Source of the DNA: a virus
Length of the DNA stretch: 21,416 nt
Reading direction: 5' to 3' (one strand)
Virus genome (UHGV): UHGV-1738141
Part shown: positions 1-21,416 of the stretch, piece after piece
Numbering within the stretch: position 1 is the stretch's first letter
Layout of the letters: each line of letters starts with the position of its first letter
Notes under the pieces: model-generated
Database searches by the model: none
What the model was told of the DNA's origin: nothing
What the model saw: only the letters and a program-made list of their open reading frames with translations
Program-made: the position numbers and the translations under genes

Positions 1-54
1 GAACAGGAAATTTGGGATCAGATAGAAAAAGACCTTACGTTTGCAATGGAGAAA

Positions 55-76
55 CCCGCCGCTGAGCGGTTTTTTT
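55..76 (+). terminator. Putative rho-independent terminator (short GC stem ccgc/gcgg, 3-nt loop, run of 7 T)
   Basis: Seen in sequence: ccgc-tga-gcgg at 59-69 followed by ttttttt at 70-76. Probably ends an upstream gene truncated by the window edge. Confidence 0.4.
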
Positions 77-198
77 GTACCTGTAAACTTGGTGCAGTAC
101 AGTAAACACGCTGGTGGTCGTGAATACTGACTTTTTATCTTGCTGGCTTTTTAGACAAGAGTTATTGGTATGTCATGTTAACCAGAAGGGGAAAAGAC

Positions 199-402
199 AT
201 GCTAAAACAGCAAGATATGACAGAAACCGCCGCCGCAGTCCTTCATTTCTTACCTGCTGACAAGTGGGTAACGCCACGCATGATGACGAGAACTACCGGA
301 GTAAGCGAAGCCCGGTGCCAGTTAATACTGACCCAGTTAGTTCTGGCGGGTCTGGCGAAGGGTAACGGCGGGTACGGGAATAAATTCAGACGCTGCCAGT
401 AA
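199..402 (+). CDS. Small (67 aa) putative winged-helix DNA-binding protein, PapI/FaeA-like
   Basis: ATG at 199 preceded by agaagggg (185-192); track ORF 175-402 trimmed to this start. Segment TTGVSEARCQLILTQLVLAGLAKG resembles the recognition helix and wing of small PapI/FaeA-type regulators. Family assignment is by pattern recall only. Confidence 0.45.
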   Translation: MLKQQDMTETAAAVLHFLPADKWVTPRMMTRTTGVSEARCQLILTQLVLAGLAKGNGGYGNKFRRCQ

Positions 403-552
403 TGGCGGTTTCCTGCTGTGAAAATGGGCGGCTGGTGGGTGTTGGTAGCACCTGCCAGCCATTCGCTCATGCTTACTGGTCACAAGCGAACCACGGCCCA
501 CTGCTTTAGCGCAAAAGCAGAGTGAGCCTACCAGAGTTACGCTTACTGATCC

Positions 553-1605
553 ATGAAAAACACTGTAAAAATAAACAGTGTTGATTTAATCAACGCTGAT
601 TGCCTGCATTTTATTCAGTCCCTGCCTGATGATTCCATTGACCTGATTGTTACCGATCCGCCGTACTTCAAGGTGAAACCCAACGGCTGGGACAATCAGT
701 GGAAAGGGGACGAAGATTACCTTAAGTGGCTGGATCACTGTCTGGCCCAGTTCTGGCGGGTGTTAAAACCTGCTGGAAGCCTTTACCTGTTCTGTGGGCA
801 TCGCCTGGCATCTGATATTGAGATCATGATGCGTGAACGTTTCAACGTGCTTAACCATATCATCTGGGCGAAGCCGTCCGGACGTTGGAATGGGTGTAAT
901 AAAGAAAGTCTGCGCGCATATTTTCCTGCCACAGAGCGCGTTCTGTTTGCTGAACATTACCAGGGGCCATATCGCGGCAAAAGTGACGGCTATGCGGCAA
1001 AAGAAAGGGAACTCAAACAGCACATAATGGCACCGCTGATATCGTATTTCAGGGATGCTCGTGCCGAACTGGGTATAACGGCAAAACAAATTGCCGAAGC
1101 CACAGGTAAGAAAAATATGGTTTCCCACTGGTTTGGTGCCAGTCAGTGGCAGTTGCCGAATGAGGCTGACTATCGGAAGTTACAGGCACTGTTTTCCCGT
1201 ATAGCGGCAGAGAAGTTTCAGGAACAACAACTGGAACAACCACACCACCAGCTGGTGGCATCTTATGATTCACTGAATCGCAAATATTCTGAATTGCTGG
1301 ATGAGTTTAAATCTCTCCGGCGCTATTTCTCCGTATCAGTCTCCGTGCCTTATACCGATGTCTGGACGCATAAGCCCGTTCAGTTCTACCCGGGTAAACA
1401 TCCGTGCGAGAAACCGGCGGATATGCTCCGGCAAATAATCAATGCCAGTAGTCGACCTGGTGATCTGGTTGCTGATTTCTTTATGGGATCCGGTTCCACA
1501 ATAAAAGCAGCAATGGCGCTGGGGCGTCGGGCGTTAGGTGTTGAACTTGAGTCAGAGCGGTTTAATCAGACGGTGAAAGAGGTAAGTGAACTGGTGGGGA
1601 AATAA
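553..1605 (+). CDS. DNA methyltransferase, beta-class amino-MTase (N6-adenine or N4-cytosine), YhdJ/phage Dam-like, with a central HTH-like insert
   Basis: Motif IV DPPY (IVTDPPYF) lies N-terminal and motif I FxGSGST (FFMGSGST) C-terminal, the circular permutation typical of beta-class MTases. The ~120 aa between them contains an HTH-like stretch GITAKQIAEATGKK. No restriction endonuclease partner is visible nearby. Confidence 0.85.
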   Translation: MKNTVKINSVDLINADCLHFIQSLPDDSIDLIVTDPPYFKVKPNGWDNQWKGDEDYLKWLDHCLAQFWRVLKPAGSLYLFCGHRLASDIEIMMRERFNVLNHIIWAKPSGRWNGCNKESLRAYFPATERVLFAEHYQGPYRGKSDGYAAKERELKQHIMAPLISYFRDARAELGITAKQIAEATGKKNMVSHWFGASQWQLPNEADYRKLQALFSRIAAEKFQEQQLEQPHHQLVASYDSLNRKYSELLDEFKSLRRYFSVSVSVPYTDVWTHKPVQFYPGKHPCEKPADMLRQIINASSRPGDLVADFFMGSGSTIKAAMALGRRALGVELESERFNQTVKEVSELVGK

Positions 1606-1612
1606 TTCTGGT

Positions 1613-1636
1613 GGCCACGTTGCGTGGCCTTTTTAT
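1613..1636 (+). terminator. Rho-independent terminator between methyltransferase and holin
   Basis: Perfect 7-bp inverted repeat ggccacg / cgtggcc (1613-1619 / 1623-1629) with loop ttg, followed by tttttatttcc. Confidence 0.55.
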
Positions 1637-1681
1637 TTCCAACACAGCACCCGCAAATATCGCGAGGTGAGAGATGACGAA

Positions 1682-2017
1682 ATGCCTCATAACCCAAATA
1701 CCTGGCCGGACTGGCTGGAGTTGTTTCAGAGCTGGTGGCGTGGAGACACACCGCTGGGTGCAGTGATTATGTCGATCGTTATGGCTGGTTTGCGCATCGC
1801 CTATTTTGGCGGTGGTGGTGGCTGGAAGCGAAAAACGCTCGAGATTTTGCTCTGTGGCGCTCTGACGCTGACCTTTGCATCCGCTCTTGAGTATGTCGGA
1901 TGGCCTAAATCACTTTCTGTTGCCATTGGTGGCGGCGTGGGGCTGATCGGTGTCGATGCTATTCGTGGGGCTGCAATGCGAGTAATCGGTAACAAGTTTG
2001 GTGGCTCTAAGGAGTAA
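1682..2017 (+). CDS. Holin, lambda S family (class I, three predicted TM segments)
   Basis: Start moved to in-frame ATG 1682 with gaggtgag RBS at 1665-1672; track ORF begins at 1586 inside the terminator. Hydrophobic segments GAVIMSIVMAGL, LLCGALTLTFASAL and SVAIGGGVGLIGV with a charged C-tail; sits directly upstream of the R-like endolysin. Confidence 0.75.
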   Translation: MPHNPNTWPDWLELFQSWWRGDTPLGAVIMSIVMAGLRIAYFGGGGGWKRKTLEILLCGALTLTFASALEYVGWPKSLSVAIGGGVGLIGVDAIRGAAMRVIGNKFGGSKE

Positions 2018-2020
2018 TTT

Positions 2021-2497
2021 ATGCAGGTACTAAATTCCCAGCGTAAAGCTTTCCTCGATATGTTGGCGTGGTCAGAAGGAACGGATAACGGGCGACAGCC
2101 AACCCGCAATCACGGCTACGACGTTATTGTAGGTGGTGAGTTATTCACGGATTACTCCGATCACCCTCGCAAACTTGTCACGCTAAACCCCAAACTCAAA
2201 TCAACAGCAGCCGGACGTTACCAGCTTCTTTCCCGTTGGTGGGATGCCTATCGTAAGCAGCTTGGCCTGAAAGACTTCTCTCCAAAAAGCCAGGACGCTG
2301 TTGCACTGCAGCAGATTAAGGAGCGTGGCGCTTTACCGATGATTGATCGCGGTGACATCCGTCAGGCAATCGACCGTTGCAGCAATATCTGGGCTTCACT
2401 GCCGGGCGCTGGTTATGGCCAGTTCGAGCATAAGGCTGACAGCCTGATTGCAAAATTCAAAGAGGCTGGCGGAACGGTCAGAGAGATTGAGGTATGA
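2021..2497 (+). CDS. R: Endolysin, lambda R-type lytic transglycosylase
   Basis: Translation ([21 protein letters not shown]...[31 protein letters not shown]...) closely matches phage lambda R as I remember it. aaggag RBS precedes ATG 2021. Confidence 0.9.
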
Positions 2498-2961
2498 GCA
2501 GAGTCACCGCGATTATTTATGCTCTGGTTATCTGCATCATCGTCTGCCTGTCGTGGGCGGTCAATCATTACCGTGATAACGCCATCGCCTACAAAGAACA
2601 GCGTGATAAAAAAGTCAGTGAGCTGAAGCAGGCGACCGCCACCATTACTGACATGCAGATGCGTCAGCGTGATGTTGCTGCGCTCGATGCAAAATACACG
2701 AAGGAGTTAGCTGATGCGAAAGCTGAAAATGATGCTCTTCGGCGCAAGCTTGATAATGGTGGTCGGGTGCTCGTCAAAGGAAAATGCTCTGTGCCATCCT
2801 CAGCCGAAACCTCCAGCGCCTCCGGCATGGGCAATGATGCCACCGTCGAACTCTCTCCAGTTGCTGGACGAAACGTTCTCGGTATCCGGGACGGAATCAT
2901 CAGAGACCAGACAGCACTGAGAACGCTTCAGGAATATATCAGGACGCAATGCCTTCGATGA
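2494..2961 (+). CDS. Rz: Rz i-spanin (inner-membrane spanin subunit)
   Basis: N-terminal TM anchor [30 protein letters not shown] followed by coiled-coil-like region, closely resembling lambda Rz at the N-terminus. ATGA overlap with the R stop. C-terminal third diverges from lambda. Confidence 0.85.
2714..2920 (+). CDS. Rz1: Rz1 o-spanin (outer-membrane lipoprotein), embedded in the +1 frame of Rz
   Basis: Signal peptide with lipobox ([19 protein letters not shown]), proline-rich mature region [11 protein letters not shown], and its own aaggag RBS at 2701-2706. Embedded architecture as in lambda Rz/Rz1. Confidence 0.8.
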
Positions 2962-3135
2962 TAGCGATAATTTTACTCATCATCCTTCACATTTGGCTCT
3001 GTAGACAGGGTGGTGATCACTTCTGGAGTGAATCCAGATTAAATATCTCATTGCTGATGCTTGATATTGAGCATCTTGCGCGCGGTAAGGGGCTGCGTTG
3101 AGATAAGAGCCAGTCATTACAAATACCAGGATTTA

Positions 3136-3158
3136 GCCTCGTATTCGCGGGGCTTTTT
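3136..3158 (+). terminator. Rho-independent terminator downstream of the lysis cassette
   Basis: Stem gcctcg / cggggc (one G-U wobble), loop tattcg, followed by ttttt (3154-3158). Confidence 0.5.
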
Positions 3159-3170
3159 ATTGTCATTACA

Positions 3171-3196
3171 AAAGCCACTCCCTACAGAGTGGCTTT
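3171..3196. terminator. Perfect 9-bp hairpin flanked by A and T tracts (possible bidirectional terminator or regulatory stem-loop)
   Basis: aaagccact (3171-3179) and agtggcttt (3188-3196) are exact reverse complements with an 8-nt loop ccctacag. Confidence 0.35.
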
Positions 3197-3324
3197 GATA
3201 ATGGTTTATACCCTACACGGGATAACTTAACTGATATCCCTTTTAACGGATAAACGGAGCCAACAATGGCAGAGAATGTCGGCATTATGGCAGTTAAATT
3301 TGGATAAATCGGAGATTAGTACAT

Positions 3325-3675
3325 ATGCCGCCACGAATCCCGAAAGCCTGCCGTGCTCGAGGTTGCCGTAATACCACCACTGACCCGTCAGGCTATTGCG
3401 AAAGCCACAAAAGCGAAGGCTGGAAGCAATACAAACCTGGACAATCCCGTCATCAGCGCGGCTACGGTTCGAAGTGGGACAGTATCCGCGCGCGTGTCCT
3501 GAAGCGTGACAAAGGCCTGTGTCAGTTATGTCTGCGTTCTGGTGTGGTGCGTGAGGCGAAAACTGTTGACCACATCATCCCTAAAGCGCATGGCGGCACT
3601 GATGCTGACAGTAATCTGCAGAGTCTGTGCTGGCCGTGTCATAAGGCGAAGACGGCCCGTGAACGGTTAAAGTGA
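3325..3675 (+). CDS. HNH endonuclease (terminase-associated type)
   Basis: N-terminal Cys cluster (C..C...C), HNH-type motif DHIIPKAHGG...N, C-terminal CWPCH zinc ligands. Located immediately upstream of the small terminase gene as in HK97-like cos phages. Confidence 0.85.
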   Translation: MPPRIPKACRARGCRNTTTDPSGYCESHKSEGWKQYKPGQSRHQRGYGSKWDSIRARVLKRDKGLCQLCLRSGVVREAKTVDHIIPKAHGGTDADSNLQSLCWPCHKAKTARERLK

Positions 3676-3701
3676 TAATAATTCTCAACTGTCTGAGGGG
3701 A

Positions 3702-3760
3702 GGGGCGGGTCAAATCCCTGTGACCTGACGTCTTCCGGACTGCCCGCCCCATCGTTTTTT
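3702..3760. promoter_or_regulatory. GC-rich inverted repeat plus T-run between HNH and small terminase; candidate cos/terminase recognition region or terminator
   Basis: ggggcggg (3702-3709) and cccgcccc (3743-3750) are exact reverse complements separated by 33 nt, followed by ttttttt (3754-3760) and preceded by gggg/agggg runs. Confidence 0.3.
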
Positions 3761-3800
3761 TATACCCGCGAAAAATGAAATTTAACCAGGAGTGCCGCAT

Positions 3801-4286
3801 ATGGCTGGAACGGCGGGGCGTTCCGGGCGTCGCCCCAAGCCAACGGCGCGCAAGGCGCTGGCCGGAAACCCCGGCAAGCGAGCCCTGAATAAAGATGAAC
3901 CTGTTTTTACGCCCATCAAAGGTGTTGAGCCACCGGAGTGGTTCGCTGAAGAAGATCTCCCTCTCGCCACGATCATGTGGCAACTGACAACCAAAGAACT
4001 CTGCGGTCAGGGCCTGCTGTGCGTGACTGACCTGGCGGTACTTGAGCGGTGGTGTGTGGCCTATGAATTCTGGCGACGTGCCGTGAAAAATATTGCCAGA
4101 CAGGGCAACACCATCACCGGTGCAATGGGCGGCATGGTCAAAAATCCGGAGCTGACCGCCAAAAAAGAACAGGAGTCCGAGATGAGCAGCACGGGGGCAA
4201 TGCTCGGACTCGACCCCAGCAGCCGCCAGCGTCTGATTGGCCTGGCGGGGAAGAAGAAAGCCACTAACCCGTTTCTGACAATCTGA
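3801..4286 (+). CDS. Terminase small subunit (P27-family-like)
   Basis: Start at ATG 3801 with aggag RBS at 3788-3792; track ORF begins at GTG 3792. Basic N-terminus [13 protein letters not shown] and position immediately upstream of the large terminase. Confidence 0.75.
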
Positions 4287-4299
4287 AAATCATCGAATC

Positions 4300-6033
4300 A
4301 TGAGCCGGAAATCTTACCCCAACGTAAATGCAGCCAATCAGTATGCCCGTGATGTCGTGCGCGGAAAGATTGTGGCCTGCCAGTTTGTGATTCAGGCCTG
4401 CCAGCGCCATCTTGATGACCTGATGGCGGAAAAAAGTAAGTCGTTTCGTTACCGCTTCGACAAGGACCTGGCTGAACGGGCCGCCAAATTTATTCAGCTG
4501 TTGCCGCATACCAAGGGTGAGTGGGCATTCAAACGGATGCCCATCACGCTGGAGCCGTGGCAGCTCTTTGTGATCTGCTGTGCGTTTGGCTGGGTCAATA
4601 AAGGTACCCGGCTGCGCCGCTTCCGGGAGGTGTATACCGAAATCCCCCGTAAGAACGGCAAATCGGCAATCTCTGCCGGTGTCGCCCTGTATTGTTTTGC
4701 CTGTGATAACGAGTTTGGCGCGGAAGTGTATTCCGGTGCCACGACAGAGAAACAGGCGTGGGAAGTCTTTCGCCCGGCGCGACTGATGTGTAAACGCACA
4801 CCCATGCTGACGGAAGCGTTCGGGATTGAGGTTAACGCCTCAAACATGAACCGTCCGGAGGATGGCGCGCGGTTTGAACCGCTGATCGGTAACCCCGGTG
4901 ATGGTTCATCACCCCACTGTGCGGTGGTGGATGAATATCACGAGCACGCCACCGATGCGCTTTATACCACGATGCTTACCGGGATGGGGGCGCGACGTCA
5001 GCCACTGATGTGGGCCATCACCACCGCCGGGTACAACATTGAGGGGCCGTGCTACGACAAGCGGCGGGAAGTTATCGAGATGCTCAACGGTTCGGTACCC
5101 AACGATGAACTGTTCGGGATCATCTATACCGTTGACGAAGGCGATGACTGGACCGACCCGCAGGTGCTGGAAAAAGCCAACCCGAATATTGGCGTGTCGG
5201 TTTATCGCGAATTTTTGTTAAGTCAGCAGCAGCGTGCGAAAAATAACGCCCGTCTGGCAAACGTCTTTAAAACAAAACACCTCAATATCTGGGTGTCGGC
5301 GCGTTCGGCGTATTTCAACCTGGTGAGCTGGCAGAGCTGCGAGGATAAATCACTGACCCTTGAGCAGTTCGAGGGGCAGCCGTGCATTCTGGCCTTTGAC
5401 CTGGCGCGTAAGCTGGATATGAACAGCATGGCGCGACTTTATACCCGCGAGATTGACGGTAAAACGCATTACTACAGTGTGGCCCCGCGTTTCTGGGTAC
5501 CGTATGACACGGTGTACAGCGTCGAGAAAAATGAAGATCGCCGGACAGCCGAACGCTTTCAGAAATGGGTGGAAATGGGCGTTCTGACTGTTACCGCTGG
5601 TGCGGAGGTGGATTATCGCTACATCCTCGAGGAGGCCAAAGCGGCGAACAAAATCAGCCCGGTCAGTGAGTCACCCATCGACCCCTTCGGGGCGACCGGG
5701 CTGTCGCATGACCTTGCTGATGAAGACCTGAACCCCATCACCATCATTCAGAACTACACCAACATGTCCGATCCGATGAAAGAGCTGGAAGCGGCGATTG
5801 AATCGGGGCGCTTTCATCATGACGGCAATCCCATCATGACCTGGTGTATCGGCAACGTGGTCGGCAAAACCATTCCGGGTAACGATGATGTGGTGAAGCC
5901 TGTCAAGGAGCAGGCGGAAAACAAAATCGATGGTGCGGTTGCACTGATTATGGCGATCGGTCGGGCAATGCTCAAAGAACCCGACGATTTCCTCTCATCT
6001 CTTGATCCGGACGATGTTCTCTTAATTCTATGA
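4300..6033 (+). CDS. Terminase large subunit (ATPase + nuclease)
   Basis: 577 aa with deviant Walker A-like [10 protein letters not shown], acidic motifs (VVDEYHE) and a C-terminal nuclease-like region; canonical position between small terminase and portal. Confidence 0.9.
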
Positions 6034-6191
6034 AATCACTAATTGCTGATGTTATCGGGTTGGCTGGTTTTGGCCTGCTTACGTGCGGGTTTTACCTGCA
6101 GTTTGGTATGGCTCCGGCTCTGATGCTGTCCGGCGGTTTACTGCTGGTGGGCGCACTGGCTATGGCCAGAAGGGGGACGCGTGCTGCTTGA
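6030..6191 (+). CDS. Small (53 aa) hydrophobic ORF, putative two-TM membrane protein, absent from the ORF track
   Basis: My translation: [56 protein letters not shown] overlaps the terminase stop (ATGA) and the 3' end overlaps the portal start. Coding status unproven. Confidence 0.35.
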
Positions 6192-7407
6192 TGCTCTGTT
6201 CAGAAGTAAATCACTGGAGAATCCTTCCACCCCGATAACCGGGGATGCCGTTGATACTGATGGGCTGTTCCGGGCAGACGTTTATGTCAGTCCTGAAACT
6301 GCGATGAAACTGGCTGCGGTGTATTCCTGTATCTATGTCCTGTCTTCCAGCCTTGCCCAGATGCCGTTGCATGTTATGCGCAGGCACAATGGGAAGGTTG
6401 AGCCCGCACGCGATCATCCGGCGTTTTATCTGGTTCATGATGAGCCCAATACCTGGCAAACCAGTTACAAATGGCGCGAACTGAAGCAACGTCACATCCT
6501 TGGCTGGGGGAATGGGTATACCTGGGTGAAACGTAATCGTCGCGGTGAAGTCATATCCCTGGATTGCTGTATGCCGTGGGAAACGACGCTGATGAATACT
6601 GGTGGCCGATACACCTACGGTTTGTACAACGAATATGGGGCGTTTGCGATCAGCCTCGACGATATGATCCACATCCGTGCGCTGGGTAATAATCAGAAGA
6701 TGGGGCTGAGTCCGATTATGCAACATGCCGAAACAATAGGCATGGGGATGAGCGGTCAGAAATACACAGAAAGCTTCTTCAGCGGTAATGCCCGTCCGGC
6801 GGGGATAGTATCCGTTAAAAGCGGACTCAATAAGGACAGCTGGGGCTGGCTTAAAGATCAGTGGCAGAAGGCATCGCAGGCGTTACGCAGCCAGGAAAAC
6901 AAAACCATGCTGCTGCCAGCCGATCTGGATTACAAGGCACTGACTGTGTCGCCAGTTGACGCTCAGATCATTGACATGATGAAACTGAACCGTTCAATGA
7001 TTGCCGGTATTTTCAATATTCCTGCGCACATGATTAATGACCTCGAAAAAGCCACCTTCTCCAATATTTCTGCGCAGGCGATTCAGTTTGTCCGCTACAC
7101 GATGATGCCGTGGGTGACGAACTGGGAGCAGGAGCTTAACCGTCGCTTGTTTACCCGCGCTGAGTTAGCCGCCGGGTATTACGTCAGGTTCAATCTGACG
7201 GGGCTTTTACGCGGAACTCCGCAGGAGCGCGCGCAATTCTATCACTTCGCTATTACCGATGGATGGATGAGCCGTAATGAGGCCCGCGCATTCGAGGATA
7301 TGAATCCGGTTGAAGGGCTGGATGAGATGCTGGTAAGCGTGAATGCTGCTAACCCGGCAGGAGATTTTAAGCCCCCAAAAAAAGATGAGGGAAAAACCAA
7401 TGAATGA
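6181..7407 (+). CDS. Portal protein, HK97 family
   Basis: 408 aa; N-terminal region with AVYSCIYVLSSSLAQMPLHV resembles the conserved HK97-type portal N-terminus. Probable GTG start with agaaggggga RBS; lies between terminase and prohead protease. Confidence 0.85.
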   Translation: MLLDALFRSKSLENPSTPITGDAVDTDGLFRADVYVSPETAMKLAAVYSCIYVLSSSLAQMPLHVMRRHNGKVEPARDHPAFYLVHDEPNTWQTSYKWRELKQRHILGWGNGYTWVKRNRRGEVISLDCCMPWETTLMNTGGRYTYGLYNEYGAFAISLDDMIHIRALGNNQKMGLSPIMQHAETIGMGMSGQKYTESFFSGNARPAGIVSVKSGLNKDSWGWLKDQWQKASQALRSQENKTMLLPADLDYKALTVSPVDAQIIDMMKLNRSMIAGIFNIPAHMINDLEKATFSNISAQAIQFVRYTMMPWVTNWEQELNRRLFTRAELAAGYYVRFNLTGLLRGTPQERAQFYHFAITDGWMSRNEARAFEDMNPVEGLDEMLVSVNAANPAGDFKPPKKDEGKTNE

Positions 7408-8002
7408 CCGTGAAATCCGTTGTTACAGCGGTGAGGTGCGTGCTGAGCGGCATGACGATAACCCTGCGCACATTATCGGTTATGGATCGGTGTTTGACTG
7501 TCGTTCTGAGCTGATATTTGGTTCATTCCGCGAAATCATCCGGCCCGGCGCTTTTGACGATGTGCTTGGTGATGATGTACGCGCACTGTTTAACCACGAT
7601 CCTAATTTTATTCTTGGGCGTAGTGCAGCAGGCACGCTGAATCTTTCAGTTGATGAGCGCGGATTGCGCTATGACATCCAGGCTCCGGAGACACAGACCA
7701 TTCGTGATCTGGTGCTGGCCCCGATGCAACGTGGAGATATTAACCAGTCATCTTTTGCTTTCCGTGTCGCCCGTGACGGCGAGGAGTGGTATCAGGATGA
7801 GGACGGGGTTGTTATTCGCGAGATAACCCGCTTTTCCCGTCTGCTGGATGTCAGTCCTGTGACATATCCTGCCTATCAGGAGGCTGACTCGGCTGTTCGC
7901 TCCATGAAAGCATGGCAGGAGGCGCGCAACAGCGGCGCGCTACAGAAAGCCATTAATCAACGTATGGCGCGTGAGCGCGTCCTGACCCTTCTTAACGCGT
8001 AA
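7400..8002 (+). CDS. Prohead maturation protease, HK97 family
   Basis: Start set at ATG 7400 (MNDREIRC...) with GAGG RBS at 7387-7390, overlapping the portal stop. Size and position between portal and capsid genes are typical of HK97-family prohead proteases. Confidence 0.8.
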   Translation: MNDREIRCYSGEVRAERHDDNPAHIIGYGSVFDCRSELIFGSFREIIRPGAFDDVLGDDVRALFNHDPNFILGRSAAGTLNLSVDERGLRYDIQAPETQTIRDLVLAPMQRGDINQSSFAFRVARDGEEWYQDEDGVVIREITRFSRLLDVSPVTYPAYQEADSAVRSMKAWQEARNSGALQKAINQRMARERVLTLLNA

Positions 8003-8012
8003 AGGAAACATC

Positions 8013-9242
8013 ATGAAACTGCATGAACTGAAACAGAAACGTAATACTATCGCAACTGACATGCGTGCCCTGAATGAAAAAATTGGTGATAACGCATGGA
8101 CGGAAGAGCAGCGCACTGAGTGGAACAAAGCAAAATCCGAACTGGAAGCGCTTGATGAACGAATTGCACGCGAAGAAGAACTGCGTCGTCAGGATCAGGC
8201 GTACATTGAAAGCAATGAGGAAGAGCAGCGTCAGAATCTTGATCCGGAAAACAATCCGCAACAGGATGAGAAACGAGCTCAGGTTTTTGATAAGTGGATG
8301 CGTCACGGTGCCAGTGAGCTGACATCAGAAGAACGAAAGGCGTTGCGTGAACTTCGTGCCCAGGGCGTAGCTCAGGATGAAAAGGGCGGATATACCGTAC
8401 CAGAAACATTCCTGGCGAAAGTTGTTGAGAAGATGAAGTCCTACGGTGGCATCGCCAGTGTGGCGCAGATTCTTACCACTTCTGACGGTCGCACTATGGA
8501 GTGGGCAACAGCTGATGGTACTTCCGAAGTTGGTGTTCTGCTGGGCGAAAATGAAGAAGCCGGTGAAGAAGACACCGATTTCGGTATGGGAAGTCTTGGG
8601 GCGCTCAAAATGACATCGAAAATCATTCGTGTGTCTAATGAGTTGCTGCAGGACAGCGCGATCGATATGGAAGCTTATCTTGCCCGTCGTATTGCTGAAC
8701 GTATTGGTCGTGGTGAAGCCCGTTATCTGATTCAGGGAACTGGTGCTGGTACGCCTAAACAACCCAAAGGGCTGGTCGCATCTGTGACCGGCACAACACA
8801 GACTGCCGCGGCAAATACGGTGAAGTGGCAGGAAATTCTGGCTCTGAAACACAGCATTGATCCTGCATATCGTCGCGGGCCGAAATTCCGCCTGGCGTTT
8901 AACGATAATACGCTGAAACTGATCAGTGAGATGGAAGACGGTCAGGGACGCCCTTTATGGTTGCCGGATATTGTTGGTGTGGCACCTGCTTCAGTGTTGA
9001 ATGTACCGTATGTCATTGATCAGGAAATTGATGATATCGGGGCGGGTAAAAAATTCATGTTCTGTGGTGACTTTGATCGCTTCATTATCCGTCGTGTGCG
9101 ATACATGATTCTTAAACGTCTGGTTGAGCGTTACGCGGAATATGATCAGACCGGTTTTCTGGCCTTCCATCGTTTTGACTGTATCCTGGAAGACACCTCT
9201 GCCATTAAAGCGCTGGTGGGGAAAGGTAGCGTTGGTGGTTGA
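8013..9242 (+). CDS. Major capsid protein, HK97 fold, with N-terminal coiled-coil delta (scaffolding) domain
   Basis: 409 aa. The first ~100 aa are charged and coiled-coil-like (ELKQKRNTIATDMRALNEKI...EELRRQDQAY), as in HK97 gp5. No separate scaffold gene lies between protease and capsid. Confidence 0.9.
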   Translation: MKLHELKQKRNTIATDMRALNEKIGDNAWTEEQRTEWNKAKSELEALDERIAREEELRRQDQAYIESNEEEQRQNLDPENNPQQDEKRAQVFDKWMRHGASELTSEERKALRELRAQGVAQDEKGGYTVPETFLAKVVEKMKSYGGIASVAQILTTSDGRTMEWATADGTSEVGVLLGENEEAGEEDTDFGMGSLGALKMTSKIIRVSNELLQDSAIDMEAYLARRIAERIGRGEARYLIQGTGAGTPKQPKGLVASVTGTTQTAAANTVKWQEILALKHSIDPAYRRGPKFRLAFNDNTLKLISEMEDGQGRPLWLPDIVGVAPASVLNVPYVIDQEIDDIGAGKKFMFCGDFDRFIIRRVRYMILKRLVERYAEYDQTGFLAFHRFDCILEDTSAIKALVGKGSVGG

Positions 9243-9263
9243 TTAGTCTTTTTACGTAATACA

Positions 9264-9310
9264 GCACGCCGCGTAATGCGGTTTTTTTGTGCCCGCGTTC
9301 TGGCGGGCAC
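9264..9310 (+). terminator. Tandem hairpins after the capsid gene: terminator-like stem with T-run, then a perfect 8-bp stem abutting the next RBS
   Basis: ccgc-gtaat-gcgg followed by ttttttt (9269-9288); then gtgcccgc-gttctg-gcgggcac (9288-9309) ending 2 nt before the aggagg RBS at 9311. Confidence 0.45.
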
Positions 9311-9320
9311 AGGAGGTTTT

Positions 9321-9644
9321 ATGCTGTTAAAAATGGAAGAGATTAAGCTTCAGCTCCGTCTGGATGATGATTTCTCTGATGAAGATGAGTTGCTTGAACT
9401 GCTTGGTAAGGCCGCTCAGAGTCGTACGGAAAACTTCCTTAACCGTAAGTTGTATGCAACCGCAGATGACAGGCCTGCGGATGATCCTGATGGGCTTGTG
9501 ATATCTGATGATGTGAAGCTGGCGCTTCTGCTACTTGTCAGCCATTTCTACGAAAACCGCTCAACGGTTACAGACGTTGAGAAAATGGAGTTGCCAATGA
9601 GTTTTAACTGGTTGGTTGTTCCTTATCGCCTTATACCACTATGA
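9321..9644 (+). CDS. Head-tail connector protein (gp6-like)
   Basis: Start at ATG 9321 after aggagg RBS; track ORF begins at 9276 inside the terminator. Acidic ~107 aa protein with LKLQLRLDDD...DELLELL pattern typical of gp6-like head-tail connector proteins. Confidence 0.65.
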   Translation: MLLKMEEIKLQLRLDDDFSDEDELLELLGKAAQSRTENFLNRKLYATADDRPADDPDGLVISDDVKLALLLLVSHFYENRSTVTDVEKMELPMSFNWLVVPYRLIPL

Positions 9645-10051
9645 AAATTCGTCAGGCGCAGACCAGCGCAACCTACATTCTGCCGGACCCCGGCGAACTG
9701 AATAAACGCGTCCTGATCCGCCAGCGGGTGGATATGCCCGCGGATAACTTTGGCGTGGAGCCTCAATACCCGGTTGCGTTCCGGGCATGGGCGAAGGTTA
9801 TCCAGACCAGTGCCACCACCTGGCAGGAAACCGCGCAGACCGGAGACGCCATCACCCATTACATCACCATTCGTTACCGCCGGGGGATCACCGCTGATTA
9901 TGAGGTGGTCTGCGGTGACAGTGTGTACCGGGTGAAACGTCAGCGCGATCTGAACGGAGCGCGGCGCTTTCTGCTGCTGGAGTGTACGGAGCTGGGCGAA
10001 TGTAGGCAGAGTCACGGAGGCAACAATGACGACTTCCTTTTTGCACGTTGA
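9641..10051 (+). CDS. Head-tail adaptor / head closure protein
   Basis: 136 aa, ATGA overlap with the preceding gene; position and size match head-tail joining proteins of HK97/SPP1-type modules. Confidence 0.55.
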   Translation: MKIRQAQTSATYILPDPGELNKRVLIRQRVDMPADNFGVEPQYPVAFRAWAKVIQTSATTWQETAQTGDAITHYITIRYRRGITADYEVVCGDSVYRVKRQRDLNGARRFLLLECTELGECRQSHGGNNDDFLFAR

Positions 10052-10532
10052 TTTTCAGCAGCCCGCGGAGATGCGCTTTAACCGCGCCCATGTCCGGCGG
10101 GCGTTTGTCACGATTGGTCAGCGTCATATGCGTGATGCCCGTCGGCTGGTGATGCGCCGTGCGCGGTCGGCACCGGGTGAAAACCCCGGTTATCAGACCG
10201 GACGCCTGGCTCGCTCAATTGGTTACATGGTACCCAGAGCCAGTAAACATCGCCCTGGTTTTATGGCACGTATAGCCCCTAACCAGCGTAATGGAGAGGG
10301 AAACCGCCGTATCACCGGTGATTTTTATCCGGCTTTTTTGTTCTATGGCGTGAGGCGAGGGGCAAAGCGTCGTCGCGGCCATCATCGTGGTGCATCCGGT
10401 GGCAGCGGCTGGCGACTGGCTCCACGTAATAACTTCATGGTGGAAACTCTTGAAAAGAACCGCAGCTGGACACGCTATTTTCTGGCGCGGGAATTGCGTA
10501 AATCACTGAAGCCGGAGCGACGACACAGATGA
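10026..10532 (+). CDS. Tail/neck component, Arg-rich (HK97 gp10-like or Mu gp36-like)
   Basis: 168 aa basic protein with ggagg RBS at 10015-10019; position between adaptor and tail terminator-like gene. Family not resolved. Confidence 0.45.
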   Translation: MTTSFLHVDFQQPAEMRFNRAHVRRAFVTIGQRHMRDARRLVMRRARSAPGENPGYQTGRLARSIGYMVPRASKHRPGFMARIAPNQRNGEGNRRITGDFYPAFLFYGVRRGAKRRRGHHRGASGGSGWRLAPRNNFMVETLEKNRSWTRYFLARELRKSLKPERRHR

Positions 10533-11089
10533 AACTGACGCCCGTTATTGCTGCACTGCGTGCCCGCTGTCCGTATTTTGAAAACCGGGTGGCAGGCGCG
10601 GCACAGTTCAAAAATCTGCCGGAGGTCGGAAAGCTGAGACTCCCGGCGGCGTATGTGGTACCGGGTGATGACTCTCCGGGAGAAAACAAAAGCCAGACCG
10701 ACTACTGGCAGGAGCTGAAAGAGGGCTTCTCCGTGGTTGTCATACTGAGTAACGGGCGTGATGAGCGCGGTCAGTTTGCCTCGTATGATGTGGTGGACGA
10801 TGTCCGGCAGATGCTCTTTAAGGCTCTGCTGGGCTGGAACCCGGAAGCGTGTGGTAACCCGATTACCTATGACGGCGGCACGCTGCTGGATCTGAATCGT
10901 CATGAGCTGATTTATCAGTTCGATTTTTCGGTCATCAGCGAGCTGACTGAAGACGATACCCGCCAGCAGGATGATCTGAACAGTCTGGATGAACTGCAAA
11001 CGCTGGCGATTGATGTTGATTATCTCGAGCCCGGTAACGGGCCTGACGGCGATATCGAACATCACACCGAAATAACCCTTCCTTCCTGA
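10529..11089 (+). CDS. Putative tail completion / tail terminator protein (Mu gp37-like)
   Basis: 186 aa, ATGA overlap with the preceding gene; position immediately upstream of the sheath module. Assignment is by synteny. Confidence 0.45.
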   Translation: MKLTPVIAALRARCPYFENRVAGAAQFKNLPEVGKLRLPAAYVVPGDDSPGENKSQTDYWQELKEGFSVVVILSNGRDERGQFASYDVVDDVRQMLFKALLGWNPEACGNPITYDGGTLLDLNRHELIYQFDFSVISELTEDDTRQQDDLNSLDELQTLAIDVDYLEPGNGPDGDIEHHTEITLPS

Positions 11090-11097
11090 GGATCCTC

Positions 11098-11268
11098 ATG
11101 TTTGTCAAACCTGTTAAAGGGCGGTCAGTGCCTGACCCTGCCCGCGGCGACCTTTTGCCCGCCGAAGGGCGAAATGTTGACGAGAACAACTACTGGCTGC
11201 GCCGTGAAGCAGCGGGTGATATCCGGCGCGTGAATAAAAAGGTGAATACCGATGACGATAAGCTTTAA
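11098..11268 (+). CDS. Small conserved protein (56 aa), DUF2635-like, absent from the ORF track
   Basis: My translation: MFVKPVKGRSVPDPARGDLLPAEGRNVDENNYWLRREAAGDIRRVNKKVNTDDDKL. gagga RBS at 11088-11092; overlaps the sheath start. The KP..G..V.DP.....LPAEG....E..YW.RR...GD pattern matches small proteins I recall upstream of Mu-type sheath genes. Confidence 0.45.
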   Translation: MFVKPVKGRSVPDPARGDLLPAEGRNVDENNYWLRREAAGDIRRVNKKVNTDDDKL

Positions 11269-12748
11269 CACCATTCCGTCGAATACGCTGGTTCCGTTGT
11301 TTTATGCGGAAATGGATAACCAGGCGGCGAATACTGCACAGGACAGCGGAGCATCGCTGCTGATTGGTCATGCCAATAACGGTGCAGAGATTGTTGCCAA
11401 CAGTCTGGTACTGATGCCGTCGGCAGACTATGCACGCCAGATTTGTGGTGCGGGAAGTCAGCTGGCGCGTATGGTCGAGGCTTATCGCCAGACCGACCCG
11501 TTTGGCGAGCTGTATGTGATTGCCGTTCCTGAATCCACAGGCGCGGCGGCAACAGTTACGCTGACGGTGACCGGGGCAGCAACCGAAACCGGCACGGTGA
11601 ATGTTTATGTGGGACGTACCCGCGTGCAGGCACCGGTGACCAACGGCGATAACGTCGCGACGATTGCCAGCAGTATCAAAGATGCCATCAATGCCGTTCC
11701 GGCCCTGCCGTTTACGGCCTCATCTTCGGCTGGTGTGGTTACATTGACCGCTCGCCATAAGGGGCTTTGCGGGAATGAAATTCCTGTCAGCCTCAATTAC
11801 TACGGCTTCGGTGGGGGCGAAGTGCTGCCAGCGGGCGTACAGATTGCCGTGGCGACGGGGACCGCCGGAACGGGCGCTCCGGTTCTCACCGGCGCGGTGG
11901 CTGCAATGGCGGATGAGCCGTTTGATTATATCGGTCTGCCGTTCAACGACACGGCCTCTGTTAACACGCTGGTGACCGAGATGAACGATACCAGCGGTCG
12001 CTGGAGCTATGCGCGTCAGCTGTATGGTCATGTGTATACGGCAAAGGCCGGCACACTGTCAGAACTGGTGAACGCAGGTGACCAGTTTAACCAGCAGCAC
12101 ATCACCCTGGCGGGGTACGAAAAAGAGACCCAGACGCCTGCCGACGAGCTGGCAGCCAGCCGTACCGCCCGCGCAGCGGTGTTTATCCGCAACGATCCGG
12201 CACGTCCCACGCAGACCGGTGAGATGGTGGGTATGCTGCCTGCGCCGAAGGGGAAACGGTTCACGATGACCGAACAACAGACCCTGCTGTCTCATGGCGT
12301 GGCAACGGCGTATGTCGAAAGCGGGGTACTGCGCATTCAGCGTGATGTCACCACGTACAGGAAAAACGCTTACGGGGTTGCGGATAACAGCTACCTCGAC
12401 AGTGAGACACTGCATACCAGCGCGTATGTACTGCGCAAACTGAAATCCGTCATTACCAGTAAGTACGGGCGTCACAAGCTTGCCAGTGACGGTACCCGCT
12501 TTGGTCCCGGTCAGGCGATTGTCACCCCGGCGGTGATCAAAGGGGAACTGCTGGCAACCTACCGTCAGCTTGAGCGTGCGGGGATCGTGGAAAACTACGA
12601 ACTGTTTAAGCAGTACCTGGTTGTGGAGCGTGATGCCAGCGATCCGAACCGCCTGAACACGCTGTTCCCGCCTGACTATGTTAACCAGTTGCGTGTCTTT
12701 GCCGTGGTTAACCAGTTCCGTCTTCAGTATTCAGAGGAGTCTGCATAA
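11252..12748 (+). CDS. Contractile tail sheath protein (Mu gpL-like)
   Basis: 498 aa; N-terminus MTISFNTIPSNTLVPLFYAE typical of Mu-type sheath proteins; followed directly by the tube gene. Confidence 0.85.
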   Translation: MTISFNTIPSNTLVPLFYAEMDNQAANTAQDSGASLLIGHANNGAEIVANSLVLMPSADYARQICGAGSQLARMVEAYRQTDPFGELYVIAVPESTGAAATVTLTVTGAATETGTVNVYVGRTRVQAPVTNGDNVATIASSIKDAINAVPALPFTASSSAGVVTLTARHKGLCGNEIPVSLNYYGFGGGEVLPAGVQIAVATGTAGTGAPVLTGAVAAMADEPFDYIGLPFNDTASVNTLVTEMNDTSGRWSYARQLYGHVYTAKAGTLSELVNAGDQFNQQHITLAGYEKETQTPADELAASRTARAAVFIRNDPARPTQTGEMVGMLPAPKGKRFTMTEQQTLLSHGVATAYVESGVLRIQRDVTTYRKNAYGVADNSYLDSETLHTSAYVLRKLKSVITSKYGRHKLASDGTRFGPGQAIVTPAVIKGELLATYRQLERAGIVENYELFKQYLVVERDASDPNRLNTLFPPDYVNQLRVFAVVNQFRLQYSEESA

Positions 12749-13104
12749 TGGCCCGTATCGGGGGAACCTGTTATTTCAAAATTGACGGTCAGCAGCTATC
12801 GCTGACCGGCGGCATTGAGGTGCCCATGAACAGGACGGTCAATGATGACATCATCGGCCTGGACGGTTCAGTGGACCGCAAGGAAACTCACCGTGCGCCT
12901 TATGTCAAAGGGACCTTCAAGGTGCCGAAGAATTTTCCGGTGAACAAAATCACCTCGTCTGATGAGATGACAATCACTGCCGAGCTGGCGAACGGTCAGG
13001 TCTATGTACTGTCGTCTGCCTGGCTGCACGGCGAAGCGAACCATAATGCCGAAGAAGGCACGGTTGATCTTGAGTTCCACGGTGAAGAAGGGGATTACCA
13101 GTAA
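12748..13104 (+). CDS. Tail tube protein (Mu gpM-like)
   Basis: 118 aa; ATGA-type overlap with the sheath stop; sheath-tube gene order. Confidence 0.75.
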   Translation: MARIGGTCYFKIDGQQLSLTGGIEVPMNRTVNDDIIGLDGSVDRKETHRAPYVKGTFKVPKNFPVNKITSSDEMTITAELANGQVYVLSSAWLHGEANHNAEEGTVDLEFHGEEGDYQ

Positions 13105-13373
13105 TGAAAGAGCTTGAGTTAAAGAAACCGATTACCGCTCATGGCGAGACACTCTCCGTACTGGAGTTTGATGAGCCCACCGGGAAAGATGTCCGCGAGC
13201 TGGGATATCCCTACCAGATGAATCAGGATGAGTCCGTCAGACTTCTGGCGCATGTGGTATCGAAATACATCGTGCGGCTGGCGAAAGTGCCGCAAAGCTC
13301 TGTCGACCAGATGTCTCCGGCAGACCTGAATGCAGCGGCGTGGCTTGTGGCCGGTTTTTTCCTCCAGGCCTGA
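13104..13373 (+). CDS. Tail assembly chaperone (G-like, short form)
   Basis: 89 aa acidic protein between the tube and tape-measure genes; ends just after a slippery heptamer. Confidence 0.7.
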   Translation: MKELELKKPITAHGETLSVLEFDEPTGKDVRELGYPYQMNQDESVRLLAHVVSKYIVRLAKVPQSSVDQMSPADLNAAAWLVAGFFLQA

Positions 13374-13522
13374 CGGCTGAATACCTCACTGATCGCTTCT
13401 TTGACTGCGCCAGTTACTGGCGCATTAATCCTTTCGAATTGCTGAATATGCCGATCAGTGAAATTCCCTTACTGGTCAGTCAGGCAAACAGGATAGAGCA
13501 GGAGAAACGCACACATGGCTGA
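13104..13522 (+). CDS. Tail assembly chaperone frameshift fusion (GT-like, long form)
   Basis: Joining the 13104 ORF to the overlapping -1 frame ORF (track 13340-13522) at the slippery site gives a ~139 aa product ending 8 nt into the tape-measure gene, the conserved arrangement upstream of tape-measure genes. Confidence 0.5.
13355..13361 (+). other. Candidate -1 programmed ribosomal frameshift slippery heptamer T_TTT_TTC
   Basis: Seen in sequence: ggttttttcc, in-frame codons GGT TTT TTC, fitting X_XXY_YYZ. The -1 frame is open from here to 13522. Confidence 0.55.
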
Positions 13523-15350
13523 ATTTGAGCTTAAGGCGTTGATCACCGGTGTCGACAGGCTTTCTCCGGCGCTGTCGAAAATGCAAAAGAAAATCCGGGG
13601 ATTTAAACGCCAGGCGGAAGAAGCGTCACAGGGTGGGCTGGCGCTTGGTGGCGGACTGGCAGCGGGTCTGACGCTTTCCCTGAAATCTTATGCCGATCAG
13701 GAAAACGCCGCCACCGGGCTGAAAGTCGCCATGATGGATGCGAACGGCGAGGTTGGAAAAAGCTTTCAGGACATCAATAAATTGGCTATTGGCCTGGGTA
13801 ACCAGCTACCCGGTACAACGGCTGATTTCCAGAACATGATGCAGATGCTGGTGCGTCAGGGGATCCCAGCAGAAAACATTCTGGGTGGTGTGGGTAAAGC
13901 GACAGCTTATCTTGCGGTACAACTGAAAAAAACACCGGAATCGGCAGCCGAGTTTGCTGCAAAGATGCAGGATGCTACCGGAACGGCGTCAGAAGACATG
14001 ATGGGGCTGTTCGACACTATCCAGAAAGCGTTTTATCTGGGCGTTGACGATACCAACATGTTGTCCTTCTTCACTAAAACCAGTTCTGTTCTGAAGATGG
14101 TGAATAAGGACGGTCTTCAGGCTGCACAGAGCCTTGCCCCTATCAGCGTCATGATGGATCAGATGGGGATGAACGGGGAGTCGGCAGGTAATGCCCTGCG
14201 AAAAGTTATTCAGTCCGGATTAAGCGTTAAGAAAATCAGGGACGTCAATAAAGTCATGGCCCGCCAGAAACTCGGAGTGCAGCTCGATTTTACTGACGGC
14301 AAAGGGAGTTTTGGCGGTCTTGATAACATGTTCAGGCAACTGGCAAAGCTGCGAAAACTGACCGACGTTAAGCGAACAGGTGTACTTAAGGCAATATTTG
14401 GTGATGATGCCGAAACCCTTCAGGTGGTCAATGCACTAATCGATAAAGGAAAGGATGGCTACGATCAGATCCAGCAGAAGATGAATAAACAGGCCAGCCT
14501 GAATAAACGTGTTCAGGCCCAGCTTGGTACGCTGTCCAACCTGTGGGAGGCAATGACGGGGACCGCAACTAACGGCCTTGCGGCTATTGGCGGCGCATTT
14601 TCTGGTGACGCCAAAAATATCACGCAATGGCTGGGGGAGTTGGGGGAGAAATTCACGAAGTTTGCGGATGAAAATCCCCGGGTTATTCGCGGCGTCGTCG
14701 GGCTTGCTGCCGGTCTTGCGATTCTGAAACTGGGATTGATGGGCGTTGGCGGTGCCATCAGTATTGTCAGCAGGATCATGTCGATGACGCCGATTGGCAT
14801 GATTGCGACGGCGATAGCCCTGGCTGCGGGATTAATTATCACTAACTGGGATGTTGTCGGACCTTATTTTAAGAAACTCTGGGAAACCATTAGTCCTTAT
14901 TTTGAGGCTGGCTGGGAACTTCTGAAGAAGGTTTTTGCCTGGTCGCCGCTGGGGATGGTGATCAATAACTGGGGACCGGTTGTTAAGTGGTTTCAGGATA
15001 TGTGGGATAAGCTGAAGCCGATTATTGAATGGTTTACCGACAGTTCCGGTGACACGGTCGATGCCATTAACTCTGCGCAGTGGGGCGCGGGTGCTTATGA
15101 TGCTTATGGGACGGGAATACCGGCGCGGGGATACAAACCTTATCCGGCGGTAGATCTGGCTCAGTCAAACAACGCCTCCGGTGCCACAGGCCCAAATCCC
15201 TTCATGATTAACAAAGCTTCTGCGCCAAAAGTTGATGGTGAGATCAAGGTCTCTTTTGTGAATTCGCCTCCGGGTATGCGGGTTATGGAAACGCGATCCA
15301 GCGGTTTTGATGTCAGCCATGATGTTGGCTATACGCGCTTTGGCAGGTAA
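13515..15350 (+). CDS. Tail tape measure protein
   Basis: 611 aa, Ala/Gly/Leu-rich with hydrophobic central segments (GLAAGLAILKLGLMGVGGAISIV); position after the chaperone pair. Confidence 0.85.
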   Translation: MAEFELKALITGVDRLSPALSKMQKKIRGFKRQAEEASQGGLALGGGLAAGLTLSLKSYADQENAATGLKVAMMDANGEVGKSFQDINKLAIGLGNQLPGTTADFQNMMQMLVRQGIPAENILGGVGKATAYLAVQLKKTPESAAEFAAKMQDATGTASEDMMGLFDTIQKAFYLGVDDTNMLSFFTKTSSVLKMVNKDGLQAAQSLAPISVMMDQMGMNGESAGNALRKVIQSGLSVKKIRDVNKVMARQKLGVQLDFTDGKGSFGGLDNMFRQLAKLRKLTDVKRTGVLKAIFGDDAETLQVVNALIDKGKDGYDQIQQKMNKQASLNKRVQAQLGTLSNLWEAMTGTATNGLAAIGGAFSGDAKNITQWLGELGEKFTKFADENPRVIRGVVGLAAGLAILKLGLMGVGGAISIVSRIMSMTPIGMIATAIALAAGLIITNWDVVGPYFKKLWETISPYFEAGWELLKKVFAWSPLGMVINNWGPVVKWFQDMWDKLKPIIEWFTDSSGDTVDAINSAQWGAGAYDAYGTGIPARGYKPYPAVDLAQSNNASGATGPNPFMINKASAPKVDGEIKVSFVNSPPGMRVMETRSSGFDVSHDVGYTRFGR

Positions 15351-15373
15351 TGAAAAATTAATCTGTTAATGAG

Positions 15374-15395
15374 TCCCACTCCGGTGGGATTTTTT
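15374..15395 (+). terminator. Rho-independent terminator-like hairpin downstream of the tape-measure gene
   Basis: tcccac-tccg-gtggga perfect 6-bp stem followed by tttttt (15390-15395); 24 nt after the tape-measure stop. Confidence 0.45.
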
Positions 15396-15410
15396 ATGTA
15401 CGGAGTTTAT

Positions 15411-16739
15411 ATGACGTGGAAAGACAGACTTCAGGACGCGTCATTTCGAGGTGTGCCGTTTAAGGTTGAAGAAGAAAGTGCGGGAACCGGCCGTCGTGTG
15501 GAAACACACGAATATCCGAACCGCGACAAACCCTATACCGAAGATCTGGGAAAAGTCACTTTCCGCCCGTCCATCACAGCTTATGTGGTGGGAGATGACT
15601 GCTTTGACCAGCGCGATCGCCTGATTGAAGCGCTGAATAAACCCGGTCCCGGCACGCTTGTCCATCCGACTTACGGTGAGCTGAAAGTCTGTGTTGACGG
15701 GGAAGTTCGGGTCAGCACATCGAAAAGTGAAGGACGTATTGTCCGCTTTGACCTGAAGTTTGTCGAAGCGGGAGAACTCTCTTACCCCACATCAGGTGCG
15801 GCGACGGCGCAGACGCTGATGTCATCCTGTTCTGCACTGGATGACTGCATCAGTGACAGTTTCAGTGGTTTCAGTATCGATGGCGTGGCAGATTTTGTGC
15901 AGAACGACGTCGTCGGTAATGCCGGCACAATGCTTGGGTATATTTCTGATGCGATGAAAGTGGTGGATTCTGCCGTATCGGATGCCGCCAGGCTGTTGCA
16001 GGGGGATATCTCGGTACTTCTGCCGCCGCCATCGTCAGGCAAAAATTTCGTTGAGCTGGTGCAGAAAATGTGGCGTACCGGGAAACGCCTTTATGGTAAC
16101 GCCAGCGACCTGGTCACCATGATCAAAACGCTTTCCGGTGTCAGCCTCGGCAGCGATCTGCAACCGCGCGGCGTCTGGAAAACGGACAGTAAAACCACCG
16201 CCACGGCGACGCAGCAGCGTAACGTGGTTGCCAGCACCCTTCGTACGACCGCAATCAGCGAAGCGGCGTATGCCGTCACCCGATTGCCTGCGCCAACAAC
16301 TTCCGCGGTGATGCAGAATGCCGCAGTGGGGCAGGCAACAACACCCGCGCAGAGCACTGGCTGGCCTTCCGTCACGCATCCGGCACTGAACAATGCACCG
16401 GCGGTGAAAAACACGGTTGACCTGCCGACGTGGGAAGAACTGACTGACATTCGCGACACACTGAATACGGCAATTGATAAGGAGTTGTCCCGTACAACCA
16501 GCGATGCGCTGTTTCTGGCGCTGCGCCGGGTGAAAGCAGATCTGAATGCGGATATCAACACGCGCCTTGAACAGTCTGCACGGATCATTCAGCGCACACC
16601 GGATGAAGTTTTACCCGCGCTGGTGCTGGCGGCGACCTGGTTTGATAACGCGGCGCGTGACGCGGACATTATCCGGCGTAATGCCATTACGCATCCCGGC
16701 TTTGTGCCGGTGATCCCTCTGAAGGTGCCAGTGCAATGA
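15411..16739 (+). CDS. DNA circulation protein (Mu gpN-like)
   Basis: Start set at ATG 15411 (MTWKDRLQDASFRGVPF...) with ggag RBS at 15402-15405; track ORF begins at 15369. N-terminus resembles Mu N-family proteins; position after tape measure. Confidence 0.7.
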   Translation: MTWKDRLQDASFRGVPFKVEEESAGTGRRVETHEYPNRDKPYTEDLGKVTFRPSITAYVVGDDCFDQRDRLIEALNKPGPGTLVHPTYGELKVCVDGEVRVSTSKSEGRIVRFDLKFVEAGELSYPTSGAATAQTLMSSCSALDDCISDSFSGFSIDGVADFVQNDVVGNAGTMLGYISDAMKVVDSAVSDAARLLQGDISVLLPPPSSGKNFVELVQKMWRTGKRLYGNASDLVTMIKTLSGVSLGSDLQPRGVWKTDSKTTATATQQRNVVASTLRTTAISEAAYAVTRLPAPTTSAVMQNAAVGQATTPAQSTGWPSVTHPALNNAPAVKNTVDLPTWEELTDIRDTLNTAIDKELSRTTSDALFLALRRVKADLNADINTRLEQSARIIQRTPDEVLPALVLAATWFDNAARDADIIRRNAITHPGFVPVIPLKVPVQ

Positions 16740-17815
16740 ACGACAATGTCACGCTACGGGTAAATGGCCGGGAGTGGAATGGCTGGACATCGGTGCGCAT
16801 CGGTGCCGGTATTGAACGGCTGGCGCGGGATTTCAGTGTGGAGATCACCCGCCAGTGGCCGGGAGATGAGGGTATCACCACGCTTCAGCCGCGCATTAAA
16901 AACGGTTCAAAAGTGGAAGTGCTGATTGGTGATGAGCTGGTGATCACCGGCTGGGTGGAGGCGACGCCCGTTCGTTACGATTCCCGTTCGGTCAGCACCG
17001 GTATTGCCGGACGTAGTCTGACGGCTGACCTGATTGACTGTGCAGCCGAACCGACACAGTTTAACGGACGCTCGCTGGTGCAGATTGCGCAGGCGCTTGC
17101 TGCGCCTTTCGGCATTGAGGTGGTGAACAGCGGTGCGCCGTCGGGTGTTATTCCTGATGTTCAGCCTGATCACGGTGAAACGGTGATTGAGGTAATCAAC
17201 AAAATACTCGGTCAGCAGCAGGCACTGGCTTACGACGACCCGCACGGCAGGCTGGTGATTGGCGGTATTGGCTCAACGCGGGCACATACTGCGCTGGTAC
17301 TCGGGGAAAACATCCTTTCCTGCGATACGGAGAAGAGTATCCGGGAGCGGTTTTCTGTTTACCAGGTGGCGGGGCAGCGTGCCGGAAACGACGATGATTT
17401 CGGTGAGGCCACCACCACCGCGCTGCGGGCCCGCACAGAGGACGCATTTATTGCCCGTTACCGTCCGATGTATATCAGGCAGACAGGGCAGGCTACGGGG
17501 GCAGGCTGTATTGCGCGTGCTGACTTTGAAGCCCGGCAACGGGCGGCGCGGACGGATGAAACCACCTATGTGGTGCAGGGCTGGCGACAGGGTAACGGTA
17601 CGCTGTGGCAGCCCAACCAGCGGGTGATTGTCTTTGATCCGGTCTGTGGTTTCGACAATACCGAACTGCTTGTTTCGGAAGTCACGTTTACTCAGGACCA
17701 GAACGGCACCCTGACGGAAATCCGTGTCGGCCCACCTGATGCTTATCTGCCTGAACCCGAAGCCCCCGGCGCGCGGAAAAAGAAAAAAGCCAGAGTACAG
17801 GAGGACCCGTTCTGA
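16736..17815 (+). CDS. Baseplate hub / tail protein (Mu gpP-like, P2 gpD-like)
   Basis: 359 aa; ATGA overlap with the preceding gene; synteny with the Mu N-P-45-46-47-48 order. Confidence 0.7.
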   Translation: MNDNVTLRVNGREWNGWTSVRIGAGIERLARDFSVEITRQWPGDEGITTLQPRIKNGSKVEVLIGDELVITGWVEATPVRYDSRSVSTGIAGRSLTADLIDCAAEPTQFNGRSLVQIAQALAAPFGIEVVNSGAPSGVIPDVQPDHGETVIEVINKILGQQQALAYDDPHGRLVIGGIGSTRAHTALVLGENILSCDTEKSIRERFSVYQVAGQRAGNDDDFGEATTTALRARTEDAFIARYRPMYIRQTGQATGAGCIARADFEARQRAARTDETTYVVQGWRQGNGTLWQPNQRVIVFDPVCGFDNTELLVSEVTFTQDQNGTLTEIRVGPPDAYLPEPEAPGARKKKKARVQEDPF

Positions 17816-18363
17816 TGAGGACGATTGAAGCCATGCAGCGACAACTCCTCGGCCTGATTGGGCGGGCAGTGGTGAAAAGCATCAGTGCCGCCACGAAATG
17901 TCAGACCGTGGATGTGTCCCTGATTGCCGGTGAACCCAAAGCCGGGGTTGAACATCTTGAACCCTACGGTTTTACCGCAAGGGCAAACAGCGGTGCGGAA
18001 GCGGTGGTGTTGTTTCCGGATGGCGACCGTTCTCATGCGGTGGTTGTTACGGTGTCGGACCGGCGCTACCGCCTGAAAGGGCTGCAGACGGGTGAGGTGG
18101 CTGTCTATGACGATCAGGGGCAGTCTGTGACGCTGACCCGGGAGGGGATCGTGGTGGACGGTGCAGGTAAAACGATCACGTTTCGCAATGCGCCCAGAGC
18201 ACGTTTTGAAATGGACCTGGAAGTGACCGGACAGGTGAAAGACCTGTGCGACTCCGGCGGTACCACCATGTCAGCGATGCGGCTTGCCTATAACGGGCAT
18301 CGTCACAGAGAGAACGGTCAGGGCAGTAACACCGACAAACCTGATAAAGCGATGGAGGCATGA
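17815..18363 (+). CDS. Baseplate assembly protein V / spike (Mu gp45-like)
   Basis: 182 aa; N-terminal MRTIEAMQRQLLGLIGRAVV and OB-fold-like body typical of gpV/gp45 proteins; caggagga RBS upstream. Confidence 0.75.
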   Translation: MRTIEAMQRQLLGLIGRAVVKSISAATKCQTVDVSLIAGEPKAGVEHLEPYGFTARANSGAEAVVLFPDGDRSHAVVVTVSDRRYRLKGLQTGEVAVYDDQGQSVTLTREGIVVDGAGKTITFRNAPRARFEMDLEVTGQVKDLCDSGGTTMSAMRLAYNGHRHRENGQGSNTDKPDKAMEA

Positions 18364-18788
18364 TGGAACTGTGGCTGACGGTGAACGGTAAACGCACCTG
18401 CGCCAGCGCACAGCTGGATCCGCTGACCCGCGCCGTGGTGATTTCCCTGTTTACCTGGCGGCGGGCGGAGCCTGATGACAACGCCGATGTCCCGATGGGA
18501 TGGTGGGGGGATACCTGGCCTGCGGTACAGAATGACCGTTACGGCTCCCGACTGTGGCTGCTTCAGCGCAGCAAACTGACCAATCAGCTGGTGCAGACGG
18601 TAAGGGGGTATATCCGCGAATGCCTGCAATGGATGATTGATGACGGCGTGGTGTCCCGTATTGATCTGGATATCCGCCGCACCGGGATTAATGAACTGGG
18701 TAACAGTATCACTCTCTGGCGTCGTGACGGACCGGTAATGATTTCTTTTGATGATCTGTGGAGTGCGATAACGCATGGCGGACAGTGA
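18360..18788 (+). CDS. Baseplate wedge protein (Mu gp46-like, gpW/gp25-like)
   Basis: 142 aa; overlaps neighbours on both sides; follows the gpV-like gene. Confidence 0.65.
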   Translation: MMELWLTVNGKRTCASAQLDPLTRAVVISLFTWRRAEPDDNADVPMGWWGDTWPAVQNDRYGSRLWLLQRSKLTNQLVQTVRGYIRECLQWMIDDGVVSRIDLDIRRTGINELGNSITLWRRDGPVMISFDDLWSAITHGGQ

Positions 18789-19833
18789 ATTTCAGCGCCC
18801 GACGCTGGCAGAAAATATCAGTATGCTCCGTAACGATTTATTCGCCAGGCTGGACGTCAGCGACACGCTCCGGCGCATGGATGAAGACGTGCGGGCAAAG
18901 GTGTATGCGGCGGCGCTGCATACGGTTTACGGTTACATCGATTATCTGGCAATGAACATGCTGCCTGACCTGTGCGATGAGTCCTGGCTGGCGCGACATG
19001 CTGCGATGAAACGGTGTCCGCGCAAGGGGGCCACGGCTGCCAGCGGGTATATGCGCTGGGAAGGTGTCAGCGATGGCCTGAAGGTGACCGCCGGGAGTGT
19101 TATTCAGCGCGATGACCTGGTGCAGTACACGACAACTGACGATGCAACCAGCTCCGGTGGTGTCCTGCGCGTGCCGATCACTTGCTCAACTACAGGCGCG
19201 GTCGGTAACGCTGACGACGGTACGGCATTAATCCTGGTCACGCCGGTGAATGGTCTGCCGTCTTCCGGTGTTGCAGATACCCTGACTGGCGGATTTGATA
19301 CTGAAGAGCTGGAAACGTGGCGCGCCCGCGTCATTGAGCGGTATTACTGGACGCCTCAGGGCGGGGCTGACGGGGACTATGTCGTCTGGGCTAAAGAAGT
19401 GTCAGGCATTACCCGTGCATGGACATACCGCCACTGGATGGGAACGGGGACTGTCGGTGTGATGATTGCCAGCAGTGACCTGATTAATCCCATTCCGGAA
19501 GAATCAACGGAAACGGCGGCAAGACAACACATTGAGCCACTGGCCCCGGTGGCAGGCTCTGATTTGTATGTATTCAGGCCGGTGGCGCATAAAGTGGATT
19601 TTCATATCCGCGTGACGCCGGACACACCGGAAATACGGGCTGCCATCACCGCGGAGTTGCGTTCGTTCCTGCTGCGTGATGGTTATCCGCAGGGAGAACT
19701 GAAGGTATCGCGTATCAGTGAGGCGATTTCCGGTGCGAACGGGGAATACAGCCATCAGTTGCTTGCACCGGCAGACAATATCTCCATTGCAAAAAATGAA
19801 CTGGCGGTTCTGGGGACGATTTCATGGACGTGA
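18775..19833 (+). CDS. Baseplate J-like protein (Mu gp47-like)
   Basis: 352 aa; synteny between the gp46-like and gp48-like genes. Confidence 0.75.
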
Positions 19834-20408
19834 CAAACGATGATTACATCCGCCTGTTATCGGCACTGTTGCCGCCCGGTCCTGCATGGTCAGCCAGCGA
19901 TCCGGCGATTGCCGGTGCGGCACCTTCATTAACCCGCGTTCATCAGCGTGCGGATGCCCTGATGCGGGAGCTGGATCCGCGCACCACCACTGAACTGATA
20001 AACCGCTGGGAGCGTCTGTGCGGTCTGCCGGATGAATGTATTCCCGCAGGGACACAGACCCTTCGCCAGCGTCAGCAACGGCTGGATGCGAAGGTTAATC
20101 TGGCGGGCGGCATCAATGAGGATTTTTACCTTGCACAGCTTGCTGCCCTGGGCAGACCAGACGCCACTATCACGCGATACGATAAAAGCACGTTCACCTG
20201 CTCATCGGCCTGTACTGACGCAGTGAATGCGCCGGAATGGCGGTATTACTGGCAGGTCAACATGCCAGCCGCCACCAACACCACCTGGATGACATGTGGC
20301 GATCCCTGTGATTCCGCACTGCGTATCTGGGGCGACACCGTTGTCGAGTGCGTGCTTAACAAACTCTGCCCTTCGCATACCTACGTAATTTTTAAATATC
20401 CGGAGTAA
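19824..20408 (+). CDS. Tail protein, DUF2313 (Mu gp48-like, YmfQ-like)
   Basis: 194 aa; N-terminus [22 protein letters not shown] and position between baseplate J and the tail fibre, as for ymfQ in e14-type prophages. Confidence 0.65.
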
Positions 20409-20411
20409 TCC

Positions 20412-21116
20412 ATGCATCGTATAGACACGAAAACCGCGCAGAAGGATAAGTTCGGCGCGGGTAAGAACGGTTTTACCCGTGGTAACCCCCAGACCGGCAC
20501 ACCTGCCACCGATCTGGATGATGACTACTTTGACATGTTGCAGGAAGAACTTTGTAGCGTGGTGGAGGCCTCCGGTGCCAGCCTGGAGAAAGGGCGGCAT
20601 GACCAGATGCTTACCGCACTTCGTGCGCTGCTGTTAAGCCGCAAGAATCCGTTTGGCGATATCAAATCGGATGGCACTGTGCAAACGGCTCTCGAAAACC
20701 TTAGTTTAGGAGAAGGCTCAGCATTGCCTGTTGGCGTACCTGTTCCGTGGCCTTCAGTCACACCGCCAACAGGCTGGCTGAAATGCAACGGTGCAGCTTT
20801 TTCTGCCGAAGAGTATCCGGAACTGGCAAAAGTTTATCCGACAAATAAATTGCCAGATTTACGCGGCGAATTCATTCGTGGGTGGGATGATGGAAGAGGA
20901 ATTGATTCAGGACGGACTCTCCTGTCTGCTCAGGACGGGAGCATTGAGGCACACGGCCATGATTACAATGGGGCCATCTATACTTCTAGCGGTCCTTCCT
21001 GGGCTAATACGACGGATGCGGGACACCGGGCATATTCGGGATTTACATCATCATATGGCGGGAGCGAAACCCGTCCACGAAATATTGCATTTAACTATAT
21101 CGTGAGGGCTGCATAA
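20412..21116 (+). CDS. Tail fibre protein with C-terminal phage tail-collar domain
   Basis: 234 aa; ggag RBS at 20402-20405. C-terminal collar-like pattern [37 protein letters not shown]...[17 protein letters not shown]; followed by a tfa-like gene. Confidence 0.75.
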
Positions 21117-21361
21117 TGGATAACGCCGTATTAAATAGCGAGCTTATTGCCACGAAGGCGGGGAATATTACTGTTTATAACTATGATGGTGAGACGCGGG
21201 AATATATTTCTGCATCAACTGAATATCTTGCAGTGGGTGTCGGTATTCCAGCATATTCCTGTTTAGACGCTCCTGGTACATCTAAGGCTGGTTATACAAT
21301 TTGCCGTTCTGTGGATTTAAAATCATGGGAATATGTGTCAGACCATCAAGCGTTTCGATGA
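21116..21361 (+). CDS. Tail fibre assembly protein, N-terminal domain only (81 aa; possibly truncated or frameshifted)
   Basis: VYNYDGETREYIS...GIPAYS...SWEYVSDH matches the conserved N-terminal pattern of Tfa proteins. The ORF stops right after DH, where full-length Tfa proteins continue. Confidence 0.6.
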   Translation: MDNAVLNSELIATKAGNITVYNYDGETREYISASTEYLAVGVGIPAYSCLDAPGTSKAGYTICRSVDLKSWEYVSDHQAFR

Positions 21362-21416
21362 GAAGAATGGTGCAAAACAGGAATTGTTGCCGGAATTTAA
21401 AGATGAGGAGGATCAA
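21333..21416 (+). CDS. 5' end of an ORF running off the window (MCQTIKRFDEKNGAKQELLPEFKDEEDQ...); possibly the frameshifted continuation of tfa or a separate downstream gene
   Basis: Open in the +1 frame relative to tfa from 21321 to the window edge, with ATG at 21333. Hydrophilic, coding-like composition. Confidence 0.3.
   Translation, partial: MCQTIKRFDEKNGAKQELLPEFKDEEDQ

Follow-up and report, generated by a model that had tools for sequence, protein, structure and literature searches.

What controls an orphan methyltransferase gene that sits between the antiterminator and the lysis genes of a lambdoid phage? The question is raised by the virus genome UHGV-1738141, a stretch of 21,416 nucleotides (nt) that is referred to as the window throughout; all coordinates are window coordinates, and all features listed lie on the plus strand. 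A first-pass annotation had drawn attention to a 67–amino acid (aa) open reading frame (ORF) directly upstream of the methyltransferase gene and to an imperfect hairpin between the two and had suggested that they could regulate the methyltransferase or late-gene expression. The enzyme resembles M.EcoGII, which is described as a non-specific adenine DNA/RNA methyltransferase from an Escherichia coli O104:H4 prophage, deleterious when constitutively expressed and silent in its native lysogen; the only explanation recorded for the silence is that prophage genes are off in lysogens (PMC5778455). An upstream small ORF or leader is mentioned neither in the searched passages of that paper nor in those of the SUPREM paper. 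As described below, positions 139 to 552 of the window are best explained as the regulatory front end of a methyltransferase cassette.

A terminator-flanked cassette between Q and the lysis genes

The window represents the late region of a lambdoid phage. From position ~50 onward, it is 98 to 99% identical to phages mEp460, Ayreon, cdtI, and Stx2c (megablast matches begin at 50 to 53). The gene order in these phages is antiterminator Q, terminator, hypothetical gene, terminator, 67-aa hypothetical gene, “DNA methylase,” terminator, holin, lysin, and Rz. In the window, the left edge of the cassette is marked by an intrinsic terminator at 58 to 76 (a stem at 58 to 70 and a T-run), which was called by a terminator scan and is annotated as a terminator in Ayreon. 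A mosaic junction lies at this terminator: the homology to mEp460, Ayreon, and cdtI starts only at ~50, and positions 1 to 49 are the end of a frame-1 ORF that runs off the left edge and derives from a different module.

The cassette is closed by a second intrinsic terminator (1613 to 1639), located just 5′ of the holin gene and likewise identified by the terminator scan and the Ayreon annotation. On the 3′ side of the cassette terminator, a holin-like membrane ORF (1586 to 2017), a lambda R-type lysozyme ORF (2021 to 2497), and an Rz-like spanin ORF (2494 to 2961) were found, which confirms the late-operon position of the cassette. Together, the small ORF, the leader, and the methyltransferase gene form a self-contained prophage cassette that is flanked by terminators and lies between Q and the lysis genes. 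Given the flanking terminators and the conserved element upstream of the small ORF (see below), the layout looks like that of a “moron,” i.e., an independently transcribed gene inserted in a phage genome.

The methyltransferase gene and its start region

The gene at 553 to 1605 encodes an orphan β-class N6-adenine methyltransferase of 350 aa (Pfam N6_N4_Mtase, 1e-42) with the DPPY motif in the N-terminal part and FMGSG in the C-terminal part. When METHYLTRANSFERASE of 553 to 1605 was compared with M.EcoGII using BLASTP (M.EcoGII sequence from PMC11551740, Supplementary Table S1), 81% identity over 349 aa was observed. M.EcoGII/M.EcoGI of the E. coli O104:H4 prophage share with the window enzyme its length, the DPPY...FxGxG order, and a central target-recognition domain that contains a helix-turn-helix (HTH). 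Judging from these similarities, the enzyme is probably a non-specific adenine methyltransferase of the M.EcoGII type.

The start region of the gene (547 to 555, UGAUCC-AUG) was delineated from its sequence and conservation. There is no GGAGG-type Shine-Dalgarno sequence; the AUG is directly preceded by a conserved UGAUC(C/U), which is complementary, at a suitable spacing, to what we take from the known 16S 3′ end to be positions 1529 to 1534 of 16S ribosomal RNA. Both versions, UGAUCC and UGAUCU, also place a GATC (Dam) site next to the start codon. In predicted folds, the AUG is unpaired. The first ~50 nt of the gene (562 to 600) can form two hairpins of their own, ACUGU...ACAGU and GUUGAU..AUCAAC; nucleotide conservation of this stretch is high among close relatives, but both hairpins are lost in Kosakonia.

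The small ORF encodes a winged-helix protein

The small ORF extends from the ATG at 199 to the TAA at 400 to 402, exactly as first annotated, and is preceded by an AAGG-type Shine-Dalgarno sequence at 186 to 191; it is supported by the ORF call, a profile match, and a structure model. The N terminus encoded from ATG 199, MLKQQDMTETA, is invariant across the family, whereas an in-frame ATG at 175 is unconserved in other loci and was rejected as the start. Purifying selection is evident from dN/dS values of 0.05 to 0.44 in 13 of 14 pairs (the 14th pair is too saturated for an estimate), and all indels in the ORF are multiples of 3. The protein matches phrog_331 at 2e-25, a prophage-only family with no assigned function; its homologs, hundreds in number and 63 to 67 aa long, are found in Enterobacterales prophages. 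A profile search against 5.8 billion proteins returned only this same prophage family, automatically named “TrmB,” “DprA-like WH,” “MarR,” or “IclR” (the pipeline label of the window protein is “TrmB/DprA-like WH”), and PDB sequence searches and NCBIfam provided no family for it. Overall, the 67-aa ORF is a genuine winged-helix protein gene that is under selection.

The first-pass annotation had described the recognition helix as PapI/FaeA-like. The winged helix itself was borne out: The structure model is a confident one, and its neighbors are mostly DNA-binding transcription factors (TrmBL2, IclR, MarR, and ArsR), with RNA-binding winged helices (SelB) also among the matches. Membership in the PapI/FaeA family did not hold, as no match to FaeA (PF04703) was found at E ≤ 1, PefI (2jt1) appeared only at Foldseek rank 46 with a TM score of 0.62, and the locus has no Lrp or pap-type context. 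Helix 3 (RCQLILTQL) is nearly invariant, as is the N terminus, the helix-3 motif being RCQL(I/L)LTQ...AGL, and residues 12 to 36 are hypervariable. One Cys, C40, is nearly invariant (at least 90% of sequences), an extra C-terminal Cys is found in some subtypes, and there is no dimerization domain. Of the Zα contact residues (Asn173, Tyr177, and Trp195), the equivalent of Tyr177 is an invariant Thr45.

The location of the small gene had also suggested a controller (C) protein of a restriction-modification system. C proteins are Xre-type all-α HTH dimers whose targets are C-boxes and whose main effect is to delay the endonuclease. As in the systems controlled by C.PvuII, C.AhdI, and C.Esp1396I, a small co-oriented regulator-type gene lies 5′ of a modification gene here, and timing control of a dangerous enzyme is a plausible shared purpose. 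However, the protein studied here is a winged helix with no Xre/HTH_3 fold, encoded in a phage late-operon cassette. The methyltransferase is an orphan: In two annotated phages and eleven loci with gene tables, no endonuclease gene was found, and the methyltransferase is flanked by Q-region genes on the 5′ side and by a terminator followed by holin/lysin genes on the 3′ side. A C-box of the GACTnnnAGTC subtype was absent, at up to one mismatch, from positions 1 to 600 of the window. The C-protein identity was rejected on the fold, the gene content, and the absence of this C-box.

Comparison of the window with locus L003 revealed that the leader and the methyltransferase are 98 to 100% identical, whereas the small ORF (4001 to 4195 in L003) is only 62% identical (dS of 1.3). 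Because of this discrepancy, the hypervariable middle of the small ORF appears to recombine as a separate allele, which suggests that it is swapped independently of the leader and the methyltransferase. In the same comparison, the first ~30 nt of the ORF and the helix-3 codons are invariant even at synonymous sites; the 5′ end of the ORF is possibly under nucleotide-level constraint.

A conserved RNA structure precedes the methyltransferase gene

A structured leader of the methyltransferase mRNA was delineated at 415 to 552 using RNAalifold and a covariance model. Its helices are P1 (425–429/496–500), P2 (430–441/449–460), P3 (462–467/485–490 and 470–471/481–482), P4 (501–507/514–520), and P5 (521–527/541–547, with the loop motif CCAGAG at 531 to 536). 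The pairs of all five helices were verified, and the stem core and loop of P4 are conserved in sequence. P5 ends 5 nt upstream of the methyltransferase ATG. The imperfect hairpin that had been placed at ~499 to 524 turned out to be P4, one helix of a conserved structured leader of ~160 nt, and was rejected as a stand-alone operator or terminator. Its core (C501-U507 paired with A514-G520; CUGCUUU-AGCGCA-AAAGCAG) was confirmed; the loop, AGCGCA, is 6 nt long instead of 5 nt, and the outer “ca...tg” pairs fail because 499 and 500 belong to P1 and 522 to 524 belong to P5. Four of the six modeled P4 pairs are invariant, and two show some compensatory change.

In the window sequence, stems of at least 7 base pairs (bp) were counted at 11 positions within 175 to 552 compared to 1.8 in shuffled sequences, with 0 of 500 shuffles reaching 11, and a folding z score of −2.9 was obtained for nucleotides 400 to 565. 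A single 7-bp stem on its own is unremarkable, and the decisive evidence for the structure comes from cross-species conservation and covariation. In a first alignment of cassettes from E. coli, Salmonella, Kosakonia, and one metagenome, the 150-nt spacer between the two genes was better conserved than the small gene and had a constant length of 149 to 150 nt. RNAalifold applied to a MAFFT alignment of 52 sequences under-predicted the structure, with loops misaligned; this was remedied by a hand-made seed and a covariance model. The model, R1, whose seed comprised 16 sequences and a structure specified by hand, matched 53 of 53 long-type loci (E values of 1e-15 to 1e-41), always abutting the methyltransferase ATG.

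In the resulting alignment, which is fitted to the model and should be read with this caveat, 94.3% of paired cells were complementary compared to 32 to 42% when the partners were slid by 1 to 3 columns, compensatory changes on both sides were observed in 15 of 38 pairs, and the observed values were reached by 0 of 500 shuffles. Compensations in Proteus and Morganella can be read directly from the raw sequences; P2, the main hairpin, has both arms fully rewritten in Proteus, e.g., GACUGUAAAAGUG...CACCUUUACAGUC. The frequent G-U pairs are compatible with the sense strand alone, so that the structure is restricted to sense-strand RNA. The leader is recognizable in Enterobacteriaceae, Erwiniaceae, Morganella, and Proteus and is 85 to 93% identical where the nucleotide identity of the methyltransferase is 74 to 76% and its dS is 1.6 to 2.2 (saturated). 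The loop and junction sequences UGUGRAAAUGGGCGG, UCAC, AGCGCA, and CCAGAG are conserved.

A 35-aa ORF inside the leader (402 to 509), whose ATG overlaps the stop codon of the small ORF (TAATG), recurs in several loci; its frame is unconserved between loci, and it was rejected as coding. A search of Rfam 15 with 1 to 2200 and 120 to 580 gave nothing near the gathering score (the best E values, 0.4 to 9, were to unrelated families), ARAGORN detected no tRNA or tmRNA in the region, and a literature search with the exact RNA and peptide strings retrieved no papers. The RNA leader has apparently not been described before.

The P0 hairpin holds the stop codon of the small ORF in its loop

Immediately 5′ of the leader, a terminator- or attenuator-like hairpin, P0 (GCUGCCA-GUAA-UGGCGGU, 392 to 409, pairs verified), is followed by a U-rich tract, the whole feature spanning 392 to 413. 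The stop codon of the small ORF (400 to 402) is located inside the P0 loop. Loci from E. coli to Photorhabdus and Xenorhabdus share this arrangement with differing stem sequences, and where RLQ replaces RCQ in the final codons, the non-coding 3′ arm of P0 is altered to match. P0 is retained in loci without the small ORF and has the form of a canonical terminator in L025, L028, L032, and L039; in L028 and L032, a strong terminator takes the place of P0 directly 5′ of UGUGGAAAUGGGCGG. The U-tract of the window is weak (UUUCCU), and the terminator scan made no call there. P0 is absent in Proteus and Morganella. An alternative pairing between the 3′ arms of P0 and P2 was discarded, as it is confined to the RCQ allele.

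The short leaders of Xenorhabdus and Photorhabdus (L061 to L093, ~80 to 100 nt upstream of the methyltransferase) lack P1, P3, and P4; P0, P2, the GUGAAAUG motif, and the CCAGAG region are kept, and P0 and P2 covary. From this conservation pattern, the short variant may be the minimal functional core.

In attenuators of the pyrBI/pyrE type, a ribosome at an upstream stop codon covers the hairpin. There, as in the case of P0, an upstream ORF ends in or at a terminator-like hairpin with a U-rich tract, and by analogy we infer that a ribosome terminating at 400 to 402 would cover P0 and keep it from folding, giving it an attenuator-type function. The differences are that the upstream ORF studied here specifies a conserved folded protein in place of a leader peptide, that the terminator strength varies by locus, and that a Q-modified polymerase would ignore the terminator.

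A conserved DNA element upstream of the small ORF

A conserved unstructured DNA element is located at 139 to 175 and comprises CTTGCTG (139 to 145), CAAGAGTTAT (156 to 165), and TGGTATGTCA (166 to 175); written across loci, the block is CTTGCTG-N13-AGAGTTAYNTGTRT. The element hardly varies across loci as distant as those of E. coli, Xenorhabdus, and Proteus, and a terminator-like hairpin with a T-run lies 20 to 60 nt upstream of it in almost all loci that contain the small ORF. The element is spaced like a promoter (TTGCTG, 17 bp, and TAYNTG), with a non-consensus −10. A sigma-70 scan did not call the element, and inspection by eye for sigma-70 consensus, sigma-54, sigma-E, CII, LexA, CRP, and IHF motifs led to no assignment. 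Neither RNA structure (zero consensus pairs) nor a conserved dyad-symmetric operator was found in it. From its conservation and geometry, the element could be the cassette's own promoter or operator.

Several sequence features of the element were considered separately. A long-range pairing of CUUGCUG (139 to 145) with CAGCAAG (209 to 215) was rejected, as Xenorhabdus and Proteus change the ORF side with no compensation. An alternating TGTRTGT tract adjoins a gene whose product most resembles Zα domains, which may be a coincidence. The sequence C(C/A)AGAGTTA(C/T) has only two copies in the 21.4-kb window, one in the P5 loop (531 to 540) and the other in the upstream element (156 to 165). Because ~1.3 chance matches are expected (estimated from the motif degeneracy on both strands of 21.4 kb), the sharing is not significant alone, and the motif is a candidate shared binding site.

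The leader is tied to the methyltransferase more tightly than the small ORF

To describe how the parts of the cassette are inherited, loci anchored on the methyltransferase were collected (~80 to 81 loci from different species, with 93 to 61% protein identity). Sixty-four of 81 contain the small ORF, 14 contain the leader and the methyltransferase without the small ORF, and 3 contain neither. Thus counted, 14 of 67 leader-bearing loci lack the small ORF. The loci without the small ORF also lack the 139 to 175 element; this combination is seen in L028 and L032 (Kosakonia and Enterobacter) and in L018, L020, L022, L027, L029, L033, L038, L050, L060, L067, and L087.

When viral contigs were scanned with the RNA as the anchor, the methyltransferase lay at a fixed offset 3′ of the leader in 111 of 111 cases with enough flanking sequence, and the small ORF was found 5′ of 105 of 106 leaders. 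With the small ORF as the anchor, the methyltransferase was present in all 78 loci with enough sequence. The spacing between the small ORF and the methyltransferase is constant across Enterobacteriaceae (149 to 150 nt). The leader is found exclusively 5′ of this methyltransferase and is tied to it more tightly than the small ORF is, because 14 loci keep the leader and the methyltransferase without the small ORF. Of 5426 complete E. coli genomes, 1065 (~20%) carry the leader without any annotation of it, and many of the E. coli copies are at least 99% identical.

Discussion

The closest functional analog of the cassette would be the com-mom pair of phage Mu, an analog and not a homolog. In Mu, Com binds a hairpin next to the stem that inhibits translation of the toxic mom gene; in Mu-like prophages, genes resembling com are located 5′ of non-specific adenine methyltransferase genes (PMC6483171 and PMC3299994). 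In com-mom and in the FluMu, Pnm1, and B3 pairs, as in the locus studied here, a small ORF lies immediately 5′ of a host-toxic, late anti-restriction modification gene. RNA hairpins are located directly 5′ of the enzyme start in both Mu and our cassette, a resemblance that is functional only, and in FluMu, Pnm1, and B3, the enzyme itself is a non-specific adenine methyltransferase, like the M.EcoGII type. In contrast, Com is a CCCC zinc finger, whereas the protein described here has a winged-helix fold, lacks a zinc finger, and shows no homology to Com that could be detected, and the β-class methyltransferase of the M.EcoGII type is unrelated to Hin1523 or Mom. The com and mom genes are also closer together than the small ORF and the methyltransferase, which are separated by a 150-nt, five-helix leader.

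A regulatory role of the small protein for the toxic methyltransferase is plausible, because its gene is a genuine winged-helix gene coupled to the methyltransferase at a fixed spacing. On balance, we consider it probable, if not by much, that the leader provides cis control of the toxic enzyme, with P0 as an insulator or attenuator, P1 to P5 tuning initiation, and the winged-helix protein as the regulator. According to this model, which draws on the analogies above, P0 would stop transcripts unless the polymerase is Q-modified or tightly coupled to translation. P1 to P5 would set translation initiation, P5 being inside the ribosome-binding window. The winged-helix protein would act either on the leader RNA, as a non-homologous analog of Mu Com, the activator of mom translation, or on the promoter-like DNA element. 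The net outcome would be a methyltransferase that is silent in the lysogen and produced in a burst late in lytic growth, by which progeny DNA would be methylated against restriction. Counting for the model are the reality and fold of the small gene, the likeness of the enzyme to M.EcoGII, the site between Q and the lysis genes, the selection on the leader and its covarying structure, its exclusive link to the methyltransferase, the stop codon in the P0 loop across genera, the Mu precedent, and the SelB matches. Points against it are the weak U-tract of P0 in the window, the lack of P0 in Proteus and Morganella, and the loss of P1, P3, and P4 from the Xenorhabdus and Photorhabdus leaders. In addition, the AUG is unpaired in predicted folds, which give no sign of plain occlusion of the start codon. 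The leader can also persist without the small ORF in cis, since 14 of 67 leader-bearing loci lack it, and no protein-binding site is identifiable in the cassette, CCAGAG(TTAY) being too short for significance. A bolder proposal is that P0 to P5 represent a new class of cis-regulatory RNA for promiscuous adenine methyltransferases from prophages of enterobacteria and that the 67-aa protein is either an RNA-binding translational activator, i.e., a convergent, fold-unrelated counterpart of Com, or a reader of DNA methylation in a feedback loop; we put this forward tentatively and regard it as rather unlikely.

The main rival to gating by the leader, which keeps the first-pass idea without its family assignment, places the control at the level of DNA: The small protein would be a C-protein-like autoregulator that binds the 139 to 175 element and sets transcription of the small ORF and the methyltransferase, with the leader as a separate control layer or a stabilizer. 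Most structural neighbors of the protein being DNA-binding transcription factors, its recognition helix being invariant, and the upstream element being invariant in sequence without RNA structure, as a DNA signal would be, and always inherited with the small ORF are all in line with such a role. Yet, the element contains no conserved dyad-symmetric operator, its non-consensus −10 makes it a putative promoter only, the protein has no dimerization domain, and membership among C proteins fails on the fold, the endonuclease gene, and the C-box. We therefore consider autoregulation through DNA doubtful, although it deserves more attention than the readings that follow.

A different possibility is that the leader is a riboswitch (e.g., for SAM/SAH), a sensor of a host factor, or a processed small RNA and that the small ORF is an unrelated passenger, such as a reader of methylated DNA, an anti-defense protein, or a host-takeover protein. 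The highly conserved loop and junction sequences, as in riboswitches and protein-binding RNAs, the persistence of the leader in 14 loci without the small ORF, and the swapping of the ORF middle between alleles independently of the leader and the methyltransferase would agree with this, and winged-helix domains are reported to be able to sense 6mA (PMC11037411). However, the leader bears no likeness to known riboswitch or small-RNA families, no clear expression platform with alternative pairing was found, the fixed distance to the methyltransferase AUG favors a role in cis, and the small ORF is physically joined to the RNA through its stop codon inside P0, which makes a ligand-sensing or trans-acting RNA distinctly improbable. 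That the hairpin arose by chance and is conserved merely through the recent horizontal spread of one phage module, as the many nearly identical E. coli copies might be taken to indicate, we consider extremely unlikely: Across genera, the leader remains 85 to 93% identical while the dS of the methyltransferase is 1.6 to 2.2, 15 pairs show compensatory changes, and both arms of P2 are rewritten in Proteus.

A small regulator combined with a structured leader that controls a toxic phage DNA-modification enzyme is already known in kind. What is apparently new is a conserved, covarying RNA leader with a stop-in-hairpin junction in front of a methyltransferase of the M.EcoGII family. M.EcoGII is widely used as a reagent in chromatin and RNA footprinting and in engineered m6A writers. 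The locus described here is a concrete control module that is unannotated in about one-fifth of complete E. coli genomes and is also carried by Stx2c phages. If the leader and the protein do gate translation, the cassette would be a second, independently evolved case of com-mom-type timing of a self-toxic anti-restriction enzyme, its leader would be a new RNA family to annotate, and the module would offer a compact off-switch that could aid the cloning and expression of toxic methyltransferases. The finding is also relevant to the evasion of restriction and of methylation-sensing defenses by lambdoid phages.

What the first reader, a model, noticed from the sequence alone, without database searches (positions are those of the whole stretch)
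553..1605. Orphan beta-class DNA methyltransferase with an internal HTH-like insert next to the lysis genes
Motif order DPPY then FxGSGST identifies a beta-class amino-MTase of the YhdJ/phage Dam type. No restriction endonuclease is encoded nearby, so it looks like an orphan phage methylase (anti-restriction or epigenetic role). About 120 aa between the catalytic and AdoMet motifs contain an HTH-like stretch (GITAKQIAEATGKKNMVSHWFG), suggesting a built-in DNA-binding module. Target sequence cannot be inferred from sequence.
Basis: partly seen in the sequence, partly recalled or inferred. Interest (0 to 1): 0.5.

Follow-up and report, generated by a model that had tools for sequence, protein, structure and literature searches.

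The report
Known phage non-specific adenine methyltransferase
The gene is a real, intact phage DNA methyltransferase, but it belongs to the already characterised M.EcoGII family, which methylates adenine in almost any sequence. The only possibly new thing nearby is a conserved folded RNA leader just upstream of the gene.

Summary
Bases 553-1605 (+) encode an intact 350-aa beta-class amino-methyltransferase (Pfam N6_N4_Mtase, E=1.3e-42). DPPY lies at residues 35-38, FMGSGST at 310-316, and a helical HTH-like domain sits between them. The gene lies directly upstream of holin, endolysin and Rz/Rz1, and the window encodes no restriction enzyme.

The likely function is late, Q-dependent, largely sequence-independent m6A modification of progeny phage DNA to evade restriction. 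That is inferred from homology and gene position, not shown for this allele.

In passing, I found a ~130-nt structured leader ending at the start codon. It has strong covariation support, is absent from Rfam, and is often preceded by a small winged-helix ORF.

The parts
58..79 (+). Intrinsic terminator-like hairpin plus T-run, at the position of the terminator annotated after the Q antiterminator gene in SfV (a tR'-like site)
   Evidence: Scan hit GCCGCTGAGCGGT+TTTTTTGTAC. It aligns with the annotated SfV terminator and is conserved, with stem variants, in phiP27 and Stx2_14040.
199..402 (+). Small conserved winged-helix protein (67 aa) upstream of the methyltransferase; function unknown
   Evidence: phrog_331, unknown function, E=1.4e-25. 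Found immediately upstream of the MTase in 54 of 80 loci from Escherichia to Xenorhabdus and Providencia. Winged-helix Pfam families match family members: TrmB 12/18, DprA_WH 11/18 with best E 5e-6. It has a good SD (GGGGA).
424..552 (+). Conserved structured 5' leader of the MTase mRNA. Hairpin A is at 424-470. A long-range closing helix pairs 477-488 with 540-553. An inner hairpin is at 495-528. The closing helix ends at the AUG.
   Evidence: Window MFE -61.6 kcal/mol, z -2.33. RNAalifold and pair counts give 92% of cells paired against 26-42% when slid, and 19 of 39 pairs with double compensatory changes against 9.3+-1.7 in shuffles, 0/500. The covariance model hits 62 of 80 genome loci, always on the + strand and always ending at the MTase ATG. 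No Rfam match even at E<=10.
553..1605 (+). M.EcoGII-family beta-class N6-adenine DNA methyltransferase (SfV orf48 type), 350 aa
655..666 (+). Catalytic motif IV, DPPY (residues 35-38)
   Evidence: Read directly from the sequence; invariant in 31 homologues.
1030..1263 (+). [quoted passage not shown]
1480..1500 (+). AdoMet-binding motif I, FMGSGST (residues 310-316)
   Evidence: Read directly from the sequence; invariant in homologues.
1613..1639 (+). Intrinsic terminator-like hairpin plus T-run between the MTase and the holin
   Evidence: GGCCACGTTGCGTGGCC+TTTTTATTTC; annotated as a rho-independent terminator at the same place in SfV.
1682..2961 (+). Context: lysis cassette (holin 1682-2017, endolysin 2021-2497, Rz 2494-2961, Rz1 2714-2920)
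   Evidence: PHROG holin, endolysin and Rz-like spanin hits; same order in SfV.

Best explanation
This is the SfV-orf48-type allele of the M.EcoGII family of temperate-phage, beta-class N6-adenine methyltransferases. The Rossmann-fold catalytic core is split in the sequence (about residues 1-134 and 260-350). Between the two halves lies the target-recognition domain, a small helical bundle with an XRE-like helix-turn-helix (about residues 160-237), flanked by two charged helical linkers. By homology, the enzyme most likely works as a dimer and transfers methyl groups from AdoMet to adenine in almost any sequence context, on double- and single-stranded DNA and more weakly on RNA. On this reading the HTH and linkers supply non-specific nucleic-acid binding rather than sequence read-out. 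The gene sits in the late operon, downstream of the terminator that follows the Q antiterminator gene and upstream of the lysis genes, and is bracketed by terminator-like hairpins. It should therefore be silent in the lysogen and transcribed only when Q-modified RNA polymerase reads through after induction. Its probable role is to methylate replicating phage DNA heavily before packaging, so that progeny escape many adenine-methylation-sensitive restriction systems at once. Shown here: family membership, domain anatomy, gene position, absence of a partner nuclease. Taken from the literature on homologues: non-specificity, dimerisation, toxicity, silence in lysogens. Inferred: Q-dependent expression and the anti-restriction benefit.
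Against: This allele has not been assayed, and an 18% difference from M.EcoGII could alter specificity. DNA-level specificity of the ancestors was measured only as bulk activity; the motif analysis was on RNA. I found no paper showing that virions of these phages carry hypermethylated DNA. Heavy M.EcoGII methylation lowers plasmid transformation by 4-5 orders of magnitude and makes DNA a substrate for m6A-dependent type IV nucleases, so heavy methylation carries costs. The M.EcoGII sequence I used was machine-read from a PDF table, so identities are good to about +-1-2%. My full-length model was poor (pLDDT 64.6), and the Foldseek search with the recognition domain was not significant. The Q promoter lies outside the window, so late expression rests on synteny.
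Confidence: 0.8

Rival explanations
1. It is a sequence-specific orphan methyltransferase whose HTH domain reads a defined motif, as in the related site-specific enzyme M.PflMI, and it acts as an epigenetic regulator or protects against one particular restriction system.
For: The HTH domain resembles sequence-specific XRE-type regulators and R-M controller proteins. M.PflMI, the nearest site-specific relative, is predicted to share the same overall fold. RefSeq names these proteins 'site-specific DNA-methyltransferase'.
Against: M.PflMI is only ~27% identical to M.EcoGII and lacks the charged linker. The window protein keeps both linkers without deletions and is 82-90% identical to enzymes shown to be non-specific. 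The HTH is as conserved as the core across the family. The RefSeq name is a generic pipeline label.
Confidence: 0.08
2. The enzyme is promiscuous, but evading restriction is not its main role. It might instead act on the host, for example by hypermethylating the chromosome or RNA to disturb host transcription, repair or defence during lytic growth, or it might mark phage DNA for replication or packaging.
For: M.EcoGII is toxic and slows growth when expressed. It also methylates ssDNA, RNA and DNA:RNA hybrids. A review notes that many orphan phage methylases regulate viral cycles. The gene is co-transcribed with lysis genes, very late, when little time remains to modify DNA.
Against: No data support a host-directed role. 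RNA activity of M.EcoGII-clade enzymes is about 100-fold lower than DNA activity (Table S3). The window protein has Q179, like M.EcoGII and Anc291, not the E179 linked to high RNA activity. Broad protection from restriction is the authors' own interpretation.
Confidence: 0.1
3. The gene is a silent passenger: intact but never usefully expressed, because terminators and a start codon without a ribosome-binding site block it.
For: M.EcoGI and M.EcoGII leave no methylation signature in the native strain. The gene lies between two terminator-like hairpins. It has no SD-like sequence upstream of the ATG, as in 68 of 79 related loci.
Against: The ORF is intact in over a thousand E. coli genomes and across Enterobacterales at 62-93% identity, with all catalytic motifs invariant. 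Its leader is maintained by compensatory substitutions. Both observations indicate purifying selection. Silence in lysogens is expected for a late gene.
Confidence: 0.02

Closest known systems
M.EcoGII (GenBank EGT69837.1; E. coli O104:H4 C227-11 prophage), the non-specific adenine methyltransferase
   Same: Same family, length and collinear architecture; ~82% identity; same DPPY and FxGSGST motifs, HTH recognition domain and charged linkers; prophage-borne.
   Different: A different allele: the SfV type, sister to the M.EcoGII/phiP27 clade. It has 60-odd substitutions, including 18 of 78 in the recognition domain. It has not been assayed itself.
Phage SfV orf48, and the methylases of mEp460, cdtI, Ayreon and vB_EcoM-720R4
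   Same: 98-99% nucleotide identity over the whole gene, and the same position between Q and the holin.
   Different: Essentially none. These are the same gene, annotated only as 'DNA methyltransferase' or 'unknown'.
Anc291 / Anc289 / SUPREM (Anc284), reconstructed M.EcoGII ancestors (PMC11551740)
   Same: 90%, 88% and 71% identity. All are active on DNA and RNA with no motif detected on RNA, and elute as dimers.
   Different: They are synthetic reconstructions. SUPREM carries E179 and much higher RNA activity, whereas the window protein has Q179.
M.PflMI (site-specific, CCANNNNNTGG)
   Same: The nearest characterised site-specific relative, with a similar predicted overall fold including the recognition domain.
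   Different: Only ~27% identical to M.EcoGII. It lacks the charged interdomain linker that the window protein retains, and it is part of a restriction-modification pair rather than an orphan.
Phage Mu com-mom
   Same: Working resemblance only. Both involve a toxic, late, adenine-modifying phage enzyme that is silent in lysogens, preceded by a small ORF and by an RNA structure next to its start codon. The Mu details are from my own knowledge.
   Different: There is no homology. The small ORF here is a winged helix, not the Com zinc ribbon. It is missing from about a quarter of loci that still keep the leader. Mom is not an AdoMet methyltransferase.

Membership tests
Beta-class N6/N4 amino-methyltransferases (Pfam PF01555) | Catalytic motif IV (DPPY) lies N-terminal to AdoMet motif I (FxGxG) | tested here: met
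   DPPY at residues 35-38 and FMGSGST at 310-316.
Beta-class N6/N4 amino-methyltransferases (Pfam PF01555) | Profile match above the curated cut-off | tested here: met
   146.6 bits against 26.7, E=1.3e-42. Solved relatives M.RsrI, M.MboIIA and CcrM are matched.
M.EcoGII family | Full-length collinear similarity to M.EcoGII and placement within its clade | tested here: met
   82% to M.EcoGII and 90% to Anc291; nested beneath the Anc291/289 nodes in a neighbour-joining tree. The reference sequence was machine-read from a PDF table.
M.EcoGII family | Split Rossmann core, plus a four-helix HTH recognition domain flanked by charged linkers | tested here: met
M.EcoGII family | Sequence-independent methylation of adenine in DNA and RNA | not testable with these tools
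   Inferred from homology only; needs methylome sequencing or enzymology.
M.EcoGII family | Prophage-borne and silent in the lysogen | tested here: inconclusive
   The phage late-operon location is clear. Silence cannot be tested from sequence.
YhdJ (NCBIfam NF008572, equivalog) | Score at or above the curated cut-off of 292 bits | tested here: not met
   109.8 bits, split into two stretches.
Dam-type (alpha-class) adenine methyltransferases | Motif order FxGxG then DPPY (established knowledge of the alpha class), and a match to a Dam-type (MethyltransfD12) Pfam model | tested here: not met
   The motif order is the reverse, and no Dam-type model appears among the Pfam hits up to E=1.
Type II restriction-modification system | A cognate restriction endonuclease gene adjacent to the methylase | tested here: not met
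   The neighbours are a winged-helix ORF, holin, endolysin and spanins. The only nuclease, HNH at 3325-3675, sits beside the small terminase subunit like packaging HNH proteins. None is present upstream in SfV or the EFF60 prophage.
XRE/Cro-C1 helix-turn-helix (Pfam PF01381) | Profile match above the cut-off of 23 bits | tested here: not met
   14.4-17.3 bits, E 0.005-0.04; 10 of 21 family members match at E<1. A PDB profile search finds only Aca3 at E=0.14.
XRE/Cro-C1 helix-turn-helix (Pfam PF01381) | Fold-level similarity of the domain | tested here: inconclusive
Mu com-mom type translational control | The upstream small ORF is a Com-like zinc-ribbon RNA-binding protein | tested here: not met
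   The small ORF matches winged-helix families only, and only one cysteine is near-invariant in the family alignment.
Mu com-mom type translational control | An RNA structure occludes the translation start of the modification gene | tested here: inconclusive
   A covariation-supported helix pairs 477-488 with 540-553 and ends at the AUG, and the gene lacks an SD. The effect on translation was not tested.

The most novel reading that the evidence does not exclude
Synthesis of this toxic, promiscuous methyltransferase may be controlled after transcription by a previously undescribed ~130-nt structured leader RNA. The leader's closing helix ends at the start codon of a gene that has no Shine-Dalgarno sequence. 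The small winged-helix protein encoded just upstream, or the enzyme itself, might assist. The logic would resemble Mu com-mom without any homology to it. The leader would be a new cis-regulatory RNA family specific to M.EcoGII-type genes across Enterobacterales phages, including Stx-converting phages.
Probability: 0.4. Interest if true: 0.5.

Novelty: already known. Interest (0 to 1): 0.2.

Why it matters
The finding as given matters little. The gene is a common, already annotated phage methylase from a family whose biochemistry was published in 2018 and whose domain structure, including the HTH recognition domain, was published in 2024. Its practical value is as a correct annotation: 'M.EcoGII-family non-specific adenine methyltransferase', not 'site-specific' or 'Dam-like'. 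What remains open is biological. Nobody appears to have shown that these phages package hypermethylated DNA, or how a lysogen keeps so toxic an enzyme off. The conserved structured leader and the companion winged-helix ORF seen here offer a concrete, testable handle on the second question. They also sit just upstream of stx in some Shiga-toxin phages.

Tried and rejected
- **Full-length model.** The AlphaFold model from 31 close homologues was poor (pLDDT 64.6), so I modelled the central domain alone.
- **Sequence-level HTH.** Pfam HTH_3 and a PDB profile search stayed below threshold.
- **YhdJ and Dam.** The YhdJ equivalog was rejected on score, and Dam type on motif order.
- **Restriction partner.** None was found in the window or in near-identical phages. 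The HNH gene at 3325-3675 was judged a packaging HNH because of its position beside the small terminase subunit.
- **Reference sequence.** The supplement of the M.EcoGII paper is not held. I took the sequence from the machine-read Table S1 of PMC11551740 and corrected obvious reading slips against invariant family columns.
- **In-phage role.** Three literature searches for the role of these enzymes in phage biology found nothing direct.
- **Rfam.** There was no hit at gathering thresholds in the whole window and none at E<=10 in the leader. A weak STnc130 match at 44-180 on the minus strand (22.8 bits against 55, E=0.57) was dismissed as chance.
- **Com-like reading of the small ORF.** Rejected on fold family. 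The ORF also cannot be an obligatory partner, because about 22 loci keep the leader without it or any consistent substitute.

Full report
**The observation**

Bases 553-1605 on the + strand are an uninterrupted ATG-initiated ORF of 350 codons. DPPY is at residues 35-38 (nt 655-666). FMGSGST is at residues 310-316 (nt 1480-1500). The stretch GITAKQIAEATGKKNMVSHWFG is at residues 174-195. Pfam N6_N4_Mtase matches at E=1.3e-42 across residues 29-341, aligned to a 221-position profile, so roughly 90-100 residues are extra. PHROG methyltransferase families match at about E=1e-100. Solved beta-class enzymes (M.RsrI, M.MboIIA, CcrM and others) match in two pieces, the N- and C-terminal halves of the core, with nothing matching the middle.

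**Surroundings**

Downstream lie a lambda-family holin (1682-2017), an endolysin (2021-2497), and Rz (2494-2961) with Rz1 embedded (2714-2920). After these come an HNH nuclease next to the small terminase subunit, the large terminase, portal, protease, major capsid, connector proteins, tail sheath and tube, tape measure and baseplate. This is the SfV type of late region. None of these is a restriction endonuclease.

The window has only 552 nt upstream of the gene. In the near-identical phage SfV and in an E. coli prophage, however, the upstream genes are the Q antiterminator and ordinary early genes.

Terminator-like hairpins with T-runs sit at 58-79 and at 1613-1639. Both coincide with terminators annotated in SfV, one after Q and one after the methylase.

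**How well known it is**

The gene is 98-99% identical in DNA to the methylase genes of phages SfV (orf48), mEp460, cdtI, Ayreon and others. It occurs in 1,244 of 5,426 complete E. coli genomes. A protein search returned 3,092 relatives, and the best 120 are all at least 76% identical.

[quoted passage not shown] It is silent during normal growth, toxic when expressed constitutively, and able to methylate up to 99% of adenines in duplex DNA, as well as ssDNA, RNA and hybrids (PMC5778455).

I took the M.EcoGII sequence printed in Table S1 of PMC11551740. That text is machine-read, so the figures are good to a percent or two. The window protein is 82% identical to M.EcoGII over its full length, with at most single-residue gaps, which fall at spots where the printed sequence is unreliable; none lies in the linkers or the recognition domain. 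It is 90% identical to the reconstructed ancestor Anc291, 88% to Anc289 and 71% to SUPREM. In a neighbour-joining tree, the window protein and SfV are sister to the M.EcoGII/phiP27 clade, and both lie beneath the Anc291/Anc289 nodes. All those ancestors methylate DNA and RNA, and no motif was detected for M.EcoGII, Anc291 or SUPREM on RNA.

**The 'HTH-like insert'**

The same 2024 paper already describes M.EcoGII as follows:
- a Rossmann core at residues 1-134 and 260-349;
- a long charged linker, which is absent from the site-specific relative M.PflMI;

I tested this independently.
- By sequence, the HTH is only suggestive. Pfam HTH_3 gives 14-17 bits against a cut-off of 23, and 10 of 21 family members match at E<1. 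A profile search of PDB sequences finds only the HTH protein Aca3, at E=0.14.
- A full-length AlphaFold model from a shallow alignment was poor (pLDDT 64.6).
- A model of residues 140-260 alone reached pLDDT 74, with helices at 145-173, 177-184, 190-194, 204-223 and 231-259.
- Foldseek found nothing significant, though its highest-probability matches were XRE-type HTH proteins.

So the domain is best called an XRE-like HTH recognition domain, at moderate confidence. It is not an insertion, because it occupies the canonical recognition-domain position of beta-class enzymes.

The domain is also private to this family. A phmmer search of residues 140-260 against 1.84 billion cluster representatives found only 129 proteins at E<=0.001. 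Most are 330-390 aa long and carry the domain at the same relative position. All ten that I checked carry PF01555, one with an N-terminal ParB domain.

Across 68 family members from different species, the HTH is as conserved (73% mean pairwise identity) as the core (73-76%). That is not the pattern of a domain switching specificities.

**How it most likely works**

Three things are shown here. The protein is an intact member of the M.EcoGII family with the full domain set. It has no partner nuclease. It lies in the slot between the Q-associated terminator and the lysis genes. That slot also holds stx and tRNA genes downstream of the methylase in phiP27 and in Stx2a phage Stx2_14040.

Three things are taken from work on homologues: sequence-independent adenine methylation, dimerisation, and toxicity with silence in lysogens.

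Three things are inferred. Transcription should occur only by Q-modified polymerase after induction. The enzyme should methylate replicating phage DNA before packaging. Progeny should thereby evade many restriction systems at once, which is the interpretation the M.EcoGII authors themselves give.

There are caveats. I found no direct demonstration of hypermethylated virion DNA. Heavy M.EcoGII methylation reduces plasmid transformation by four to five orders of magnitude. It also makes DNA a substrate for m6A-dependent type IV nucleases.

Beta class, orphan status, phage origin, a built-in HTH DNA-binding module and a likely anti-restriction role are all supported. Three points need correction.
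- 'YhdJ/phage Dam type' is imprecise. The protein scores 109.8 bits against a 292-bit cut-off for the YhdJ model. Dam-type (alpha-class) enzymes have the opposite motif order, and no Dam-type model appears among the Pfam hits.
- 'Target cannot be inferred' overlooks the close homology to enzymes that have no target sequence.

**Noticed in passing, and the most interesting thing here**

The 150 nt between a small upstream ORF and the methylase start are more conserved among four different phages than the small ORF's own coding sequence. I fetched 80 related loci, one genome per species across Enterobacterales, with methylases 62-93% identical to the window's.

- *The small ORF.* In the window it is at 199-402 and encodes 67 aa. 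It lies directly upstream of the methylase in 54 of the 80 loci. It is a winged-helix protein of unknown function: phrog_331, with TrmB, DprA_WH, Rrf2 and MarR family matches.
- *The fold.* The leader folds into a long hairpin (424-470) and a second domain. In that domain, a helix pairs 477-488 with 540-553, ending at the AUG and enclosing another hairpin (495-528).
- *Covariation on 23 distinct leaders.* 81% of cells pair, against 30-46% when partners are slid. There are 26 doubly compensated cells, against 9.0+-2.4 in shuffles.
- *Distribution.* A covariance model built from these leaders hits 62 of the 80 genome loci, plus the window, SfV, phiP27, Stx2_14040 and the EFF60 prophage, at 62 bits or more. 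Every hit is on the sense strand and ends at the methylase ATG, including loci that lack the small ORF.
- *Covariation on the larger alignment.* On that 68-sequence alignment, which is fitted to the model and so leans towards it, 92% of cells pair against 26-42% slid. Nineteen of 39 pairs show double compensatory changes, against 9.3+-1.7 in shuffles (0/500). Frequent G-U pairs fit only the sense strand.
It is followed by a full-length methylase in 101 cases and by a contig end in 12 (9 with the methylase start visible); the other 8 have a disrupted, shifted or missing methylase.
- *Translation signals.* The methylase has no Shine-Dalgarno-like sequence, as in 68 of 79 related loci, whereas every neighbouring gene in the window has one.
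- *Databases.* Rfam 15 has no match at all in this region.

I read this as a probable cis-acting structured leader that limits or times translation of a toxic enzyme. The logic resembles Mu com-mom, but there is no homology, and the small ORF is not an obligatory partner. This is an inference. Nothing here shows an effect on expression, and I did not search the literature specifically for this element.

**Verdict**

The finding is real and correctly read in outline, but it describes an already known and characterised kind of gene, so it scores low. The leader RNA and its companion ORF deserve a separate look.

Noticed in passing
window 424-552 (+): A conserved ~130-nt structured leader ends at the MTase start codon. 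It consists of hairpin 424-470, a long-range helix pairing 477-488 with 540-553, and an inner hairpin 495-528. Covariation support is strong (19 of 39 pairs with double compensatory changes; 0/500 shuffles reach this). It is present upstream of the MTase in 62 of 80 species' loci, always on the sense strand, and has no Rfam match. The MTase lacks a Shine-Dalgarno sequence.
   Followed up: yes
window 199-402 (+): A small 67-aa winged-helix protein (phrog_331, function unknown; invariant RCQLILTQL-like core) forms a two-gene module with the MTase in 54 of 80 loci from Escherichia to Xenorhabdus and Providencia. It is absent, without a consistent substitute, from about 22 loci that keep the leader. 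RefSeq labels the phiP27 homologue a TrmB-family regulator.
   Followed up: partly
window 545-555 (+): A GATC (Dam) site lies 2-3 nt before the MTase ATG (CTGATC[C/T]ATG). It is nearly invariant in the long-leader class and forms part of the closing helix. I did not examine whether Dam methylation plays a part.
   Followed up: no
window 387-420 (+); L001 about 3835-3870; L003/L004 about 3335-3370: In SfV, phiP27 and Stx2_14040 the small ORF's stop codon lies inside a clean intrinsic terminator (GCCTTCAGTAATGAAGGC plus a T-run). In the window the stem is kept with a wobble pair, but the T-run has decayed (TTTCCTGCTGTG).
   Followed up: partly
phage records H56-H62 (e.g. Escherichia phage PA2, NC_028449.1 26969-27067): Many Stx2a-converting phages, such as Escherichia phages PA2 and PA28, keep only the last ~33 codons of this methylase (residues 316-348, 85-88% identical), in some records annotated 'DNA methyltransferase'. 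These look like deletion remnants of the same module. In phiP27 and Stx2_14040 the intact gene sits just upstream of the tRNA and stx genes.
   Followed up: no
proteins P0003, P0005, P0006 versus window 553-1605: The alleles look mosaic. P0003 matches the M.EcoGII-like clusters in its N-terminal third but is nearly identical to the window protein in the rest. It also carries a 4-residue tandem duplication (QQLE) near the C-terminal end of the recognition domain (about residues 222-229). This suggests recombination among prophage alleles.
   Followed up: no
window 3325-3675 (+): An HNH endonuclease (116 aa, Pfam HNH E=1e-16) lies immediately upstream of the small terminase subunit, the usual arrangement for packaging-associated HNH proteins of HK97-like phages. 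It is not a restriction enzyme partner of the methylase.
   Followed up: partly
L003 1708-2937 (phage phiP27): In phiP27 a 409-aa GIY-YIG family nuclease gene lies between Q and the small-ORF/methylase module. It is absent from the SfV and EFF60 prophage contexts. I did not examine whether it has any functional link to the methylase.
   Followed up: no
loci L057-L059, L061, L062, L064, L065, L068, L072, L073, L075-L081, L083, L084: Photorhabdus and Xenorhabdus relatives have a shorter leader (76-101 nt). It keeps a first hairpin through compensatory changes (e.g. GGCAGG/CCTGCC), there followed by a T-run like a terminator. Only five Photorhabdus loci (L057-L059, L064, L072) scored at all with the long-leader model, at 20-25 bits.
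   Followed up: partly

Follow-up and report, generated by a model that had tools for sequence, protein, structure and literature searches.

A very probable HK97-type cos site between the HNH endonuclease and small terminase genes of an SfV/SfI/phiP27-type prophage

The window analysed here is a stretch of 21,416 nucleotides of the virus genome UHGV-1738141, and the region of interest lies between a gene for an HNH endonuclease and the gene of the small terminase (Table 1). The genes are arranged in the order lysis genes, HNH, terS, terL and portal, followed by an HK97-like protease and capsid genes, and the reading frames of HNH, terS, terL, portal, protease, capsid and tail proteins are full length. 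Upstream of the HNH gene, Pfam assigned a DNA methylase, a holin and Rz; the reading frame 2021-2497, located between holin and Rz, had no Pfam match, and SfV annotates a lysin at its place. The methylase gene (553-1605; N6_N4_Mtase, E 1.3e-42) immediately precedes the holin reading frame (1586-2017), which it overlaps, as listed, by 20 nt; it is situated at the start of the late lysis cassette. A search of the window for known RNA families and tRNAs gave no hits.

Table 1. Features of the locus and their sequence conservation in 77 relatives
Feature	Position	Strand	Bits per column	Evidence or remark
HNH endonuclease gene	3325..3675	+		Pfam HNH PF01844, E 1.1e-16; stop codon ends 3675
Upstream flank	3676-3694		0.21
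G-box GGGGAGGGGCGGG then TCAAATC(CCTG)	3697..3720	+	1.23 (3697-3716)	conservation; right-end side of cut
Spacer, sequence variable, length fixed	3721..3736	.	0.59 (3717-3736)
Cut site (cosN equivalent), GGAC then TGCCCGCCCC	3737..3750	.	1.05	homology to mapped ends
10-nt cohesive end TGCCCGCCCC, predicted top-strand 3' extension at right genome end	3741..3750	+		identical to SfI gap
T-run plus A, left-end side of cos	3755..3762	+	1.44	conservation
Downstream box ACCCGCGAAAAATGAAATTTAA, candidate TerS site (cosB equivalent)	3764..3785 (+14..+35)	+	1.56	conservation, HK97 parallel
Sequence before RBS	3786-3795		0.30
Small terminase gene terS, P27 family	3801..4286	+		PF05119 (Terminase_4), E 2.6e-21
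Large terminase gene terL, HK97 gp2-like	4300..6033	+		Pfam TerL_ATPase and TerL_nuclease
Portal gene	6181-7407			Pfam

The packaging proteins were compared with those of HK97. The HNH protein is 38% identical to HK97 gp74 over 65 amino acids (E 5e-11) and matches PDB entry 5h0m, a chain deposited as 'HNH endonuclease' (E 3.9e-13); judged by these similarities, it is a packaging accessory nuclease and a homologue of gp74. TerL is 26% identical to HK97 gp2 over 520 columns (E 7e-30), and its sole PDB match is 6z6d (E 3.6e-25), which we take to be the crystal structure of HK97 TerL. For TerS, whose listed homologues all carry PF05119, no relation to HK97 gp1 was detected by BLASTP, Pfam, PDB phmmer, or hhalign with a profile of 74 sequences. 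A usable AlphaFold model of TerS was obtained only from an alignment of 34 sequences, the single-sequence model (pLDDT 40) being unusable, and the modelled match to the fold of HK97 TerS is only suggestive. An initial sequence-only reading of the region had relied on the analogy with HK97-like phages; this analogy holds for TerL and HNH and was not found to extend to the P27-family TerS. As the start of terS we took ATG 3801, which is preceded by the ribosome binding site aggag (3788-3792). The ORF tool lists GTG 3792 as the longest possible start; the records of SfV and SfI annotate the ATG instead, and for this reason it is regarded as the true start.

According to its sequence, the window is a temperate prophage of the SfV/SfI/phiP27 type. 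A megablast search of phage records gave about 97% identity to the Shigella phages SfV, SfI, SfII and SfIV; several E. coli and Salmonella phages matched at the same level. Over positions 3734-3860 the window is identical to the inducible phage SfV, and between the G-run and terS (3695-3800) SfI differs from it at two bases only, 3717 and 3751. Of 5426 complete E. coli genomes, 1166 (21%) contain a 241-bp core of the region. Two records found in these comparisons deserve a comment. The 5.6-kb contig JAEWTL010000102.1, labelled 'MAG: Bacillota bacterium', encodes a TerS that is 99% identical to that of the window and contains the cos block in identical form; most likely this is a mis-binned enterobacterial prophage contig. 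In the small terminase annotated for Edwardsiella phage EPP-1, about 37 residues are exactly duplicated within the protein, and the record ends with ...tgcccgcctc and restarts with ccccaattttt, slightly offset from the homologous junction; this may be an artefact of assembly or linearisation.

The sequence-only reading had proposed that the genome ends lie between the HNH and small terminase genes, with termini within 3690-3770, and had pointed to three features, all of which were recovered as described by inspection of the sequence and by a repeat finder. The first is the G-run gaggggaggggcggg (3695-3709), which with 12 G in 15 positions is the G-richest 15-mer of the window. The second is a perfect 8-bp inverted repeat, consisting of the left arm ggggcggg (3702-3709) and the right arm cccgcccc (3743-3750), which are 100% complementary and separated by a 33-nt spacer. 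The third is a run of seven T (3755-3761), separated from the right arm by four bases (ATCG).

The proposed location of the ends agrees with termini that have been mapped in related phages. Run-off sequencing of SfI virion DNA, compared with the prophage, revealed a 10-nt gap, 5'-TGCCCGCCCC-3' (PMC3636060), which is identical to positions 3741-3750 of the window; eight of these ten bases form the right arm of the inverted repeat. In the SfI record, the last bases are ...ggacTGCCCGCCCC and the first are GTCGTTTTTTTATACCCGCG...; the former sequence is that of positions 3737-3750 and fits the family pattern of GGAC plus a cohesive end (T/C)GCCCGCCCC. At the homologous place, the record of phiP27 (AJ298298, feature 21806-21815) annotates CGCCCGCCCC as 'cos-site'. 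The Burkholderia phage phi644-2 has ten-base 3' extensions, with 5'-CGCCCGCTTC-3' on the right end (PMC2920897), and HK97 has 10-nt 3' overhangs (PMC9410871). The sequence-only reading had suggested a comparison with cos sites of the HK97 family; in this comparison, the ends of HK97 align in register with the window junction 3750|3751, and the records of SfI, phi644-2 and HK97 all begin and end at the junction homologous to it. By homology, the bottom strand would be nicked at 3740|3741 and the top strand at 3750|3751, and both positions fall within the proposed 3690-3770.

This arrangement of nicks predicts that the cohesive ends of the window element are 10-nt 3' extensions. For the SfI group, 3' polarity is our reading of the run-off 'gap' together with homology and is not explicit in the SfI paper: run-off sequencing from both ends left a gap, whereas 5' extensions would have given an overlap. 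The published 3' extensions of phi644-2 (PMC2920897) and HK97 (PMC9410871) lead to the same polarity. Note that cut positions and polarity have been shown experimentally by others in both close and distant relatives, whereas we infer cutting in the window's own prophage from its sequence. Taken as a whole, positions 3697-3785 can be assigned with high confidence to an HK97-type, HNH-assisted cos site with 3' overhangs, belonging to a phage of the SfV/SfI/phiP27 type. A cos site is already known for this phage family, and the window contains another copy of it.

An alternative, which we consider improbable, is that the cos-homologous sequence belongs to a cryptic prophage which has lost the ability to package DNA, and that the site is now inert. 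Nothing specific speaks for this; the region occurs in 21% of complete E. coli genomes, and many of these genomes must contain decayed prophages. The intact reading frames from HNH to the tail genes speak against a relic, as does the cos block itself, which is identical to that of inducible SfV and only two bases off SfI.

For an analysis of conservation, a TerS alignment was used to fetch 80 loci from contigs representing one genome per species; an earlier scan of viral contigs had given only copies that were 99-100% identical and thus of no use for conservation tests. The 80 loci stem from Enterobacterales, including Xenorhabdus, Photorhabdus, Gilliamella and Morganella, and from Pseudomonas, Burkholderia and Pandoraea. 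Their TerS sequences are between 99% and 50% identical to that of the window, and they contain 77 distinct upstream regions, which align almost without gaps; the spacer varies by an indel of at most 1 nt. The conserved blocks reach 1.05-1.56 bits per column, compared to 0.2-0.6 for flanks and spacer. Invariant in all 77 relatives are G3704, G3705, A3713, A3714, A3739 and the CCGCG at 3766-3770; C3740, G3742 and C3743 are conserved to at least 90%. It is the conservation of these blocks, and not the inverted repeat, that constitutes the beyond-chance signal at the locus.

The loci of Photorhabdus, Xenorhabdus, Providencia and Morganella differ in layout: The whole cos block is located 60-90 nt farther from the start of terS, and within Xenorhabdus the segment inserted between cos and terS is itself conserved (e.g. 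...tttcactgtttttgagcacgggaggtgctg). Because the block is shifted in these loci, the cos site seems to behave as a unit independent of the translation signals of terS. In the loci of Phytopseudomonas and Pseudomonas, the cut-site motif ACCGCCCG occurs about 10 nt farther upstream and is followed by ACGACGGGGGGAG; for this variant layout the cut position is not transferable by alignment.

On the left-end side of the cut, the T-run and the ACCCGCGAAA box occupy positions 3755-3773, before terS. Within the T-run, T3757-3760 and A3762 are at least 90% conserved, and they are kept in relatives with a broken inverted repeat. Judged by this pattern, the T-run (3755-3762) belongs to the left-end side of cos and does not represent the tail of a terminator. 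The downstream box is the best conserved block of the locus; its invariant CCGCG is retained from Shigella to Pseudomonas and Burkholderia. The box consists of ACCCGCG followed by a 15-bp A/T tract and thereby resembles, in both position and make-up (a C/G anchor, then an A/T tract), the minimal site of HK97 TerS, which comprises 15 bp at +15..+29, CTAACCCGATTTTTT (PMC11331095). By this parallel, the downstream box is probably the binding site of the P27-family TerS.

[quoted passage not shown] In the window, SfV, phiP27, HK97 and phi467 alike, the first base of TCAAATC lies exactly 41 nt before the top-strand cut. In Pseudomonas phage D3, a G-box precedes the genome end by 40 nt, and in Rhizobium phage 16-3 one precedes the annotated cohesive end by 38 nt. 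It lies at approximately 39677-39700 in HK97 (AF069529), 56375-56395 in D3 (NC_002484) and 60141-60165 in 16-3 (NC_011103), and has in these phages the pattern GGGG.GGGG..GG plus a TCAAA-like sequence. While the distance from the cut remains within 38-41 nt, that to the HNH gene varies: it is about 20 nt in the window and 63 nt in 16-3, but reaches at least 125 nt in D3 and about 265 nt in HK97.

The phages sharing the G-box have unrelated small terminases, and their hosts belong to three proteobacterial classes. The sequence 3' of the cut differs with the type of TerS: P27-type phages have ACCCGCGAAA..., HK97 and 16-3 have GCTAAC plus an A/T tract, and phi467 and D3 have other sequences; the G-box is common to all of these. 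Because the box occurs with all of these TerS types, its reader would be a component that the phages share. Sequence comparison suggests that this reader is probably the large terminase and/or HNH, or else that the G-box signals termination in the manner of cosQ.

A more general interpretation is tentative, and we hold it somewhat less likely to be right than wrong: the G-box (GGGG-A/T-GGGG-N-GG, then TCAAATC or TCRAAAG) may represent an as yet uncharacterised third subsite that HK97-type 3'-cos sites have in general, which is read by the shared large terminase and/or HNH and which either positions the second nick or signals termination like lambda cosQ. Its scope would comprise phages of Enterobacterales, Pseudomonas, Burkholderia and Rhizobium with small terminases of the P27, HK97/16-3, phi467 and D3 types. 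If it were true, the perfect inverted repeat in the lineage of the window would be a side effect. A description of the G-box was found neither in the HK97 packaging papers examined nor by a literature search with the string, although older papers may hold one; it is possibly the sole new point of this analysis.

A group of E. coli siphophages, phi467 and others named vB_EcoS-..., shows about 80% DNA identity to the window over the 3' end of the HNH gene and the G-box (window 3620-3720; phi467 locus 701-798). The likeness is lost from about position 3720 onwards; TerS is 24% identical and the cut site is HK97-like (ACCGCCGCCTGA). From these alignments, a mosaic junction seems to lie inside the cos spacer of this group.

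The sequence-only reading had also regarded the inverted repeat as a feature of cos, a view that the following tests did not sustain. A perfect 8-bp inverted repeat with a spacer of 3-60 nt occurred in 364 of 5000 dinucleotide-preserving shuffles of 3676-3800 (7%), and the whole window contains about 20 such repeats (32 overlapping 8-mer seeds, compared to 20 +/- 5.6 seeds in shuffles). Folded as RNA, the region gave z = -0.64, its fold being equalled or bettered by 50 of 200 shuffles; folded as DNA, it gave z = -1.5. In the 77 relatives, the eight proposed pairs show standard pairing in 67.1% of the cells, compared to 69.1% for re-dealt partners; 496 of 500 partner shuffles pair at least as well, and slid partners reach 57-66%. 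The central C:G, which is the sole non-G:C and the only informative position of the repeat, is kept in 19 of the 77 relatives. RNAalifold proposed no consensus pairs (0) for the relatives, and their alignment contains no compensatory changes in support of a stem. As a functional unit, the inverted repeat was rejected on the grounds of its frequency in shuffles and the absent covariation.

It has been considered that the repeat might nevertheless be a working part of cos, bound by a symmetric dimer or extruded as a cruciform that guides nicking. It is perfect in the window, SfV, SfI and phiP27, its right arm lies within the cohesive end, and the z-score of the DNA fold would be in line with such a role. 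We nonetheless rate this explanation as very unlikely: besides the high frequency in shuffled sequences, the arms vary independently of each other. The right arm cccgcccc occurs together with the left arms gggggagg, ggggggga and ggggggta in loci of Lonsdalea, Acerihabitans and Pantoea, and the left arm ggggcggg with the right arm ccgccgcc in Enterobacter soli and phi467. Citrobacter prophages naturally carry A in place of C3706 in the left arm. Moreover, HK97, D3 and 16-3 possess the G-box and the cut site, and yet their arms are not complementary. Each arm thus forms part of a different element, one of the G-box and one of the cut site, which are conserved separately. The repeat is incidental and lineage-specific, arising where a G-rich sequence happens to face a C-rich one; it does not form a working hairpin.

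The fallback of the sequence-only reading, a Rho-independent terminator with a long loop that would end transcription of HNH or of the late operon before terS, can be dismissed as hardly credible: although the perfect GC-rich 8-bp stem and the T7 starting 4 nt after it are reminiscent of one, the loop has 33 nt (3-8 nt are typical), a terminator scan did not call the site, the U-run is detached from the stem by the 4-nt gap, the RNA fold is ordinary, pairing among relatives falls below that of shuffled partners with no RNAalifold consensus, the T-run is retained in relatives with a broken stem, expression of terS together with the late operon is required, and real terminator-like hairpins exist upstream. 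The latter are located at 3135-3154 and 3171-3196, between Rz and the HNH gene. One of the pair has an 8-bp stem and a 4-nt loop, followed by TTTTTATTG; in the other, a perfect 10-bp stem closes a 6-nt loop. As a pair, these tandem hairpins gave an RNA z = -5.17, which was attained by 0 of 200 shuffles, and it is they that are the genuine terminator-type structures near the locus.

The hexamer GGGGCG/CGCCCC was considered as a repeated terminase-binding word and rejected, as an overall enrichment is absent (14 copies in the window, 16 expected). Four of the 14 copies cluster within the 135 bp of 3702-3836, and two of these four lie in the codons for the invariant basic N-terminus of TerS. This terminus recalls the DNA-inserting N-terminal arm of HK97 TerS.

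In order to place the site among known systems, it was compared with five groups of phages. The cos sites of SfI, SfV, SfII and SfIV (PMC3636060, PMC3851460) share with the window the gene order, the identical 10-nt end, a P27-family TerS and a myovirus-type tail. Nothing of substance differs, and the sequence from the G-run to terS is near identical; the published descriptions name the 10-nt end only, not the G-box or the downstream box. The phage phiP27 has CGCCCGCCCC at the homologous place, the G-box GGGGAGGGGCGGGTCAAATCCCTG, the ACCCGCGAAA box and the same TerS family. In contrast to the window, the first base of its overhang is C instead of T, its spacer has a different sequence, and the A/T part of its downstream box deviates (ATTAAAAATTT). 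The Burkholderia phages phiE125 and phi644-2 (PMC2920897) possess a P27-family TerS that is about 50% identical and the same downstream box (GCCCGCGAAAAATGAAATTTAA), and the cut junction of phi644-2, whose polarity was determined experimentally, is homologous to that of the window. They differ by a variant of the G-box, GGGGAGGGGGGTGAAAAAGTCT, and by a spacer with its own palindrome; moreover, they are siphoviruses of a different host.

HK97 resembles the window in its homologous TerL and HNH proteins and in the common register of G-box and TCAAATC. Its C-rich overhang CGCCGCCAAA is, like TGCCCGCCCC in the window, preceded by AC, and both phages have an ACCCG motif and an A/T tract about 15-30 bp inside the left end. 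The sequence of the downstream box and the distance between HNH gene and G-box are different, and HK97 lacks the inverted repeat. The cos site of lambda is likewise tripartite (cosQ-cosN-cosB): an upstream element is located on the last-packaged end, where cosQ takes the position of the G-box; next comes the nick site, and the site of the small terminase is found between the cut and the gene of that protein. However, lambda has 12-nt 5' overhangs, a Nu1/gpA terminase that acts without an HNH partner, and IHF-assisted binding to R sites, and its cos shows no sequence similarity to the window. A lambda-type cos was rejected for the window, as the homologous ends are 10-nt 3' extensions, TerS belongs to PF05119 and TerL is HK97-like.

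A mechanism can be proposed on the basis of these comparisons. For HK97 it has been reported that gp74 stimulates cleavage by TerL at cos, that TerS reads a C:G pair at +21 and the adjoining deformable A-tract, and that TerS is a roadblock which switches the motor to nuclease mode (PMC9410871, PMC10359639, PMC11331095). In the phage studied here, the terminase, helped by the HNH protein encoded upstream, would introduce two staggered nicks into concatemeric DNA at the positions given above, leaving 10-nt 3' cohesive ends TGCCCGCCCC. The site has three conserved parts at fixed spacing, namely the G-box (3697-3720), the C-rich cut site (3737-3750), and the T-run with ACCCGCGAAAAATGAAATTTAA (3755-3785). 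After cutting, the G-box would stay on the right end, which is packaged last, and the T-run and downstream box on the left end, which is packaged first. In analogy to HK97, the P27-family TerS would bind the downstream box, recruiting TerL at initiation and stalling it at termination. The G-box is probably read by a shared component, TerL and/or HNH, or serves to signal termination as cosQ does.

More than ten years have passed since the cos site of this phage family was mapped, and the copy in the window is one of more than 1000 in sequenced E. coli. For annotation, such prophages can be assigned the exact genome ends 3740|3741 and 3750|3751 by transfer. Models of HK97 packaging explain recognition and termination by TerS at +15..+29; the conserved upstream G-box could matter there. 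The G-box is conserved across four types of small terminase; as it lies inside the fragment -312..+472 used by the HK97 groups, its role is directly testable.

Follow-up and report, generated by a model that had tools for sequence, protein, structure and literature searches.

Results

Gene content of the TerL-portal junction

The window analysed here, i.e., the whole stretch of 21,416 nucleotides of the virus genome UHGV-1738141, carries a head module of the type HNH, P27-family TerS, TerL, portal, S78 protease and HK97-fold capsid. The TerL gene with its ATPase and nuclease domains extends from position 4300 to 6033, and the portal gene (PF04860) from 6181 to 7407; both are located on the plus strand, as are all features of this junction described below. 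The portal ORF starts with GTG at 6181, a position at which Klebsiella phages have ATG. Between the two genes lies a mini-ORF of 53 codons (6030..6191), whose ATG (6030-6032) overlaps the TerL stop codon (TGA, 6031-6033) in an ATGA motif (6030..6033) and whose own stop codon (TGA, 6189-6191) is situated 11 nt inside the portal ORF. This geometry, together with the presence of two hydrophobic segments, agrees with the preliminary description of the locus. A complete lysis cassette consisting of a PF05106 (S-type) holin, an endolysin, Rz and Rz1 is located at 1586-2961, approximately 4 kb upstream of the mini-ORF, and a sheath gene at 11252-12748 points to a contractile-tail phage of the SfV type.

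The mini-ORF had been described as unlisted. This holds for the ORF track used at that time and for some older phage records (SfV NC_003444, Klebsiella phage 1 LV-2017), but not for RefSeq/PGAP, where exactly this CDS is called as a "hypothetical protein" (WP_000838374.1; WP_015364398.1). The gene is already present in databases as a RefSeq hypothetical protein and in the PHROG family phrog_7105, the profile of which was matched by the mini-protein with an E-value of 9.2e-22 (residues 1-52 against positions 1-52 of 52) and by all 29 aligned relatives. At 50% identity, this family falls into 30 representative clusters, with lengths of 48-69 aa in nearly all of them. Neither phrog_7105 nor the two RefSeq entries differ from the mini-protein in length (52-53 aa) or in their slot between TerL and portal, and WP_000838374.1 is identical to it.

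Coding capacity and conservation of the mini-ORF

The frame was found to be intact in all 98 close loci with a length of 52-53 codons, each of them having ATGA or GTGA at the junction with TerL. When the comparison was extended to approximately 200 related loci spanning Escherichia to Ralstonia, the frame was again intact and positioned between TerL and a portal of the HK97 family, with representatives in E. coli, Edwardsiella, Klebsiella, Morganella and Ralstonia. In the further loci, it was intact wherever it could be read, with the exception of two sister loci carrying an in-frame fusion. It was even kept in a distant clade (portal ~59% identical) despite another junction geometry, namely a 3-nt gap after TerL followed by a 4-nt overlap with, or a 10-nt gap before, the portal gene. 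The dN/dS ratio calculated according to Nei-Gojobori was 0.15-0.3 in the frame of the mini-ORF, whereas the +1 frame gave approximately 1 and the +2 frame 2-3. For the same sequence pairs, values of 0.17-0.21 for the mini-gene compared with 0.04-0.05 for the portal gene. As a summary of these comparisons, the ratio of the mini-gene was 0.17-0.24. The omega of 0.78 between the mini-genes of the window and of locus L179 reflects saturation and was excluded from interpretation; TerL of L010 and the portal of L179 were left out of the pairwise comparison. The mini-ORF ranked second in GRAVY among the 122 six-frame ORFs of 40-90 aa in the window, but hydrophobicity by itself is not decisive for coding, and the strong evidence is the conservation. 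Judged by this conservation, 6030-6191 represents a true protein-coding gene within the late (head morphogenesis) operon. The frame is thus kept in relatives with a dN/dS well below 1, and since purifying selection is confined to this frame, the earlier suggestion of a non-coding overlap is rejected.

Translation signals

The mini-ORF is devoid of a Shine-Dalgarno (SD) sequence, with an SD duplex energy of 0.0 kcal/mol here and of 0 to -2.8 kcal/mol in most family members. Given this lack and the ATGA overlap, we infer termination-reinitiation coupling, by which ribosomes ending TerL translation at the overlap would probably reinitiate on the mini-ORF. The portal gene, in contrast, is preceded by the strongest SD of the head module (AAGGGGGA, 6170..6177; -10.8 kcal/mol), into which the codons AGG-GGG of residues R48-G49 fall. 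Part of the C-terminal conservation of the mini-protein is therefore explained at the nucleotide level. We also considered an RNA switch, because the minimum free energy fold of 6000-6230 pairs the pyrimidine-rich end of TerL with the portal SD (z = -1.4). This candidate was rejected, as the pairing in 36 diverse loci was no stronger than that of 27-nt windows drawn at random from the flanking genes (median rank 0.62).

Predicted membrane topology

Kyte-Doolittle analysis delineated hydrophobic segments at roughly residues 3-23 and 25-47, and the AlphaFold2 model of the mini-protein contains helices at residues 2-25 and 27-51 (mean pLDDT 85), in line with the two hydrophobic segments noted earlier. 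The mini-protein is accordingly predicted to be a helical-hairpin inner-membrane protein with both termini in the cytoplasm; from the positive-inside rule (K2; R47, R48 and R51) we infer the N-in/C-in topology. The predicted transmembrane (TM) helix 1 covers approximately residues 3-23 (6036..6098) and harbours the near-invariant D7, the invariant G13 and G20, and Y22-L23. It is followed by the short turn QFGMAP (residues 24-29, 6099..6116) with the near-invariant G26, predicted to face the periplasmic side, by the predicted TM helix 2 (approximately residues 28-46, 6111..6167) with the invariant G35, and by the basic C-terminal tail RRGTRAA (6168..6188), whose codons also serve as the ribosome-binding site of the portal gene. 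In the alignment of phrog_7105, G13, G20 and G35 are invariant and D7, L17, Y22, L23, G26 and L31 near-invariant. The hairpin is predicted to be packed via these unvarying glycines, two of them in helix 1 (G13, G20) and one in helix 2 (G35).

Relationship with YmfR

In UTI89-type prophages, the slot between TerL and portal is occupied by YmfR, which matches phrog_502 with an E-value of 1.5e-27. Pairwise BLAST of the mini-protein against YmfR did not reveal significant similarity, and the mini-protein matched phrog_502 with an E-value of 1e-4 only, the reverse cross-family HMM match being 0.022. However, 23 of the 29 phrog_7105-family members also match phrog_502, and hhalign aligned the two families over 49 collinear columns with 84% probability and an E-value of 7.7e-6, a score that a short hydrophobic composition can inflate. 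The invariant glycines of both families fall in the same columns of this alignment, and G13, G20 and G35 remain invariant when phrog_7105 and YmfR-type proteins are aligned jointly. Bridging members are contained in Burkholderia and Vibrio phages, and a Burkholderia slot protein matches both PHROGs (5e-15 and 1e-6). Taken together, these profile comparisons suggest that phrog_7105 and YmfR (phrog_502) are branches of one unnamed superfamily, to which the mini-protein would belong as a distant relative of YmfR rather than as a member of phrog_502. In this comparison, its members invariably occupied the interval between TerL and a portal of the HK97 family (PF04860). This superfamily comprises 357 clusters and is without a Pfam model; sequence searches of Pfam, NCBIfam, PADLOC and PDB with the mini-protein and YmfR yielded no meaningful match.

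YmfR of the E. coli K-12 prophage e14 resembles the mini-protein in its position in front of an HK97-family portal (aaaE-ymfR-beeE), in two predicted TM helices connected by a short Pro/Gly turn, in a basic C-tail, and in C-terminal codons that form the portal SD, here by the invariant GG(E/K) encoded as GGA-GGT. It differs in its length (60 versus 53 aa), in having an SD of its own and in being separated from TerL by 11 nt, where the mini-ORF has the ATGA overlap. PHROGs labels phrog_502 as "membrane protein" of the class "moron, auxiliary metabolic gene and host takeover". Under stress that induces the SOS response, ymfR RNA increases along with that of the other e14 genes (PMC10012262). In our literature search, ymfR was merely listed with no function given, and none of the papers found dealt with a small membrane protein encoded in the TerL-portal interval.

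Distribution and exchange as a cassette

Among complete E. coli genomes, 256 harbour phrog_7105 and 1360 YmfR (phrog_502), and related slot genes also occur in Ralstonia, Vibrio and Burkholderia phages. The preliminary description had regarded a small membrane protein at this position as unusual; these numbers demonstrate a slot that is regularly filled, and the mini-gene is a routine, uncharacterised part of this head-module type, neither an oddity nor an add-on. All loci whose portal is at least 57% identical contained it, and it was absent only from distant modules, namely those of HK542 (HK022-like), Klebsiella ST13-OXA48phi12.2, Moraxella Mcat15, Burkholderia phiBt-TXDOH, Vibrio 1223 and Ralstonia YO159_2. 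Viral contigs searched with P0043 yielded no relative. Since HK97 and HK022-type phages do without the mini-gene, it is not universally required, and HK97-type heads can be built in its absence.

The TerL proteins of the window and UTI89 are 99% identical, but their portals only 27%, and YmfR is accompanied there by a different TerL tail. The mosaic joint with YmfR-type prophages is located at ~5955, upstream of the 15-residue C-terminal tail of TerL (5986..6030), which goes with the mini-ORF and portal and not with the TerL body. Conversely, the same portal lineage together with the mini-protein was also found with TerL bodies only 35-39% identical, and the tail motif DFLSxLDPD(D/E)xLLxL tracks the portal lineage. 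As shown by this comparison of mosaic loci, the TerL C-terminal tail, mini-protein and portal are swapped between phages as one cassette. Mini-protein identity correlated with that of TerL (Spearman 0.81) and of the portal (0.77), and neither partner could be separated as the closer one by Spearman and partial correlations, so that the argument for a linkage to the portal rests on the categorical mosaics. Against a functional reading of this linkage, the mini-gene overlaps the portal start and would stay linked to the portal whatever its function.

Discussion

We consider it probable that the locus is best explained, as a whole, by a coding head-module gene for a predicted membrane hairpin that belongs to a portal cassette and is not a moron. 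To our knowledge, a membrane step in HK97-type head assembly has not been described, and such a step is currently known only for T4. There, gp40 is a phage factor at the inner membrane that establishes the membrane-bound gp20 portal initiator starting the prohead (PMC9958956). The likeness of the mini-protein to gp40/gp20 is a functional analogy only, with no sequence relationship claimed. In the T4 genome, genes 40 and 20 are not neighbours. On this basis we tentatively propose, as a possible though doubtful role, that the hairpin could serve as a membrane-anchored accessory of the portal vertex, of prohead assembly or of packaging. It may tether or chaperone the nascent portal, or a complex of TerL tail and portal, at the inner membrane, which would happen during prohead initiation or packaging. 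A broader and rather unlikely generalization would be that YmfR-like hairpins tether or chaperone the portal vertex at the membrane, and that TerL tail, mini-protein and portal are co-adapted as the three parts of one interface and have to be exchanged together. In that case, the inner membrane would be the site at which a large clade of HK97-type phages of Proteobacteria initiates head assembly or docks the packaging motor.

If the hairpin acted on the portal, this would hint at a membrane step in HK97-type assembly or packaging, and the block recombination of TerL tail, mini-protein and portal would be explained. If it acted on something else, it would be one more uncharacterised small late protein. 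A tiny membrane protein is a fixed portal companion in over 1600 complete genomes of E. coli and in phages of several proteobacterial orders, including the unstudied ymfR of K-12.

It had been proposed that the mini-gene might be moron-like, for example involved in superinfection exclusion. T4 Imm and HK97 gp15 are exclusion proteins that are small and located in the membrane. With respect to such morons, the mini-protein is alike in being a small phage-encoded protein predicted for the inner membrane, and the assignment of the related phrog_502 to the moron/host-takeover class by PHROGs adds to this view of a late membrane protein guarding the infected cell or blocking the DNA entry of other phages. 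Morons, however, have their own promoter and terminator, a deviant composition and a sporadic occurrence in relatives, none of which is true of the mini-gene. Promoter- and terminator-like sites around the mini-ORF did not exceed the shuffle expectation, nor does any of them bracket the ORF, and the GC content of 0.49-0.57 across the mini-ORF does not shift from the 0.47-0.61 of its flanks. Lacking a promoter, terminator and SD of its own, the mini-gene is unlikely to be expressed in a lysogen, and its place within the operon likewise speaks against such expression. Moreover, it is present in all sampled close relatives, diverging together with the portal gene, the RNA of the relative ymfR behaves like that of the other induced e14 genes, and neither the PADLOC defence models (E <= 1) nor Pfam matched the mini-protein. 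Protection against other phages is therefore quite unlikely as its role, and the distribution and organisation of the mini-gene argue that it is an integral gene of the head module and not a moron.

A factor controlling the timing of lysis, such as a class II holin, pinholin or antiholin-like hairpin, is hardly to be expected either. Class II holins generally consist of two TM helices with N-in/C-in topology and a charged C-terminus, with which the predicted hairpin with its short basic C-tail and its late expression would be compatible. However, the mini-gene is located outside the lysis cassette, which is complete 4 kb upstream and does not need it as a holin, no Pfam holin family was matched, and its fixed position in front of the portal gene as well as its co-transfer with the latter would be left unexplained.

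The genetic linkage to the portal would also suit a virion-associated or ejection protein at the portal vertex that inserts into the host membrane to aid DNA entry, and hydrophobic helices could build a channel by glycine-mediated packing. We regard this as very unlikely, given that no related chain was found in the solved phage structures searched. Furthermore, a protein inserted into the membrane of the producing cell would be hard to load into a cytoplasmic prohead, and the family is found in a contractile-tail phage of the SfV type, for which no such factor is known.

Finally, it is extremely unlikely that the peptide itself is unimportant and the frame a mere chance overlap or a translational spacer coupling TerL to portal: although the ATGA overlap, the missing SD and the portal SD in the last codons intertwine the translation of three genes, and although the C-terminal conservation is partly nucleotide-level, purifying selection acts on the amino acids specifically in this frame, residues at particular positions have stayed invariant throughout a superfamily in which DNA changes have reached saturation, loci with another junction geometry have retained the frame, the portal has a strong SD of its own, and the TerL end pairs with the portal SD no better than random windows do.

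Fusions of the mini-protein with the portal were encountered as one 112-nt microhomology deletion in sister genomes (L204 and L205) and as a frameshift in P0038 that is maybe a 1-nt sequencing error. These two single events were treated as anecdotes and set aside as evidence of interaction. Likewise, three truncated family members that seemed to combine the mini-ORF with other partners (P0018, P0021 and P0022) were discarded, as they are deletion-decayed prophages without the genes from portal through capsid.

With regard to annotation, the mini-ORF deserves to be called as a gene. The SfV reference record lacks it and probably places the start of the portal gene 48 nt too far upstream. As a separate observation, a perfect Chi octamer (GCTGGTGG, 6143..6150, plus strand) lies within TM helix 2 at codons L38-G41, 12-15 nt upstream of the recurrent deletion breakpoint (6162-6165) in the decayed prophages.

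Conservation of a coding frame between the terminase and portal genes

The comparison of related loci establishes the mini-ORF (6030-6191, + strand) as a conserved, selected coding frame in the late operon of the SfV-like prophage whose late region the window carries. As given in the preliminary description, the 53 codons are located between the genes of the large terminase TerL (4300-6033) and the portal (6181-7407, GTG start at 6181) and overlap both of them, with an ATGA common to the start codon and the TerL stop and the final 11 nt lying inside the portal ORF. The two hydrophobic segments noticed previously were recovered by hydropathy analysis at residues ~3-23 and ~25-47, followed by a basic tail. 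Given that the mini-ORF ranks only second in hydrophobicity among the 122 small ORFs of the window, its sequence by itself is no proof of a gene.

The frame was found open in 98 of 98 close loci (53 codons in 93, 52 in five), all with ATGA or GTGA at the start overlap, in hosts including E. coli, Atlantibacter, Kluyvera, Citrobacter, Buttiauxella, Kosakonia, Phytobacter, Rouxiella, Symbiopectobacterium, Klebsiella and Edwardsiella as well as in Shigella phage SfV. It also lies between TerL and portal in all 107 further viral contigs found via distant members. Among these contigs, a clade with a portal ~59% identical retains the frame with 54-65 codons and an altered junction geometry, namely a 3-4 nt gap after TerL and either a 4-nt overlap or a 10-nt gap on the portal side. 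A clear member is also present in a Ralstonia phage that lacks annotation and has a portal 57% identical. Nei-Gojobori dN/dS, calculated at informative divergence for codons not overlapping the neighbours, was 0.15-0.3 in the mini-ORF frame, whereas the +1 and +2 frames gave ~1 and 2-3, respectively, and substitutions were concentrated at third positions. This frame-specific purifying selection rules out the non-coding overlap considered earlier. Against the same partners, dN/dS was 0.04-0.05 for the portal and 0.17-0.21 for the mini-gene, which is thus under constraint, but four to five times weaker than the portal.

The ORF had been described as unlisted, which is correct for the records of SfV and Klebsiella phage 1 LV-2017, where the frame is nevertheless intact, but not for RefSeq/PGAP, which annotates a hypothetical protein in a genome without differences to the query region (WP_000838374.1) and in another genome (WP_015364398.1), nor for Edwardsiella phage EPP-1 and Klebsiella phage vB_VIPKPNMC05 with an annotated 162-nt CDS in this position. 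In the SfV reference record NC_003444, the mini-ORF (2289-2450) is absent from the annotation, and the portal is annotated at 2392-3666, with a start 48 nt 5' of position 2440, the start backed by the Shine-Dalgarno (SD) sequence, PGAP calls and the ATG of Klebsiella phages.

Translational coupling and expression

No SD sequence precedes the mini-ORF in the window (duplex energy 0.0 kcal/mol), and values across most of its PHROG family, phrog_7105, range from 0 to -2.8 kcal/mol; translation would be best explained by termination-reinitiation at the ATGA. The portal SD AAGGGGGA (6170-6177), which precedes the GTG at 6181, is stronger than any other in the module (-8 to -11 kcal/mol), and the last mini-ORF codons encode it, R48-G49 being AGG-GGG. 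Likewise, the invariant C-terminal GG(E/K) of YmfR, a protein of the E. coli K-12 e14 prophage, is encoded by GGA-GGT and provides the portal SD. A constraint at the nucleotide level therefore accounts for at least part of the conservation seen in the C-terminal tail. A long-range pairing between the TerL end and the portal SD, proposed by the MFE fold, was not above chance across 36 loci.

Promoter- or terminator-like sites flanking the mini-ORF did not exceed shuffle expectation, and its GC content is continuous with that of the neighbouring genes. The mini-ORF is a gene of the late operon and not the suggested moron-like element. We infer that the mini-protein is made along with TerL and portal, at a level not above that of TerL. 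A single expression datum was found, for the relative ymfR, the RNA of which rose ~23-fold (log2 fold change of 4.52) in parallel with other e14 genes upon an SOS-inducing siderophore-antibiotic treatment (PMC10012262), and the defective e14 prophage thus still transcribes its slot gene, i.e. the gene between TerL and portal, upon induction.

Relationship to YmfR and occupancy of the slot

While Pfam and NCBIfam contain no model for the mini-protein, it matched phrog_7105, a family without functional annotation, over its full length (E = 9e-22) and weakly phrog_502, annotated as 'membrane protein'. With 28 clusters at 90% identity and 30 representatives at 50%, phrog_7105 is a small family. 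Among 1388 E. coli records matching window positions 5700-6500, 257 matched through the junction and the others in the TerL part only; in UTI89 and other records of the latter kind, a 60-aa gene occupies the slot and is designated ymfR by PGAP in reference to the gene of the K-12 e14 prophage, in which the order is aaaE (terminase remnant), ymfR and beeE (portal remnant). The slot is thus regularly occupied in E. coli prophages by phrog_7105 or ymfR, contrary to the earlier view of a small membrane protein as unusual at this position.

YmfR, the type of phrog_502 (E = 1.5e-27), resembles the mini-protein in its two transmembrane segments, Pro/Gly turn and basic tail, but comprises 60 instead of 53 aa, and pairwise BLAST of the two detected no similarity. 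Matches to phrog_502 were obtained for 23 of 29 mini-protein family members (best E = 2e-7), and hhalign of both family alignments gave 84% probability (E = 7.7e-6) over 49 collinear columns, pairing G13, G20 and G35 with the invariant YmfR G14, G21 and G35, and Y22-L23 with W23-L24. All three glycines remain invariant in the joint alignment, and two slot proteins, one from Burkholderia phage phiBtTUL1a and one from Vibrio phage K315, match both PHROGs. The 357 clusters retrieved with a profile of the joint alignment are, as far as listed, nearly all 52-61 aa long and free of Pfam domains, with 'prophage protein' or 'putative membrane protein' as the best names. We conclude that phrog_7105 and YmfR probably form two branches of one unnamed superfamily of slot mini-proteins, although remote homology is difficult to demonstrate for hydrophobic proteins of such short length.

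A slot gene is not a feature of all phages: it is missing from HK542 of the HK022/HK97 type (portal 26% identical to that of the window), Klebsiella phage ST13-OXA48phi12.2 (27%), Moraxella Mcat15 (29%), Burkholderia phiBt-TXDOH (31%), Vibrio 1223 (25%), Ralstonia YO159_2 (27.5%) and an Stx2c phage (24%), and a Streptococcus phage carries an unrelated 208-aa ORF instead.

Exchange of TerL tail, mini-protein and portal

The TerL proteins of the window and UTI89 agree to 99% in residues 1-566, while the portals of the two share 27% identity, with DNA identity ending at ~5955 within the last 26 TerL codons. SfV-type portals (80-87% identical) with a phrog_7105 mini-protein also occur with TerL bodies 35-39% or 58% identical. 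Comparison of the TerL 3' end (5955-6030) with loci L005, L011, L146, L179 and L206 revealed that every TerL paired with an SfV-type portal ends in the 15 residues DFLSxLDPD(D/E)xLLxL regardless of body lineage, even among lineages just ~36% identical overall, whereas the UTI89 TerL, paired with a YmfR-type portal, ends in DTLSDHIESYGIRSL. As the tail goes with the lineage of the portal instead of that of the TerL body, the recombining unit consists of TerL C-tail, mini-protein and portal; the mini-protein belongs to this cassette and does not represent a moron. At the E. coli YmfR junction, TerL tail, ymfR and portal start are contiguous in 1369 of 1373 matching records.

The last ~15 TerL residues are probably a portal-docking tail. 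Terminase C-termini dock on portals in other phages (lambda gpA, T3/T7 gp19), which makes a co-adapted interface plausible by analogy. Simple rank correlations (0.77 for the portal, 0.81 for TerL) give no sign that the mini-protein tracks the portal more closely than TerL, and because the mini-ORF physically overlaps the start of the portal gene, the linkage would be kept whatever the function. In the P0053-type loci of Morganella and relatives (L179-L193), the mini-protein is 36-38% identical to that of the window and the portal ~80%; here the mini-protein either evolves much faster than the portal or was swapped within the cassette.

Predicted structure and possible role

In an alignment of 29 diverse members, G13, G20 and G35 are invariant, and D7, L17, Y22, L23, G26 and L31 are at least 90% conserved. 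AlphaFold2 on this alignment predicted a helical hairpin (helices 2-25 and 27-51, mean pLDDT 85, pTM 0.56). The charge distribution (K2; R47, R48 and R51; uncharged turn QFGMAP) suggests by the positive-inside rule that both ends are cytoplasmic. The mini-protein is predicted to form an inner-membrane hairpin.

Tentatively, and as the most probable of the roles considered, the mini-protein might act on the portal vertex at the membrane, by analogy with T4, whose portal initiator gp20 assembles on the inner membrane and needs the viral chaperone gp40 (PMC9958956). A late exclusion function, proposed earlier as superinfection exclusion, appears unlikely given the operon position, the missing expression signals and the lack of a PADLOC match. 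Slightly less probable still is a lysis-timing factor: the architecture would be compatible, but the window contains a complete lysis cassette elsewhere, consisting of an S-type holin (1586-2017), endolysin (2021-2497), Rz (2494-2961) and Rz1 (2714-2920), and no holin-family match was obtained. A virion or ejection protein is improbable, and a mere coupling spacer, contradicted by the amino-acid-level selection, even more so.

As annotated hypothetical protein and PHROG family, the mini-protein is already known to databases. The present analysis adds the YmfR link, the constancy of the slot, the exchange of three parts as one cassette and the dual coding of the portal SD, which specialists may find tidy more than surprising. 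The reason for the presence of a membrane hairpin so firmly attached to the portal gene in so many HK97-type modules would be easy to test.

Other genes of the window include a DNA methyltransferase of the N6/N4 type (PF01555; 553-1605, + strand) just 5' of the lysis cassette, an HNH endonuclease (3325-3675), the P27-family small terminase (3792-4286), the S78 prohead protease (ending at 8002), the HK97-fold capsid protein (8013-9242) and, 3' of the latter, contractile-tail genes. Directly 3' of Rz/Rz1, a 50-aa ORF with hydrophobic N-terminus (2949-3101, + strand; PGAP hypothetical protein WP_001139680.1) has no Pfam match.

Fusions, deletions and Chi sites

In the sister contigs L204 (255-1523) and L205 (IMG/VR UViG_2617271263_000004 and 2617271262_000003), mini-protein residues 1-30 (helix 1) are fused in frame to the portal from residue ~16, the result of one event, a 112-nt deletion between CACCCnGATCA repeats. 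The 131-aa metagenomic protein P0038, truncated by the end of its contig, contains the complete hairpin, a linker of 9 residues and the portal sequence beginning with the first methionine, brought into one frame by a frameshift near codon 40; this is a second natural fusion or else the product of a 1-nt sequencing error.

Three independent large prophage deletions (right ends 9566, 11035 and 18648) have a common left breakpoint at 6162-6165 inside the mini-ORF, corresponding in the decayed prophages to 4129-4133 (L221), 4133-4136 (L222) and 4132-4133 (L224); the protein sequence P0024 indicates a fourth. A perfect Chi octamer, GCTGGTGG (6143-6150, codons L38-G41), ends 12-15 nt 5' of the breakpoint. 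Chi-limited RecBCD resection could underlie this hotspot, but one deleted prophage has the octamer with one mismatch, and we therefore regard this explanation as a lead only. The window contains seven Chi octamers, six of them on the + strand (110, 431, 1245 on the - strand, 1251, 1731, 6143 and 9212), compared to 0.94 expected from shuffles, and none of 100 shuffles reached seven.

What the first reader, a model, noticed from the sequence alone, without database searches (positions are those of the whole stretch)
13104..13522. Programmed -1 frameshift (T_TTT_TTC) joining the tail chaperone pair
The short chaperone ORF ends just after a canonical slippery heptamer at 13355-13361, and the -1 frame stays open for another ~55 codons into the start of the tape-measure gene. 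This is the conserved G/GT arrangement of tailed phages and implies a fusion product an ORF-by-ORF annotation would miss.
Basis: partly seen in the sequence, partly recalled or inferred. Interest (0 to 1): 0.4.

Follow-up and report, generated by a model that had tools for sequence, protein, structure and literature searches.

The report
Phage tail chaperone frameshift site
This is the standard way tailed phages make two tail-assembly helper proteins from one start codon: a run of T's lets a minority of ribosomes slip back one base. In this SfV-like prophage the site is real and conserved, but it is missing from every database annotation examined.

Summary
The window is an SfV/SfI-like prophage. 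ORF 13104-13373 (89 aa) belongs to Pfam PF10109, the P2 E / Mu gp41 tail assembly chaperone family. It lies between the tail tube gene and the tape-measure gene. T_TTT_TTC at 13355-13361 is in the right phase (GGT|TTT|TTC). After a -1 slip, 53 codons stay open to TGA 13520-13522, which overlaps the tape-measure ATG (13515) by 8 nt.

All 27 relatives examined (about 40-100% aa identity) keep T_TTT_TT[C/T] in phase. All keep a 50-59 codon -1 extension ending at the tape-measure start, although the 0-frame stop moves by 9-63 nt. Third-codon-position variation switches from frame 0 to frame -1 at the heptamer. Eighteen of 27 relatives have no start codon for the -1 ORF. Phage P2's annotated E/E+E' frameshift uses GGT TTT TTG at the equivalent residue.

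No stimulatory structure is conserved at the canonical spacing. A conserved hairpin 45 nt downstream is unexplained.

Verdict: an ordinary G/GT-type programmed frameshift. It is not annotated in any GenBank, RefSeq or PGAP record checked. Low interest.

The parts
12748..13104 (+). Tail tube gene (118 aa), the upstream neighbour that sets the G/GT genomic position.
   Evidence: Pfam PF10618 Tail_tube, E=3.3e-33. Annotated as tail tube protein in SfI and in E. coli RefSeq records.
13104..13373 (+). G-like tail assembly chaperone ORF (89 aa), the product of ordinary frame-0 decoding.
   Evidence: Pfam PF10109 Phage_TAC_7 ('E, or 41 or 14'), E=1.9e-16, 60.3 bits against a cutoff of 25. Also phrog_166 'tail protein', 7.4e-24. 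Third-codon-position diversity is 0.525, against 0.16 and 0.096 at positions 1 and 2.
13355..13361 (+). Slippery heptamer T_TTT_TTC (0-frame codons GGT|TTT|TTC), the inferred site of tandem -1 slippage of two tRNA-Phe.
   Evidence: Correct phase. Kept as T_TTT_TT[C/T] in all 27 relatives. The three codons GGT, TTT and TTC are invariant in 14 SfV-clade sequences, whereas only 3 of 40 other conserved-residue codons are. The site is equivalent to P2's annotated GGT TTT TTG.
13361..13522 (+). T-like extension in the -1 frame: 53 sense codons (PPGLTAEY...EKRTHG) plus TGA. Joined to residues 1-86 of G it gives a 139-aa G-T fusion.
   Evidence: Translation. phrog_32181, E=4e-40, function unknown. tblastn of the fusion finds both parts in two frames in phages down to about 40% identity. 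Downstream of the G stop, diversity peaks at -1-frame position 3: 0.413 against 0.207 and 0.13. 18 of 27 relatives have no in-frame start codon upstream.
13515..15350 (+). Tape-measure protein gene (611 aa). Its ATG overlaps the stop of the -1 ORF by 8 nt (ATGGCTGA).
   Evidence: Pfam PF10145 PhageMin_Tail, 4.7e-27. The 8-nt overlap is present in 21 of 28 loci and also in P2.
13406..13424 (+). Conserved hairpin UGCGCCAG-UUA-CUGGCGCA inside the T ORF, 44 nt (45 from the G at 13407) 3' of the heptamer. Its role is unknown, and it is not at the canonical stimulator spacing.
   Evidence: It is the only consensus structure found by RNAalifold on 18 sequences, and it shows no covariation. All 4 degenerate stem codons are invariant, against 3 of 16 elsewhere in the T region. 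No stem polymorphism occurs among 35 DNA versions, while flanking and loop sites vary.

Best explanation
This is a programmed -1 ribosomal frameshift in the tail assembly chaperone gene of an SfV-like (Mu-type contractile tail) prophage.

Most ribosomes decode 13104-13373 normally and release the 89-aa G-like chaperone. On U_UUU_UUC (13355-13361) a minority slip back one base. tRNA-Phe sits on UUU in the P site and on UUC in the A site, and both can re-pair with UUU in the -1 frame. These ribosomes then read 53 further codons to UGA 13520-13522 and make a 139-aa G-T fusion.

By analogy with lambda gpG/gpGT and P2 E/E+E', both products would act on the tape-measure protein during tail assembly. 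The T part would recruit the tube protein, the fixed low ratio of fusion to short form would matter, and neither product would end up in the virion.

Shown here: the sequence anatomy, family membership of the G part, conservation of the signal, protein-coding constraint in the -1 frame starting at the heptamer, and the lack of an independent start.

Inferred: that the shift is ribosomal, its efficiency, and the assembly role.
For: - Anatomy and phase of the site.
- The G part is PF10109 and sits between tube and tape-measure genes.
- The window is 98-99% identical to phages SfI and SfV.
- All 27 relatives (about 40-100% aa identity) keep T_TTT_TT[C/T] in phase. They include Derxia, a Burkholderia phage, ST64B, phiP27 and SfIV. 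All have a 50-59 codon -1 extension ending within -2 to +14 nt of the tape-measure start, and fusions of 136-142 aa. The 0-frame stop meanwhile moves 9-63 nt, and the codon before the run changes from Gly to Asn or Arg while keeping its final T.
- Synonymous sites are suppressed exactly at the heptamer: its 3 codons are invariant, against 3 of 40 elsewhere.
- Codon-position diversity switches from frame 0 to frame -1 at the site.
- The T part is conserved as protein.
- 18 of 27 relatives have no -1-frame start codon upstream.
- The +1 frame closes after 2 codons.
- The P2 RefSeq record annotates E+E' as a -1 frameshift at GGT TTT TTG. The sizes are similar (91 and 142 aa) and the overlap with gene T is also 8 nt (summarised in PMC3091744). 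Five P2-like loci keep that heptamer too.
- U_UU.U_UU.C is a shift-prone motif in E. coli. H_HH.U_UU.Y is listed among the most efficient classes, and the measured rate is 7.6% with the IS3 pseudoknot (PMC4066793).
- An AlphaFold model (pLDDT 86.9) best matches predicted phage tail-assembly and tape-measure chaperones, including an annotated frameshift fusion.
- The assembly mechanism comes from the review PMC5009743.
Against: - No protein evidence exists for the fusion.
- The bare U_UUU_UUC motif gave only 0.12% frameshifting in an E. coli reporter without a stimulator.
- I found no conserved stem-loop or pseudoknot at 5-9 nt and no SD-like sequence 6-17 nt upstream. A useful efficiency therefore has to come from an unidentified context, as also seems true for P2.
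- Three of 80 near-identical viral contigs carry GGT to GGG, which degrades the heptamer to G_UUU_UUC or G_UUU_UUU. Their tube ORF is intact in all three, and the tape-measure ORF is intact in the two where it is fully covered.
- The T part does not hit Pfam PF06528, the P2 E' family. Profile comparison with P2 E' is only suggestive, P about 0.01-0.04.
Confidence: 0.9

Rival explanations
1. The 60-codon ORF 13340-13522 is translated on its own from GTG 13340, as a separate small protein. One phage record annotates it that way, with no frameshift.
For: The ORF has a GTG start in the window. It is annotated as a stand-alone 'hypothetical protein' in phage vB_EcoM-689R6. PHROGs holds it as a family of its own, phrog_32181.
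Against: The GTG has no Shine-Dalgarno sequence upstream. 18 of 27 relatives have no ATG, GTG or TTG at all in the -1 frame between the preceding stop and the heptamer. Upstream of the heptamer, variation falls on -1-frame first positions, so that frame is not under coding constraint until the heptamer.
Confidence: 0.03
2. The fusion arises by transcriptional slippage of RNA polymerase on the T6 run. This would give mRNAs with one U fewer or two more, rather than ribosomal slippage.
For: The site is a homopolymer. One variant contig keeps a T6 run shifted by one base (GGG TTT TTT CT), which preserves run length rather than phase. A weak hairpin directly precedes the run.
Against: Six or seven T's is shorter than the runs of about 9 that my own knowledge of bacterial transcriptional slippage associates with productive realignment. 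What is conserved is the phase-specific X_XXY_YYZ pattern, including the wobble T of the preceding codon whatever its amino acid. The homologous P2 site is annotated as translational. The commonest slippage product (+1 U) would give the +1 frame, which closes after 2 codons. The upstream hairpin was flagged in a scan that found 3 terminator-like sites where 0.9 were expected; I judged it weak.
Confidence: 0.05
3. Nothing is recoded. The T-run is a by-product of the conserved Gly-Phe-Phe residues, and the 141 nt between G and the tape-measure gene are a non-coding spacer with a chance open frame.
For: Every database annotation examined leaves the stretch as a gap. Phe-Phe is conserved at the protein level.
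Against: The 'spacer' shows coding-type third-position periodicity in the -1 frame. It is alignable as protein down to about 40% identity. It always stays open to the tape-measure start. Codon choice (GGT, TTT) is invariant although synonymous alternatives exist and neighbouring codons vary freely.
Confidence: 0.02

Closest known systems
Phage P2 E / E+E' (-1 frameshift at T_TTT_TTG; FETUD tail operon)
   Same: - Same Pfam family for the upstream ORF (PF10109).
- Same position, after the tube gene and before the tape-measure gene.
- The slip site is at the equivalent residue (…V/A-G-F-; GGT TTT TTG against GGT TTT TTC).
- Near-identical sizes: 91 and 142 aa in P2, 89 and 139 aa here.
- Same 8-nt overlap of the -1 stop with the tape-measure ATG.
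- Both belong to contractile tails.
   Different: - No pairwise sequence similarity is detectable between the G parts: BLASTP finds nothing, hhalign E=0.2.
- The T part does not hit Pfam PF06528 (GpE). It is only weakly colinear with E', P about 0.01-0.04.
- The last base of the heptamer is C or T rather than G.
- The surrounding sheath and tube genes are Mu-type (PF10618 tube), not P2-type (PF04985).
Phage lambda gpG / gpGT (-1 frameshift at G_GGA_AAG)
   Same: - Same logic and position: a short chaperone plus a rare frameshift-extended form, made from one start just upstream of the tape-measure gene.
- Mechanism as summarised in PMC5009743: a G:GT ratio of about 30:1, G binds the tape-measure protein, T binds the major tail protein, and neither is in virions.
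   Different: - A different protein family and a different heptamer.
- Lambda has a non-contractile tail.
- Efficiency and binding partners are untested here.
Phage Mu gp41 / gp42-region frameshift
   Same: - The window's sheath, tube and DNA-circulation genes are Mu-like.
- Mu gp41 is named in the same Pfam family title.
- The Mu record notes the structurally homologous position.
   Different: - Mu is reported to use a -2 shift (Xu et al. 2004, as summarised in PMC2628397).
- Mu gp41 is 144 aa and has no T-run at its 3' end.
- hhalign of the G profile against Mu gp41 finds nothing.
- The recoding signal here is P2-like, not Mu-like.

Membership tests
G/GT-type tail assembly chaperone frameshift (Levin et al. 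1993; Xu, Hendrix & Duda 2004) | Two overlapping ORFs lie between the major tail/tube gene and the tape-measure gene. | tested here: met
   Tube 12748-13104 (PF10618), G 13104-13373, -1 ORF to 13522, tape-measure 13515-15350 (PF10145).
G/GT-type tail assembly chaperone frameshift (Levin et al. 1993; Xu, Hendrix & Duda 2004) | [quoted passage not shown] | tested here: met
   T_TTT_TTC at 13355-13361, 3 codons before the stop. The motif class is shift-prone in E. coli (PMC4066793).
G/GT-type tail assembly chaperone frameshift (Levin et al. 1993; Xu, Hendrix & Duda 2004) | The downstream ORF lacks its own initiation signal and is under protein-coding constraint only from the slip site onward. | tested here: met
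   18 of 27 relatives have no start codon. The frame switch in codon-position diversity occurs at the heptamer.
G/GT-type tail assembly chaperone frameshift (Levin et al. 1993; Xu, Hendrix & Duda 2004) | The arrangement is conserved in related phages despite sequence divergence. | tested here: met
   27 of 27 relatives at about 40-100% identity. 77 of 80 near-identical contigs.
G/GT-type tail assembly chaperone frameshift (Levin et al. 1993; Xu, Hendrix & Duda 2004) | The fusion protein is actually produced at a low, fixed ratio to the short product. | not testable with these tools
   Needs a western blot, mass spectrometry or a reporter assay.
G/GT-type tail assembly chaperone frameshift (Levin et al. 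1993; Xu, Hendrix & Duda 2004) | Both products are required for tail assembly and are absent from virions. | not testable with these tools
   Needs genetics and virion proteomics. Inferred only from lambda (PMC5009743) and from the P2 record's note 'essential tail protein'.
Pfam PF10109 Phage_TAC_7 (P2 E, Mu gp41, gp14) | The HMM match is above the gathering threshold. | tested here: met
   60.3 bits against a cutoff of 25, E=1.9e-16, covering profile positions 2-78 of 79.
Pfam PF06528 Phage_P2_GpE (the E' extension of P2-like phages) | The HMM matches the -1 frame extension. | tested here: not met
   No hit for the window's T part or for 14 diverse T parts at E up to 1-10. P2-like fusions do carry PF06528.
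Pfam PF06528 Phage_P2_GpE (the E' extension of P2-like phages) | Remote homology is detectable by profile comparison. | tested here: inconclusive
   hhalign of the T-part profile against P2 E' or a P2-clade E' alignment gives colinear 31-48 columns at P=0.013-0.043.
Canonical stimulated -1 PRF (dnaX / IS3 type) | A downstream stem-loop or pseudoknot lies 5-9 nt from the heptamer, or an SD-like sequence lies 6-17 nt upstream. | tested here: not met
   Folds of 40 and 60 nt downstream have z = +0.23 and +0.07. The only consensus structure lies 45 nt downstream. No SD-like motif upstream. No Rfam family matches anywhere in the window.

The most novel reading that the evidence does not exclude
The 8-bp hairpin (or DNA palindrome) at 13406-13424 shows synonymous-site constraint across the SfV clade. 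It could be a functional element tied to this recoding unit. Examples would be a distal modulator of frameshift efficiency, or a stabiliser or regulator of the sparsely translated stretch that precedes the tape-measure start. That would help explain how a weak bare heptamer reaches a useful efficiency without a canonical stimulator.
Probability: 0.1. Interest if true: 0.4.

Novelty: new member of a known kind. Interest (0 to 1): 0.15.

Why it matters
The value is mainly for annotation. The locus occurs in 918 of 5,426 complete E. coli genomes and in the SfV, SfI, SfII, SfIV, ST64B and phiP27 phage records. In every record examined, the 141 nt between the chaperone and the tape-measure gene are left blank or called a stand-alone hypothetical protein. 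A probably essential 139-aa tail assembly protein is therefore missing.

Recognising the frameshift has three consequences:
- It gives phrog_32181 (function unknown) a role as the T domain of a chaperone fusion.
- It shows that a Mu-type tail module can carry a P2-type recoding signal.
- It matters for anyone engineering these prophages or tailocins, because recoding the T-run or 'cleaning up' the overlap would probably abolish tail assembly.

It does not change understanding of frameshifting or tail assembly.

Tried and rejected
- **Stimulatory structure at 5-9 nt.** A weak GGCC-UGAC-GGCU hairpin is present but is no better than shuffles. Its third-position sites vary freely in relatives. Rejected.
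- **Long-range stem 13386-13394 with 13452-13460.** It drives z=-3.25 in the 100-nt fold, but relatives break it without compensation. Rejected as recent or chance.
- **A shared hairpin in the P2 clade.** P2 has CAGUGA-UAUU-UCACUG at nearly the equivalent codons. One of five P2-like loci breaks it and none compensates. There is no evidence for a shared element.
- **Direct homology of the G part to P2 E or Mu gp41.** BLASTP and hhalign find nothing. The relationship rests only on the common Pfam family.
- **'Full-length' fusion proteins in the protein database (P0001-P0006).** These are multi-frame products of low-quality assemblies, not natural fusions.
- **Viral-contig scans.** They returned only 99-100% identical loci. 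They were useful for population-level checks only.
- **Literature.** No held paper describes the frameshift for SfV-group phages. The SfV genome paper, Christie et al. 2002 and Xu et al. 2004 are not held. I could not check whether Xu et al. already list SfV.

Full report
**What the window is.** The region 12748-13700 is 98-99% identical to the Shigella/E. coli temperate myophages SfI, SfV, SfII and relatives. A 457-nt query across the finding matches 918 of 5,426 complete E. coli genomes, almost all at 95-100% identity. Pfam assigns the neighbouring ORFs as follows:
- tail sheath, 11252-12748
- tail tube, 12748-13104 (PF10618, 3.3e-33)
- tape-measure protein, 13515-15350 (PF10145, 4.7e-27)
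- a Mu-N-like DNA-circulation protein, 15369-16739

The finding therefore lies in the tail module of an SfV-like prophage with a Mu-type contractile tail.

**Checking the observation.** The sequence is as described.
- ORF 13104-13373 encodes 89 aa ending ...AAWLVAGFFLQA*.
- The codons at the site are GCC GGT TTT TTC CTC CAG GCC TGA. T_TTT_TTC at 13355-13361 is therefore in the X_XXY_YYZ phase needed for tandem -1 slippage.
- The next -1 codon is CCT at 13361. The frame runs 53 sense codons to TGA 13520-13522, eight bases into the tape-measure gene (ATG 13515).
- The predicted fusion is 139 aa.
It should read AGFF|PPGLTAEY.
- The +1 frame closes after two codons, so -1 is the only productive shift.

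For a chance baseline I counted heptamers in the window's 26 plus-strand genes (6,628 codons). They contain 19 in-phase XXXYYYZ heptamers. Only two are followed by 50 or more open -1 codons. Only this one sits at the 3' end of its gene with a -1 ORF that stops at the next gene's start.

**What the upstream ORF is.** It matches Pfam PF10109, 'Phage tail assembly chaperone proteins, E, or 41 or 14', at 60.3 bits against a gathering score of 25. It also matches phrog_166 'tail protein'. The -1 extension matches only phrog_32181, a 63-position family of unknown function. It hits no Pfam or NCBIfam model.

An AlphaFold2 model of the fusion, built on 35 sequences, has mean pLDDT 86.9. It shows a beta-hairpin plus helices in the G part and three helices in the T part. 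Its best matches among predicted viral structures are proteins named tape-measure chaperone or tail assembly chaperone. One of them is annotated as a frameshift fusion (best E=1.7e-4). Nothing significant is found among solved structures.

**Comparative test of the frameshift.** I collected 20 loci from one-genome-per-species bacterial contigs, six diverged phage records, and SfV and a diverged E. coli prophage. Identity to the window's G protein runs from 100% down to about 40%. Hosts include Enterobacterales, a Burkholderia phage and Derxia.

All 27 relatives have T_TTT_TTC or T_TTT_TTT in the right phase at the same place in the protein.
- The 0-frame stop lies anywhere from 9 to 63 nt downstream.
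- The -1 extension is always 50-59 codons and the fusion 136-142 aa.
- The -1 stop falls within -2 to +14 nt of the tape-measure start, with exactly an 8-nt overlap in 21 of 28 loci.
- In ST64B, phiP27 and SfIV the residue before the run is Asn or Arg instead of Gly, yet its codon still ends in T (AAT, CGT). That points to a constraint on the nucleotide rather than on the amino acid.

Within 14 ungapped SfV-clade sequences, 40 codons of G have an invariant, degenerate amino acid. Only 3 of these have an invariant codon. All three heptamer codons (GGT, TTT, TTC) are invariant.

Mean per-site diversity by codon position changes at the heptamer:
- In G, frame 0: 0.16 / 0.096 / 0.525.
- Downstream of the G stop, frame -1: 0.207 / 0.13 / 0.413.
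- Just upstream of the heptamer the variable sites are -1-frame first positions, so the -1 frame is not coding there.

The extension aligns as protein across the whole set, with the motif [YF]-x-x-A-x-[YF]-W-[RKH]-[IL]-x-P-x-E...Q-A-x-R-I. tblastn of the fusion recovers both halves in two frames from phages at about 40% identity. In 18 of 27 relatives there is no ATG, GTG or TTG in the -1 frame between the preceding stop and the heptamer. The window's GTG 13340 has no Shine-Dalgarno sequence. The T ORF therefore cannot generally be initiated on its own.

**Population-level check.** Eighty near-identical viral contigs give 35 DNA versions of the 419-nt unit. Of these contigs, 77 keep GGTTTTTTCC. 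Three carry the synonymous change GGT to GGG, and one of those also has C13361T, which restores a T6 run shifted by one base. All three have an intact tube ORF, and the tape-measure ORF is intact in two and runs off the locus in the third. These variants keep the U_UUY A-site tetramer. The heptamer is therefore strongly conserved but not absolutely so. Thirteen contigs change the -1 stop TGA to GGA, which adds two residues.

**Comparison with the known cases.** In the P2 RefSeq record, E+E' is a two-piece CDS marked '-1 frameshift', with the site annotated.
- P2 reads ...GTC GGT TTT TTG TCG... (...VGFL), and the window reads ...GCC GGT TTT TTC CTC... (...AGFF).
- The products are 91 and 142 aa in P2 against 89 and 139 aa here.
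- In both, the -1 stop overlaps the tape-measure ATG by 8 nt.
- Five further P2-like loci keep T_TTT_TTG in phase.

PMC3091744 summarises the P2 case, citing Christie et al. 2002 and Xu et al. 2004. PMC5009743 summarises the lambda mechanism. In lambda the G:GT ratio is about 30:1 and is critical. G binds the tape-measure protein and T binds the major tail protein. Neither is in virions, and efficiency is 2-3 fold higher in P2-like phages. PMC2628397 reports, citing Xu et al., that Mu uses a -2 shift. Mu gp41 is 144 aa and has no T-run at its end. The window thus combines Mu-type sheath and tube genes with a P2-type recoding signal.

Sequence similarity to P2 is weak. The G parts share only the Pfam family. 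The T part does not hit PF06528, the P2 E' family that P2-like fusions carry. Profile comparison gives a colinear alignment at P about 0.01-0.04. That is suggestive of remote homology but not conclusive.

**How it probably works, and what is missing.** E. coli decodes UUU and UUC with the same tRNA-Phe (established knowledge). After a one-base backward slip both P- and A-site tRNAs can re-pair with UUU. Sharma et al. 2014 place H_HH.U_UU.Y among the most efficient classes in E. coli. Their measured -1 frameshifting rates:

| Heptamer | No stimulator | IS911 stimulator | IS3 pseudoknot |
|---|---|---|---|
| UUUUUUC (this window) | 0.12% | 0.89% | 7.6% |
| UUUUUUG (P2) | 0.12% | 0.25% | 0.77% |

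- The 40- and 60-nt stretches after the heptamer fold no better than shuffles, z = +0.23 and +0.07.
- RNAalifold on 18 sequences finds no structure at the canonical 5-9 nt spacing.
- There is no SD-like motif upstream.
- No Rfam family matches anywhere in the window.

The efficiency cannot be predicted from sequence. By analogy with lambda and P2 it should be a few per cent, but this is inference.

**An unexplained detail.** The only conserved structure is an 8-bp hairpin, UGCGCCAG-UUA-CUGGCGCA, at 13406-13424. It lies 44 nt (45 from the G at 13407) 3' of the heptamer and about 90 nt 5' of the tape-measure ATG.
- Its pairs never covary, so the counts neither prove nor disprove it.
- All four degenerate stem codons (TGC, GCC, TAC, CGC) are invariant in the 14-sequence set. 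Only 3 of 16 other conserved-residue codons in the T region are. The hypergeometric probability is about 0.007, calculated after the pattern was noticed.
- The loop codon and both flanking codons vary. No stem polymorphism occurs in 35 population variants.
- It is kept in the SfV clade and three more distant loci, but not in the ST64B, Derxia or Burkholderia branches.
- P2 has a 6-bp hairpin at nearly the equivalent codons, but that one is not conserved in its clade.

The hairpin is too far from the slip site to act as a classical stimulator. I leave it as a lineage-specific, unexplained element.

**Rivals.**
- Independent initiation of the 60-codon ORF, as one phage record annotates it, is contradicted by the missing start codons and by the codon-position data.
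- Transcriptional slippage is unlikely. The run is only 6-7 T's. It is phase, not just run length, that is conserved. The commonest slippage product would enter the closed +1 frame.
- A non-coding spacer is excluded by the coding signature and protein-level conservation.

**Novelty and verdict.** The phenomenon is textbook. The finding is a correct recognition of it. None of the GenBank, RefSeq or PGAP records I opened annotates the fusion. These were SfI, SfV, vB_EcoM-689R6, AH07, F1055, ST64B, phiP27, BgVeeders33, SfIV and two E. coli chromosomes. No held paper describes it for this phage group. I could not read Xu et al. 2004 to see whether SfV is already tabulated there. I class it as an unannotated member of a known kind. 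My confidence in the mechanism is about 0.9, and the interest is low (0.15). The practical value is in correcting annotation.

Noticed in passing
window 13406-13424: A perfect 8-bp hairpin or palindrome, TGCGCCAG-TTA-CTGGCGCA, lies inside the T ORF. It is 44 nt (45 from the G at 13407) 3' of the heptamer. Its synonymous sites are invariant across the SfV clade, while loop and flanking codons vary. There is no covariation. The function is unknown.
   Followed up: partly
window 7374-7384: The run CCCAAAAAAAG lies in the 65-nt overlap of the portal-like ORF (6181-7407) and the protease-like ORF (7343-8002). It contains in-phase A_AAA_AAA (portal frame) and A_AAA_AAG (protease frame) heptamers, each followed by only 1-7 open -1 codons. 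It is probably incidental.
   Followed up: no
L026, L057, L063 (viral contigs), equivalent to window 13355 and 13361: Three of 80 near-identical contigs carry the synonymous change GGT to GGG, which breaks the first T of the heptamer. One of them also has C to T at the last position, restoring a T6 run shifted by one base. The tube ORF is intact in all three. The tape-measure ORF is intact in L026 and L057 and runs off the locus in L063.
   Followed up: partly
13 of 80 viral contigs, equivalent to window 13520: The -1 ORF stop TGA is changed to GGA. The T extension then runs two codons further, to the next in-frame TGA. The exact C-terminus of the fusion is therefore not strictly fixed.
   Followed up: no
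L199:601-1035 (Logan SRR23384624), protein P0142: A P2-like locus has GGTTTTGTC (T4) instead of GGTTTTTTGTC. E and E' are then fused in frame into a single 144-aa ORF, and no separate E product would be made. The protein is carried on 11 contigs. It could be a natural GT-only variant or a recurrent homopolymer assembly error.
   Followed up: no
window 13341-13353 followed by the T-run 13355-13360: A terminator-like pattern: a small hairpin TGGCT-TGT-GGCCG directly followed by the T-run. The pattern scan flagged it among 3 sites where 0.9 were expected. It is weak, and I did not check its conservation in relatives specifically.
   Followed up: no
proteins P0001-P0006 (protein database hits to the fusion): These apparent full-length 'fusion' proteins of 107-139 aa are mosaics of several reading frames from low-quality metagenome assemblies. 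They should not be taken as evidence for natural in-frame fusions.
   Followed up: yes
window 13386-13394 and 13452-13460: A 9-bp inverted repeat, CACTGATCG / CGATCAGTG, spans the hairpin and gives the 100-nt fold a z-score of -3.25. Relatives break it without compensation.
   Followed up: yes

Follow-up and report, generated by a model that had tools for sequence, protein, structure and literature searches.

Tail-fibre assembly (Tfa) proteins, a family that includes TfaE and the lambda-Tfa-like chaperones, are encoded immediately after a tail-fibre gene. In the E. coli genome NZ_AP022098, an intact Tfa (WP_069904755.1) has 199 amino acids, and its Caudo_TAP domain (PF02413) occupies residues 78-197. 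Host-range cassettes, such as Mu G/Gin, P1 C/Cin and e14 P/Pin, provide a further point of comparison. In E. coli STEC799 (NZ_CP173115), a 97% relative of the prophage described here, the fibre end (compared-locus positions 24824-27627) contains a gene for a 256-aa fibre, tfaE, an inverted second tfa, a gp53-like tip, and pinE; this arrangement looks like an invertible host-range cassette. Since the fibre end of STEC799 differs in this way, the module that follows the baseplate genes is exchangeable within this phage group. Abrupt joins between unrelated sequences are also known from short-read metagenomes, and shared stretches of 8 nt are typical of chimeras that form by template switching or annealing.

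The window considered here, the whole stretch of 21,416 nt, is an entire contig. An exact look-up of the 81-aa product discussed below identified it as ENA ERZ507888 NODE_687_length_21416_cov_5.248512, which comes from a SPAdes-style gut metagenome assembly and has a coverage of 5.25x. Thus, the edge of the window is a true contig end rather than an arbitrary cut, and for this reason the window cannot simply be extended. Most of the contig, 21.3 kb, is an ordinary E. coli prophage, and Bacteroidales pieces flank it at both ends, 53 nt on the left and 69 nt on the right. Along its length the GC content moves from 0.39 to 0.537 in the E. coli body and then to 0.41 in the right tip. The authentic prophage segment (54-21339, + strand) is SfV-like with Mu-type tail genes. 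It is recognized by its gene content (a lysis module, terminase, head, sheath, tube, baseplate, and the 234-aa tail fibre) and by a whole-window search, in which bases 1701-21347 match NZ_AP022098 and its relatives in one piece at 99.9% identity. To the left of 1701, these closest relatives (99.9%) diverge, in a region of the window (52-1700) that holds a small ORF, a DNA methyltransferase gene, and the start of the holin gene. A third chimeric join, at 1700/1701, was considered and ruled out, since other E. coli genomes align colinearly with bases 52-2600 (98.6% identity) and so span this boundary, which represents ordinary phage mosaicism or module exchange.

At the right end of the prophage segment, the tfa ORF (21116-21361, + strand) starts with an ATG at 21116 that overlaps the stop codon of the 234-aa tail-fibre gene (ATAATG; …GCATAATGG…). 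The product has 81 aa and ends in ...SWEYVSDHQAFR*. Of the 78 residues aligned with the intact 199-aa Tfa, 77 are identical: the match covers residues 1-77, and divergence sets in at residue 78. Thus, the first-pass annotation was correct both in recognizing a convincing Tfa N-terminus, which matches WP_069904755.1 and lies directly 3' of the tail-fibre gene, and in describing the gene as cut short, since tfa is intact at 199 aa in E. coli genomes that are identical to the window up to 21347. The genuine part of tfa, which belongs to the E. coli prophage, comprises codons 1-77 plus one base (21116-21347, + strand; 100% identity to six E. coli chromosomes) and precedes the region that encodes Caudo_TAP. 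This C-terminal domain (PF02413, about 130 residues) is absent from the 81-aa ORF, which gives no Pfam match at all with the local Pfam copy; the whole domain (residues 78-197) is lost because the contig passes into foreign DNA. The remaining part of the ORF (21348-21361, + strand; …Q A F R stop) is an artefactual tail that results from translating nusB DNA in the frame of tfa. In a precomputed annotation, the 81-aa product is placed in PF28596 (Caudo_TAP_N), an assignment for which the local Pfam copy gives no match. The artefactual 81-aa "Tfa" is already present in a public protein collection, where it is a member of a Tfa cluster.

The position at which E. coli identity stops is exact. A megablast search of 20412-21416 against 5,426 complete E. 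coli genomes gave matches in 2,462 records, and among the matches listed, all those that extend into tfa break off at query base 936, equivalent to window position 21347. Six complete E. coli genomes are 100% identical up to this base and have an intact tfa there, and the whole-window search likewise places the end of E. coli identity at 21347. Beyond this point, the normal E. coli continuation of tfa is …GACCATCGCGGTGAAATCG…. An earlier proposal that a breakpoint lies near 21347, and that the end of the ORF marks a junction rather than a natural stop, is thus borne out to the base. The tail-fibre/tfa region itself (window 20412-21347) is mosaic at the DNA level: within this interval, the fibre gene matches the "short tail fiber" of SfV, SfII, and SfI over bases 1-304 (94-98%) and the stf genes of HK97 and HK106 over bases 280-523 (84-88%), and bases 645-936, which comprise the C-terminus of the fibre and the N-terminus of Tfa, match a P2-like phage (89%).

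The DNA that follows 21347 belongs to another phylum. This foreign tip (21348-21416, + strand; 69 nt) stems from the interior of a NusB-family gene of Bacteroidales and has exact matches in Bacteroidales contigs. A 44-mer from the last 77 nt of the window is found exactly in three of these, namely contigs of Phocaeicola vulgatus, of a Bacteroides stercoris MAG, and of a Bacteroides sp. MAG. When compared base by base, window positions 21340-21416 (77 nt) are 100% identical to Bacteroides/Phocaeicola nusB. This stretch matches a 308-aa ORF that carries a NusB domain (PF01029, E = 1.9e-24), whose codons for residues 185-209 occupy 21343-21416 (+ strand), with the bases shared with tfa included. 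In sensitive blastn searches, the last 77 nt gave no significant match among the 5,426 E. coli genomes, and none among 50,697 phage records. Among plasmids, blastn returned chance matches with one exception, a Phocaeicola massiliensis plasmid record (82.7%), which was the earliest pointer to Bacteroidales.

This origin accounts for both of the ORFs seen at the contig end. The tfa frame enters the nusB DNA out of frame, resulting in a stop after four extra codons. The overlapping frame (frame B), which had been reported as open from 21321 to the edge and is indeed open from there to the last base, 21416, is the native nusB frame, and it therefore appears as an "overlapping ORF" that runs off the contig. 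It reads ...TIKRFDEKNGAKQELLPEFKDEEDQ, and the gene caller applied to the source contig predicted from it a 28-aa partial product starting at an ATG at 21333 (21333-21416). The frame-B peptide is NusB residues 185-209 and thus belongs to the NusB family as a fragment only. Frame B is not a gene of this phage or of its host. Consequently, the suggestion of a separate downstream gene holds in so far as frame B comes from a gene unrelated to tfa, but that gene is foreign to both phage and host. The agreement of the 81-aa product with the intact Tfa is far beyond chance, and the 69 nt match a Bacteroidales gene at 100%.

The opposite end of the contig carries a second foreign tip (1-53, + strand). 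Its 53 bases show 100% identity to the interior of a Bacteroidales gene for a 529-aa SusD/RagB lipoprotein (PF07980 and PF14322) and begin at residue 177 of that protein. The first 44 nt are present exactly in 92 metagenome contigs, nearly all of them from human gut where labelled, and in 91 of the 92 the identity ends at window base 53. Identity to E. coli begins at base 52, so the two overlap by 2 nt (52-53). The SusD and nusB flanks were not found together in one locus when 6-14 kb per locus was compared, and thus the contig probably does not represent a simple insertion of E. coli DNA into one Bacteroidales site.

At the right join, 21347/21348, E. coli tfa and Bacteroidales nusB have in common an 8-nt microhomology, AGACCATC (21340-21347, unstranded), as seen in a three-way alignment. 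In 2 million random pairings, the probability that a random join of the two loci shares a stretch of at least 8 nt was 1.8e-5. Upstream of this stretch, window 21305-21347 and nusB locus 2367-2409 show patchy similarity (AAATC-TGG … TGTGT … AGACCATC), which may have aided a template switch. The join falls mid-codon in tfa, and no integrase, transposase, repeat, or duplication was seen there. A 38-mer spanning the junction gave 0 matches in a metagenome collection of 241 million records, which includes many ENA human-gut assemblies, and 0 matches in IMG/VR.

The identical junction is present in a second ENA assembly, ERZ28666556, in the 18,702-nt contig YEZI19-1_SAMN06115543_METAG-scaffold_776. 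Bases 1-478 of this scaffold, reversed, equal window 20916-21393, so that the contig ends 46 nt past the join; its far end is equivalent to about window 2692. Since the junction occurs in a second assembly, the join was present in the reads and is not the invention of one assembler. Both assemblies that bear it end 46-69 nt after the join, less than one read length. ERZ507888 and ERZ28666556 likely derive from the same sample, with one a re-assembly of public data; if they came from different samples, the explanation as an artefact would be seriously weakened. Given the label "YEZI19-1" and the proximity of the accessions, SAMN06115543 may belong to PRJNA356225. That project, a gut study of Behcet's disease, used TruSeq v2 libraries sequenced as 2x150 nt on a HiSeq 4000 (PMC6091101). 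If the reads are 2x150, one chimeric read per tip could be enough. The read needed for the right tip contains at least 77 nt of E. coli and 69 nt of foreign DNA, with at most 150 nt in all, and that for the left tip contains 53 nt of foreign DNA and at least 77 nt of E. coli.

Taken together, the truncated tfa and the overlapping ORF are best explained as a library or assembly chimera and not as a biological feature (probability about 0.9). Prophage DNA from a rare E. coli would have become joined to DNA of abundant gut Bacteroidales within one fragment or read. This chimera probably formed by template switching or ligation, either during library preparation or during sequencing, with the right join made inside tfa at 21347/21348 on the 8-nt microhomology. 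It would then have been kept as a contig tip because the E. coli coverage did not suffice for the assembler to discard it. At both contig ends there is a sharp switch between identities of about 100% to unrelated phyla, and the foreign tips (69 nt and 53 nt) lie at the very ends of a contig of 5.25x coverage and are shorter than a read. Counting against an artefact is the finding that both ends of one contig are chimeric, something that a standard PCR library seldom produces. At the right end, exactly 77 nt are identical to Bacteroidales, and 77 is a common SPAdes k, in keeping with a graph junction. This length was not accepted as evidence of a k=77 vertex: the left tip has 53 nt and the corresponding stretch in the second assembly 54 nt, which are incompatible with one k, and a real junction would also yield 77 nt, so the length does not discriminate.

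Other explanations fare considerably worse than a chimera, and none of the three first offered holds in the form given. The first-pass annotation had raised the possibility of a +1 frameshift or indel in tfa, as a pseudogene or a sequencing error, such that the tfa frame (frame A) and frame B together would specify a full Tfa, and frame B does open where frame A closes. Yet BLASTP did not align frame B to the C-terminal region of the intact Tfa, so frame B lacks Tfa similarity, and the DNA past 21347, which is 100% nusB, could not be aligned with tfa and has no homology to it in any frame. A frameshifted pseudogene is thus refuted and retains practically no chance of being correct. Recombination of a host-range cassette, or an invertase-driven rearrangement at a crossover site in tfa that brought in new cargo downstream, had also been envisaged. 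It would suit a phage group whose tail-fibre/tfa loci are mosaic and in which STEC799 has an inverted tfa, a gp53-like fibre tip, and pinE downstream. Nevertheless, the sequence past the junction is a piece of a NusB-family gene from another phylum and contains no phage gene, the join is mid-codon and has no mobile-element features, an invertase is lacking in the genomes identical as far as the junction, and the opposite end of the contig carries the same kind of foreign tip. A cassette swap is therefore unsupported and must be considered extremely improbable. A false join made by the assembler alone, on the basis of a common k-mer and without any chimeric read, would be in keeping with the low coverage and with the coincidence of the 77-nt stretch with a common SPAdes k. 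The 8 nt that are shared, however, are far fewer than any assembly k and thus far too few for a false join in a de Bruijn graph, and the exact junction recurs in a differently named assembly; for these reasons a purely computational origin is very unlikely.

A real junction in the sample, in which prophage and Bacteroidales DNA were joined, within a cell or as extracellular DNA, by microhomology-mediated illegitimate recombination, could take the form of a 21-kb E. coli fragment in a Bacteroidales genome or of Bacteroidales fragments in an E. coli prophage. The 8-nt microhomology fits such a process, the junction is present in two assemblies, and the flanks on both sides are Bacteroidales genes. 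If true, the junctions would provide a direct snapshot of illegitimate recombination between phyla in a gut community. Against this, both joins fall mid-gene, one of them within nusB, a core housekeeping gene, and in none of the Bacteroidales loci compared do the flanks lie next to each other. Furthermore, the E. coli part is 99.9-100% identical to chromosomes, with no trace of residence elsewhere, and the junction is absent from the public collections scanned (the metagenome collection and IMG/VR). Neither assembly goes more than 69 nt past the join, where features of an integrase, transposase, repeat, or duplication are lacking. A real junction thus has only a slight likelihood, and a chimera formed in the library or assembly is strongly preferred.

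If the contig tip is a chimera, the content of the real phage can probably be read from prophages that are identical up to the junction. In the phage itself, tfa is almost certainly intact, encoding 199 aa. In NZ_AP022098 (compared-locus positions 6705-11261), tfa is followed by a gene on the opposite strand for a 389-aa acyltransferase (Acyl_transf_3), a remnant of a capsid gene, a DinI-like gene, and a gene for a tyrosine integrase located by dusA. Judging from such identical prophages, the real phage probably also has the acyltransferase gene, the DinI-like gene, and the integrase gene next to dusA downstream of tfa. The acyltransferase possibly functions in the modification of surface polysaccharides. 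Thus, the idea that this edge conceals unseen cargo has some merit, in that genes for an acyltransferase, a DinI-like protein, and an integrase follow tfa in the identical prophages, but the edge of the window is itself nusB. Neither a serine invertase nor an inverted tfa set is present in the window or in the prophages that are identical to the junction. The suggested search for a pin/gin-type invertase downstream is sensible in this phage group; the identical prophages have none, and a pinE cassette is present solely in the more distant STEC799.

The biological significance of the contig end is small, since it reflects no change in phage host range, no frameshift, and no new cargo. Its relevance is instead to the reading of metagenome contigs. 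The ends of contigs with low coverage can bear foreign tips that are shorter than a read, and these generate false truncated genes and false partial ORFs. Such features at contig ends need to be compared with close reference genomes before they are interpreted.

The locus can thus be set against four known systems. Like members of the Tfa family, TfaE and the lambda-Tfa-like chaperones among them, the ORF follows a fibre gene, and it agrees with an E. coli prophage Tfa at every one of residues 1-77; unlike them, it is without the whole of the Caudo_TAP domain. The right tip is identical to Bacteroidales NusB (PF01029, the long 308-aa form) in residues 185-209 and in 77 nt of DNA, but the window has just an internal piece of 25 residues, without start, stop, or native context. 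With respect to Mu G/Gin, P1 C/Cin, and e14 P/Pin, STEC799 carries a comparable set of genes at the equivalent position, whereas the window is without an invertase or an inverted tfa, and its breakpoint is explained by foreign DNA. Finally, the contig differs from short-read metagenome chimeras in that its junction is common to two assemblies, which locates the join at the level of the reads and does not itself indicate how it formed. It resembles these chimeras in its abrupt switch of identity, its microhomology, its tips of less than a read length, and its low coverage, and also in having abundant Bacteroidales as partners, a stepwise GC profile, and both of its ends affected.
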